Assembly (NCBI GenBank): GCA_030704615.1
Contig: CM060733.1
Location: forward strand, 1,798,001 to 1,862,000
DNA from: Takakia lepidozioides
Lineage: Eukaryota; Plantae; Bryophyta
Direction: 5' to 3'
DNA length: 64,000 nucleotides
In this document: positions 1 through 64,000 of the stretch, in pieces
Layout of the letters: each line of letters begins with the position of its first letter
Numbering within the stretch: position 1 is the stretch's first letter
Program-made: the position numbers and the translations under genes
Notes under the pieces: model-generated
The model's database searches: none
Seen by the model: only the letters and a program-made list of their open reading frames with translations
Told to the model about the DNA's origin: nothing

Positions 1-433
1 AGTATTCACTTTCTGATACACTGTCCGGGGTTCTCTCACCAAAGTGACGCTCTCTTCAATTCTATCAAGGGAATTGTGCCTGTACCCCTGTTTAACAACT
101 TTGAAAGTCTCGAGGCTGAGCCAAAAGCCCAGGCCCTCCTGAGGCCTAGTTTTTGGGCAAATCACACACAGCAGATTGATGCTTGTGTGAAGGGATTTCT
201 AGAGGATATCTGGAAAACCCGGATTAATTCTATATATGATGGTAAGTCACACTACCAACGTCAGCCCCTGACAGAGGTAGGTTCTGTCCCTTTTGTTCCC
301 GCTCAAACTGGGCGCGGGGTCACAAGGCTACGGCAAACAACGTCTTATGAGTACATTCTCTCTCTCAAACTGGGCACGGGACTTTGGCCACAAGGCTATG
401 GCAAACCTCTCATGAGTACATTCTCTCTCTCTT
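1..433 (+). mobile_element. 3' part of LINE family A (continues upstream of the window), with a second tandem tail at 364-433
   Basis: 1-363 is nearly identical to 7600-7960 (a few substitutions and one 7-nt deletion) and ends in GAGTACATT(CT)n. Confidence 0.9.
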
Positions 434-1329
434 AAGTATAGTTCTTCCTTCATCCACTTGTCTAGCCCCACGTTTTGTCCCTTAGTTGGATGAACAGATG
501 GCACTAAATGGGATGCTTTGACCAAAGGACACAGATCCCTGGAAATTAGGGATCTGGTTTTTGAAGCTTCAGTGATGGAAGAGCTTCCTCATGCCAACCT
601 GAGACCTCTCTCAATTCTGAGGGTTTCTGGAATATGCTACCACATGCCAACTCAATCTGCATTTCTCAAGGAAGGAAGGCTCTACCAAATGGATGGGGGA
701 AACTAGGATTGACAGCCATGGCCTCTTCCTCCAGCAACACTGGGGTAGAGGGCATGAGCTAACAGGTTTTCCTTACTACTTGCCCATTCATCTACATGCT
801 AGAACTTTGCAAGGCTGTTATGTTTGATCATCATTTAGACTTTCCTCGATTGTCCTATCTTTCTTGGTGTACGTGGATAACAACTAGGTGAGGCCGATGA
901 AGCCTGCTATTCCTCACTAACCACCAACTATTGTCTGTGGCTCTTAGTGGGTTGGGAGCAGGTGAGGCTTCACCTTTTGCCTTGATAGCTCTAATGCCTT
1001 TCTTCTCCAACCTTGTAAATGAGGTTTGGTTGCTAAGCATAGAGTTTGGAAACTGCGTGATAGGTATTTCAGCAGCTTTGTCTTTGACTTCTGTAGTATT
1101 GATGTGATAGTCTTGTTTATCTGATGCTGGACTATCAAGGTGGTTTTCAACTTCTGTGAACTAAATGGGACTTAGTTTCTACTTCCCACCCACTCCCCCA
1201 GACTAAAGGTAAGCTGAAAATAAGAAAGAGACTTTAAAGTATGATGGGCCTGTTTCAGGCTGATGATGTCATTTACAATTCTCGACTGATCTTTTATGAT
1301 TCAGTCATGAAGCAGTAACCTCTCTCCCT

Positions 1330-1412
1330 CTGTCCCTTTTGTTCTGCCCAAACTGGGTGCAGGGTCTGTGGCTCCAAGGCTACTGCAATATTGAGTACAT
1401 TCTCTCTCTCTC
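1330..1412 (+). repeat. Short 3'-tail copy of LINE family A in a TRAPPC11 intron
   Basis: CAAACTGGG...AAGGCTAC...GAGTACATT(CT)n matches 7900-7965. Confidence 0.75.
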
Positions 1413-1557
1413 TGTGTGCCTTGCTGTGTCCATCCATCTGGTCAAATTATAGAGCATTAAAATTGAATGGGAGGTTCTTCAGGCTTTTTTGGTCTAAATG
1501 AATACTGAATGCCTTGCTGGTCCTCACAAAATATGCTCTGGTGGAAAATGGATGCAG

Positions 1558-4500
1558 GCAGCCGCAGCTCATATGATCCAAAGAAGGTGTGCATTTGAAG
1601 CAGCTCTGGCTGCATTCGAAGCATTTGAGGAGATCAATGCAATTGATGTGCTGACAGGGCCACGCGAGGAGGTTGGGCCACCTGTTTATGTTGGACAGGC
1701 TTGTCGTTTGCTGAAGCGTGGCAGCACTCTTGACAACCATGCACAAAGGTTGCAATTCAGGAGGCTTTTTTCCTTTTGGACTTTCTTTCTCTGTCTTTCT
1801 CTGTCATAAGTCCTACTGCCCAAGCAAGCTTTCAGGGATGGTAGTGCGCCTGTACAGCTCTAATGAGTAGTTTTCCCCCTCTTCTAATACTGAGATACTC
1901 CCACGGCGACTGTGTTGCGCCCGCTTTCATTGTATTCTTAGCCTCTTCCCCTTTCTTCTCTGTCCAAACAGAGCTGACCTGAATTCTACTGCAAGGAGTG
2001 TAACATAACATCTATCTCTCTGGCTGGGACTCATATGCACTGCCCTCACCAGGATGGTTGCATGGGTCACTGTGCAAATCGGTTTCAGGTGCTATTTGAC
2101 ATTAGCACAGAATATGTTCTGAAAGGCTAGGCATGTTACAAGATCAGGGCATTGAAAAACTTTTTGTAATCTTTCCTGTGCCAAGAGCATTGGTAAAGTA
2201 ACTGCAATATGCTGCTGCCCGGCAGACAGATATACTGATGATATGGAGTTCCTTTGCTGGCATATCTATGCTTGTACTTCACCATCAGGTCTGTTGACAC
2301 CTTCTGCAGGGCTGAAAATGATATCATTTTTGTTTGTTGTTATGCAGTCCGACAGGGGTGGAGTATATGAGGCATGCAATCTTTATTGAGAAGGGTTTTC
2401 CACACTCACATGCAGCAATCGAATTATTGACCAAAGCCCATGAACAATTCAAGGCTATACAGGCAGGGCGGACCGTCTACCAGTTAGGGGGTGATATGGG
2501 ACGGGAATATTTTGCTGCAGGGGAATATGCCAGCGCAAAACGCCTTTTTGATAGTGTTGCCGGAATGTACCGCAGGGAGGCCTGGGTGGTGCTATTGGGA
2601 GCCACTCTTGGTTACTTGAAAGAATGTGCCCGCCAGCTCGGTTTGCTAAAAGAGTACGTAGAGTATGGGCTGGAGCTGGCTGCATTGCCAGTCCCAGCAA
2701 GGAGTGGTGCTGGCCAGGTATTAGTTTCTGGTCCAGCCATTAGTTCAGCAGTCCCTTTTGGGCAGCTTCAGGGGACTCAAATCCAGAAGGAAGTGATGGA
2801 GCTTCTGCAGGGGTCAAGAACCATGCAGGGAGCTCTCGAGGGAGATTTTTGCATGTCAGTGACCTCCTCGCACCCAGTGGCCCTTGATGTTGACCTTGTA
2901 AGCCCCCTTAGGGCTGTGCTCTCGGCCTGTGTAGCATTCCATGATCAGACAATAAGACCAGGGAAAGTTGCGAGCCTCACACTCTCGCTACTTACCCATT
3001 TACCACTTCCCCTTTCAATCAATGAACTGGAGATCCACTTTAACCAGCCTTCTTGCAACTTGCGGATACAAGGGGACAACGATTATCAGGTCACTAATTT
3101 GTCGAGCCTTCAGGTGGAAGATGGCCCCCAGTCACACATTTGCAGGGCTGTGAAGGCTGGTTTTGATCTGAAGCTGCACCCAAGGAAGTGGAACAGAATA
3201 ACCATTGATGTCACTGCTGGTATGCCTGCATTATTTTGTACCAACCTTTTCAATCACAAGCACTGTTCTCCTTATCTCAGTTTGGAGCCTGCAGTGGAAA
3301 GAAAAGCAGTCATGTTATTGCTTGAAACAGTTAGGTCATTGCAGGCAATGCTTTCAAACGGTGCTGTCTACATGTGCAGATGTGCACACCGCTATCTAAT
3401 GATGGAAGGTAACCAGGATTGCTGTGCTGCCTAATGGTTGCTAGGAAAGTCAAGGATTTATGGTCAATATACATCAACAAACCTTCCATACTCGAGTATA
3501 CTCACATCTATCAGGAAAAGTAGAAGTTACTGTTCTGTGAGGCTGTCAACACCAGTGCTGTCAGATTTGGAACTTCACAACTTTTTTGGATGTATACAGA
3601 AGATTCCTTGTAGGGCATCAGTAAGAGAACTAAAATTTTTCTCTGGAGTTGTGTTTCTGCAGAGGAGAGCGGGAAGCTGGAGTGTCTGGCAGTTGTCGCT
3701 CAAATTGGACCACATGCAACCATTTACTGCCAGGTGGAGAGCCCTGCCACGCGGGAAGGGGTTCCCTTCTGGATTTTCGAGCCTGGGCTTGACACATCTC
3801 CAATTGATGATCCAATCTTAGCGTACTTTGGTCAGAAACTTATACAGGTTAGTTTTTCTGCTAACGTGTTTACTTGACCTCTTCCTGTCCATATGACCCC
3901 AAGGATAGGTATATATATATACAACCTGTAAAACTGCTTATGCTTTACATAGAGTGTCCCAAGTTCTACAGATGGCTGTGTTTTGTTGATCTAAGCCTTT
4001 GGAACAACTCTTGAGAGAGGGAAACATTGGAAGTGAAAGTTGAGAGGGAGGTAGGCTATTTTCAGGAGAAATGGTTTTTGACACTCTATGACTCTATACC
4101 GTTTCATTGCAGGTTGAAGAGCCAGACGCTGAGGTTGAAATATTTCTAGAGGCCCCTAGCCCTGGACTTGTTGGGGAAGCTTTTCCTCTGCGAGTAGGAG
4201 TTCGATCCACTGGGCATTCAATCCGTTCAGGCGATCTTGAAGTCTACTTTGCACCGTCTCTCTCTGGGCCATCTACAGTAACCAGTACTTTCTCACCAGT
4301 GTCTCCACCGGGGGTGATGAGCCCTGTCCAAGCAGAGCTGCTTGTGCCCACTGGTCCAAACACACGTGATCCAACAACAGGTGAAGATCTGTATGTGAAG
4401 TTCACAGGCCTGGTGGAGGTTCCGGAAGTGAAAGCTGGAGAGAGCTGGTCAACGGTGGTATATGTGCGGTGGTTGGAGCCAAAACCTGTCACTCTTATGT

Positions 4501-5549
4501 CAAGTTTTGTTTATCAGACGGCTACTGCAGCTGAGGGAGTACGCCCTGGTTACCATTATCGGCTGCATAAGAACCTTCAAATAGAGTGCCAGGAAGCGTT
4601 GGATGTCAGTCATCACTATATGGCGCCATTTAGGAGGGATGCCCTTCTGCTAGGAGGTCTGACTGTAGGTGCGCCTGCTGCTGCTCTTGCACTGAACGAG
4701 TCTAGCATCCTTGTTGTAACATTAAAAAATGTGAGTAGGGTCCCAATCCGTCTTCTAAAAGTGGGTGTAACAGAGGAAGATGAAAATAAGTGCTTGATCA
4801 GATCGTCTGGAGGGCAAGGGCTGGCTAATCTGGTGAATCCAGGTGAAGACAGCATAGCTTCCGTTCCTGGCAGTGAAACTATGGAGGGGGTCACACTTGC
4901 ACCCGAAGAGCATTTCACCCAACTTTTTGGGGTTCGTCCCTTGGTCGAGTCCCCTGCACTCCAGGTGGGAGCAGTGTGGGTTAGATGGCAGCGAGAACTC
5001 GCAAGCAATTCCTTGGAGGTTGGAGCGAATTGCTTGAAAGCACATTCGATGGGAGCCTTGGGATCTCAGACTGTAGAAACATTACCTTCCCCTGTAACCA
5101 TGGTGAACAGATGTGTGCAACTCTCCCCCATCTTGGTTGAATCCCCCCCTCTGGTCGTTACGCTGGACTGCCCACCACATGCCATCTTAGGTGAGCCCTT
5201 CACTCTCTCAGTGGATATCCAGAATCAAACCAGTACTCTTCAGGAGATTTCATTCTCTGTTTTTGATACCACAAGCTTCATCTTCTCAGGTGCCCACAGT
5301 GACACAGTCTCCATCCTTCCCCACTCCACCCATACTCTCTCTCACAGGCTTGTTCCCATTACATCTGGTATGCAACAGCTTCCACAAGTACGGCTGACTT
5401 CTGCTTGGTATTCAGCCGGCTTTCAGCCTTCGTCACTCAGCACCCAGCTCTTTGTCTTCCCGTCTACCCCAAATTTGGACATGGCAATGCAAAGACTTAA
5501 TTCTTTTGATGAAGCCCTCACCATTCTTCCAGTCAGTGTAGTGAATTAA
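1558..5549 (+). CDS. TRAPPC11: Trafficking protein particle complex subunit 11, last four exons (1558-1748, 2348-3219, 3663-3847, 4113-5549); 5' exons lie upstream of the window
   Basis: GT-AG splicing gives a continuous frame. It contains plant TRAPPC11-like motifs PVYVGQ, REYF...YRREAWVVLLGATLGYLKEC, LDVDLVSPLRAVLSACVAFHDQ, SGKLECLAV, GQKLIQVEEP and FIFSGAHSDTVSILP. Confidence 0.88.
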
Positions 5550-5686
5550 TGTAGATGCCAATCTATGATTTTGGTTGTGTGGAATAAAGTTGTACTGACT
5601 GTTCAATGTCGCAAGTTTCATAGGCTGGTTGTACATCATTGATCTGGACTTTAAACTCTCTTCTCTCTCTCTCTCTCTCTCTCTCT

Positions 5687-7968
5687 AAAGGTGCAGTGGT
5701 GACTTCATCGGTTGACATTGTCAAAACCTTTGAAACTCACTACAGTATCCTTGGCAGAACTTCTAGGTCTAACAGTGAGGGGTCTTCTGCTGAATGGAGG
5801 GACACAGTTGGAAAAACTGTTCCTATGATTCAAAACAGCCCTGATGAACTGGAGTATATTTCAATGGCTTAGAATGCTCCCATTAGTTCTTCTGAGATTG
5901 TGGAAGCAATTGAACATTTAAATGGATATAAAGCTGGTGGACCTGATGGTATTGTCAGCGAGCTTATCAAGCACGGTGGCGATCCCATGATAGAGGCCCT
6001 AGTTCTCCTCTTTAACCTTATCTGGAAGACTGAAATGATCCCCTGTCGCTGGCGACAGGGGGTCATTGTCAATCTATACAAGAAGGGTGACAGAGAAGAA
6101 CCGGGGAACTACCGTGGCATCACGCTCCTCAATGCTGTTGGCAAGACATTCTGCAGAGTTATAAGTACTCGTCTCGAGGTTGATCTGGAGTCTAGAGGTT
6201 GTTTCCACGAAGGCCAAGCTGGCTTTCGGCGAAACAGGGGCTGTGTGGATCATATCTTCACTCTAAGCCAGATTATCCAGGGAAGGAAAAAAGAAGGGAA
6301 ACCCACTTATGTCTTTTTCGTGGATGTCAAAAAGGCTTATGACACAGTGTGGAGAGATGGCCTATGGTTCCGCCTCTGGTCTTGTGGGATCAAGGGAAAG
6401 ATGTGGAGAGTTGTCCACAACTTGTATGCTCACACCAAAAGCTGTGTCATAACGGACAGAAGTCCAACTTCTTTGACATAGACCAAGGTGTAGCTCAAGG
6501 ATGTACTCTCTCCCCTCTGCTCTTCAATGTTTTCATCAATCAACTCCTCAAGGATGTGGAAAGTGAGGGATTTGGGTTAAGGGTGGGTGATACCACCATA
6601 CTAGCCCTTATGTTTGCGGATGACTTCGTAGGCATAGGGGAGATTCCAACCAATCTCCAGGAGTTGATTGATTGCGCGAAGAGATACTTTGATCTTTGGG
6701 GGCTAGAGGCTAATGTCAACAAATGTGCAGTGGTAGCATTCAACGACAGAGGAGAGGGAGGAAGTGATCTTAAGTGGCAGTGGGGTAGCCAAGAGATCCC
6801 GGTCCTCCCTTCCTACACTTACTTGGGCGTTGAGTTCTCCTCCAATTGTAATTGGGATGCACATATCCAGAAAGTTGTTCAAGCTGGCAAGGGCAAAGCT
6901 CCGGGGCTCACTAAAATTTTCCACTGCAGAGGGGTCAACTCTGAGGTTAAGAAAACCATGCTTTGTCGCGTTATTAGACCTGCCTTGGAGTACGGATCTG
7001 CTATATGGGTTGATAACTCCAACCAGGCTAAGTCTTTAGAATCCATTCAAGTGGGGGTGCTTAAGGAGTGTATGTCAGCATGCTCCAAAACAGCCAATGT
7101 GGCTGTTCGGGGTGAGTTTGGCATTCCGTCCTTAAGCTCCCGACGAGATGAATTCAAGGTCAGATGGTGGGGTCAGCTGCAACATATGCCCAACACCAGA
7201 TATCCTAAGTTAATCGACTCTATATCTTGGAAACAGGACCGCCCTGTCAAACAGGCTAAGTCCTGGCAGAAGAGAGTAGAAGAGATCCTCAAGGACTTGG
7301 ATCTGGATCCGCAAGTCTTGACCCTGCTGGATAAATCTGACTTAGAGGCTGTAGTGTCCTCAGCCATGTCTGTTGCCATGAGATTGTCTGATGAAAATGA
7401 AGTTAGGCAGAAAACTTCCCTGAACTTGTTTCCAGTCAGTGACATGGGGGAGGACATCTTGGATGACCTCAACGGTCTACCCACTCTCGGCACTAGACTG
7501 AAATTTAAACTCAGGGCAGGAAGCCTACCTTTGAACAACAAACAAAAGCAGAGAGGAAAGGGAGAGTGCAATTGCCCGCTGTGTGGGCAATCTGAAGACA
7601 GTATTCACTTTCTGATACACTGTCCGGGGTTCTCTCACCAAAGTGACGCTCTCTTCAATTCTATCAAGGGAATTGTGCCTGTACCCATGTTTAACAACTT
7701 TGAAAGTCTCGAGGCTGAGCCAAAAGCCCAGGCCCTCCTGAGGCCTAGTTTTTGGGCAAATCACACACAGCAGATTGATGCTTGTGTGAAGGGATTTCTA
7801 GAGGATATCTGGAAAACCCGGATTAATTCTATATATGATGGTAAGTCACACTACCAACGTCAGCCCCTGACAGAGGTAGGTTCTGTCCCTTTTGTTCGCG
7901 CTCAAACTGGGCGCGGGGTCAATGGCCACAAGGCTACGGCAAACAACGTCTTCTGAGTACAATCTCTC
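5687..7968 (+). mobile_element. 5'-truncated non-LTR retrotransposon, family A (RTE/RTEX-like), RT plus C-terminal CCHC; inactivated
   Basis: RT motifs KAGGPDGI, NYRGITLL, QAGFR, FVDVKKAYDTV, GVAQGCTLSPLLFN and FADD; CPLC...HFLIHC zinc finger. In-frame TAG at 5870-5872 and a frameshift near 6450. Begins right after a (CT)n tract. Confidence 0.92.
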
Positions 7969-8303
7969 CATTTGCCCCCAAAGCCAACCGCGATTGTGTG
8001 CAGAAGCCTGGAAAGATATCCCTACAAGATGAAATCCTGATCGACCTACCCAACTATTCTTTGGAGAGACTGGAGCCTACTAAAATTGACAGGAGTTTTC
8101 CAGAAGTAAAGTAGGAGGATGATGCCAATATCAGAATGGCTAGTCCAGCACTACACCTTCTCTCCATGCCATTTGGCTGTGGTAGCACAAACAGGGTAGG
8201 GTGTGTGTGAAAGAAAGAAGCTTGGGATTCCCACAGAGATAACATGCATTGAGTTTGGTCTTAGCTAGATGGCTGGCCTGGGCTACCGAGTGCACTGCAA
8301 AAG

Positions 8304-8564
8304 CAGCGTTTCTTTTATTGGCGATTTATCGCCAGATTGCGACCTCAAAAAATAAAATCGAGTATTCTGTCGCAAATTCTCTGTTTTTTCATGGATGAAA
8401 TCGCCAGACCTCTAAATAAAAAATAAATTATGGATGAATTCGCCAAATATGGATGATAAAGTACAGATCTGGATGAATTGTAGTGGATGAACATAATTTA
8501 TGGCTATTTCTTGTGACTCTGTAGCCACTCGTGCTGTTTTCCAAATTCCTTAAAAGAAACCCTG
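8304..8564. mobile_element. hAT-type MITE
   Basis: 14-bp TIRs CAGCGTTTCTTTTA / TAAAAGAAACCCTG (1 mismatch), perfect 8-bp TSD TGCAAAAG (8296-8303, 8565-8572), and repeated internal TGGATGA motifs. Confidence 0.88.
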
Positions 8565-9024
8565 TGCAAAAGACCATTTCCTACGAACAGAATTGCAGGT
8601 CTTAATTAGTTGGATTCTGCAGGCTGCTGAGCCTTTAATCACTCCATCTGAAATTCTCTTTTCCGTTTTACTGCTGCGCTCAGAATTCAATGATTGAGTT
8701 TAGTAACTTGGATTGGTGACTGAAAACTCTTCACTCTCAGATGGTTGGTACTTATTATGATGGTTTCACTCTTGCCGATGTATCTGCTGACACATCCATA
8801 TTTGCATTTTCTTACTTTCATGGCGGCTATGTTCCTTGGATTTCAGAGAGCAGTCCAGGACAGCAGCCAAGGAACTACCTAATTTTAATTCTTGCACACA
8901 AAAAAGAATTGAATGACAGATGGATCAGTAATTGCAGTCTTTGGTTCATAAAGCCAATAGTCCTAAGTTGACAGGAAAAACAAAATGACACCATTCAACT
9001 ATGTACTGAGCAAAATGCTGTCAT

Positions 9025-9362
9025 TAAGCCCTCACTAAGCCAGTTGTCCCAGAACCTAAGCCAATTGTCCACCCAAAACCCTAAGCCAAATGTAGGCTTA
9101 GCCAATATGAGCTGGCACATGAGGTGGAGATACATGTATTCAGTATAATTATACACTTTTGGAGATGTTATATATGTATTTGGGCTTGGTGTTAGATGCT
9201 AATGCATACCATGATATAAAGCATTTTGGCTTGGGGATAAAAGAATCTTTTTCTAGTGCTATGTAAGAATATTCTATGGTTTTGGAATATCGGCCCATGG
9301 TTTTAGAATCTTGGCCAGTGGTTTTTGGAATCTGGGCCTACGATGCGAATCTTTTCCAGTAT
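9025..9362. repeat. Degenerate short tandem repeats (CTAAGCC units and ~21-bp GGTTTTGGAAT units), possibly CACTA-type subterminal remnants
   Basis: TTTTCTAGTG near 9250 is the reverse complement of CACTAGAAAA; no matching opposite end was found. Confidence 0.3.
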
Positions 9363-10331
9363 AGCTCTTTTGGTGTGCCGTAACTATACTATGTACCATA
9401 TACGAGATACGTATGTCCTAGGGTTGGACCCTAAGACAAGCACACCAAACCATGTCTCAATACAAACGAATCTTCAGATTCTAAAGCAGGATGGCTCTTT
9501 TGGTATTCCATAGAGGACGTGGCGCAGCGGGCGGGGGAGGCTGGGCAGCCACGGCGCTAAGTTATACCCTCTGCGTCTGGGCGTACCTGCTGCAAGCCCT
9601 TCGTAGAGTGTGTGTGTTGTAAGGATCGTGGCAGATCGGCAGCGTAAGTCCAACAATTTTTCATCTCTCTGAGGCCCGTACGTGGAATGTGCTTAGCACT
9701 GCTTCCTTGTCGCTGGGAAGTCAAACAATCCCCATAAGAGAACAAACACTCAGCAGTGTAGCTGCACCTTTCAATCCCCCTGGTGGGTCAAGCTTGTTGG
9801 TTGCAATCTCACAGGCCAAGATTTCGGCGAGGGAGGCAAGCACGATCAGGTCCAAAATATCTTGCCAACTGCATTGAGGATGATCGAAAGGTGGTATTGG
9901 AAAGTGGCAGAACAAAAGAGTGGTGATTGAGCAGTTGAAATTGTTTTGGGCTGTGTGTAGGCCAAATTTCGAAGTGATAATGGAACGGCTTGGCAGACCA
10001 ATTATCTTCATTCAGGTATCTGACTGAGAGTGAGTTACATGCTGATTAGTGTTCCGTAGACTAAGTTGCCATGTATGGCTAGTTTACGATGAACGGTTGT
10101 TGATCCTCTTGGAGTCTGTGCGTAACCTGGTAACCTTAATTCTTAACATGGAGGAATCATTTTGGTTATAAGCTCGACTTGGAGGGAGCGGAAAGAAAAA
10201 TATATATATTTTTCTTTCCAGCGCGACCTGGTGTCACATCCCAAAAAGGCCGAATTATTGGCCTGGGCCCAGCCTTATCGTCATCGTTACCAAAGCGCTG
10301 CGCGCCGGATCTACCAGCAGAAAGGCGGGAT

Positions 10332-11030
10332 GAGAGAGAGAGAGAGAGAGAGAGAGCTCATAAGACGTTGTTTGCCGCAGCCTTGTGGCCATTGACCCCG
10401 CGCCCAATTTGAGTGGAACACAAAGGGACAGAAACTGCCTTTGTTGAACTAACGAGCTATCTATTGGAAGCTCTAACTATAAGTCAGCTTTATACCGTTT
10501 AAATGCTCCATTGCTTCCACAAAGGGGGGCCAATTACCCCGTGCGCAGATTTCAAAGCAAAGGGGAGAGGTTACATCCTTGAGCTACACCTTGGTCTATG
10601 AAAAAGAAGTTACACTTCTGTCCATTAACAATGACACAGCTTTGGGTGTGAGCATACAAGTTATGGACAACTCTCCACATCTTTCCCCTGATACCTGATG
10701 ATCTCGGAGCTATAGACCAACACTCCACACGGTGTCATAAGCTAAGCCTTTTTGACATCCGAGAAAAAGACAAAAGTGGGTTTCCCTTCTTTTTCCCTTC
10801 CCTGGATAATTGGGCTTACAGTGAAGATATGTCCCCACAGCTCATGTTTCCCTGAAAGCCAGCTTGGTCCTCATGGAAACAACGTGTAGACTCCAGATCA
10901 GCCTCAATATGAGTACTTGTAACTCTGCAAAATTCAGTGCCAACTGCATTGAGGAGCGTGATGCCTCGATAGTTGCCCGGCTCTTCTATGTCACCTTTCT
11001 TGTGTAGATTGACAATGACCTCCTGATGGC
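10332..11030 (-). mobile_element. Degenerate, rearranged copy of LINE family A (tail plus RT fragments)
   Basis: Reverse complement matches 7880-7965 (tail with (GA)n), 5897-5935 and ~6050-6510. Confidence 0.85.
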
Positions 11031-11377
11031 TGACAGGTTTGAACTCTGCTCCATCTCAATCATTCTACATGGATGCTTTCGTGTTAGTGCCTATGACAGC
11101 TTCTTTGGAATGGTAGCCCTAACCCGTGGGCTCTCCCTTGCGGACAGCATGAATTTTTGGTTTCAGGCCAGGTAAGCTAGATTTCTTCTTGTAGACAGGT
11201 GATGTTGGTTGTCAGAGAGGTATGCCCTGCAGCTTTGATATTGTCAGCATGGACCTTGGACATGTCCATGCTTGGACCTAAGGGGCCCAACCAACACAAG
11301 TAGAATAATAAAGAACTGTAGAGAGAAAAGAAAAGAAAAACTCTTAACATCCACCAGGGACAGTGAGAGCCCATGGG

Positions 11378-12430
11378 ACAAGAGAATGTACTCATAAGAC
11401 TGCGCTGGCGGTAGCCTTGTGGCCATAGAACCTGCACTCAGTTTGGGCAGAACAAAAGGGTACATACACAACCTCTGTAGAACCTGTTTCCACCCTAGTA
11501 CTCTAAACCTCAACAAACAGTTGAAAAGCAACGCAGCCTTCCGTAGACCAGACTATTTTATTTTATTATTACATAGTCAACATCTGCAGGAGTGCTAGGT
11601 AATTTTGCTGCATGTTGTCGTAGCCTGCAACATCTGCAGGAAATGGCAATGGCTACATCTACTAATTTGACAGAGTCGTACTTTTCAAAGTTACTATTGC
11701 TATGTAATTTTGTTGTCCCAAGTTCCCACTGCTGTGCTGAACTAGTGGTCACCAAGTTTGGGCTTTCCAGATTTTGGAATTTTTCTATGCGCCACTTCTG
11801 AATCCAAGGTTTCACAGATCTCTTGGTTTTTTCTTACACATAAAACATCGTTTGCCACAGCCTTGTGGCCAAGGACTCTGTGCCAGTTTGGGCAGAGGAG
11901 AGAGAGAGAGAGAGAATATACCCGTGTCGTTCCCTGCAAATGTTGGCTTGCCGTAGCCTCACAGCTGCCATTAAGAGAGAGAATGTACTCATGAGACTTT
12001 GTTTGCCGTACCCTTGTTGCCACAGACGCCTTTGTGAGGGGCTCACTCCAGGAGTGACTTACCTTCACACAAACAAATAGTTCGGGCTTTCCAGATTTTG
12101 GAATTTTTCTATGCACCACTTCTGAATCGAATAAAACATTGTTTGCCAGTCTTGTGGTCAAGGACCCTGTGCCACTTTGGGCAGAAGAGAGAGAATATAC
12201 TCGTGTCGTTTCCTGCAAACGTTGGCTTGCCATAGCCTTACAGTCATCAACCCTGCAGGGAACTAACCCTCCTGGAGTCTTTTGTGCGGTTCACACCTGC
12301 CAGGGTTTACGTAATCCCACTGGTCAGTTGCAGGTATGAGCTTATTTTCCCACAGCTGCCATTAAGAGAGAGAGAGAGAATGTACTCGTAAGACTTTGTT
12401 TGCCATACCCCTTTGTGAGGGCTCACTCCA
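11378..12430 (-). repeat. Cluster of LINE-A tail copies inside a composite ~300-390 bp segmental duplication upstream of the NAPRT ATG
   Basis: About five tail copies (GAGAATGTACTC...TTTGCC...CTTGTGG). Duplicated blocks: 11755-11800 with 12080-12128, 11845-11965 with 12135-12245, and 11960-12055 with 12350-12430. Confidence 0.75.
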
Positions 12431-12630
12431 GTAATGACATCTTTTGATCTCAGTCCAAACCAGAAAGTGGTCAGAGGTACCAATATCAGTTCTGTCAATC
12501 AATACCTGCTTCTTGTGTCCACTTGTAAGATGCCAAAATCAAGTAAGTGAAATTCTTATCACAATTAGTGTGCTGGTGTGACAGAGTTGATTTGTAAAAG
12601 GGCAACACACATGCAAGATCATTACCAGCC

Positions 12631-15600
12631 ATGGATGACGCCAGCCCTTCTGGCTCTATTGAAATGCCAGAGACTCAGCTGAAGTATTTGAAGATGCCCA
12701 GTCAAAAGGGGTTGGAAGTAGGGATGGATACAGACATTGAGGGAGTTGTGGAGGGATTGGGGCTGCCCACCAATCCTATGGTGACTGCCTTACTCACTGA
12801 TATGTATCAGATCACCATGGCTTATGCCTATTGGAAAGCTGGCAAACACAATGACCGTGCTGTGTATGACCACCCCTTTGCCCTCTCTCCCTCTAATGTG
12901 TGTGGTTTGGATGCATGGTCTTATTATATTTCTGTGCTGTGGTGTACCTCCTACATATCCTGGTGACATTTCTGCATCTCTCTTAAATCCTTCCCACTAG
13001 TAATTCCCAAGGCTCAAACAGTGATAGAGGGAAAAGTGGATCTGAAGTTTTGAAGAGCTGAAATGTGGGAACAGCCAAAAGGCTATGGATGCCATGTTTT
13101 ACATTATATCTCTGCCCCTTGCCTCTCTTCTCCCTTGTACATCCTTTGACTCCCCCTGGTTCCTAGAATGGTGTTGGATGAACTGTAATGAATTTACGAG
13201 GACAGGCCGTGAGAGGGGACCAAACAAGAGAACACACAAGAGGAATCCCGATGTAATTGCTAGATACAGCACTGCCCACTCTCACTTTTTCCGTCAGGTA
13301 CTATGTATGAATATTTGGTTTAAGGATAGTCTGGTTAAAAATTTGACGACTCTTTTGTCATTGGTATTGAACCGTTCATTGATATGAAGATTCGATTTGT
13401 TATTCCGGAAGAATCCTTTTGGTGGAGAGTACACTGTGTTCGCGGGGCTTGATGAATGCATACGATTTGCGGCCAATTATAGATTCAAGGAAGATGAGAT
13501 CACATACCTTCGTAGCATCTTACCTCCTACTTGTGAGGTGGGTTCTTCCGATTTCCTTGTGGATATTGCATCACTTGTATGCTTTCCATGCTGAGAGAGT
13601 CGAAGGTGGGAAGAAGAAACAAAATGATGGGGTTACCCAACTGCAATATCCAGAGTGTTCATAGGGCTTTTTGTCTGTGAGGTGCTATAACCCTTTCCCA
13701 CAGACAGACATATACGACCATTTTTTCAAAGTTAATACACTGCACCACCTAATTTTCTGCAGTTTGATTTGGGGAGTTGGGGAGGTTTTTTTTTTCCCCC
13801 CCCAGGGAAAGGGTGAACTTGCCTTTTCTTGCTCAGTCATTCCATGACAAGTCAGAAATCTGTGCATGATCAGGGTAGGCTCTTCTGGTTCTGTCATCCA
13901 ATTGTGCAGAGCTTGCACTGACTAATCGCTTTATTAATTGTATATAAGGAGTTGGGAGGGCAACTTTGACTACCTTACTGCAACAATCTCATCCTACTTA
14001 TAGAGGTTTCTAGAAAATCTGTATACAGGAGTTATTCTATTGGCAGATTTGTTCACAGAATCTACATCCCACATCATTTTCCGAAACGAAGCATGTAAGG
14101 GTAAGCTTGACTTGTGAAGGCTGCTCATTTTGCAGGAGGGATTCTTTGAGTTTTTGGAAGGAGTAGATTGCTCGGAGGTTGAGATCTATGCCATGCCCGA
14201 GGGTTCAGTGGTTTTCCCACGCGTCCCTTTGATGAGAGTTGAAGGTCCCCTTTTGGTAAGCTTTGCTTCTTATTATCTTGGCACATCATTTTGCTACTCG
14301 TAGCTCCTTCAACTCCACTCCTTCTTCACCCCACATAGTATGCAAATAGCAGTTTTACTACATTTTTAAGCTTTAGGGAGGGCGAGGGTGCCATTTACAT
14401 AACCTACAAATGTTGAATAAACTTACACTGTCTCTCGTAGGAGTGTCCCATGTTTCTGGTTCTGTATGTTTGTGGCAGGTAGCACAATTGTTAGAGACCA
14501 CATTTTTGACGCTTGTAAATTACGCGTCTTTAGTGGCCACCAATGCTGCAAGGCACCGTCGTGTTGCTGGCAAGAACAAGATTCTGCTCGAGTTTGGTTT
14601 GCGGCGCGCCCAGGCAAGGCTATTTCCCCCTTTCCCCTCAACCCCTTTTCTCTTCTCTCTCTCCCTCTCCCTTCTCTAACCCATGTGTCCAGTTTGTGGG
14701 ATGGTGGTGAAGGTTCCATCCAATTTGAGTGCAATGGATACATGTTTCTGAGAAGTGCTCTCTTTGCAAGCATAAGCACAATATTCCGCCAGTGTACCCG
14801 ACAAGAAAGAAAGAAATAAGAAAGAACTCACAATGAACATATTCCCTGCACATTTCCGGCATGTTTAGACTTCCGAGCCAATTTGGAAAGCTCGGTCCTC
14901 CGATTTTTTGGGATCTACCTGATAAAAGGACTTGTCTGGGTGAAAGGTGGAGGTGAGTGTACTACTGGCCTTAACCGTAAGGAATGTTCTGGGAGCCATC
15001 CTTTGTTCCTCTTCCCCTGCTGTCTTTTTTCTCTGCTCTATCCAGACGTGGTGTAGGTCCGTGGCCACAAGGCTATCACAAGCAAATCTGAATGAGTATG
15101 TCTCTTTGTGAGTTTTCATCTTTTAATCACAGAGACCTAGGTCCCCTGTCTCCCTCCAATCATGCCTCCCCTCCCCATCCTCTTCCACGCTCCCTTTTGT
15201 CAAACTGACCGCAAATAGTATTGTTAGGTTTTGAGATTGTGACCTTGGAGTTAGGCATGTACCACAAAAAGGGGTATAACGATAGTTTAATAGTTACAAA
15301 TGCTAAAGCAAATCTCTCATTTGCAACAGGGGCCAGATGGAGGGATCAGTGCTTCTAAGTACTGCTATTTGGGAGGATTTGATGCCACCAGGTCGGTCCA
15401 CTAGGATTTCACTGAAGGGTTCATCATTTAGTTTGTGTGTATGAGAAGAGACAAGTTTAATAGTCTTTGTCCCTTACTCTCTCCCTTCTTCTTCCCTCTT
15501 TTTCTTTGTCTGAAGGGTGACTTTTATTCAACTTTCTGTTAGCAATCAAATTGATTATGAGGACCATTTACAGGCAGGCATTGTGGGGGCTTTATTTGCA

Positions 15601-18600
15601 GCAATGTTGATGCAGGGCGACGATTTGGGATACCTGTCCGTGGAACACACTCTCATGCATTTGTATCGTCTTTCATGGAAAGTGTCCGACTCATTTTGTT
15701 TCTTCTAGAAGTCAATTCTGAAGTTCAATCTGTTAAGCTCAAACTTGCACATAGGACATCATTTGCAGCGGGAAAGTCAGGAAGCTCCATCCTGACATTG
15801 TCATTCCGCCAGATAACTGTCTCTAGCTATAGAACGTCTTCATACGAGCGACAGGGTAAATTCATGAGGGTTCTCTCTCCCTGTGTGTCTCCCCATGCCA
15901 ACATACTTTTTCTCTGAACAGTGGGACTGGAAGTCAGCCCCGCATCTGTCACCTCTGTTTCAAGCTAATGTCCAGAGAGTAGTGCTGGAATCAACGTTTG
16001 GTGATGCCTTTGCTAGCCCATAAATGAACAGTTAATTGTCTGGGACCAGATTTTTGTCAGCTGTGATGAGGTTCTCAGGTTGATTGTAAAAATCTAGCGT
16101 GAAGACGTAACTGATCGTTTTTCATTATCACTTGATGCAGAGTTTTGATGAGATCATTGAAAGATCACTTCCACATGTGAAAGGTGGTAAAATCTGTGAA
16201 GACTTTGTTGGTCTCACACAGCACTGGCTGGGCCGCATGCAGGTACCCCATTCCTCTCTGTAGATCTCTTTGCATATAGGGCTGTGTGTGATGGAGGGAG
16301 AGATGCACAGATCTGTCTTGCTGTCAGTTGCTTTTGCCTCTTTTCCTTCACCTGAGTAGCCTCTTGGTGCAACTTTTGTGTTTCTTTGCTCAGTGGCCCT
16401 GCTAGGGTTGGTTTCTCTTTGCCTGTTGTGTTCGGGGTTTTTGGATTGTAATGTTTGATCTTGGGTGTTTTCCCGTTCTTGAAGAATTTCAAAATATTAA
16501 GAGAGAAAAAGAAGAAAGAACTGGCCACCAGGCCCTGGGGGCTCATGTGAGAAATAGAACAACAAAAATCCCCCTTAAAAAGAGAGAGAAATCTCTTCAC
16601 TGAGATATCATCTGCATGCATATTTTCAAAGTTAACCAGGAAATTGGTAACACTTATTTCTCTTTCCCCCCTTCTCCCCCGGCCCTCCAATACATGAAGG
16701 AGGGGCTCTTATTGAAGCCATGAGGGCTTGTGTGCAATGCAGGAGGTACAAGCACTTAGAGGCTGGTTTCGTGACACCAATCATAGTGAGCTTGCCGCTT
16801 TTACCTCCTATGCGCTAGCATTTCCAACAACATTTCAAGCTCTTGTGGACACATATGATGTATGCCTCTCTCTTTCTTTCACTGTCCTCTGTCCTTTACT
16901 GTGCTTTTTTCTCTTGCAATGGGGAAGGACCAGAGGCTGTGTTTGCATGTTGCACGTTCGAACTTCAGTCCATACACAAGTCAGATTCCCTGTAAATCCA
17001 ATGCTGGCATCAATATTTTTTGTCACTTCAATTGTATTTAGTGTTACATAGTTCAGCTCCATCTTTCGAGCCCTAGTCCATGACCTCATCATTACTGACA
17101 AAACGTTTATGGAGGATATTCACTTAGCTTAAACCACCAAATCCACTTCATCAAATCACTGCGTTTTTGCTATTTTTAAACTATTGTATGTGAATGCAGG
17201 TCATGCGCAGCGGTGTTCCAAATTTTTGTGCTGTTGCTCTTGCTCTTCATGAACTTGGGTGCAACCTCTAACTAGGATGTCCACTTGTTCTTTGAATCTG
17301 CTCCTTGAATGACTTTGATCCACGTTTGCTTTGAGTGAGACTTCTTATCGACAGGTCCTCGTACCTGATTCTTGCGTGGGGCATGGTGGGGCCTCTATGC
17401 GCCTGGCATCCTGTGTTCTATTAATCTCACGTTGGACATTCTCACATCATTTTTGCACAAAGTTACAATGATGTGATATTCCAATCTTCACGTAACTACA
17501 GTTAGATCACTTATGACAAGATAACCAATGTGAAGGTTAAGTAAACACAATATAAACATGATCCCATTTCCTGCATGTGGACAGATACAAGGCTCTTGGC
17601 ATTCGCTTGGACTCTGGTGACCTTGCATATTTTTCTATAGAGGCGCGCAAGTTTTTCCGCACAATCGAGAAGGAATTTGGTGTGGCAGACTTTGGAAATC
17701 TCATTATTGTTGCCAGTAATGACATCAATGCGGATACCCTGGATGCCCTTAATAAACAGGTCTGTTAAGACGTTTGATTGATTGAATATCCTTTGAATAT
17801 AGTCATAGCTGTGTTCAATCTCCCACCCACTAGGGGGCCTCTTGTTTAGCTCATGCTATGCAGTGCAAAGAGCATCTCTCTCTCACTCCTTGGTTGGGGA
17901 CATCATGTAGTTCTTTTTCTTTTTCCTCTTTAGGTTTCCTATTGCTTTCTCTTTGTTATGTATGCTTATCCCAGGAGCTCTTTAGCCTTTCTTTGTTTTC
18001 TTCTTTCTGCCCACATGTTAGACGCAATTTCTTCTTTTCTTGTCTCTCTCCTTTTCCCATTGGGCCTCCCCTGGAGACAAATTTCTTACCTCTCTCCCAT
18101 GGCCCTTGGGCCCTCTTTGGTTGTTATAAAGTTCTTTCTTTCTTTCTGCACGGGAAGGGGGACATCATGTAGTGCGTTTTCTTTTTTCCTCTTTAGGTTT
18201 TCTATTGCTTTTTCTTTGTTATGTATGCTTATCCCAGGAGCTCTTTAGCCTTTCTTTGTTATAAAGCACCATTTCATTTCATTTCATTTGTTTTCTTACT
18301 TTCTGCCCACATGTTAGACGCAATTTCTTCTTTTCTTTTCTCTCTCCTTTTCCCTTCGGGCTTCCCATGGATACAAATTTCTTATCTTTCTCCCATGGCC
18401 CTTGGGCCCTCTTTGGTTGTTATAAAGTTTCTTTCCTTCTTTCTGCAAGGGAAGGGGGAAACACCCCAGATCGAAGTTCACATCTCTCTCTCTCTCTCCA
18501 TTTTGTCCCATAAGCTCTATGAGCTTTCCGCGGACGTTATAAAGCACCATTTCTCTCAATTTAAACTCAGGGCCGGGACCCTACCTTTGAACAGCAAACA

Positions 18601-20542
18601 AAAGCAGAGAGGAAAGGGCCTGTTGTGTGGGCAACCTGAAGATAATATTCATTTTCGTTTTCCGGGGTTTTCTCACCAGAGAGACGCTCTCTTGAAATCT
18701 ATCAAGGGAATTGTGCCTGTACCTCTGTTCACCAACTTTGAAAGTCTCGAGGCTGAGCCAAAAGCCCTGGCCCTTCTATGGCCTAGTTATTGGGCAAACC
18801 ACACACAGCAGGTTGATGCTTGTGTAAAGGGATTTCTAGAGGATATCTGGAAAACCCGGATCAATTGTTTATTCCAAGGTAAGTCTTACTACCGGCGTCA
18901 GCCCCTGACAAAGGTAGGTTCTGTCCCTTTGTGTTCCGCTCAAACTGGGCGCGGGGTCAATGGCCACAAGGCCACAGCAAGCAAAGTCTTACGAGTACAT
19001 TCTCTGTCTCTCGATGTTGATTCCTGGTATTTGGGCTTCTTGTTTAGGGCCCCTGCTTTGTCTTTTGATGCTTTCTTTTATCTGATAAGCTCTTCGAGGT
19101 CCAGTGGACGAGATGAAGTTTCTAACTTTCTCAGTCTGTCAACTTTCCCTCCCTCTCTTTTCTCATCCTCAGGTATATTCCTAGCTTATGCTGGCCATAG
19201 TATCTCTAATGGTGACCACCATGTGTTTTCCTTACTCGGGCATATTGGGGAGTGCCAGGGGCACGAGGTGGACACCTTTGGAATAGGCACGCATTTGGTG
19301 ACGTGCTTCATGCAACCAGCTCTGGGCTGTGTGTACAAACTGGTGGAGATCAGTGGGCAGCCCCGCATCAAACTCTCTGAAGACGTGGCCAAGGTTGCTG
19401 GCTCTGCTATCCCCCCTATATGTACATTTTGTCTTTAGAGGATGCCTTCCTGTCTGTTGTGGCACAAGAGACAAGGGGGTTTGGCAGGGATTTTATCTCA
19501 GGTCGCTGAACAAGTTCTTGCCGATGGTTGTAGGTGACAATCCCTTGCAAGAAACAGAGTTTCAGGCTCTATGGAAGGGAGGGCGTTGCCTTAGTGGACC
19601 TCATGATAGGAGAAGATGAACCCCACCCCCAGGCGTGTCTCTCTTTTTATGTTCCTTTTTTCTCATTTCTGCTTCTCCAGGAAAAAATTGCTCTTTCACA
19701 GGTGAATACTCGGTTCAAATTGCTGGGAAATTGAAGGAAGGAATTCAGGTAGGGTAGAAGATAATTGAGTGTGATGTTTATATTAGACATAAAGCTACAA
19801 GGTGTTGTACTTATCTTCTTAATAGAATCTGTAGCTAATGTGAACAGCCTGGGGAGCGCATTCTATGTCGGCATCCATTCAGTGAATCCAAGAGAGCATA
19901 TGTGGTGCCGTCACGTGTGGAGCCTCTCTATAAATGCTATTGGGCTGGCAAGTCTGGTAAGTTTGCTGCATTACTTAACATCTTGTCTTGTGCTTCCAAC
20001 AGTTACACCAAGGGTTAGTGCAGTATGATGGGAGTGTCTTCCCCTGGTTTCCTTTGGAAGACGACCCAAAACGACATTTTGTTCATGTAAGGCCAATCTT
20101 ATTCCACTTAGGTAGACCAAAAGTCGTCTCTTGAAGGTGAGATGGTCTGGCAGGTGTGTGTTTGGGCGGATTTTTCCATACTTAGAAGTGAAACCTGTGC
20201 ACCAATGCAGAGTATAGGGAGCCACTGCCATCGTTGGAAGAGCTTAAAGAACATTGCATGCAACAAATAGCCGCCATGCGAGCTGATCACATGCGGGCTC
20301 TAAACCCAACACCCTACAAGGTTCGCCTCCCTGTCCCTCTGCTTTTCCACCAGGAAGGGTAGGAAATGGACTTCTATCACGTCCTTGTATGCATTATGAG
20401 TCTATGGTGAGCATCACAGGCACAATCATCTGATGGTTTTGTGGGTGGGTGGTTGAGTTTACAGGTGAGTGTGAGCGGGAAGCTGTACGATTTCATTCAT
20501 TTTCTGTGGCTTAATGAAGCGCCCGTTGGAGAGCTGCAGTAA
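12631..20542 (+). CDS. NAPRT: Nicotinate phosphoribosyltransferase, 15 exons (12631-12863, 13390-13537, 14136-14255, 14479-14613, 15330-15391, 15602-15677, 16141-16242, 16743-16859, 17200-17258, 17585-17759, 19259-19393, 19534-19632, 19848-19956, 20211-20320, 20465-20542)
   Basis: Motifs [41 protein letters not shown] (phospho-His), [29 protein letters not shown] and GCVYKLVE, and the plant C-terminus [12 protein letters not shown]. Confidence 0.95.
17896..18460 (+). repeat. Tandem duplication (~263 bp period) of a pyrimidine-rich unit in NAPRT intron 10
   Basis: GGGGACATCATGTAG... starts at ~17896 and ~18158. The second unit has a LINE-B tail remnant, TATAAAGCAC(CATTT)n, inserted. Confidence 0.85.
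18498..19012 (+). mobile_element. LINE-B tail (18498-18555) directly abutting a 5'-truncated LINE-A copy (18556-19012)
   Basis: CCATTTTGTCCCATAAGCTCTATGAGCTTTCCGCGGACGTTATAAAGCACC is followed by sequence matching 7500-7965. Confidence 0.88.
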
Positions 20543-21381
20543 ATAGAGAATTTGTTTCATTTTACCTGGCCACCTACTTCCAATCTTAAATGACTCTCAT
20601 GTATATTTGCCCTGCTGAGAAATGCATTGATCTTTCCTTGGGCCTGTCAATCCTGGCCTCTTTCTCAGGATATCTGATTGGACTCTGGATAAACTGAAGA
20701 CTAATGCGTCTGACCCAAAAATTGCATTGCACCAGACAGCGCAAACCCTCCTTGCTAGAACAAGGGTCGAATTTCCAGTGTTTGTTTTATTTTACTGGTT
20801 GACCAATTCTGGCCGTCAAGAGGAACATTTCCACTCACACTTGTCAGTTGCCTTTTGTGGCGAAATAGTCGACTCCATTTGAGGAGGAATATCCAAGTGT
20901 CCAAGCTCCTACAATATTCTCAAGTAGCACGCACGCATGTTGTATGCATTTTATGAGTCAACTGGGTCACAGGCAGATGCCTGTGTCATATGCTAAGTGT
21001 GAGCTTGGATTGCAGCAGAAAACTCTCTGAGATTGCCATAGTGCAGGTCGTTTGCCCTGACTAGGCCAGTGTGGAACTTCCAAACCTCAGCCTTCTGATT
21101 TTCCAAGGCCCGAGCAAGTTGTTGTTGGGAAGAACAGAGAAGCAGACCGTCTCTTAGGCTGAACCGTACTTCAAAGCAAACAGATGCCAACCTAAAGGTG
21201 TAGACCTTCTGTCACCCAAATTCCGAGCTAAAATTAATCACTGAAGCACATCTTTGCAGCCAGATGGCAGGAGCAGCATGCCTGAAGTCATATTGGAGCC
21301 GTCTGTGGTGGATTTTGGGTGCAGATGTAAATCTAGTGTAGTGTGAATGTACGGGTGACAGAATTCTTGTCAAAGAAGTAA

Positions 21382-21797
21382 GGCCGGGTTTAGACTACGC
21401 CGAAACGAGCGGCTAAAATGCGATGGTGGTCAATGATTGGACGAATTTCAGGTTTTGGCCTGTGGATAGTTTAGACATGGCCGGTCAATGAAAAACTCCC
21501 AATCTAGGTGGCACTGCTGGATGCATATGTGGCACTTTTGAGCGGCCAAAACTGAGAACGAGCTTTTAGCTCATCCCAAGAATGGTCCAGCGGCCAAAAG
21601 GTTTCGCCGACGTTTTGCCAAGTGGTTACGTTTCAGATGGAGTGCAAGTCGTGGAGTACGCGATGGAGGCCGTCCAATAGTTGGCCGTCCGCGTTTTAGC
21701 CCGTCAACACTTTACACACGTTTTGTTCCACGTCATCCCAACAAGCGCCTGAGATGAGCGGCCAAAATCATATCATGGCCTATGTCTAAACCTGGGC
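21382..21797. mobile_element. PIF/Harbinger (Tourist-like) MITE
   Basis: Imperfect TIRs GGCCGGGTTTAGAC / GTCTAAACCTGGGC, TAA on the left, and repeated internal CGGC(C/T)AAAA motifs in both orientations. Confidence 0.7.
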
Positions 21798-21984
21798 TAT
21801 ATATATATACATATATAGATGCCTCCTGAAGGGAGCGTAAATTATGGTGTCTCCTCACCACAAGGGCTACTGCCTTCCAGCTGAAAGGTGGACACCTTCA
21901 TGACACACCAGACCGTGGTTTGAACCCACAACCACATCCAACGTGGTATGTGCCCATTACCACTGGGCTACATGCTGGTTGACC
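21798..21984 (-). mobile_element. tRNA-derived SINE, family C
   Basis: On the minus strand: A box TAGCCCAGTGG, B box GGTTCAAACC and a (TA)n tail. A homologous copy lies at 27802-27950. Confidence 0.8.
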
Positions 21985-22940
21985 TGGAGTTGTGTTCCTG
22001 AAAGCTTTTTGTTACTAGAGGAAGAGTGAATTTCTGGACTAAGGATGAATAAGTTAAGACAGTGGATGAGAAAGTTCATCCTTCTTCTTGTTCACGTAAC
22101 TTGGTTAAGGTGAGAACTGCTATTGGTCGAGCTACTGCTCCATTTAGGCCAGGAAGGGTGCGGCGAGTCTGACAGGCTCCTTTGCAATCTGGGCTTGATG
22201 AGATGCAAGAGTCGGCTGTAAACCTGCTTTGAGTTTCAGTATTTAGAAGGTTTATCTATCATAGTAGGGTGGTGATGGCCTGGGAGTTATGAGGGTGTGG
22301 AGCTCGAGTGATTGCCACTGGAGCAACCGGTGACAGTGTGGAGCAAGGGAGTGAGCGAAGGAGCGGACAGCTCGACAAGACGATAAAGGCAAGCTGAAAT
22401 ATCTCTGCAAGGGAAAATCACAGTATCTAGGTGGTGCGATCGTGATGTGAGGTCTTCTTTTTGCTATGACCTAGAACAACAGAGGATGCGGAAACCTAAG
22501 GAACTATGGGCTGTTTTTATATATAGGGCCCACCCCTGAAAAGGGACAGTAGCCGCAAGGCAAAGTGGCTCTTAATTCTGTCGGCTTTGGCTGGATTCTT
22601 CTCTCTCTGTCTCAAAGAGGTTATTTTCGCCTCTCACTAGGGGCCTGATTTGTGAGCAGTGGTTCCATATATTTCCCTTTAAACAAAAAAATATGTCTAT
22701 TAATGAAGTACTAAATACACATCAACAAACTCTATTACAAATACATATAGGTACATCTATTTAGTTGTATATTTAAAATATTTTAGATTTAAATGTGAGA
22801 ATTTTGATTCATGAAATTCTTTATAGAGAGAGCACCGACAAGGAGCAATAGCCATACAATGAAGTAGCTCTAGTTTCACCAGCTCTAGCAATAGTCTTTT
22901 TGTTTTTTTTGTTTTTTTCTTTAAAGAGAACAAGGGGCAC

Positions 22941-23092
22941 ATCGGCTGGTAGCTCAGCTGGTAAGTGCACGGTGTGTCCTCTTGGCCCATAAATGAAAGG
23001 GGGTTAATTTTCCCCCCTCCTCAAGGGCCTGAATTGTGGGCTGTCGCTCCCAGGTTTTCTTTTAAAAATAAACAAGGGACAGTGACAGTGGC
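22941..23092 (+). mobile_element. tRNA-derived SINE, family D, internally deleted
   Basis: A box TAGCTCAGCTGG. The 3' core TTGTGGGCTGTCGCTCCCAGGT is shared with 27290-27505 and 44872-45079. Confidence 0.72.
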
Positions 23093-25499
23093 CCTGAAAA
23101 CTTTAAGAGAGAGAAGATATACATGTCATGTCAAGACATGGACAAGACCACTAAGGTCATTGTCATTGAAAGACAAAGCAACCCTTTACAGGGCATCATC
23201 TAACAACCCCTTTTACCAACTCATTTGAACATCTTATAACTTTTCAGGGTATCTGAAAAAACAGGGTGGGAGGGCGGGATTCCTGGTCATTCATATCCTG
23301 AAAGCCCCATAAGTTGACATAAAGCATTCATTTTTTGTTGTTGACACGGGTCAAGCCTTACATAATCTAGTTCTTGAGCCATTCATCTTCCTAAAACAGC
23401 ATCCTGTGTAGGCGTGAAACTGATCTGTCAGTGCCAAGACACATGCAAGATTCATAAAGTAGAAGCGTGGCTGAGTTTTTTCAGGCACATGTAAGCCTGG
23501 ATAGTTATTCCAGGACTTCAAGATCAAAACTCTGCCATAGTATAAGGTAGGAAGCGCACAACATCTACCAGCAAGCAATTCTTGAAAACCAAAATACTGA
23601 TAAGGCCAGGTCTGAAGGTGCTTCAGTGCCAAGTCATAAGCCAGATTTCTAACAAAACAAAACATAGGGCTGAGTACCCTCAAGTAGATATGGGCCTGGA
23701 GTGGTATTCCAGGGCCTCATAACAAGCTCTGCTAGTTAAAGAAATGAACTCAGAAACCATTGTCCCCTATCATGCAATGAAATAGTGGTGATATAAGAGC
23801 CTTGAAGAATGTTTGTTATCACAAGGTCTATCTTCTGATCCATCAGAGCCAGGCCATGGTGTTTCATTTCAGAGCTTAGTTTCCATGCTGCCAGAGCTAT
23901 AGCCGCAGCCATGTACCTTTGTTGAAAACAGCCAGAGCCTTCAACAGAGATTTTGTTCTCTATGAAGTCCCTTGTGTGTCTTAACTCCAAAACATATAGA
24001 AGTGGTTATCAAGAACCAAAAACAGGGATAAGGAGTAAGAAGGTGATCCTCATTAGAGCAGACTTGAAGCCGATTTGAGGCAGCAAGATGGCAGATTTGA
24101 AACAACAGTCGGTATCAGCAGCTTCAGGCGGTAGCAGCAATCCCTTATGCATGAATCAGACTCTGCAAGCTTCAATAATTCAAGACAAGTGAAGACCCTC
24201 ACCTGTGCCCGTCCCAAAAACCACCACATAGAGATGTGTGTTAGTGAGGATGCATCAGGTGAGTGGCAGGTTTTCACAGTTGCTATCCATGTCAGTGTTG
24301 AATTCTAAAGCATGTACAAATCGTAATCCAAGCAAGGGTACACTCAAAAAAAAAAAAACCTTGAGTGTTTGTGGTATGCCCTGCGCCATGGCGTCCAGTA
24401 GATGTCTCCAGCAGAACGTAATCAAAGTAGAAGTGTTCACAGATAGAGAGTAGCTCATACAGAAAGAGAGCAACATGTAATCTGTGGCTAAGTAGGGGTG
24501 GAGTACTTCCCAACGAGGAGTAAGAGCGCCGCTGCGAATTTAACAGAATCATAAATTTCTGAGCAGAGCGATCACTGCATTGTCGACTGCCAGAGAGGAA
24601 TCTGTCTATCTGCCAATGCGCATCCCAAAAGCCAGCCATCACGAGTACCATGTAGCCGCAAGGGAGCAGGTTTACACGGCGCATCATCAAGGATCATAGA
24701 AGCACGAGTTCTGTGCTGTGAAATATGTCGGCCCGTTTAGGGCACAACTTCCCAATTTCTCATCCAGGGTGGATGAAAAATCACATTTTAAAGAGATGCA
24801 CTTTGTTAATGGATGATATCCCATAAAAAGGTATCTTAGGGTTACGGTATAGGCTTAGGTTTAGTAACTGCCATCATTTATGATGGTACAAATTACTACC
24901 TCTTGGATTTTTAGAATAGGTCACCATTATTCATGTATTTCATCCAGTTTAGATGAAAGAAGCAAATAGTAAGTATCATGGCCAAATGAAATCCAAAAAG
25001 TTATAGAGGGAGAGGGAGAGAGGGAGAGAGAGGGGAAAAAATAACCTCTGAAAACAGACCATGAGGATGAAAAAGGGGGACACAGCCCCGTGACCAGTAA
25101 CCTAACAAAGCTACGAGGAACTGAAGTCCCGAGCTTAAAGAGGACCAAAACTAGGAGTCTACTCAGAGAAGGATCAGTGTCTGGTGGAAGTCGAAGGAGA
25201 GATGGGCTTTGGATTTGCCCTTCCTCAGCGTGCGTTTGTGGCGCCAATTCACATCAAATTCCTCAAGCTCTGCCGACTACTGCGCACTAGTGGAGCTGCC
25301 AACATGCCGGGAGGCAGTTGTGCCAGACAATCAACTGTCCTCATTCTTGTGCACAGTTGTCCTCACTTTTCCCAGGAGTTATCAAACCCAAGGAATAGTT
25401 GCATTCGCCTTCCTTGCGCGCATCTAGCAACGGCTGCACACAAAAGCCCCCAAGCTTTCCTTGCTTCAGACATAATGTCTGAGTGAACAGAAGCATCTC

Positions 25500-27200
25500 A
25501 GCACAAGGTTGCACCCCCCCCCCCCCCTAAACGAGCGAGCATCTGGTCTTCCAGATGTTCCAAAAAGTGTGAGCCCAAGGTTAGAGCTGCCCATACTGGA
25601 CAAGCGCTCCAGATAGACCCGGGTGAATTGGTCCTTGCTTGGCGAAAAAACTTTCTGCGTATTTTTTCTAGAAAACTAAGCAACGTCTGCGCTCTTAGGG
25701 ATGGATCGAACACCTCCCAAACAAGCCCTAAGAAAATGGCTTCTACCCGCCGCGGTATTTTAGTAACCTCTTTTCTCCGCCAATCGTTATTCAAGCTACT
25801 CTTTCCCACATAAATATGGTTTTCCAAAAAATCCCTCGTATTCTTTGATCTGTGGATGAACAGTCTGTCCTTAATTCCCCCTTCACAGCTTCTGAGTTGA
25901 TGGAAGCCAGAGAGGCCATTGCTTCTCTTAAGTCTCCTGGTCTAGACAGTATGCCTGTCGAATTCCTTAAATCGCTCTGGTCTGAGATAGGGGAAGATTT
26001 CGTGCTCATGGCCAATGATATTCTAAGTAAGGGAATCATTCCTTCAGTAGCATCCAAACATGGCTTCTAACCAATAAACTCCAAGGCAAGGACAGATTCC
26101 CTGGCCTCAATCCCTAGAGATGGATTGTCCAAGGGGCAAGATCTTCTAGAGCCAAAGCAATTGGCTCTAAAGCCTGGTAGTCTATTTGGGACGCATGGCT
26201 TTCGTATAAGGCATTTGCTCTTTCAATCCTGTCCTAACACTGTTGAAGAGACTCTCCACCAGCCCATTTTTGGTAACTTTAACGTAGACTCTGATACTCT
26301 CATTTCTTGCGATAGAAAATGGGCCTTTTGGGAGCTTGCTGGGATATCACACTTCAGCCACATATGGGACTCTGGCTCCCTGTGCTCCAAAGCCTCTGCT
26401 ACGGTCGACCTCAACACTCGTAGAGTTGCAGCAGACACTGTGATTAATGCTTTACCCTCCCGTTGGATTTCTATATGCTCCCTTCCAAGAGACCGTCGGA
26501 CTTTGCCCACTTGGCTGGGGCTTGGCTGGGGGGGAGGCCAGGGAGTCCCGATGTTTTCTTTCTATGCGATCTCACGTGTTGCGCCTCTAGTGTATGGGTG
26601 GAGATTCAAGGTGGGCTTGGACGGTGCACTTCTATCACCCACTCAATCTCAGGTTGATGAGTCCTCATTGTACGCCATCAGCATCTATTGCAGACCTTGG
26701 GTAAGTCCGACCCTGTCCCCCCCCCGCTAATCATTCAGAACTATCTGGAGACGTTTGTCTGGTTTCTGTGTGCACCCTTCCAATCACTCCAATTCGATCC
26801 TGCTGGATCTCGGAAGAACATCCCCCGTTCTTTGCCATACTTGGTTAAGCTTGGTTACTCTCTCCTTAAACCTCCTGTTGTATTTTCGGATAAGTGGAAT
26901 GTGAGATGGGGTCACCTGCCATGCCTCCCAACAAGCTGGAAATCAGTTTGAAAGGATGTCTGGAGGAAAGACAGGGTTGCGAAACTCGGCGGTTTTTTCC
27001 GGACTTGGTTAACAAGATTCTGCCGGTTTCTACCTTCATTGCCGATCCCCCTCTTCTTGTGTGGTTTGTAACTCTGCTGGTCCTTAGACAATTGAGCACC
27101 GCTTGGTGGAATGCCCTTTGGCTACTTATATGTGGAGACTGGTCTGTAAGTTTTATTCGCTATGGCGTAGGGATTTCCCTCTGGATGCCTTTGTCCTTCT
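25500..27200 (+). mobile_element. Highly degenerate L1-clade LINE fragment
   Basis: PFTASELMEA...KSPGLDSMPVEFLKSLW (start of RT), followed by a remnant zf-RVT-like region with stops and frameshifts. Confidence 0.7.
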
Positions 27201-27289
27201 GCTAATTAACATCCGCCTTCCTTTTGAGATTCACTTCTTTGGCAGCACGAAGCTCTGAAAGGTTTCTCCGGCTGCATTGTAAGATTAGG

Positions 27290-27505
27290 GAAACACCTGG
27301 GAGCGACAGCTCACAAATCAGGCCCCTTAATAGTGAGAGGAGAAAATAACCTCTTTCACTGTAACCGCGCCATGAAGGCGTAGAAATGGGACACCGCCCA
27401 AGGGAAGGGGGAGAAGAACATACCACACCCGTCAAGTAGCAGAAATTGACCACAGAATCATCTGGGTGGCATTCAGTGCACTAACCAAACCTACAGACTG
27501 TTGGT
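27290..27505 (-). mobile_element. SINE family D copy
   Basis: Aligns along its length with 44872-45079. Confidence 0.75.
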
Positions 27506-27801
27506 GTCTTTTCTCTCTTTAATCAAAATCATACCATCAACAAGTAATAAACCCATGAAAATTATTTATATTTTTTAATTTGAAAATTATTGTATGAAGT
27601 GCAGTTTCCTAAAGATATGTAAAGTTAGAATATAAGGTTACAAGTGGGAGAACATAGTTACCTCAAATATAATTTAAGGACTTGACATTCTTTACATAGC
27701 TGGATTGTGTGGTCTAGGGGAAAAGAAAAGACTTTGAACCAAAAGAAGAGAAGGAAGAAGGGAAGAAGACGCTTGCCAAAACAAATGTAATGTTGTGATG
27801 G

Positions 27802-27950
27802 CAACCAAGTTGTAGCCGAGTGGTAATGGGTTGGTGTCACAAATGGGTCCACCTTCCCGCCGGAAGGTGGTAGCCCTTTCCGGGTCAAGAGACACCAAAA
27901 TTTACGGTTTCTTGGGGAGGCGCCATATATATATATATATATATATATAT
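27802..27950 (+). mobile_element. SINE family C copy lacking the B-box segment
   Basis: A box TAGCCGAGTGG, body homologous to 21798-21984, and an (AT)n tail. Confidence 0.78.
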
Positions 27951-30900
27951 GCAAAGGGAACGGAGGCCTTTCTAATCAAATTAAATAAGGAAAGATTACA
28001 AAATAGGTGGAAAAAATAACCACCTGGGGCCGTAAGTACTTACTGATGGGGAACATCCCAGTCACTGAAGCTAAGCAAGCTAAAGATAGAACAAGGGTGG
28101 AGGAGAAATAACGAAGGGTGTCCACTAGAAGACTTCCCTAAGACAGCTTGGAGAGATTGAAGGTAGATCGAGCACTGAAGGAGACGGAGCAGTGTAGGAG
28201 AGACTTAGCACCTACTATAGTAGTCTTACTATAGTGAAATTACACTAAGCGGAGGGAACCAAAATCTGCAGGGCATTTAGAACTGCAGGCAGGTGAAACG
28301 AGCTAGAGTAGAAAATTGACATCTAGCTAAATTGGAGCTTGGCCTTGAAAATTGCGTCCTTGGAGCGCAGGCGCCGTCAGTTGTGGTCTCCCTCTTCACC
28401 CCCAGCAGGGGTCTTGCCAATGGTCGGGGACGGAGTCCTTCCATCGAACGTTGTTGGAAGTACGGGTGCAGAGCAGGTCGCTCTTGCCCCAGGTGAGGTC
28501 AAAGTCCTCGAGGAGTTGGGTCCTGATGGCATCCGAAGATTTTGAAATAATTGCACACAATGCCACCCAAGCCTTTCTTCCCTCAGTCATCAGATCAAGG
28601 TATATATACACAATGTAGTTCTGATGTTGGGGGGTCTCCCCTGGTACCTAAGCTTGCATCTTGATTTCCAGATATTCCAAAGCGAGTGGGCTCTGATGCA
28701 AGACCAAATTGGGCAAGATAAGGAAGAGGACCCAGGTTGATTGTTCAACAAGAACAAGGATGAAGCTGGTGAGGAAGGTAGGGTATTCTAGTTCGAGTAG
28801 AATCGGGTGACCAACTCCCAGATTTTGCGAACATGAGGGCATTGCACCAGACAGTGCTCGATTGTCTCCATGTTTTGAGCACAAATGGGGCAATGTTGTG
28901 GGCCTTTCAGTGCGTTTGCATTGACAGGCAGAATTTTATGAGCCACCTTCCACAAGAAGGCTGATACCTTGGCTACTTTGTTTTTTTTCCAGACTTCCTT
29001 CCAAACAATGGTCCAGTTCGTGTTGTCCCCCAGAGCATGTCTCCATTTCTTTTTCCATTTAAGGCCGAAAGAACATAGAGGTGAGAGCAAGGAGTACCCC
29101 TTTGTAACAGTGTATGCGAAGAATGGTAATTTGGCCCTGTCCATCCATGTCCACTCTGTAGGATCGAATTGCAACCCCTTGATAGGGTGGCGCTTGAGAA
29201 ACCAAAGGAAGTAGTTGCTGCTAACCCAATGAATGAGATCTCCAATTGGGGATTGCGGGTTGCAGACCCCAGTTCCATCGATGACCCTAATTGGGAACTA
29301 GGTATGCACGTTGGTTTCCTGCTGTCCTATGAAGCTGAGCATACCAGAATGAGCCACAAGGAATTCCAGCCCCAAGGCGAGGTCTCCATTCCTAGATAGA
29401 ACAAGTATGACTGATCTTGGCCTGTTTTGATTGCCATCTGCCAACCAGACTGGGACACCATGATGGGTGCTGCTCTCTCTTAGCAGTGCCAGGCTGTATT
29501 TTAGGATTTGTTGGGTGATGTTGTCCTAGTATATGGCCCGACTGGATCCCACCGATGTTGACACTTCTTGAGTTGAGATGAACTCCCTATTCTCCCAAAC
29601 ATTTCCCAAGTCAGTGAATCCTTTCCCTTCCCACTAAGCCCATTTGGGTTTGAACTGAAGGAGGCTTTCAGATTCGAGGTTGAGATTCCCAAATATTGGC
29701 CGCCGTAGGCATTCAGCCTTGGTTAGTGGCACGCGTAGGGTAAGGTGCCCTCTCAGAAGTGTCCACGCTCTCCAGATTGACTTCCATGCATCAGAGCCAA
29801 GGGCATACTTAATGGTTTTTCCCCGAACAATCCATCGCAGGGACAGGGTCCACAATTTAGAGGAGTTCGGAATGGAGCCGGTAAGATAAGGCTGCGCCAG
29901 CTTACTCCACGGTGAGAAATGAAATGAAATGAAATGAAATGGTGCTTTATAACATCCGCGGAAAGCTCATAGAGCTTATGGGACAAAATGGAAGAAAACA
30001 TGAGAGAGGAACAAATCCAGAAACCACAATTAATGTTCTAGCGATTGTCTAAGGGTGAAGGCCTCGTGTAGGTAGGCTGCCAAGCATTTTTTATCCTCAT
30101 AGTGGAAGACATCAGTGAGAGTTTGGGTTCCACTGAATAAACAGTGGAATCTCCCACGGTTCTCGTAGTATAGAGGGCAGTAGAAGAAGAAGTGTTCTTT
30201 AGTTTCAATTTCCTTGTTGTGCCCTATGCAAGCTAGACATAGGCGGTCCTCCCGTTGCAGGTTTTCCCATCTGCCAGTCTCTATCCGTAGGTTGTGGGAA
30301 CTCACCCTGAACCGCCCCAATGCCCTCAGGAGGGGAGGAGATAAGGGTGCTGAAAGGTAATTTGGTCTCAAGATTCTATCATCGCGGAGCACCAAGAATG
30401 TCTCTCGATAGAAGTGGAGCTTTGTCGTGAGATTGGGTAGCTTCCAAGTTTTCTTGACATGTAATTCCATAAGCTCTCTCCTAATGAGTCTGTTGCGGTC
30501 ATGTCTCGATGTGATGTCCACCTCATCTGGGTTCATTGGTAATAGGAAAGCAGTAGAAAGTCTGTTACGTCGAAATAAACTGTCCACTCGAGCATACCAG
30601 GAGTTCCTGAAACCTGCAGCTTTGAGCCTCATAGATGTTGTGAGGGCCCTTGCCACTAGCCCTTTGGGTGGAAGGGCCTGCAATCTATGGAGAAAGATTG
30701 TAAGCCTGAAGAGGGCCTCGGATTGCAATGGTACACATGTGAACTCTGCACCTAGGATCTGAAATGGAGTTGTGCTCCTGGCGCCAAGCACTGCTTGGAG
30801 TAAAGATGACTGTAATGGTTCCAAATTCTTTTCCCACCAGGAGACAGGGACACCAAGTGCCCAGAATTCACAACCACAGATGGTAGCAGGGCTGACGACG

Positions 30901-31950
30901 GTGTCAAACAGCCACGTTTTGGTCGGGGGATGCCGCAGATGTATTTGCTTGCATTTGGCCTGAAGGCGGACGGAGGCCGCCTTACCTTTAGTCAATCTGT
31001 CCAAGGCAGTGGCTGCAAAGTGAAACTTGGGGGAGTGGATAACCAGACCCAGGTACCGGTATGATTTCACAATCTCAATTTCCTGCTGGTTGAAGAAGAT
31101 GAATCTACGATCAGCCTGGCCATTGAAGACCATGATCTTGGTCTTGCTAAGATTGACTTGCATCCCATAGTCTTTGCAAAACTGTTCCAAAATTTTGAGA
31201 TGGCGTTACAGAAAGATTGGGGATTGTGCCAAAAGGGCAACATCATCAGCGTAGAGGAGATCTGATTGGGTTGGTCCCCCATCCAATGGTACCCCAACCC
31301 CATGGTTTTTTTATATGTAATTCTCCAAGGCGTCAATGTAGATCCCGAACAGGGTAGGTGAAAGGGGGCAGCCTTGTTTGACTCCAATGTTGCTGTGGAT
31401 CTCGGCTGAGAATTCACCAGCGACGTTGACCATGCCAGTGACAATCTTCATACATAGAAGAGATAGCACAAAGGATGTCTGGAGGGACGTCCACTCTATG
31501 GAGCCGTTGGAAGAGAAGGTCCCGAGGAACTGAATCAAAGGCTTTGTGAAAGTCCACGAAGCAAACATAGACCATTCTTTTGTCATAGCGTGCACTTTCC
31601 ACCATAACCTGAAGAGTGAAGATGTGGTCAATAGTGGATCTGTTGCGACGGAAACTAGCCTGTCCCTCAGCACGAATGCGAGAGGACTCAGCCCAATCAT
31701 CCAGTTCCATGGCCACTACTGCCCCAAACAGTTTAGCAAGTAATGAGGACTCCATAATAGTACGATAGTTTGTCGGTGCGAGCCTGTCACCGCTCTTGAA
31801 AAGTGGGTGGATGATGCTCTTTGTCCACTCTGTTGGAAAGCCCCGTTGCACCACCTCATTGAAGAGGTTAGCTATAAAAGGGGCTAAAGTAGGTGCATCA
31901 TGCTTGATGAATTCAGTCTGAAGTCCTGAAATGTCCACAGCTCTGCCATT

Positions 31951-32241
31951 TGTTAGAATTGAGCAAGAACATGAACAAGAACTAAAGTCTTAGACTAAAG
32001 CTAAAACTAAAGCTCTCCTCCCAACCATAGCAGCCACCATCATACTCTTACACTTAGACTAGTGGCTTCACCCCCGAGCTTGTACAAGAAGGTCTCTACG
32101 AGTCCTATTTGGTCACTTCCACTTCCACTATGGTGACCATCCACCTTCCAAAGGTGAGTTAAACAAGATAGTCTCTTAGACTTCTAAACCTTTGGCCTTC
32201 AAGACTCTTAGTCTTCTAGATATGTTTAATTACTTCCAACA
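31951..32241 (-). repeat. Copia 3' LTR
   Basis: 291 bp; differs from 36322-36613 by 7 substitutions and 1 indel (manual count). Confidence 0.95.
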
Positions 32242-35200
32242 CTCCCACTCAATTAAACCATATCATTGAGCTACTTCGTTTGTCTTTGGAGAAGAGACAC
32301 CAAGTAAGGCTGAACACTTCATGTGTTTTGTTTGTGGTAGACTCTTCGTTAAAACATCCGCAACCATATCTCCTGTAGCACAATAGATCACCTTGATCTC
32401 TCCCTTGCATACAACTTCCCGTATGTAATGATGTTGCACTTCAATGTGCTTCGTCCTTGAATGATACTTCGGATTCGGACTTAGTGCAATCGCACTTTGA
32501 TTGTCACAATAGAGAGTTGTAGGTAGTGATTGGAGATGACCCAAATCTCCAAGCAACTTTCGTAACCAAATAGCTTCCTTTGCTGCTTGTGTAATGGACA
32601 TGTACTCAGCTTCTGTTGATGACAACGCTGTTGTAACTTGTCGTTTGCTAGACCAAGATACAGTTCCACCTGCTAGGAGAAAACAATGGCCTGAAGTTGA
32701 TTTTCTACTATCGACGTCTCCTGCCCAGTCAGCATAAGCAAACCCCAACAAACTTGGATCTTCCACTCTCTTGTAGAGTAGACCGGAGGTTGATGTTCCT
32801 CTTAGATATCAAAATATCCTCTTCACTGCTTTCCAATGGGTTTGTCCGGGATTTGAAAGAAATTGTGAGACCACTCCCATTGAATGTGCAATGTCTGGCC
32901 TAGTACAAACCATGCAATACATCAAACTGCCGACTGCACTTTGATAAGGAGTTTTCCTCATATCCACTCAAGTGCTCTTCTTGAGTCTTAGGTGCCATAT
33001 CTTTCGTAAGTTTCAAACCATCTTCGAGAGGAGTTGATGTTGGCTTACTCATCTCCAACTTAAACCTTTGCAGAATTGTCTCAATGTATTGTCGTTGATG
33101 TATGAATACTGTATGGTTCACTCGATCTTTGCTGATTTGAATACCAAGACAGAACTGAATCTCACCCATGTCAGTCATGGCAAACTCAGCACTCAACAAT
33201 GCTTTGGTTTCTGGCAACAACCTTTGACGATCGTTGGTGACAATGATTGTGTCATCCACATATAGAGCTATGACCACAAATTTCTCGCCCATCTTTTTCA
33301 CATAGATGTTTGTGTCAGCAATGCTTCGTTCAAATCTTGCCTTTAAGAGGTAAGCATCGATCCTGACATACCAAGCTTGAGGACTTTGTTTGAGTCCATA
33401 CAAACTCTTTTGCAGCTTACACACAATATCACTTCTTCCTTGTACAAACCCTTCAGGTTGTCTCATGTAGATATCTTCTTGTAGTTCTCCATTCAGAAAT
33501 GCCGTCTTAACTTCCATTTGATGAACTTCGTAATCATGTTGAGCTGCAAGAGCTAACAACACTCTGATACAAGAAATCTTCACCACTAGTGAGAAGGTTT
33601 CATTGTAATCCACTCCTTGAATTTGTGCATAGCGTTTAGCTACAAGACGAGTTTTGTACTGGTAAATAGATCCATCAGCTTTGTACTTCAACTTGAAGAT
33701 CCACTTGCAACCAATGGCTCTTCGTCTTGCAGGCAACCTAGTGAGTGTCCATGCTTTGTTTTGCATCAATGAATCCAACTCTGAGTTGATTGCTTCTTCC
33801 ATTGTAGTTGTCTAGAGAGCGCATCGCTTCTTCATATGTAGCAGGTTCAACCACTTGTGATGCTTCTTCCATAGCTTCAATAGCACTCATAGATGTAATC
33901 AGCCTACTAGGAGCTTTTCTTTCCGCTGAGATCACCTTAGAATTGGCACATCTTCAACTTCATCTCTAGAGTCCATATCAACAAGTGGTTCACCAACTTC
34001 GACTCCTTGATCAACTCCATCAAGTTGAACACCTCTATTATTTGCTTCAGCCATCTCTTGTATTGGCTCCTCATAAGACTCATCTTGGAAATGGTGTAAT
34101 GGCTCTAAGCTCATTCCCATGTCATCTTCTCCCACTACCAAAGAGGGTATGAAGTCTTCATCAAACACTACGTCCCTACTGTGTTTGACAGCCTTAGTTG
34201 TCTTATTGAACAACTTATATCCCTTCACACCTTCTGTGTAGCCAATAAAGATGTATCCTTCTGATTTAGAGTCAAGTTTCCTTCGCTTCTGAGTATGAAT
34301 ATGGACATATGCACGACATCCAAAAATCCTACAATAGGCTTCTGACCACTCCATACCTCTTCTGGTGTTTTTCCCAACACTGATTTGGTAGGTATTCTGT
34401 TGTGAAGATATGTTGCAGTGCCAATAGCTTCTGCCCAAAAATGATTTGAAAGATTCACTTCTTTCAACATACTCCTTGCAGATTCTTGTAGTGATCTATT
34501 CATCCGCTCGGCTACACCATTTTGCTCAGGAGTATATGGAACAGTAAGCTGTCGAGCTATTCTATTCTCTTGACAAAACTGATTGAAAGCCTTTGAGATG
34601 TACTCACCACCATTGTCAGATCTCAAAATCTTAAGAGGCTTTCCAGTTTGTTTTTCTGCAAGTACTTTGAACTCCTTGAATTTCTCTAGCACTTGACTTT
34701 TTTGCCTTAGGAAATTCACCACAACCCTCCTTGACAAATCATCAATGAATGTCACAAAGTACCTTGCTCCTCTAAGTGATGTGGTTTGCATTGGCCCGCA
34801 CACATCAGAATGTACAATCTCCAATATACTTGTGGCTCTTCGTCCACCATCCTTAGGAAATAGACCTCGATGTTGCTTCCCTTCCAAGCAACCTTTGCAT
34901 AGACGCATATCGCTCATCTCCTTCAATGATAGTCCTTCCACAAGATGGTTTGAGAGTTGCATCTGTCTCAACTTCTTAATGCTCACATTACCTAACCTTC
35001 TATGCCACAACTCTGTTTCTGACATGACAGGTGTAGATCCCAACTGTGGTGAAAATGTGGTAAGAGCACTAGAGACATGATCATCTTGGAATACCACTCT
35101 GTATCCCTTTGCAACAATTTGTCTTACTGACAGCAGGTTCTTTGTTAAAGTAGGGACATGTAAGACATTTTCCATCTCTATGGTTTCCCCTTCATTGAGC

Positions 35201-36321
35201 ATAAGAGAGATTGAACCTTCCCCACTAATGGCATGCTTGCTATCATCTCCCAAAAGAACATATTGTGTAGGTAAAAGAGATCTATAGGATAAGAAATGCT
35301 CTCTCTCTGAACTCATATGTTGAGATGCTCCTAAATCAACATACCACACATGCTTCTGTCTAGCAGTGAGAGAGACACAACAAATAGAATAACGTTCCTC
35401 TAATGAGTAGCTATGTTCCCTTGACCCTCTCTGTTGCGCTCATCTGCAATGCGCTTTCTACAATCCTTGATTATGTGACCAAGTTTCTTGCAATAAAAGC
35501 ACCTTACTTTGGCTTTTTTGATCTTTGAGCTAGATTGAGGTTTCTGAAACCTCTGGGACTTCTGAGACATATGTGAAGGGAGTCTTCTATTCAAGACTCC
35601 TCCAGTCTTGCCTGTGAACAAAGCTCTGTCTACCTCTGTAGACGTACCTTGACCTTTTCTTCTTGTTTCCTCCTTGAGGAGAAGTCCTATGACAACATCA
35701 ATAGTTAAGTTGGTTTGTCTTGCTAGAGACACCACAAAACCATCATAAGATTTAAGTAAGGTTGCCAATAACACCATTGCGGCGTGTTCATCAGTCACAT
35801 TAGTTCCCACAGAGACTAGTTGATCTCGCAACACACAAAACAAATTCAAGTGTTGTTCAACTGAGTCTGACTCGGTCATCTTTTGACCATAGAACTTTTG
35901 CGTCGCATACACTTGCGATGTGACATCCTTCGTCTCATATATGCTTGCTAGCTTGTCCCAAACATCCTTAGCATTCTTAGCACTTATAATGAGATGCAAC
36001 TGATTGTCTCTCAAGCTTGTGATGATGCTAGCTCTTGCTTTCTGATCTTTCCTATCCCATATGGCTTGGCCAACAATAGTGTCAGGTCTTGAGACTGATC
36101 CATCAACCACTCCCCATAGATCTTTGTCTAGAAGTACCATCTCCATTCTAATCTTCCAGGTTTGATAGTTAGCTCCATTGAATCGATCTTCCACTCTCAC
36201 ATCTAATGCACTCGTCATAGACATAGAAGGAGGATTGCTAGAAGACGACGCTCCAGCCATAATCAAGTTCTCTCAATCTCAACTACCAACTCTTACCTAG
36301 AGAATAATGGCTCTGATACCA

Positions 36322-36613
36322 TGTTAGAATTGAGCAAAAACATGAACAAGAACTAAAGTCTTAGACTAAAGCTAAAACTAAAGCTCTCCTCCCAACCATA
36401 GAATCCACCATCATACTCTTACACTTAGACTAGTGGCTTCACCCCCGAGCTTGTATAAGAAGGTATCTAAGAAGTCCTACTTGGTCACTTCCACTTCCAC
36501 TATGGTGACCATCCACCTTCCAAAGGTGAGTTAAACAAGATAGTCTCTTAGACTTCTAAACCTTTGGCCTTCAAGACTCTTAGTCTTCTAGATATGTTTA
36601 ATTACTTCCAACA
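36322..36613 (-). repeat. Copia 5' LTR
   Basis: Adjacent to the PBS and followed by the TSD CCATT. Confidence 0.95.
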
Positions 36614-39255
36614 CCATTTTGCAGCTTCTTGATTGCCTTACTGACATTGGCCGTAGTAAAGAGAGAGAAGTGAAGGGGTTTAGAGATTATAGGAGAAGGA
36701 GTTTGGGTTGGGGAATGGTACAAAGATTGTGCATACTCATGCCAGACGTGAATGTCAGTGATTGGGGGGGGGTCTCTATGAGGTTTAAGGAGGGACAAAA
36801 AAGAACGAGGAGAAAATCTGATTTTAGCAAGGAAAGAAGATTGCAACTTGATAGTGTAGGCTTGCTTTTTGGATCTAATGAGGGACTTATAGTGCTTAAG
36901 AGCAAGATTAGTGGACTCTGGAGAAGAATTTGTATCAAGTAGTAAAGATTTGATGTGACGTCTAGCAGTCTTGCATTCTTCATCATAAAATGGTGCGTAA
37001 CGACGAGTGGAGAAGGGTGAGGAGGTAGATGGAAGGGTGAAGGGAAAGGATCGCAGGGCTGAGTCCCAAAGGGCTTGAGTAAGATGTGTAGCCTTGTCGT
37101 TAGGAGATGGTAGATGTAGAATGGAAGGGAGGGTTGACGCTAGGTATGTTTCATACTCGGCGTCATGTAAGTGAGAGAAAAAGGTATTAAAGTGAATACG
37201 TGGGTGTAAGGGAAGAGAAGCAGAGGGAATCCTCACGGGGAGGGAGATGGAAGCAAATGCAAAGGAAAGACAAGAGTGATCAGAATCCGGGTACCTCATG
37301 GTAGAGCAAGGTTTTGCTAAATAAGGCTGGTGGCAGCGTCAAGAGGGTCCCCCTCAGCAAGACCCCCTAGCTTCCCAGTAACCCTGATGCTAAGGGCTTT
37401 GAAAGCCTGTTGCTGTTCCTCTCGCAAGGTAGCCGAGACTGTCTCCTCTAGAGAGTGAGGACTGTTGTTGGATGTGCTCCCCTTAACTATATTAGCCCAG
37501 GAGGAGGCCTCTGCCTTGTGAGCTTGGAGCTCCCGAGCCATTGTAGACGTCGCAGTTCTATGTGTTTCCAGCTCTTTGCTTGCCGTGAGGGGATCTGGGA
37601 GGCTATTCTCTGCGAAAGTTTTCACTTCGCCTTCAAGTTTTGAAAGACGCGTATGTGTGGATTTGTCATTGAGATGTTTCGACAGACCTTGAAGTTTGCT
37701 AGTGCACTTCTGAAGAGAGGCCCGCCAAGCGCTGTCCTGAACTCGCATATTGTTCTCCAAGTCCGTGTCTCTGTCTGTCATGCGTTTCTGCCAATCTTTG
37801 TCCAAGGAGTCCATGCGCTTCATGCGCTTCTCCCAGTCTCTGTCTAGGGAAGCCAACCGCTCCTCCGAGTCATTGTCGCGGGCAGCAAGCACTTGCTGCA
37901 GAGTCTCCTCCGAGATGCATTTCGTTTGTAAGATGGTGATTTGGTCCCGCGTTTGAACATCAGCACTCCTTGTGGAGTACTAGCGCAAAGGAGAGGCCTG
38001 TTGAGAGACAGGGGCAGGAAGAAGAAGCAAAGGGGAATCAGGTCAGCGTGAGGGAGACGGGTAGTCTGCCTCGTCAGCAACCGTCCTTTGGCGTTTGGAC
38101 GTCATGGTGTGGTGGAGGTGGCGCTAGCGCGCCAACGCGCGTGAGCGCAGCGCCGACGTGTTGCCGCGCGCGAGAGAGAGAGAAACGAGAGAGAGAGAGG
38201 AAGACAAAGCCAGAGCCAAAGAGAGAGAAGAAAACTTCTTGAGAGATAATGAATGAGAGCTCGGGGAACCCACTTAGCCAGTAGAGCTGTAATTTGTTTA
38301 CCTGGATCCAATAGACCTAAGCCACCATTCTTCTTAGGTTGACACAATTGATCCCAAGATAGCAGGGCCCGCTTGTTAGGGGCATCCATGGTGGCTCCCC
38401 ACAGAAAGTTCCTAACTAGGGACTCGATCTGCTGTACCAGTTCAGATTCAGTGCCCAAACTGCACCGAAGAACCATATAGATGATAGCAAAATTTGATTG
38501 ACAATCAGTGCCCTCCCAGCCACTGAGAGCATTGCAAAGCTCCAGAAAGCCAGTTTGGTTTTCAAATTTTGAATGACCTTGCCAAACCTTTGCTCATCAG
38601 ATAAGCCATGGCTAATCTGATGCCCTAGGAGCGTGTGAGATTGCCCATTCTCCAGCCACCTGAGTCCAAGCTCCTCACCCCAGAGAGGGCAGTGACCTGT
38701 TATGCTGTTGCTTTGTTGACGGCTTAAGATACCCACCGATTTTTGCCAGTTGATACGCATCCCAGAGGCCAGGCAGAAGGTCTGCAGCGCTTGTAGGGCT
38801 TTATCAATGTTGCTTTTGCTTGAATTGTCTAACAGCAAGGTCGTATCATCAGCATACATTGAGACCTTGACCATATTCTGGTTATCCGCGTGGGGGTGGG
38901 AGATGAAGGCCCGGCTTCCAACAGGTGACCCAGGCTGTCTGATGCGATTAAAAAGAGGAAGGAGGCCAGGGGGCATCCCTGCCTGACCGATCGAGATAAC
39001 TGGAAAGATCAAGAAATTCTTCCATTGACCATTACCTTGCTAGAGGCCCGAGGTCAAGAGGATTTTGATCCAAGTGAGGAAGGAGCCGTTGAACCCAGCC
39101 CTTTCAAGGACCTGAAAAAAGAATTGCCAATCTATAGAATCAAAGGCTTTCTGGAAATGCAACATGAGCAGGGCCATTGGTTGGTTGGTGAACTCGGCTC
39201 TGTGCTAAGCTTCTTGGGTAAAGAGAATATTATCCAGTATCATCCTATCTTTTAA

Positions 39256-39603
39256 GGGCCGCTTTACACTAGGGCCCAAGCCCAAGACCAAGTGAGAATG
39301 GAGCATTCCCATTGGCGGAGGCCTGAAAATTGGGCCCAACGGCTTTACACTACGGCCCAGCCCAAGAAAATGGAAGTGGGTCATTTGCCTACATGGCACC
39401 TACATGGCACAAGTTTTGGCGCCAACTTCTTGGGCCAGAGGAACCCTCCTAGAATGGAGACCCAACTCTAAGCTCTTGGGCCCAAGAAGTTTGGTATTAA
39501 AATAGACTATTTTTTGTGCGATCATGACTGTTTGATCATGGCCCAAGAGTGGTAGAAATTGGCCCAGTATTTCTTGGGCTTGGGCCCTAGTGTAAAGCGG
39601 CCC
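39256..39603. mobile_element. PIF/Harbinger (Tourist-like) MITE inserted in the L1 RT
   Basis: Perfect 32-bp TIR GGGCCGCTTTACACTAGGGCCCAAGCCCAAGA, flanked by TAA and TTA. A partial third TIR copy lies at ~39341-39368. Confidence 0.92.
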
Positions 39604-40872
39604 TTAGAAGCCTGTTTGTTCCTTTTGAATGACTTTCGATGGCCGGGGCTGAATTCTGATGGCGAGGGCCTTTGCTATTATTTTGTAAACCGAGTTGAGC
39701 AAGGTGATTGGTCGATAATTGGAAATGTCCCTGTTCCCTTTTTTGAAGATAAGCGGTATGAGGCCTTCCGAATTCATACTAGGTTTGGGAGATGTAACTC
39801 CCTACATATACAAGAGAATGGAGCACAAATCTTTGCTGTAGGGCGTATCACGCCAGCGTTAATCAATCCAGCGTTAGTTTCAGTTCAGTGTGCGATGATG
39901 TTGCTCGAAGATTTGCTCGACGAAGAAGGTTACAAGTTCAACGCATTTGACACCTGATTTGAGGTTACACCAACGTCGGTTGCAATGCCAATCTACCGGA
40001 GAGTTGCGTTACAGCTAGAGTATGCATCACTAAAAAACTTGCAAAGAACGACATATTGTAAAGCATAGTATGAGGAAGAGGGAGGGAGAAGCTTTGCATG
40101 ATGGAGAACCCTAATATATGCCTACCATACCATATCACTAGGGAGTGTTCCTTCTTGGACATTAACATGTCTTACTAGCTTAGAGTGATATGCCCTAAAA
40201 CAGTACCTTCAGTCTATCTCTCTCTCTCACACCACGCGCCCACACAACCACCCCGAAAACACGAGCGACACTCCAATCCCTGTAATTTTACATTGCTGTC
40301 CCAAGCCCTGGGGTTAGGGGTTGAATCTCTCCTGTGGTAAGCTGCATGATCCCAGCCAATCAACTTCATTTGGAAATCTTCCGTACCATCTCGGGGTCAG
40401 CATCAAGAATTCGTGATTGCCTCCAGTCGGCTCTCCTCTCCACTTTGCTGCTGTGTCCAGACAAGGCTCGGAATCCAACCGATGCAAAGTCTACTGCGAG
40501 ATGCGATTACAGGCACGAAACGCTAGACAAACGACACATTTCATGATTTTCCGAAGCTTAGCATTTCGATAAACGGGAAGGCCAGAGAGTAAGGATCACA
40601 ATTTGCACGGCGTGATACCAAGAATTTCGGTAGCTGAAGCCTGTCATCTCCCTCGCATGTAATCCCTTCCTCACAACAAAATGTAGGTTCCAAAATTGTC
40701 CTCGACTACATTATTACAAGGGTTTAAGAAAAATGTCTCGTGACTTCAGAACTTCATTGGGTAAGGGCTACCTTTTACAACAAGCCCACATCAACATTCT
40801 TCTGAACCCAACTCAGATCTCTTACTTTTTTCTCCTCTGCATCCTCTACTCCTTCCCTCCCCACAAACCAAA

Positions 40873-41106
40873 CTAAGAATCATCCTCCTCCGTGATTACA
40901 AGCTCCGTGGGTCTGGGCGCATTTGTTCCGAGATTTTTCTTCTGCTCGTGGCTGTACTTTTGGTACACAAGATTTCCAACCACAAACGCAAACACGCCGG
41001 TGCCGATTGCTGCCACCACGACATTGGGCTTTGTATGGAGCTCGGGGTTTACAAGGCGCGAGAAAGGTGAGGACCTACGAAGCCATTCACCAGGGTCCCG
41101 GCTCAT
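40873..41106 (-). CDS. Small single-pass membrane protein, SMIM8/DUF4500-like, intronless CDS
   Basis: FSRLVNPELHTKPN followed by a TM helix (VVVAAIGTGVFAFVVGNLVY) parallels FRAVNPELFIKPN plus TM of SMIM8. The first ATG is at 41106. Confidence 0.72.
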   Translation of the reverse strand: MSRDPGEWLRRSSPFSRLVNPELHTKPNVVVAAIGTGVFAFVVGNLVYQKYSHEQKKNLGTNAPRPTELVITEEDDS

Positions 41107-41906
41107 CCTCTCTGCACTTCTCAAATCCTTCAACCCCTCCAAGCAATCTCAACAAACTCAATCGTCTTCTGCTGTCCTCAGCTCCACTGCTTTCGCGCAA
41201 GCTCTGGCTATGGTGGCTTTGACAAGTCACCTTGCTTTGTCCCAAAACAAAGCATAACCCGCTTGGGCGTACGTTTGTAAGACAAATGTCTGACATTCAC
41301 GTAATATATTGCAGGAATGTTGATGCGGTTGCGGGTCCTTCACACTTTTATCAGTGCTTTAAATTTCGATACTTCTGATTGTATGTTTGTTGGGAGGGGG
41401 TAAGATTTTGTTAACATTGAAAGTGGCTCTAATAACATGGGAGACAATTACATATAGAGGGTGGACTGAACTACACAGGGGTATTCAAGGCTAGCTCTGC
41501 TGATGAAACTACCTGGGTGACAAAGAAAAGAAGCAAAGATCATCTCCGAAAGTCTTTTCCTTCAAGACAGTATTTCTTTCTACATGGAAAACAGTACCTT
41601 CGCACAGCTGGCAGAAAATATTTTTTTGGAGATCATCAGTATCATGTTTATGATGTGCTAATCCATTTACACCTGTGAGCTACCTGTAATTGATTTGAAC
41701 AAGGTGGTTTTCGGCGAAGTACTGAATTGAACCTTCAGTGAGTGTCAGGACAACTGTCCAAAACTGCAGCTGCATTGCAGCCGAATTAGAATATGTGAAC
41801 CATAGCTCGGTGCCTTGCAAATGATGCACAAGATAGAGGAAGGGAATGTATGCCTTTTGGCCTTTGTGCTGTATAAGATCCAATGACATCACCCCTACAG
41901 TCAAGT

Positions 41907-44584
41907 CTAACTATGCGTAGCAATGCACTCAATCTCAATGCGGGCGTTCAAAGGCAGGGCTGCCACTTGGTATGTAGAACGTGCTGGTGCTGGCCCTGGG
42001 AAATCTGCAAACAGAGAGCGCCTATCAGAGACAGTGTTACAAAGGGAGAACCAATATACAGCCTGTAAGGAGACAATTGATCATGTTTTCCAGCAAAAAA
42101 GTTCGCAAATTCTCATTTGTTGCTCTGGGTAATCGAGTCACTGCAATCTAGGGAAATAGGATGATACTTGGCTAGAAATATGCCGTGGTATCCACATTTT
42201 TCTAATCAATACCCACATGTTTCTCTTCCCTGTCTGTCCATGATCCTGTTTGTACCCCTCTATGGATATTTTCATTTGCCAGCTGCAGTGAGTTCAGAAA
42301 ATTGCTCCTAGCCAGCACACACTCAAGAGGCCAAACATCACGGGCAAGGAAAGAAGATTCAAACGAGAGAGAAATACTTACACTTGGCATAAATCTCATT
42401 AACAGCCTTGAAGTCTGCAAGATCCGCTAGCATGATTGTTGTTTTTACAACGGAACCATAGCTAGCACCTCCTGCTTTCAATATCTCTCCAATGTTTCTC
42501 ATAACCTGCAATGTCACCACCTCACATTCAGAATAGTTTGAGCTTAAGCTTAAGCACATCATCTAGTTAGTGCACATTCTTAGAGCCGAAGATCGGAGCC
42601 AAGGAGTGGTTAGGAGGTTGCACTATACCTGTTCTGTCTGACCTTGCACAGTCTCGGAAGCAAATTTTCCTGTCTACAGACCAATAACACATCTCTTAGA
42701 ATCTCTACAATCTCAGATTCTTCCATCCTTAAACTTGAATGATAGACATGTCATCTAGCTTCACAGTACAACTGCTACAAAGCCAATCTCTGTTCTTATG
42801 TGCCCCTATACTTTGTACACTAACACGGGGAGGAGAAGAGAGGAAGAGATACCAGAGAGAAATTTACCTCAGGAATCAGGCCCAACATGCCAGAGACAAA
42901 AAGAAGGTTGTTGGCTTTGATAGCTTGTGAATATGGCCCCAGTGCTGCTGGTGCCTTGTCCGTGATCACTGCCTCTTTCTGGACAGCTACTCATCAGCCA
43001 CTTTTCGGTCAATATTGATACTATCCTTACTCAGTTATGGAAAGAGAAGCACTGCATCCAGCTTGTACAAATTGGATATCTTACTGCAGGATTCCACATG
43101 ATTGGTGCTTAACAAGGGAGCTCAACAATGAAGTGGACAGGCATTGTATGTAGTTGCAAGAGCACACTACATGTGTTCACCAAATCAAGCATACAGACAT
43201 CCGCGTCATGTCTATTGATAATGCACGTCTCGTTATGAAGACAGAGTGCATGACACATGGTATAAGAGTGGTTTCGATCTTCCGATTACTTTCTACATTA
43301 AGGCTAACATGTGTTTGCAAATTCCATCCTCACCCCCCTCGGACCATGGGAAACCCTTGGCTTTATATAACTCCATTCAATCCTACACCAGTGGCCATAG
43401 CTATATATTTACTAATGTACAAACTCGCCCCATTCTCCAATGCAATACCAGATTGTAATCCTCTGTACTTGATAACACTGAGTGACCTCATTGTGACATC
43501 TTGTAGTATTCACCCAACACTGAGGAAAACCTTTCTCTAATGAGATTGTAATCCTCTATATATGATAACATTAAAGACTTAATTGTGATCCTTTGTGGTG
43601 TTCACCACATATTTTGCAACAAAAGGAAGTTGAGAAACTTGCAAACGCCTTTCAATACAATGCAGAAATCCATGAAAACTTTCTTAGAAAGTGCATGTCT
43701 GAAATCAAGTAAGACATTGTCCTATACTTGATAAAATTGATTGACCTAATTGTGACTTCTTGTGGTGTTCACGCAACACTAGGAGAACCTTTCTCTAATA
43801 CACTACCAGATTGCAATCCTCTATCGACCTCATTGTGATCTCTTGTGGTGTGCCTCTTAAATTTCGCAACAGATGGAAGTAGAAAAAATTGCAAAAACCT
43901 TTCCATACAATACAGACTTCAACGAAAACTCTCTTAAAAGTGCATGTGTGAAATCAAGCCCGTGTTCAGAAATAATGAATGGGACTAGCGCCCAAGATTT
44001 TCCTTCATACAGTGCCCTGTTACCGTATATTTGCTTACTTCCCAGAGAGATCATTAGTTCTTTCTCTCTGGAATTCCCACATTGCTGCATTCCATAATTT
44101 TGTGTCTGAAATCTTGAACAGTGCTTAAAATTAGTCATGGAGGAGGAGTAAAATAACGACTAGCTCGGGGTACCCAAACCCCTAGCGCAAGGTGGCAGAT
44201 GGGAGAGGAATATTCTTCTGCAAGATGTATGAATAGAAGTGAATTAAAAGGAGGAAATTCAAACGAGAACACACTCGAGATTCTCACCAACAGAAAAACC
44301 AACGAATATGAGTATAGAATTCATTCTCACACACTGAGGTCCAACAGCTTACTTTCAGCTTCAACGAGGCTTCGTGCTGATGCCTTCCAGGAAAAAAAAG
44401 GAAGGGCACGCCTTTCGGCCATCGACCGGCCTAAGACCTTGGATCCAAAAGACACGCAACAGAAGCCAGCTCCCTGGCCAATGAATCCCTGGGAATTGCT
44501 GCACATTTCCTTGAAAGAGGATGGGGAACCCCCGATTGCTCTCACCATGGCCCCCGCACCCGTCAACAGATTAGCTGCAGCCAT
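41907..44584 (-). CDS. RIDA: Reactive intermediate deaminase A (YjgF/YER057c/UK114) with an N-terminal organellar targeting-like extension; 5 exons (~44584-44335, 42986-42868, 42673-42629, 42504-42381, 42004-41907)
   Basis: Motifs TDKAPAALGPYSQAIKAN, FVSGMLG, VVKTTIMLADLADFKAVNEIY and PARSTYQVAALPLNARIEIECIA (catalytic Arg and Glu present). An alternative ATG lies at 44596, and the exon 1 donor is uncertain. Confidence 0.92.
43440..43960. repeat. Degenerate ~95-120 bp tandem repeat with a higher-order duplication in RidA intron 1
   Basis: AGATTGTAATCCTCT...ATTGTGA...TTGTGGTGTTCAC recurs about 4 times, and 43610-43712 resembles 43860-43958. Confidence 0.75.
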
Positions 44585-44871
44585 GGACGGTGACATTCTG
44601 CACTGCCTCCGCACTAGGCAATCGCGCAACTCTCTCTCTCTCTCCCTAGGTTTGATCAAGAAGGCGATCTCCCGAACCCCACACCTGTTTTGGGAACCAG
44701 GCTCGGCATGGATGAATGTCCGAACCTACCGTCACCTAAGGAGGACGAGAAAATGTATAATCTGAGCATATCTCATCTTCCGTCGATCGTCAAGCTGATG
44801 CCATCAGGTACCAGGCACATTGGATCTTCCCATTATTTTCTTCCAGATTACTTTTAAAAAAACATTATTTA

Positions 44872-45079
44872 ATAAAGGTAAACACCTGGGAGCGACAGCT
44901 CACAAATCAGGCTCCTTAGTTATAGTGAGAGGAAAAAATAACCTCTTTCAGAGTAACCTCGCCATGAAGGCTTACGCATGGGACACCGCCCAGAACATAC
45001 CACAGCCATGAAGGTAGAAAGATTTGACCCCAGAACCATCTGGGTGGCACTTTCCAACTGAGCTACCAACTGCTGGTCA
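44872..45079 (-). mobile_element. SINE family D, most complete copy, ~300 bp upstream of the RidA ATG
   Basis: On the minus strand: A box TAGCTCAGTTGG, B-box-like GGGTCAAATC and an A/T-rich tail. Confidence 0.8.
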
Positions 45080-45142
45080 GATTACAAATGTAGTTGCTTT
45101 CTTGTAGCTGTTGACAAAAATAGACAATAAATTAATACATGG

Positions 45143-45300
45143 GCGTTATGGTCAGGAGGTGGTTTTTTTGCCATTTTTGCACCTCCGTTAAATGGCAGAA
45201 TATTCGAGTAAGTAGCGGAATGCTCGAGTGGGTAGCAGAATGCAGTAGTTCGGAGAATGCTAGGGATGTTTCGGGCAGTTTCTGTAGCTGACCATAACGC
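45143..45300. mobile_element. Small MITE-like element
   Basis: 13-bp inverted repeats GCGTTATGGTCAG / CTGACCATAACGC; no clear TSD. Confidence 0.55.
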
Positions 45301-45301
45301 G

Positions 45302-45412
45302 ATGGAACGGTCAGGGCCGGGCCATTCTGCCCCCTTCGCTGCGGGGAGGCCGAGACAAAATTTCAGGACGGGCAGCGAAAGGGGCAGAAAGGCCCGGCCC
45401 TGACCGTTCCAT
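45302..45412. repeat. GC-rich inverted repeat (41-bp arms, 39/41 matched, ~29-nt loop)
   Basis: ATGGAACGGTCAGGGCCGGGCCATTCTGCCCCCTTCGCTGC ... GCAGCGAAAGGGGCAGAAAGGCCCGGCCCTGACCGTTCCAT. Confidence 0.9.
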
Positions 45413-46218
45413 AGTACAGACTGTTTCCACCACAAACTAATCTAACTTACGGCAATATTTACATTGCCCAAACATGTGAATCGAAGATACCTCCTTTACA
45501 ATCACACATGAGCTGTGGGAAGGGTGATCCTCCCATAAGATCTTTATCACCTTTTTTGTAAATTAGTGTACCCCATATCTTGGGGCCCCCCCTTTTTTTT
45601 TTGGGCCATTTAGGACTGTCGGCATGATATTCTGAAAAAAGAAAAAGAAATTGGTTGGTCATATTAATAAAGTCTTCACTAACAGCAAGCCATAGAGATC
45701 TGTAGAATTCTACCGGAATTCCATCTGCCCCCGGTGTCTTAGAGTCTTAAGGTCATAGAGAACCGCCGCTAATTCCTCTTGAGAGACTGGATTAAAACAA
45801 AAGCGAGAAAGCAATCCAATATCGTATGTCTTTTTAAGAAAAAAAAAATAGTGGCCCTGAGAAATTTATTGAATTAAATTAATACCAATATCATATATCC
45901 AATATCCAACACGAGAAGCAGATGACACAGACGACAACACCAAACATCAAACAAAGATGTAAGTTAGAGCCAGAATGGGGCCAAATTCCTCTTAACCAAA
46001 AAAACAGACCATATCCCACTTCTCCTGGCCGCAAAACGCTAACCTTCCTTGTTTGATTTGTTCAACAGGCTCCGTCCCTGTTGTTTAAAAAAATAAAAAT
46101 AAAAATATCAATGAAGTTGTAAATTGGGTCAGTGAGTCGTTGAGTCCGCCCCCTCGTTGAGTCCGTATAGTCCTCATCGAGTCCCTATTTTTAAAGAAAC
46201 AAGACACAAAGAAACGAC

Positions 46219-46380
46219 AGAGCTGTGGCCCGGTGGTAAGACATCCTGTGCATTGGCCGGGTGGGTGTGGGGTTCAAACTTCAAACCCCTGTGTGCTTCC
46301 TTCGGGCCCGTTTGCCTTCATGGCCCTGAAAGGGGGGGTTCCCCCCCACCCCTCAAGGGAAAAAACATGAAAAACAAAAG
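46219..46380 (+). mobile_element. tRNA-derived SINE related to family D
   Basis: A box TGGCCCGGTGG, B box GGTTCAAAC, a GAAAGGGGG...CCTCAAGGG segment shared with 22990-23030, and an A-rich tail. Confidence 0.62.
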
Positions 46381-49300
46381 AGACACGTTTGGGTGAGCAG
46401 AGTAAAATGTAGAGGAGCGATACAGAAAAGCAACGTATTGTGCGAGGGTGGGAGAGCTCAAGAGCTTCACCAGCCTGGGATGCTCACTGCCATCGCTGCA
46501 CAATTGTAGTTAACGTTGTAAGTGGCAGGCCCGCGTGACAATACTGCATCTCCCTTGATCTTTTGCATGCCTTTGTTTTTGGAAACTTTCATATTCGGAG
46601 TAAGAGACTGATGAGGGGCTGTAGTGGCTATCCCTCAAAACAAGCACTGCCGGTGCCCGGAGCTATGGTCTCCGAAGCACTTCTGCAATGACAGCTGGGA
46701 ATTTCAGAATTTTCACAAGCTTGTGTACATATTTGGAATCTTGCTATGCATTGGCAGACAAAATTGTACCTTGCACTATCATCTTGTAAGAGCTTCAAGA
46801 GATTCAAGGGGAAAAGTTTGTCGTTGTCACGAGAGAACGCAGTTACCACACCATCTCTAAAGGCATGTGGAGGGTTTCCCTTCTGATTGGGAAGCGTTAC
46901 AGTGTTTGTCTTTGGGAAGAAATCTGTCGGACCAACAAACATTGTCAATTGAACTGGAGACCTATGAAAATAATGCAGCGAAGCTTCCAGTGGACAAGAG
47001 GATGCTTGGTTATTAATTCAGTGTCCTTAGAACGATGCGTCGTAACGATTTTGCGAACCATGGTTGCGTCGCAGGTCACAAATCCAGTGTCATCCATCAA
47101 ACTCTCCTTTTTAGAATTCTGATTCGGTGTAGTCGTCAGCTAACTGCGAAGCGCTTGCTTGTTAGAAAACAAGAACTAAGGATGCCAACTTGCCCAGGAG
47201 GATGGACCTCTTATCAGAAATTTCCTGTTAGGGCTTGTGTCAAGTTCTGTGATTTGTATTATAGAATATTCAGTTAAGAAGGATGATATCTCTGGAATCC
47301 GAATCTGCTTCTGATACTCTTGGGGGATGTAGGATTTGTGAGGAGCTGGTATGGCACCAACCCAGACGACATTTCTCTCCATATCCAGGTACGCGGAGTG
47401 CATGTGTGCAGCCAAAAGACAACATACTTGACATCTAATGAAATTGAGAATCAAGGTGAAATAAAAATAAATTCTGTGACGTAGATTTTACCCAAACACC
47501 ACTGTATGCATAAGGCGATGCTTCCATAGCATATGAAACCTTCAGCAAGGATCAATTATACCTGAAGAGTTTTATAGAGTCTAGTCTACACACACATTTT
47601 GCTGGATTGCGAGGGGAGCAGGTTACGAGAAGGGCAGTCACTAACAAGAGCTAAGTTTCTGGCCAATGCTTTCCGGGTTTACTGGCAGCAATCTGTGGAT
47701 GCTGTGAGCCTGGAAGATGGAGGGATGGGTGCCTGTGCCAACAAGTAAGTCATGGCAAGGCAGCTTGGAGCCAGGCAGTTACTGGGCCAGCAGGGGAACA
47801 AACATCACAATGTCCAATCACCTAAACCCTTCATAGGCTATACTATGAACGTCTCCTTACCTGAGGACTGAAATATCCAGCATCATGGGTCCTGAGTTTC
47901 TAAGAATCAGCAACCTCAACATCTCGTTGGCTGAAGTTCTGTAGCTCCTGTCTCCTTGTGCATCCTGAGGGGAATCCACTTGGCCAGCCACTAGTATACA
48001 AAGATTGTGGCCAATGGTTCGGTGCCTCATCTCAGTGGATGGCTGAATTGAGTGGTTTGACCGAGGTATGGTCTCTAGAAGTGAATAAGGACCCAAGTTG
48101 TCAATTTTGAAGATGCTTGTTTGCATAGGTCAGTTTGGTTAGAACTGTGGCAAGTGTAGGAGAAAGCAAGAAGGTGGGCCTGGCAGCCTCTTCTGGGCCA
48201 CCTGTAGCAGCACATGGAATTCTGATTTTGATTCTGATTCTGCAAACGGAGCATCCTGATCAAGGAGTGGGGTCTGTACGTTTCTCACACAAGCCTCACA
48301 CCCCTATATTCAACTGTAGGTCCTCACTAAATGGAAGATGAACTTCAGATCTCCTTTTCGGTATGTGCTAAACCCTGTGAGGGTTTATGCAATATATGTG
48401 TACTGTACATTTCTCCCACCACCTTCAACCTGTTGGACCGGCGAAATTGAAGAAGATCAAACTCAACTCACTTTGTCTAAACAGTTCTTAAGGCAAAGTT
48501 CAAAAGTGATAACTGGATCATAGATGTACTGCACACTGCAAGGGCATCTGATAGGTAGCATGGGGCCGATGGCTCCCATTTGGACATTCAACTATTCATA
48601 ACTGGATAGATTGTGTTAGCAGTCTGGCATGGCACGGCACTTCCAGCCACATGTACATGTTCCCGTTGGGATGATTGAATGGGTGGCATGGTGGGTGCAG
48701 AGTTACTGGGGTGTCTCTGGCTGCTGCATCCTGCAAAGAAAAACCACTGCACCTTGGACAGGTATTTAATGTATTTTATCTTAATGTTCAGTTGTGCATT
48801 CCTTTTCTGAATCTTAGAAGTCCTGGTTAAGTACCGTCGTAGCAACCGTTTAGGTAGTATTGAGGACTTATTGGCCCTGGAGCGTTTATTTCTTGCTTTC
48901 AGAGGCGTTCAAGGCAACCATGAGGCACTGCTTTGTTTTTGGATGTATCTCAACTTAGAAAGTTGTGGTACTGCTGGATTAATGAATGTTTGGAAACAAA
49001 CTCTCTAGATTCTGCCGTGTTATTAGTTAACTCAGCTGCAATCCATCTTGCAGGGCACCCTGTCGAAAATTTCCCCTGGGGTTAACTAACCTTGTAGACA
49101 TTCACAGTTGCTGATTTCTTTTGCTGATTGGCCAGTGGGACACCCAATCAGTAACCAAGCAGCTGTGCTATTCACACTGTTGAGGAGATGGGCTAGGCTA
49201 CCTGCATCTCTCTTCCCAAGACAGTTATAAACCTTTACTGAATGGTCTAGCCTACCTGCATTTCTCTTCCCAAGACAGTCCTAAATCTTTACTGAAGCAA

Positions 49301-49809
49301 GCTCAGCATAGAGCCATTTGCAGTGGGCTGACATTTGAACCATCTGAAGGCAACTGTGAATTTTTCTTCCCAAGACAGTTTTAAGTTTTTTCTTGAACTC
49401 CTCAGTTACATCATGCCATTTTGCAGCAGGTTTGCATTTGAACAGTCTAAACAAAGGCAACCATGGCACTTGCAGGTGCCAAGGAGCAGATTGTGTGGAA
49501 GCGTGGACCCTTCCTCAGTCTCCTTTTCTCGAGGAGGATTACTAATCGATGGTCATGTGTCTCTGGGAATCACAGTTCGTGCACCCTCCCGAAGGTTCAA
49601 TGCTGCCTGGACCTGGACAGTAAAGATTGGTTATGGTAGATTTATTAACTTGCTGATTAAAATTCACATCTGGCTACATAACCTGACTTCAGTTGATGGT
49701 TGTTGAACAGTGATTGATTCACACACATTCATGGGGATTGCTTGGTCATTTGAAAAGGTTAGACTCATACACTAGTACACACCTCTAACATCTCAAAGTT
49801 TATGTACAG

Positions 49810-52800
49810 GAGAGGCTTAGGTGCCAGGGCAAATGTAAGTCCAACTCCCATCCCACCAGGCCCAAGTTCACGAGCTGTGGATGAACCAGATACGGCAGCG
49901 CCCAAGCCAAAATCTGGTGGAGCAATTGTAAATGGGGATGGACGGGTTTCATCTTCCTTGGCTGAAGCAGCATGGCCCAGGCAGATGCATTCTGAGCAGG
50001 ATGCGGAATTCTCCTTGTCTTTTGACAATGAAAGCACCCCTGGCCTTACTGTGGTCAAGATTCAAGGGGTGGACCAAGAGAATCTGCTAGCAGATGTAAC
50101 CAGCAGCTTCAGTGAAATGAGTTTCAGGCAAGTCAAACTTCCAGTGGTGCTATTTTCAGTACCATTCTTATTTTAGTAACAGTGACTCAACACGTCTGCT
50201 CAATGCCTGCCAACCAAGTAAAGTGATGTGGGGTTGAGGGCTGCACAAGGGAGCTTCCAGTGGTTGCGTCTGTGCTCTCTCTCTGTTGTTTCCTTGATCT
50301 TGGAGAGAAGGACAAGATACATCTCATCTACTTGTGTGCCCAACTTGGTCTTTTCTGCACCCCACCCCTCCACCTCCCACCTTTACTCATAGGCTACGTC
50401 CCATTCCTCTGCAGGTAACTTGGGGTACTCCCCCTGCGATCACTATCAGCCAGGGATGAAACCAAAGATCATTTCTATAAAGCTAGATCTACTGAAAATT
50501 TGCCAATTGTTGGGAGCTTATCTTGAAATGACCTGGGCAATTATAGTTCTTCATGCCCACCTATCTCCAAGGATAAATTTCACGAAATTCTCAAGCAAGA
50601 ATTTGTGCTTAAGAGTCACCCTTTTGTTTCAATTGCAACAGTGTGCAGAGTGCAAAGCTGCTGACACAGAATAATCGCACACTAGACGTGTTTGTGGTTA
50701 TGGATATTGAAACCAAGGCAGCCATTCCAGAGGAGAAGTGGGGACATATAAAAGAGAAGATATTGTCCAAGCTGAAGCTACGCAAGGTCCTCAATACCGC
50801 TCTTGACGACCCCAAGCTTGTGGAACAGGTCTGCAAGCATTAGCCATAGTTGCCTTGCCCTTGGCTTGGGTTTTCGGATGACCTCCCCCCTTGGCCCCCC
50901 GGATGGACAGTTGCACCCTACAAAGGGGATGATTGGTCCAGAAGATGGAGTGAGGGATATGATTTGCATATATCGTAGGTAGTCCTTGAACTTTTTCCTC
51001 AACTGGTACATGGGCGATTAGCTTCAAAATATGGTGTTGAATTTGAGAGCCTTTGATAGTCGTTTCTAGGGAGGGAGTGATGTCATAAGACTGGGGGATT
51101 GGAACAGGTGGCGTTCCTTACATCTGCATTGGACAAGGTGGTGAGGGCAGACAGCAGACCTGAGGTGGTTGAGGCAGTGAGTACATGCTCTTTACTCTAA
51201 ATTTGTCCTCTTAAAGTGTAAATGTCTTTTGCTCTATGGGAGAAGGACAAAAGTGTGGCAATGCTTGAAGGTTTACTTGGAGGTGAGGATTGTGGTTGGT
51301 AGGCTTACTATTTGCAAAGTGGGTTTGAGCAATTACGATACAAGGAGGATCCGCGCAAGCGAGCTGACTTGCTGCGCTATATCGACAAGATGGAGCAGCC
51401 CATGGTAATTCTTCCCCAATTTGTGTCGAGATGTAAGAGTAGAACACTCTGGTATGCAAGTCAACATTGTTCCTGTTGCTTTGTTGTCACTTCGGTTACA
51501 TCAACCAGGCCTTTTGTGAGAGGTAAAGCTTGGGGAGGGGAGGGTGGGCAAGAGGGGCCGAGAGCATGAAGGAAGGGAGACACTAGTCCCTGTGCAGATT
51601 TTGTGATTTCACAGAACATGAACCTAGCCTTCTGCCTTAAAAGTGAGGGAAGGGGAACAAGAATGAAACACAGATTGGTCAATAGGAGAACTGGCCCCAT
51701 ATCATTCGAGACTTCTTGTCCGTTGTCGCTCAAGTTTCTCAAACTGGCTTTGAGAAAAATATTGTGCAGAGAAAGTTCAATTTCTAACTCTTCTGATGAA
51801 CCTGTTTTGCAGATTACTGCAGTGATAAGGTTATTCTACTTGTATTCGTCTCTTTTAAATGTTGCGGATGAAGCTCATAGTCACCGGCAACGACGAGAAC
51901 AGGTGAAATTTGTGTCTCTAATGCTCATGTGTTTATCATTCCTGTGTTTTAACTGGCTTTTGTTCCTTCTGATTTTGAACAGCTTGAGGTATAGTGTCCT
52001 CATCCTTCCTACCTTTCATACTTTTCTTGGGCATACTGTTGCACTAACCATCTCTCACTTCCAACCATTTAGTTTCTGGGCAGGCGTCATTTATTCAGTC
52101 ACATACTGCATAGTTAACTCGTATCTCTTAGAATGGTTGCAGGTCTGGGCTAGCAGAAATGCAACACCACTGTGGTATGCATCGTTTGACCATACACTGC
52201 GTTTGTTCAAAAAGGTTGAAGTGGGTGCTGCAGAGCTCCAAGATCTACTGAACAGGACTGAGGTAACAAAGAATGCCATTGTAATGTTTGTGGATGAATG
52301 TATTTGGAGAAGACTCCGGCTGAAATTCGCATAACTAAGAGCCACTTCACCTCACGGTAACTTTCGGGGGTGAGTTCTAGATGGTGGATTGTTTATATGT
52401 ACTAGTGGGTTGTCTCTTTGTCCTCTTTATATGAACTGATATCAGCATTTCTCAAGTGTAAGAACTGATGATGTCTGAATCTCTTACTGATGAGATTCAA
52501 CATGCCATACATTCATTATTGATGTGCAAACAGTAGTTCGAAAAATTCTTGCATCACCTTTGTTTATTTTGATGTTCTTTTAGTGCTCAGATGAGCACCT
52601 TTACGTCCTTCATACTTCCTTAGTGCCTGGCAGGAATGACAATGGGTTGTGTATGTGGGCTGCCAGTAGAATTTTCCTCTGGTCTGCTCATGTATTTGAG
52701 ACCTGTACATCCTTACACCTTCTTTGGTAGGTGAGAATAATGGTTGAGGTGTGGGTGGGCTATCAGTATAATCCAGTGTTCACAGCACACCCCACAGAAG

Positions 52801-55800
52801 CTCGCCGCAGAGAAATCTTGACATGCTTACATCGAATCTTTCTGCTTTGCAATGATCGTGAGGTGACTCCTTTTCTCTTTCTGTGGGTTGGGCTGTTGGT
52901 GCATTTACCCAATGTGGCTTGTCTATCTATGGAACAGCAGGTCCAATTTCCCCCCTTCCAGTGGTTGTTTACTTTGTACCTCAGGCCCTCGGGAGGCCCA
53001 TAGGGATTAGATAGTTTCTTCCTTTAAGATTCTTCTTCAATTCCGCCAACTCCTTTTTTGTTTCGTCTCTCATGTTTTTTCCATTTTGTCCCATAAGCTC
53101 TATGAGCTTTCCGCGGACGTTATAAAGTACCATGTCATTTCATTTCTTCAAAGAGTGCTTCATTGAAGTATCTAAACCCTGATGTTCTCAATGAGAGTTA
53201 TTGATCATATAGCGTGTAGGCAATCCGGGTAAATTTCGATTCTCAAATAACTAGCTATCCAATAGCAGGCCTCTTATCATGGTACTCTCTTAAATGATGT
53301 GGACATGGCTATGCAGGATCCCCGACTGAGTCCAGCACAGAAGACAGAGGTGGAAGCTGAAGTAGAAGCTGAGGTTTGTTCAGTTGACATGTGCTTAGAA
53401 GGTCTGTCTGTCTTGTTTCAAAAAGCAGTGAACAGTGACAGACAACAAAAATCAAGGAAGTTTATGAATCGACAGAGTGTATAAAACCACATAGCAGAAA
53501 AAAGAAAGGCAGTGACAGAGGGGTCTTTGTTCTGTTTTCTCATGGCCTCTGGCTATGCAGACCATACTAATGGTGAACTTATCACAACATAGGGTGAAGA
53601 AGAAGAAAACAGAAACTTATTATCACTGGATGAGACCCAGAGGGCCTAGGACGAATGAGTAACAAACAAACTAACATACAAACCTTTTAGCAAACTTCAT
53701 TTTTGAAGGACCAATGGGATAGAATAGGAAAACAAGAATGAAATGAAATGGTACTTTATAACGTCCGCGGAAAGCTCAAAGAGCTTATGGGACAAAATGG
53801 AAAATAAAGAGAGAGGAAACAAAACCTGAGCCAAAAATCAGCCCAAAAGCAACTACTGCTCAAGGGATTGTCTAAGGGGCAAGGCCTTGTGCAGGTAAGC
53901 TGTCAAGCATTTCTGATCTTCATAGTGGAAGACTTCAGTGAGAGATTGAGTTCCACAGAATAGACAGTGGAATCTCCCACGGATCTCATAATATAGAGGG
54001 CAATAAAAGAAGAAGTTTTCCGGTGCAAGCTGGGCATAAGAAAGAAAGAAATGAAAGGAAGAAAGTACACTTAGGGGGCCCAGAAGGAAAGAGAAACTTT
54101 ATACATATAACTTGGCAGGGGTGCTTTATTGCAGATCGAGATACTGTGGAGGACAGATGAGATGCGAACAAAGAAACCAACGGTTCTGGAAGAGATTGTA
54201 ACAGGGCTTGATTACTTTCGCTACTCCCTTTTTGAGGCTGTCTGCACTACCTACCGATATGCTGAGAACTCGTTGAATGTGAGTGTGAAACCTCAAATCC
54301 TGTCTTCTGCATTCTAGGTGACTATGTGTATGCACATATGAGGGTCTTCACCCCTTTGCCATTGGTAGTGCTTTCATTTCTGTTAATTACTGATTGACAT
54401 GTTCAAATTTTATCGGGCCAGGCAATCTATGTGGGTGAGGGTGTGGTGGTACCCAGTTTCATCAAATTTGGTTCTTGGATTGGTGGCGATCGTGATGGAA
54501 ATCCCTTTGGTGTGTAATTGAAATCCTGCAACTCTTCCAATGTTGATTCATCGTGAGATTTTTGGCCAATACTTTTTTTGTACAGGACCATAGGGCTTCA
54601 AAATTGCAACAGAACTACCAATCCAAGTGAATATATGTACTTTGTATTTACTCCTGCAAAAGCATCCGAGGGAGTTGGACAGTCTGATTGAAAAAGGACC
54701 TAGGATTTTATCATTAACTGTCGGTTGGAGGTTTGTTGTAGTGGCCTGCCCTTGTTAGTTATCATAGGGGCTACCAATTGTTCAAACTCTTGTTTGATGG
54801 ACTGATGTGTAAGCATATGACAAAGGAAGACCTCTGGTATCCAGCAGGACTTATAGCATTCTGTTGTTTACGCCCAATGGCAACTCACTGATGTTCATGT
54901 GGGGCCAGTGTTACCTGAAACCACATTCATGGCTGCGCTGCTGCAAAGTCGACTGATTCTTGCAGAATACATCCGCCGCTGCCGTACCTGCCAGGTGGAC
55001 GCTTTTTAACGTTATGAAGTTGCTTCTTCTTTTCATCTCTGCCCTGGGAATGCATCTTTCAGCTGGGAGCAGTTGCTTCTTTTTCGAGGAGTGTTGTGAG
55101 ATCTGTATCCAGTGCATTCTTTGATGGTTCTCAAACTTTTCTCATCTTGGGATTTTCTAAGATGGTTTGATGATTGGGAACTTCCCCACTAGAGCTAGCT
55201 AGTAAATGGACGATTACAAATTTTGCCTACCTGCAATCGTCAGGATATGATTCCCTTCCCTGTACTGTACACGTTTTCCTCATTAGTAGAAAAAAAGATT
55301 GCTATATAAGGTTTTAGAAGTTCTTATTCCAATTCAAGAGTTGCTATGGTAAGCTTGCCGAAGCAAAGAAGCGGGTAAGCCTATGGGGGAATCCACCCAG
55401 GAGCCTGATGGATCACAGTCAGTGAATGAGTTACATGTACAATCAGCGTGCTGAGTGTGCACTGTCTTGCGTTGCAGGACATGCTCACGCACTCGCTATT
55501 GGTATGCAAAGTGTCACAGGAGCTGCTAGACAACCTAGCAGAGGACACAAAAGTGATGGAGCAAATCCCATCTATCCGATTCGATGGTGCCGATGACCAG
55601 GTATGTCGCTCATAATCAGGCAATGACCACATCTTGATCTCACTTTGGCACTAGGAACATCAACTGAAGTGGGAAAGGGCTTGAGAACGTCCACAGGAGA
55701 CTCAAATATCTTGTGAAAGATCTCTCACTATAAAGAAAGGAGCAACTAGCCGGAAAAATGTGAGGCCCACATAATTCGAATTGCCTTTCTTTACTTCCAC

Positions 55801-58800
55801 GGGAGGGCGCATGGGTCGAAGTAGGAGAGGCATGAGGCGATGGAGAGAAAATTTGTTGTTTGTGAAGTGCAGCGAGAGTTAAAGCCCTCATTGCCAGAAA
55901 CAGTACGCAGCACCAAACTCTCATTGCTATTGTCTGCCAGTGGACTAAAATGGACCTCTTATCATTATTGCAGGAGCCATATAGATTGAAACTAAGAGTG
56001 ATGAGACATCGGCTAGAGCAAAACCTTCGTATTGTGAATGCTGGCTTGCGTGGACTAGGGAAAGCTGGCATTCGTGACGAGGTGTGATTTGTGAACCCTA
56101 TCCTTCTTGTGGTTCCCATTTTCGTGTGGTTCAACGGTAGTAGAAGACATCTTTTGACTGCCCTCAGATTGTGGGAGTTGTCAAAAAACATGAAATAAAA
56201 TCAAATGAAATGGTACTTGCCAAAGTCACTTGTTATGCCAAGGCAGAGGCCAGCAGCTAAAATTTTATGTCCAAAAGAGAAATGAAATGAAATGGTGCTT
56301 TATAACGTCCGCGGAAAGCTCATAGAGCAGTTTCTTTCTGCATAGAGAGAAGGAATGATATGGTACTTATAAACGTCCACAATGTAACAAAAGAAAGAAA
56401 CTCTACTATATACTGTAAACAGGGGCCCCAAGGACCCAGGGGACCAAGTAAACAAGAAGAAACCACTTCAGCAAACATGAAACACCGAGCACCACTTGGC
56501 ATGCCACTGGCAGCCGGATGGTGTGAAGGAGTCTTTGGTTGACCCTTAGATTTTATGTTAGACATATTTTGAGATGGTTTTCCTCACAGAAGACAACAAC
56601 GTAGATGTTGCACATTGGCTTGGATGTTGGCAGACACAAAAGGCTCGGTCATCTGAGTCAAAGCATAGCCCTATGGAGCTGGGCTTCATCTTGAAAACAA
56701 GCAGACTGCTGGCTTGACTGATGTGTCGAGTGGTGGATGGTATGGTGGGCATGCAGTTGCTAATAGACATTGAGTACAACCTGGATGAGATTCCTGGACT
56801 GGATCCCAAAAAGGATGCCTATACCAACGAGGATGAGTTTCTTGAAGATCTTAGGCTCATCGATGTGAGTCTTTGTCAGTCATATCTCAGCTTGTGCTTT
56901 GAAGTTGGAGACATCTAGGTCCTTTTACCTGCCAAAATATATATTTTCTTTGCTGAAAATCCTCTAACCTTAGATCAGTACTTCTCAGTGCTTTTTTGGC
57001 TACCTTTAAATGTAAGTATGGAGATATCTCGATATTTATGAGGATATCCTCTTCAAGGCACCTATAAGGGCATGCCCCGTGAAGTACAAAGGGGTTGACC
57101 CCGTACTGACATGAACAGGTGACAGTACAACTAAATCCAATACAACTGGGGGATCCACTATGGTTCTTTTTTAGAGATCTCAACATTGAGGGTTGTTGGA
57201 TTTTGTTAGCAGGGTTTGTTAGTGTGTTCTTTTCTAAACCTTGTGGGGGGTGAAAATTTGCAGCCCTGTGGCATTGTTCCCTGTGAGGAGGGATCAATTC
57301 TGCTTGTGCTTATGATATTATTCCATTCCCCTACTATGTACTTCTTTGGTGGGCTCTGCACGAAGGACTCAAGTCTAATTTTCCAGATCTTGTGAGTCTT
57401 TCACAGGGCAGTTCTGCATTAATTGTTGACTTGGTCATCACAGTTCAGATAAAAACCAGGCCAATCTTAGAAGATCATCGCTATGATGTCCTTCTTTCAT
57501 CTCCCCAGGTGGTGTGCAAGACATATATTATTACCTTACAGACAGTTTTGTGTACGCCCTGGAAATTTGCAGAGGTCATTACGAAGTTGCGGAGATATAC
57601 GACTGGCTGATAGCAAGCTAAAGGACCTTATTCGCTTGGCAGAAACTTTTGGGTTCTATCTCTGTGCTCTTGATGTCCGTCAGGAGTCGACAGTTCATTC
57701 ACAGGTAGGCTACCTTTTGACAATTCTGAAGCAGTTTTCTTGTTCTGTTTCAAGGCGACAGAGCTCTGAGCTTTTCGTTGGGTGCAGGCCACAGACGAAT
57801 GTATGCGGCTTTTGGGCTTGGCTGAGAACTACAGCTCGCTGTCTGAGGCAGAGCGCATGAACTTACTGGCTGAAACAGTGTCAAGGCCACCCCCCTCGGA
57901 CAAACTTGAGGTGGAAATAACATCTTTTTGGATGAAGCTCCGTGTAGTTACAGTTTTTCAGCCTACCCAAGTGGATCTTCTCAAGTGGATATAAGGGGAG
58001 GGGAGTTCTATCCTTTGGGAGTAAACCTGCATTTGTGCTTGATTTCAGGAATTGCTGCGGTTGATGTCAGAATCGACGAGACAAGTGGTGGACTTGTACG
58101 TTGTCTGTGCGGACATAATGGACACCATATCTCATAAATCAATTTCTTCTTATGTCATTTCCATGACTCGCCAAGCATCCCATGTGATGGAGGTCTGCCC
58201 AACTTTCCGATCTTTGTCTAACATAAATGTGTATCATTTGTAAGAACTTGAGAACTGGCATTTCAGCCTTTGGTCTATTCACAATGATCAAGAACAGACT
58301 CTTAAGTTAACTGGGAGCTTCTTTCAGCCCGTGTATGTTAATTAGGTTATCTCTCCCTCTCTCTCTTTCTCTTTGAGAGAGCGATCAAACTGGGCAAACT
58401 GGGCACGGGGTCAGTGGCCACAAGGCTACGGCAAACAACGCCTTATGAGTACATTCTTTGAGAGAACGTAGTCCCCTCACCTCTGTTCACCAACTTTCAA
58501 AATCTCAAGGCTGGGCCTAAAGCCCTGCCACTGTTGGGGTCTAACTGTTGGGCAGTTGACACACAGCAGATTGATGTTTGTGTGAAGGGCTGTATAGTTA
58601 ATCTGGAAGACCCAAACTAATCACTTAAATGTCAGTAAGTCCCACTGCTGGAGTGAGCCACTCACAATGGTAGTGTCTGCTCCCTTTTGTTCCGCCCAAA
58701 CTGGGTGTGGGGTATGGCCACAAGGCTATGGCAAACAACACTTGTGAGGACATTCTCTTTGTAGTTCTTTGGTCTGATCTTTTCTATGATTTCAACGCTA

Positions 58801-61800
58801 AAATTATGTCTTAGCTGAGTCTTCTGTGTTGTCACCCAAACTCAGTATGTCTCCACCCTCGGTCTGGAACTGATGAAGTCAGTGGGGAGTTATAACAGCT
58901 GGTCACTGTTTTACAGGATGTAGTTGATTCTCCTAGACCGATTCTCTAAGTGCTGAGACAGCAATCTTTCTGTTTTCCTTTCGCTTTGCTGTTGTTTCTT
59001 TCCAGAGGTTCTGTCCCAGTGCCTTTGTTTCCATCAAGAATGCTCTTTTTTACCTTGGATGTTAATTTTTGGTCATAGTTACTAGGCTCTCACATTGATG
59101 TCTGAATCATGTAATACTGTGCTAGTGTCTGGTCCTTGCCTTAGCCAGACATCAGCTCGGTAAGCATGGGGAACGAGAGACCATCCTGCACAAAATAGGC
59201 TTGAGACTTTGGAGGCTCTCTCTTGAGATTCTCTAAGCAAGTGAATCATCAGAGTTAAATTTCCTGACAGCCATGATTTCTCCATCTCTTGATGAGACGG
59301 GCTTGAGTGACTGCTTGAAGAGACCACCTACACCCGCTAACAAGGACTGAACAGGTTTTTCTCAGCACATAGAATGTGATGAAACTCCAAAACCCTCTCA
59401 ACTTCAAACACATGCACATCTTTCTGACATTTGCATGTGAAATTCTTGTCCCAAAGTAGTAGCACTTCCAATGCACAGTTGCCTTGAGGTTGGCTTCCTG
59501 TGAACAGCTTTTACAGCCCTTTGAACAGTTCTCACCAAGGGTGTTGGTGAGCAGGTGTTGTTCCTAGGATGGTTTGTTTGCAAAGGCCTTATAGAGAAGA
59601 AGGCATCTGGCGATTGGTTAGCACGACTGGTGGTCTCCCCTCTCTTTGAGACAATCCCAGATCTGGAGGTACCTGACCGTGACTGTAATAGGTTGTGCGA
59701 AGAAGTTGAATTCACTTGTGCTGGCCAATATTGCCGATGAAAGTCACTTGTGTTAGTATGGTTATGTTGCTTTAGAAGTTATTGGGGATGTCTGTAGCCA
59801 AATCAATATTCACCTGTACATTTATTCGTCTCTGTAAGATGACTGGTGGGTGTGCAGCATATGCCAGATGCTTTACAAGTGCTGCTAGGTAACAAGACCT
59901 ACAGGGCCATCCTTGACGCTTCCGGTGGTGTTCAGGTCTGCCCCTGTTCTCTGCTTTTTTCCAATACCGAAACTTTCAAATTGTTTGTCATGGCTGGTGG
60001 GTGTGTTGGACTTGCCTATCATGCCTTCTGGTTGTTTGGTTTTGTTTATGAATGGTGTTGTTCCCTCCTCCTTCCCATCTAAATTGAAGCTGGCAGTCTA
60101 TACTGTCACACTAACACTTTCTACTGGATTGCCCAGTAGCATCATAGGCAATGGATTCGGAACAAGAAGGAAGGGTGACTGAAGGAGGGATTGGGCACAG
60201 GAGGTGATGCTCGGTTACTCCGATTCATGCAAAGATGGAGGCATTACTGCTAGTGCATACAATCTGTACAAAGCACAAGTAGTAGTTCAGAAACTCACCA
60301 AGGAAGCAGGTGTGAAGTCATGCATTTTCCATGGCCGAGGTGGCACTGTTGGTCGTGGGGCTGGCCCTACCCACGAGAGTATCCTCTCCCAGGTAGGTTT
60401 GTGGGCATAAAATGTTTACAGTCTCTCAGAAATGGTTGGTGGCAGCTTACCTCTTCGTGCAGCGGCTTTGTTTTCTTGTGCTTGGTTTGTTTGTCATGTA
60501 TTGTTTTCCCATATGCTCTTTCAGCTTGATGTGGAGCATTTCCTTTCGTTATTCTTTTTATCTTTGCTGTCTTTCTTTCATTTTCATTCCACTTTGTCCC
60601 ATAAGCTCTACGAGCCTTCCGCGGACGTTATAAAGCACCATTTCATTACATTTCTTGGCTTGTTCTACCTTGTCCCATGGGGCCCCCTCCATGGACACTA
60701 CAGATTTTCTTTCTTCTAATTTCTAGGAGGTTAGAGGGAACACCTTTGGTAACCACAATCAGAACTGTGGCCATGCCAAGGGGTAGAAATACACCCAGTC
60801 CAGACAGCCAGAGAAGTTCCTTCTCTCTCTGAAGTTCTTTCTTATTGTCTGACTGTCCCATGGCCCTTGGGGAATTCTTTCTTTCTCTTTGGGTGACATT
60901 TGATATATGTTGATGTGGTTTTCCCCTTTATTCCACTTTGCCCCAGAGGGCTTTGGTGCCCTCTGGGGATGTTTTAAGTTTCTCTCTCTCTGTGGACATT
61001 ATAGACTTTCTTTCTTTCTCCTGGCATCATTTATTTTTCTCCTGCCCTAGATGGAGTGATAGCATGGACAGATACTAGGATACCCCTCTGAGGAATTTTT
61101 CAAGTTTTTTGGTTTTTTAGATGCCTTCTGTGCCTCGTCTGGATGGAATTAATTTCGTCTTGTTCATCTCTCAAAAGTGATCTCACCTGTCCTCTCATGT
61201 ATATCTTGGCAGCCACCAGGCAGTGTTGATGGAAAAATCAAGTTCACAGAACAGGGTGAAGTCATCACATATCGATATGGAAACTCCCAAACAGCTGCAT
61301 ATGAATTGACAGTAAGTTGTCCACCTCTCGGATGCTGTTGTTTCTAACATTTTACCCTTGAGTCAGGAAGCTCTGAGCTATGTTTGCTAATGGTTTCTGC
61401 TTGAGGTTGCTTTCTGGTTACCATTTTCAGATGGAACATTCCTCACATGATATCTTTATTAAAATGGATTTGGGTGATGATGACAGGTGGGCATAACAGG
61501 GCTCCTGAAGGCCAGTTGCCCTGCCATTCAACCGTGTGATTCTATAAACCCCAAGGTCTTTCTCGCTTTTGCTCCACTTTGTCCAATGGGCCCTCAAGCA
61601 CCCCCCATGGACGTTATGAAGTTTCTTTCTTTTTGCTCGCATCCTCTCTTTCTTCATCTCTGGAATAAAGGGGCTGGTCTCAGGCTGTCAGTTATAAAGC
61701 ATAGGTGGCAGTCTTGTTACATGTAGGTTTCTCAATAAGTGGAATAGTAAACTAAAGATTTTCATGTAGCATGCGTTGAGTAATATCAGTTGGTGTGGGC

Positions 61801-64000
61801 CTCAGTATTTAGCAATTATGGAGGCCCTGGCAGCAACAGCAGAGAAACATTACCGCGAATTGACAGATGAGACAGAAGGATTTTATGATTACTTTTACGA
61901 AGCAACAGTGGTGAACGAGATAAGCCTCATCAACATTGGGAGCCGCCCTGCTCGCCGCAAGGCCGGGGTTCGTGATAAGTCCTCCTTGCGTGCCATTCCT
62001 TGGGTGTTTGGATGGGCCCAGGTAACCTGCCTGTCTACCCCAGTGCCCCCTCTGCCTATCTTCCCTATCTTTCTGTAACTCGCCCTCCATAATCTTGTCA
62101 GTGGGTCAGTCTTTATTCTGTTAACTACAGATGCGTCCTGGCTATACTGCACCTACTGTAGCCCAGGTAGTTGGATTTCCCTTCGACTCCTGTTTGAAGA
62201 TTGGCTAGGACCTACCCTGAGGGTATAGTATAGTCACACCGAGATACTTACCTGTGGAGCCAGTTGTGGGATTTCAATCCAAACTCCAAACTCATGCCAA
62301 AATTGCAACAGACCTTGACACAGCCAATGACTATCTAGTGACACAGGGGTCAGTGAGTAGCACAGACATCACAATAGGCAGCATATTGTTGGTTCCTTAC
62401 AATGACCCATGTGAGACATGTTTGCACTGCTTTGCCACACCATGGATGGTATTGACAGAAAGAAAGGCATCAATAACGTTCTTCCAAGGCCTAAATGGCC
62501 AGAAGAGCTCACAAAGTTGTTGAATTGGTTGATGGGATGGCAGTCGAGGCATACGCTGCCAGCGTGGTATGGGGTCGGCAGCGGTATGCTGGGCTACACA
62601 AACAACCAGCCCGAGCGGATAAAAGAGCTGCAGCGCATGTATATAGAGTGGCCCTTCTTCCGCACCTTCCTCTCCAGTGTGCAGGTACTTGCCTCCTTTA
62701 ATGGAGGATAAGGCTACCCTAGCATTGTAAGATTTTAGAGGTGCATTGCAAAATGATGGACTTGGGTTTGAAGTAAACCAGCTTAGCTTCAGCACCTAAC
62801 ACACCATAACTGGATGAGTTGGGTGACATGAACAGATGTCACTATTCAAAGCATCAATGGAGATCGCTCAAGAATATGCGCGGCTTTGCGGGTACTGTGT
62901 CAGATCCCTTTTGGCCTGTATTTAGCTACTCTGAGCTGTGTAGCTGCCGCTCAAATCTCTTTAGCCCTGTAAACTGGGAAGGCATGTAATTGTCATCCAT
63001 TACCTATATTCTTAGAATGACATTGTCTGTAGAAAGAGCAGATGGCAAGGTGGCGTCTTGGTTCTTGTCATCTTCCCCCTCCCGTGTATGGTCATGTTTC
63101 TTAGTTTATATTTTAGGTGTTTACTCTGGTTATAAAAAAAGTTGGGTGCATCATGTCAATGGTTTTCCAATGTTCTGAAAATGTAATGCATTGGCTGGTC
63201 GAGGTTAGAATGTAGCAAACCCTATCTGTCAATGGTCCTCAAAGCTGCATTTTGGCTGCTGTAGATAGTGGTACACCTGCTTTCTCATTTTGCTTGTGCA
63301 CCTTACTCACTGCTTCTACTCTCGTTTCTCCCACTTGGTCAGAAATCGCATAACAGAGAAGCTGGTGTATGATTTGGTGGCTCAAGAGTATTTTTTGACT
63401 AAGGCACAGGTATGTGTTTACCTCCTACTCTACATTCCATGGGCCCTTATGCTTCTACTTTCATTTCTCCCACTTGGGCCGAAATTGCATAACAGAGAAG
63501 CTTGTGTATCTTTGTCTTCTTTTCATGGATGTTTCTGACGACCAGCATGATTGAAACCCTGTTGTCGAAGAGTTTGTCTGTCTGGCGCCGTGTCTGAAGA
63601 CTGAATTTGTGTGTATTTGAACATGGGGATCTCTTTACCTCTTCCTCTCCCGGTGGATGTTATAAAGTTCTTTCTTTCCTCCCCCTTTAGTTGACCGTTG
63701 TGCATGAGCAGTGGTGGGGTAACTTGCATGACCAGCTCTGGGGGATTGGTGTTCCATGGGCACCATGCCTTGATCATTGCCAATGTTCTTTGTACCTGGC
63801 TGTTGCTACATTGGTCACCAGCTCAAACTCTTGCATACCACCAAGATCACCTCAACAGCTTAAAGATATTACTGAGGTGAACCTGGCTTTGGGTACTTGG
63901 TCCAATTGTGGATTGGATGTACAGTTTCTGATGGTGTCTCAACAAAATGCACTGCTGGAAGATAACCCAAGCTTGGAAAGATCCTTTGACACACGGCGCA
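49810..64000 (+). CDS. PPC: Phosphoenolpyruvate carboxylase with an N-terminal ACT domain; 27 exons modelled (49810-50127, 50642-50828, 51108-51176, 51303-51404, 51813-51902, 52143-52262, 52767-52862, 53317-53373, 54135-54278, 54422-54509, 54909-54994, 55478-55600, 55974-56081, 56757-56864, 57573-57704, 57788-57910, 58049-58192, 59555-59668, 59858-59935, 60201-60392, 61213-61311, 61487-61555, 61806-62021, 62544-62684, 62836-62891, 63343-63409, 63925->64000); true start uncertain, 3' end outside the window
   Basis: The spliced frame is open throughout and contains [87 protein letters not shown] and LRAIPW. Confidence 0.93.
53058..53146 (+). repeat. LINE-B tail copy in a PEPC intron
   Basis: Matches the reverse complement of 29920-30012. 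Confidence 0.88.
53736..54030 (-). mobile_element. 5'-truncated LINE-B copy in a PEPC intron
   Basis: Tail plus the end of ORF2; matches 29920-30200. Confidence 0.88.
56278..56328 (-). repeat. LINE-B tail fragment
   Basis: (GAAAT)n GGTGCTTTATAACGTCCGCGGAAAGCTCATAGAGC. Confidence 0.85.
58385..58760 (+). repeat. Two LINE-A 3' fragments in a PEPC intron
   Basis: 58385-58460 matches the tail; 58470-58760 is a diverged copy of 7680-7965. Confidence 0.82.
60588..60650 (+). repeat. LINE-B tail copy in a PEPC intron
   Basis: CTTTGTCCCATAAGCTCTACGAGCCTTCCGCGGACGTTATAAAGCACCATTTCAT. Confidence 0.85.

Follow-up and report, generated by a model that had tools for sequence, protein, structure and literature searches.

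The window (the whole 64,000-nt stretch of Takakia lepidozioides DNA analyzed here) contains most of an expressed, intron-rich nuclear gene whose product, with a probability of about 0.95, consists of a pre-sequence, a single ACR/GlnD-type ACT domain and a complete phosphoenolpyruvate carboxylase (PEPC) similar to those of Gammaproteobacteria. The single ACT domain lies in frame with, and on the same transcript as, a catalytically intact PEPC, and the fusion is not private to the Takakia genome. When a role as allosteric metabolite sensor is added to this architecture, we hold the combined statement to be slightly better than an even bet. The sensor role itself is plausible by analogy with what ACT domains usually do, which is to bind amino acids or other small ligands. 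The parts of the gene, numbered from the first position of the window, were as follows:

49476 to 49594, + strand: upstream coding exon, part of the N-terminal pre-sequence (transcript contig, AG/GT boundaries, open frame; ends in phase 2)
49810 to 50005, + strand: rest of the pre-sequence and linker before the ACT domain, poorly conserved (same transcript-joined exon as the first ACT half)
50006 to 50127, + strand: first half of the ACT domain, with an extra N-terminal strand containing FDN, strand 1, the DQENLL loop and helix 1 (ortholog matches)
50128 to 50641, + strand: GC-AG intron, phase 2, splitting the ACT domain after helix 1 (joint in both runs)
50642 to 50786, + strand: second half of the ACT domain, with strands 2 and 3, the invariant D-x-F and helix 2 (ortholog identity, Marchantia paleacea model)
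50787 to 50828, + strand: short linker and start of the first PEPC helix, DDPKLVEQ (alignment to orthologs and bacterial PEPC N-termini)
51108-51176, 51303-51404, 51813-51902 and 52143-52262, + strand: PEPC exons 1-4 of the eight confirmed by transcripts (transcript joints)
52767-52862, + strand: PEPC exon with the TAHPTE catalytic His (transcript joints, Pfam PEPcase match)
53317-53373, 54135-54278 and 54422-54509, + strand: PEPC exons 6-8 of the eight confirmed by transcripts (transcript joints; 54135-54278 also by Pfam PEPcase)
54909 to 64000, + strand: remaining PEPC exons (tblastn with the Sphagnum ortholog; individual exons also by Pfam PEPcase, 105.6 and 97.9 bits)
60198-60392, + strand: PEPC exon with catalytic loops of the GYSDS-KD-G / FHGRGG-GRG type (tblastn with the Sphagnum ortholog)
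61797-62021, + strand: PEPC exon with LRAIPW (tblastn with the Sphagnum ortholog)
62833-62892, + strand: PEPC exon with FKAS, equivalent to E. coli K773 (tblastn with the Sphagnum ortholog)
63922-63999, + strand: PEPC exon with TRR, equivalent to E. coli R832 (tblastn with the Sphagnum ortholog)

Spliced transcript contigs from two studies joined 49476-49594, 49810-50127, 50642-50828 and 51108-51176 onward with 0 mismatches. Transcripts crossing 50127-50642-51108 had been proposed as a check on the sequence-only reading of this DNA, and both joints (50127 to 50642 and 50828 to 51108) were present in contigs of two runs from two studies, mismatch-free on the pieces listed. One contig of 1378 nt carried the ACT exons together with at least six downstream PEPC exons. 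Since the contigs bridge the ACT exons to the PEPC exons, both must be encoded by one mRNA. It is scarcely credible that the ACT exons are part of another gene further upstream or that the joining contig is chimeric. The runs were only guessed to be RNA, and isoform proportions are not readable from contigs, but the contigs contain no intron and are joined at GT-AG (for one intron, GC-AG) boundaries and are therefore derived from spliced RNA; moreover, the same joints occur in two studies, and the same order of parts was found in independent full-length models and transcripts of more than 12 genera.

Exon 49810-50127 was preceded by AG and followed by a GC donor, while exon 50642-50828 was preceded by AG and followed by a GT donor. 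The intron between them, placed at GC..AG after allowing for a 3-base ambiguity of the joint, splits a Ser codon (AG/T). Each in its own phase, the two ACT exons encoded the peptides quoted in the sequence-only reading with no stop, and every transcript-joined exon was open in its phase. The in-frame splicing of 49810-50127 to 50642-50828 through a GC-AG intron, as originally proposed, was thus borne out by transcript joints in two runs and by the open frame. So was the proposal that the ACT segment leads into the first PEPC helix, as exon 50642-50828 carries the beginning of that helix (DDPKLVEQ) and is joined to 51108 in the transcript. In the orthologs, the Pfam PEPcase match begins at about the point corresponding to 50787-50828. 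Although the two ACT exons had been placed correctly, 49810-50127 is not the first exon, and the coding exon upstream of it (49476-49594) had been overlooked. Base 49810 is the last of a codon that starts in an upstream exon, so that the reading frame of 49810-50127 runs from 49811, and an ATG at 49802 was rejected as the start codon because it lies within intron 49595-49809. At least one further 5′ exon is present, with 235 nt of the same transcript contig lying before 49200. Among ORFs between 40 and 49.3 kb that end in phase 0 at CAG/GT or CAG/GC donors, none was transit-peptide-like; the sole ATG-bearing candidate for the first exon, 46865-47074, was Cys/Trp-rich and unconvincing.

By eye, a stretch of exon 49476-49594 (..LCGSVDPSSVSFSRGG..) resembles one (..LCNAVDPLSISYSRGS..) in the pre-sequences of Ceratodon, Physcomitrium and Sphagnum, and alignment to ortholog pre-sequences places only part of the exon there. 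Over the first 60 residues, 0-4 acidic residues were counted in 11 of the 12 orthologs examined, ten of which also had 10-16 Ser+Thr. This hydroxyl-rich, acid-poor pre-sequence is probably an organelle transit peptide, and its composition points to the plastid as the most likely target.

The ACT domain was only faintly visible in the window itself. Exon 49811-50127, searched alone, matched Pfam ACT_ACR9_3rd with 13.3 bits (E 0.09; cut-off 27) and exon 50643-50828 had no Pfam match; each represents half a domain, and the weak score is explained by the intron that splits it. In contrast, the N-termini of orthologs reached the gathering score for PF01842 (ACT) in Mesostigma (39.8 bits), Mesotaenium (32.3) and Marchantia paleacea (27.3), and for ACT_ACR9_3rd in Diphasiastrum (29.9 bits). 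Further ortholog scores above the cut-off were 28.4 bits for ACT and 29.0, 29.1 and 30.7 bits for ACT_ACR9_3rd, and moss orthologs scored below the Pfam thresholds. The HMM search suggested with the sequence-only reading therefore placed orthologs, but not the window exon by itself, above the cut-off of the ACT clan. In a family alignment of 22 rows, ACT_ACR9_3rd was matched by 15 and ACT by 11 (E<=1e-3), and comparison of these rows with Pfam gave no match outside the ACT clan. The family profile matched the ACT domain of Rel (PDB 6lxg) with an E of 1.4e-6. The first ACT half of the window (50006-50127) had phmmer matches to orthologs (E 1e-10 to 1e-7) and was 64% identical to the Pfam-validated ACT domain of Mesotaenium, to which the second half (50642-50786) was 52% identical (E 1e-15). 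BLASTP gave no alignment between the first half and the Mesostigma domain, so the tie between these two runs only through the profile and intermediate sequences. An ESM Atlas feature search returned ACT/ACR clusters at 0.81-0.85, which is below the tool's reliable level. GroES, retrieved when the ACT exon alone was searched against the PDB with phmmer, was discarded as chance matches on the low-complexity part (E above 1).

The structure of the domain was predicted with AlphaFold for the Marchantia paleacea ortholog, using the 22-row alignment that included both halves from the window. The model (pLDDT 78.7) had the order strand-strand-helix-strand-strand-helix, which corresponds to the ferredoxin-like ACT fold of four antiparallel strands and two helices, except that the fourth strand is N-terminal and the canonical C-terminal fourth strand was not predicted. 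Solved ACT and ACT-like domains were matched with a Foldseek E of 1e-4 and VIA-align Z scores of 8-10. Together with the ortholog Pfam scores and the profile match to solved ACT domains, this fold match upholds the earlier assignment to the GlnD/ACR type. The large GDH ACT-like domains aligned with a Z of 9.8 and aspartokinase ACT domains with a Z of about 8, and the 3PGDH ACT domain was also matched. A predicted complex of two ACT copies scored 0.18, against a mark of 0.42, a value that speaks neither for nor against pairing.

The best solved-structure matches, at the top of both the Foldseek (E 1e-4) and VIA-align lists, were the plant bHLH ACT-like domains of GL3 and maize R (PDB 9c7n, 9c7o; Z 9.1 and 8.9), the former aligned over 79 residues of a 79-residue chain. 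Their identity to the domain described here is only 13-19%, and they have no enzyme attached. Domains of this kind are C-terminal in transcription factors and mediate dimerization, and they are not known to bind a ligand. By extension, the ACT domain of the fusion could be a ligand-free assembly module that pairs with the ACT domain of a neighboring subunit and stabilizes or alters the PEPC oligomer, an explanation that we consider possible but doubtful. In its favor, in addition to the structural matches, Pfam bHLH-TF_ACT-like scored above threshold in Chlorokybus and two algal sequences, and the loop between strand 1 and helix 1 reads D-Q-E-N-L-L in the window, with Asn where ACT ligand sites usually have Gly (DRPGLL type). 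The Asn is also found in most streptophyte orthologs, and the Gly persists only in Mesostigma, Mesotaenium, Diphasiastrum and prasinophyte-type sequences. Among ACT domains this glycine, which often borders the ligand site, is common but not universal. However, Asn, like Gly, tolerates left-handed backbone angles, and the shape of the loop may therefore be kept. Furthermore, the polar residues D10, N11, D33 and D59 are invariant or nearly so from prasinophyte-type algae to land plants, a pattern seen more typically in binding sites than on packing surfaces, and bacterial PEPCs are already tetrameric without an ACT domain.

The ACT domains of plant ACR proteins and GlnD are the closest in sequence, ACT_ACR9_3rd, ACT_ACR_D1 and ACR10_N being among the best Pfam models. 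They have in common with the fusion a D-N motif before strand 1 and, presumably, the D-x-F motif of strand 3. ACR proteins, however, contain several ACT repeats in tandem and lack an enzyme domain, whereas the fusion has one ACT domain followed by PEPcase. ACT domains often pair side by side. In view of these relatives, the domain might instead be a docking site for a partner protein, such as a stand-alone ACR-type ACT protein or a nitrogen-assimilation enzyme, with regulation through the partner and not through a bound metabolite; chloroplast ACR11, for example, has been reported to bind Fd-GOGAT (PMC4944146). This explanation, drawn purely by analogy, is improbable.

Single window exons matched PEPcase (PF00311) with 105.6, 97.9, 44.4, 35.8 and 23.3 bits (cut-off 22.4), and the orthologs scored about 890 bits over the full profile. 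The TAHPTE His, GYSDS-KD-G, FHGRGG-GRG and LRAIPW were all present in window exons, and the gene leaves the end of the window about 50-60 residues short of the C-terminus. Across 13 clade members and relatives, 12 of 12 catalytic and aspartate-site positions were conserved; the positions follow E. coli numbering, and the residue types agreed with it. As judged from sequence, the catalytic and aspartate-site residues of the PEPC are intact. The plant phosphorylation motif SIDAQLR had been described as absent, and indeed neither the + strand of the window, read in all frames, nor 11 orthologs contained a motif of this type (S-I/V-D-A-Q-L/M-R). The enzyme also shares with E. coli Ppc all catalytic and aspartate-inhibitor-site residues that were checked, and its orthologs end in RNTG. 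E. coli PEPC was correctly said to lack an ACT domain: only PEPcase was found in it, as in the nearest bacterial PEPCs, where this domain starts at residues 7-13. The PEPcase domain is 46-49% identical to the Thiohalobacter- and Sulfurivermis-type gammaproteobacterial enzymes. Whereas PEPcase comes first in the bacterial enzymes, in the fusion it follows a pre-sequence longer than 100 residues and the ACT domain, and the fusion is encoded by a nuclear eukaryotic gene with more than 25 introns. Plant-type PEPCs also have an N-terminal regulatory element, but this is the phosphoserine of SIDAQLR; the fusion, which belongs to a different PEPC clade, has a folded ACT domain in that position.

The fusion was found in mosses and liverworts (Ceratodon, Physcomitrium, Sphagnum, Marchantia, Riccia and Calypogeia) and, beyond bryophytes, in Diphasiastrum, Spirogloea, Mesotaenium, Chlorokybus, Mesostigma and a Pterosperma-type prasinophyte. 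Phylogenetic analysis united the ACT-carrying PEPCs in a single clade (SH-aLRT 100), within which the branching order agrees with that of the species. Its closest ACT-less relatives are gammaproteobacterial PEPCs, and the best non-eukaryotic matches were likewise gammaproteobacterial. A profile of the ACT domain and the first 300 PEPC residues, aimed at fragments from ferns, hornworts and Takakia, retrieved nothing but partial bacterial PEPCs, which spanned about 75% of the query. No seed-plant sequence ranked above the bacterial matches in the homolog search, and Yue et al. (PMC3493653) list no Arabidopsis homolog; on this evidence, seed plants appear to lack the gene altogether. This absence, the loss of the loop glycine and the scores below Pfam thresholds of window exons and moss orthologs could all be read as signs that the ACT domain is the relic of an old fusion, now functionless in land plants. 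Such a reading is very improbable, as identity among embryophyte orthologs is 55% in the ACT region versus about 18% in the flanking pre-sequence, the frame is undisrupted in every ortholog, the intron has stayed at the same position, and the domain persists throughout the tree.

The Physcomitrella 'gamma-proteobacterial' PEPCase, reported in 2012 as a horizontal-transfer candidate acquired in the land-plant era, probably belongs to the same family, and the ACT domain goes unmentioned in the accessible part of that account (Yue et al. 2012, PMC3493653). The Physcomitrium ortholog XP_024391121 (UniProt A0A2K1JQ73) falls in the ACT-carrying clade, with Gammaproteobacteria as its nearest non-eukaryotic relatives. 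Since the clade reaches Mesostigma, Chlorokybus and a Pterosperma-type prasinophyte, its origin must be older than a land-plant-era acquisition. The sequence-only reading had inferred from the architecture a regulatory mode unfamiliar from characterized PEPCs. No description or test of the fusion was found in the open-access literature (a paper elsewhere is possible); the PEPC clade itself had been reported in 2012 (PMC3493653). Proteins with this architecture are present, without comment, in the public protein sets of 12 or more green-lineage genera. They have gone unnoticed because moss versions fall below Pfam thresholds, an intron (with a GC donor in some species) splits the domain, and several public gene models are truncated or read through; at the position of intron 50128-50641, the models of other species do one or the other.

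Precedents for a catalytic domain joined to an ACT fold exist in E. coli SerA and aspartokinase, to which the model aligned with Z scores of 6.7 to 8.3. In these enzymes the end-product amino acid is bound by the ACT domain, giving allosteric control; the present ACT domain differs in being single, N-terminal and on a PEPC. Most likely, it would act as an extra allosteric module of the PEPC. Its ligand would be a small metabolite, and the most plausible candidates are amino acids indicative of nitrogen or carbon status, such as Gln, Glu or Asp. As helix 2 of the ACT domain is predicted to run into the first PEPC helix, binding could shift the activity or the inhibitor sensitivity of the tetramer. 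Such control would come on top of the retained bacterial-type aspartate/malate site, and it would act at the end of the chain where plant-type PEPCs have their regulatory phosphoserine. A more far-reaching version, which we put forward tentatively and with well under even confidence, is that the fusion is an ancient green-lineage, probably plastid enzyme gated directly by an ACT-bound amino acid such as glutamine; it would make anaplerotic carbon fixation respond to nitrogen status with no need for a protein kinase, a control lost in seed plants, which have phosphoregulated plant-type PEPCs instead.

Few allosteric enzymes of plant carbon metabolism have been studied as much as PEPC, which is known to be controlled by metabolites that act on the catalytic body, by N-terminal phosphorylation, by monoubiquitination and by the formation of hetero-oligomers with BTPC. 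An isoform carrying an ACT domain would extend this list by one. The range of this isoform extends over prasinophyte-type algae, streptophyte algae, bryophytes and a lycophyte, with none found in seed plants, and includes tractable models (Physcomitrium and relatives of Marchantia). If amino-acid sensing is true, the fusion would connect nitrogen status with anaplerotic CO2 fixation in early-diverging plants by simple molecular means, and the ACT domain would be a portable regulatory part for PEPC engineering.

Translation in phase of exon 49810-50127 (frame from 49811) yielded a low-complexity run followed by a 40-residue ACT stretch, and that of exon 50642-50828, in which the first full codon begins at 50643, yielded a 47-residue peptide; the codon split across the intervening intron, 50128-50641, is AG/T and encodes Ser. 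The exon boundaries read AG/GC for 49810-50127 and AG/GT for 50642-50828. The exon coordinates and peptide proposed in the sequence-only reading were therefore correct, as was its GC-AG intron, given this AG/GC boundary and the joint 50127>50642 in transcript contigs of two runs. Both runs are public and come from two studies of one organism. They contained 13-19% of the words sampled across 49400-55400, approximately the share expected for exons only, and their contigs, mapped to 49200-55150, lacked every intron. A single 1378-nt contig spanned eight exons in order with zero mismatches.

Exons on the 1378-nt contig, from transcript joints
49476-49594, plus strand, coding exon upstream of the ACT exons
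49810-50127, plus strand, first ACT exon
50642-50828, plus strand, second ACT exon
51108-51176, plus strand, exon
51303-51404, plus strand, exon
51813-51902, plus strand, exon
52143-52262, plus strand, exon
52767-52862, plus strand, exon

Transcript joints extended onward to 54909. Joints 50127>50642 and 50828>51108 were seen independently in the second run, and the path 50127-50642-51108, by which the ACT exons were proposed to run into the PEPC, is thus present in both studies. That both runs are RNA was a guess; since their contigs are intron-free with canonical boundaries, the source must be spliced RNA, beside which minor isoforms may exist. The frame was open in every exon when the phase was followed one exon at a time. 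The expressed mRNA encodes an intact PEPC preceded by a single ACT domain and, before that domain, a pre-sequence (the poorly conserved N-terminal stretch). The start of the gene required correction: exon 49810-50127 is not the first, as coding exon 49476-49594 lies upstream on the same contig, and a further 235 nt of that contig map upstream of 49200 as additional 5′ exon(s). An ATG at 49802 was ruled out as the start by its intronic position. For the 235-nt first exon(s), no ORF between 40 and 49.3 kb with a terminal CAG next to a GT or GC donor resembled the start of a transit peptide.

At 53000-54100 (PEPC intron 53374-54134 and the preceding intron), word depth was in the thousands in both runs, together with frequent mismatches, joints that switch strand and loose ends; purine-rich AAAGAGAGA-type stretches lie between the joints. 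An element that is transcribed and present in very many copies apparently sits in these introns; it is unrelated to the PEPC message. The window has 45% G+C, and the region is intron-rich, transposon-rich and eukaryotic.

Other features in the window
2334-5549, plus strand, two long exons (Foie-gras_1; weak Gryzun/TRAPPC13_C), probable trafficking gene resembling TRAPP-complex subunit 11
32263-36266, minus strand; 5900-7956, plus strand; 30030-31938 and 36598-39012, minus strand: Ty1/copia-type retrotransposon (gag, integrase, RVT_2) and LINE-like reverse-transcriptase fragments
40873-41142, minus strand, small ORF (DUF4500, E 2e-9)
42359-42969, minus strand, RidA/YjgF-type gene of two exons (Pfam Ribonuc_L-PSP, E 9e-11 and 7e-7)

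The RidA/YjgF-type gene is read from the other strand and lies upstream of the PEPC gene. That about 49 kb of the window hold only three or four host genes points to a large, repeat-rich genome.

All searches were queried with single window exons or database orthologues. When the window exons were searched against Pfam for the proposed ACT domain, the first half alone gave a weak match (ACT_ACR9_3rd, E 0.09) and the second-half exon alone gave none, an outcome to be expected of a domain of ~85 residues cut in two. Against 1.8 billion representatives, the first ACT exon matched 11 proteins (E 1e-10 to 4e-4), including a Ceratodon purpureus protein of 1180 residues, whose matched segment lies ahead of a full PEPcase domain. 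N-terminal regions of orthologues attained curated Pfam scores for ACT-group families: ACT (PF01842) in Mesostigma (39.8 bits), Mesotaenium (32.3), one algal sequence (28.4) and M. paleacea (27.3); ACT_ACR9_3rd in Diphasiastrum (29.9) and three algal sequences (about 29-31); and bHLH-TF_ACT-like (29.7 and 37.4). In A2, a 22-row ACT-domain alignment of orthologues that includes the window's two halves, 15 rows matched ACT_ACR9_3rd, 12 the bHLH ACT-like model and 11 ACT at E<=1e-3, and each of the six families hit is a member of the ACT group. The A2 profile matched mycobacterial Rel at its structurally solved ACT domain (6lxg, E 1.4e-6), and also RelA. In single pairwise comparisons, the window halves were 64% (E 4e-16) and 52% (E 1e-15) identical to the Mesotaenium domain.

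With A2 as the alignment, AlphaFold modelled the M. paleacea domain at a mean pLDDT of 78.7 and in the element order strand, strand, helix, strand, strand, long helix. The top Foldseek matches of this model were the ACT-like domains of GL3 and maize R (E 1e-4, TM 0.69 by target), followed by those of the large GDH from mycobacteria and by the ACT domain with which 3-phosphoglycerate dehydrogenase (3PGDH) binds serine. VIA-align gave Z 9.8 for the large GDH, 9.1 and 8.9 for GL3 and maize R (79 residues aligned, equal to the length of the GL3 chain), about 8 for aspartokinase regulatory domains, where Z near 8 only modestly exceeds the tool's stated background, and 6.7 for 3PGDH. The fold matches were consistently ACT domains, in agreement with the sequence evidence. 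In one respect the model is irregular: its fourth strand is N-terminal (the FDN strand) instead of following helix 2. The pLDDT fell below 50 past residue 99, where ACT helix 2 leads toward the first PEPC helix. The predicted ACT fold is supported by three independent lines, and the claim is borne out by the orthologue Pfam scores, the A2 profile match to the Rel ACT domain and the fold matches of the orthologue model.

The window exons matched PF00311 directly (best single exon, 105.6 bits), and LRAIPW was among the PEPC motifs found. Using E. coli Ppc (from NC_000913) for numbering, H138, R396, E506, D543, H579, R581, R587, R699, R713, K773, R832 and N881 were conserved in 13/13 aligned sequences; R713, K773, R832 and N881 include the aspartate-inhibitor site of the E. 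coli structure. Equivalents of K773 and R832 are present in the window, after which the gene passes its end. The best non-eukaryotic matches were gammaproteobacterial PEPCs (925-950 residues, 46-49% identity), which, unlike ACT-PEPC, have the PEPcase domain alone; the same was found for E. coli Ppc, as had been claimed. By exon-wise tblastn of the gene at 49476-64000, the window protein was roughly equidistant from moss, liverwort and lycophyte orthologues (65-70% identity), and protein collections held no full-length ACT-PEPC of this species, which suggests a further lineage or a gene model missing or truncated in public annotation.

Full-length orthologues, gathered by two further homologue searches and cluster look-ups, occurred in mosses (Ceratodon, two copies; Physcomitrium patens, XP_024391121, UniProt A0A2K1JQ73; several Sphagnum species), liverworts (Calypogeia fissa, Riccia sorocarpa, Marchantia paleacea), the lycophyte Diphasiastrum complanatum, streptophyte algae (Spirogloea muscicola, Mesotaenium endlicherianum, Chlorokybus atmophyticus, Mesostigma viride) and, on the chlorophyte side, a cluster with Pterosperma sp. 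and several marine transcripts. In a quick maximum-likelihood tree of this PEPC family and bacterial PEPCs (LG+G4, 940 columns), to be interpreted cautiously because the E. coli outgroup is very long, 21/21 eukaryotic sequences fell on the same side of a branch with SH-aLRT 100. Branching within this clade tracked the species tree: marine sequence, prasinophyte-type, Mesostigma and Chlorokybus, Zygnematophyceae, land plants. A single ancient fusion followed by vertical inheritance would be the simplest reading. Yue et al. (2012; PMC3493653) place a "gamma-proteobacterial" PEPCase of Physcomitrella, with no Arabidopsis homologue, among horizontally acquired genes; it very probably belongs to the ACT-PEPC family.

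Five embryophyte orthologues shared, on pairwise average, 18% identity across the pre-sequence, 55% across the ACT region and 76% across the PEPC core. Positions conserved in at least 90% of A2 rows were D10-N11 (the D-N preceding strand 1), T18, L30-L31, D33, V45, A48, D59 and F61; several are polar, consistent with a conserved site no less than with a conserved core. The loop between strand 1 and helix 1 reads D-R-P-G-L-L in ACR/GlnD ACT domains, which the loops of prasinophyte-type sequences (N-R-x-G-L-L) and Mesostigma (D-K-P-G-L-L) resemble. Most streptophytes, the window included, have D-Q-(E/D)-N-L-L, with the Gly retained in Mesotaenium and Diphasiastrum. This Asn weakens the case for a ligand site, and its replacement of Gly is the main ground for a serious alternative, that the ACT domain may be a ligand-free assembly module; however, Asn can take up the same backbone geometry as Gly, so that the loop change by itself would not abolish a putative site. 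In the orthologues, Ser/Thr/Ala and Arg/Lys are abundant and Asp/Glu scarce over the first 60 residues, as in organelle transit peptides, and from this we infer that the pre-sequence may target ACT-PEPC to plastids.

The ACT domain may bind a metabolite or pair with a neighbour, and its signal could be transmitted along the helical stretch extending ACT helix 2 toward the PEPC's first helix, altering the activity of the tetramer or its sensitivity to Asp and malate. Such a location parallels that of the phospho-domain at the N-terminus of plant-type PEPCs, a domain that reduces their sensitivity to malate. Gln, Glu or Asp can be guessed as candidate ligands from the kinship with ACR/GlnD and the supply by PEPC of carbon skeletons for ammonium assimilation.

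The component parts of this protein are known, and an ACT domain joined to an enzyme is a classic theme. Fused proteins are present in public databases, some with precomputed ACT matches. Moss orthologues score under Pfam thresholds. Intron 50128-50641 (phase 2, after helix 1) interrupts the same codon in many species, and its position seems conserved from Zygnematophyceae to land plants; read-through codons suggest a GC donor in the window, Spirogloea and one fragment and GT donors in mosses. Many short database "proteins" (P0001-P0011) are the first ACT half running into that intron; of two Spirogloea models one (P0014) keeps it as a 28-residue insert and the other (P0042) lacks half the domain. 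These low moss scores, the split domain and the broken gene models would explain why the fusion was overlooked. The PEPC clade itself was noted in 2012 (PMC3493653). No published mention of an ACT domain on PEPC was found in the open-access literature. The ACT-PEPC fusion is real, widespread and uncharacterised, and is directly testable in moss and liverwort models.
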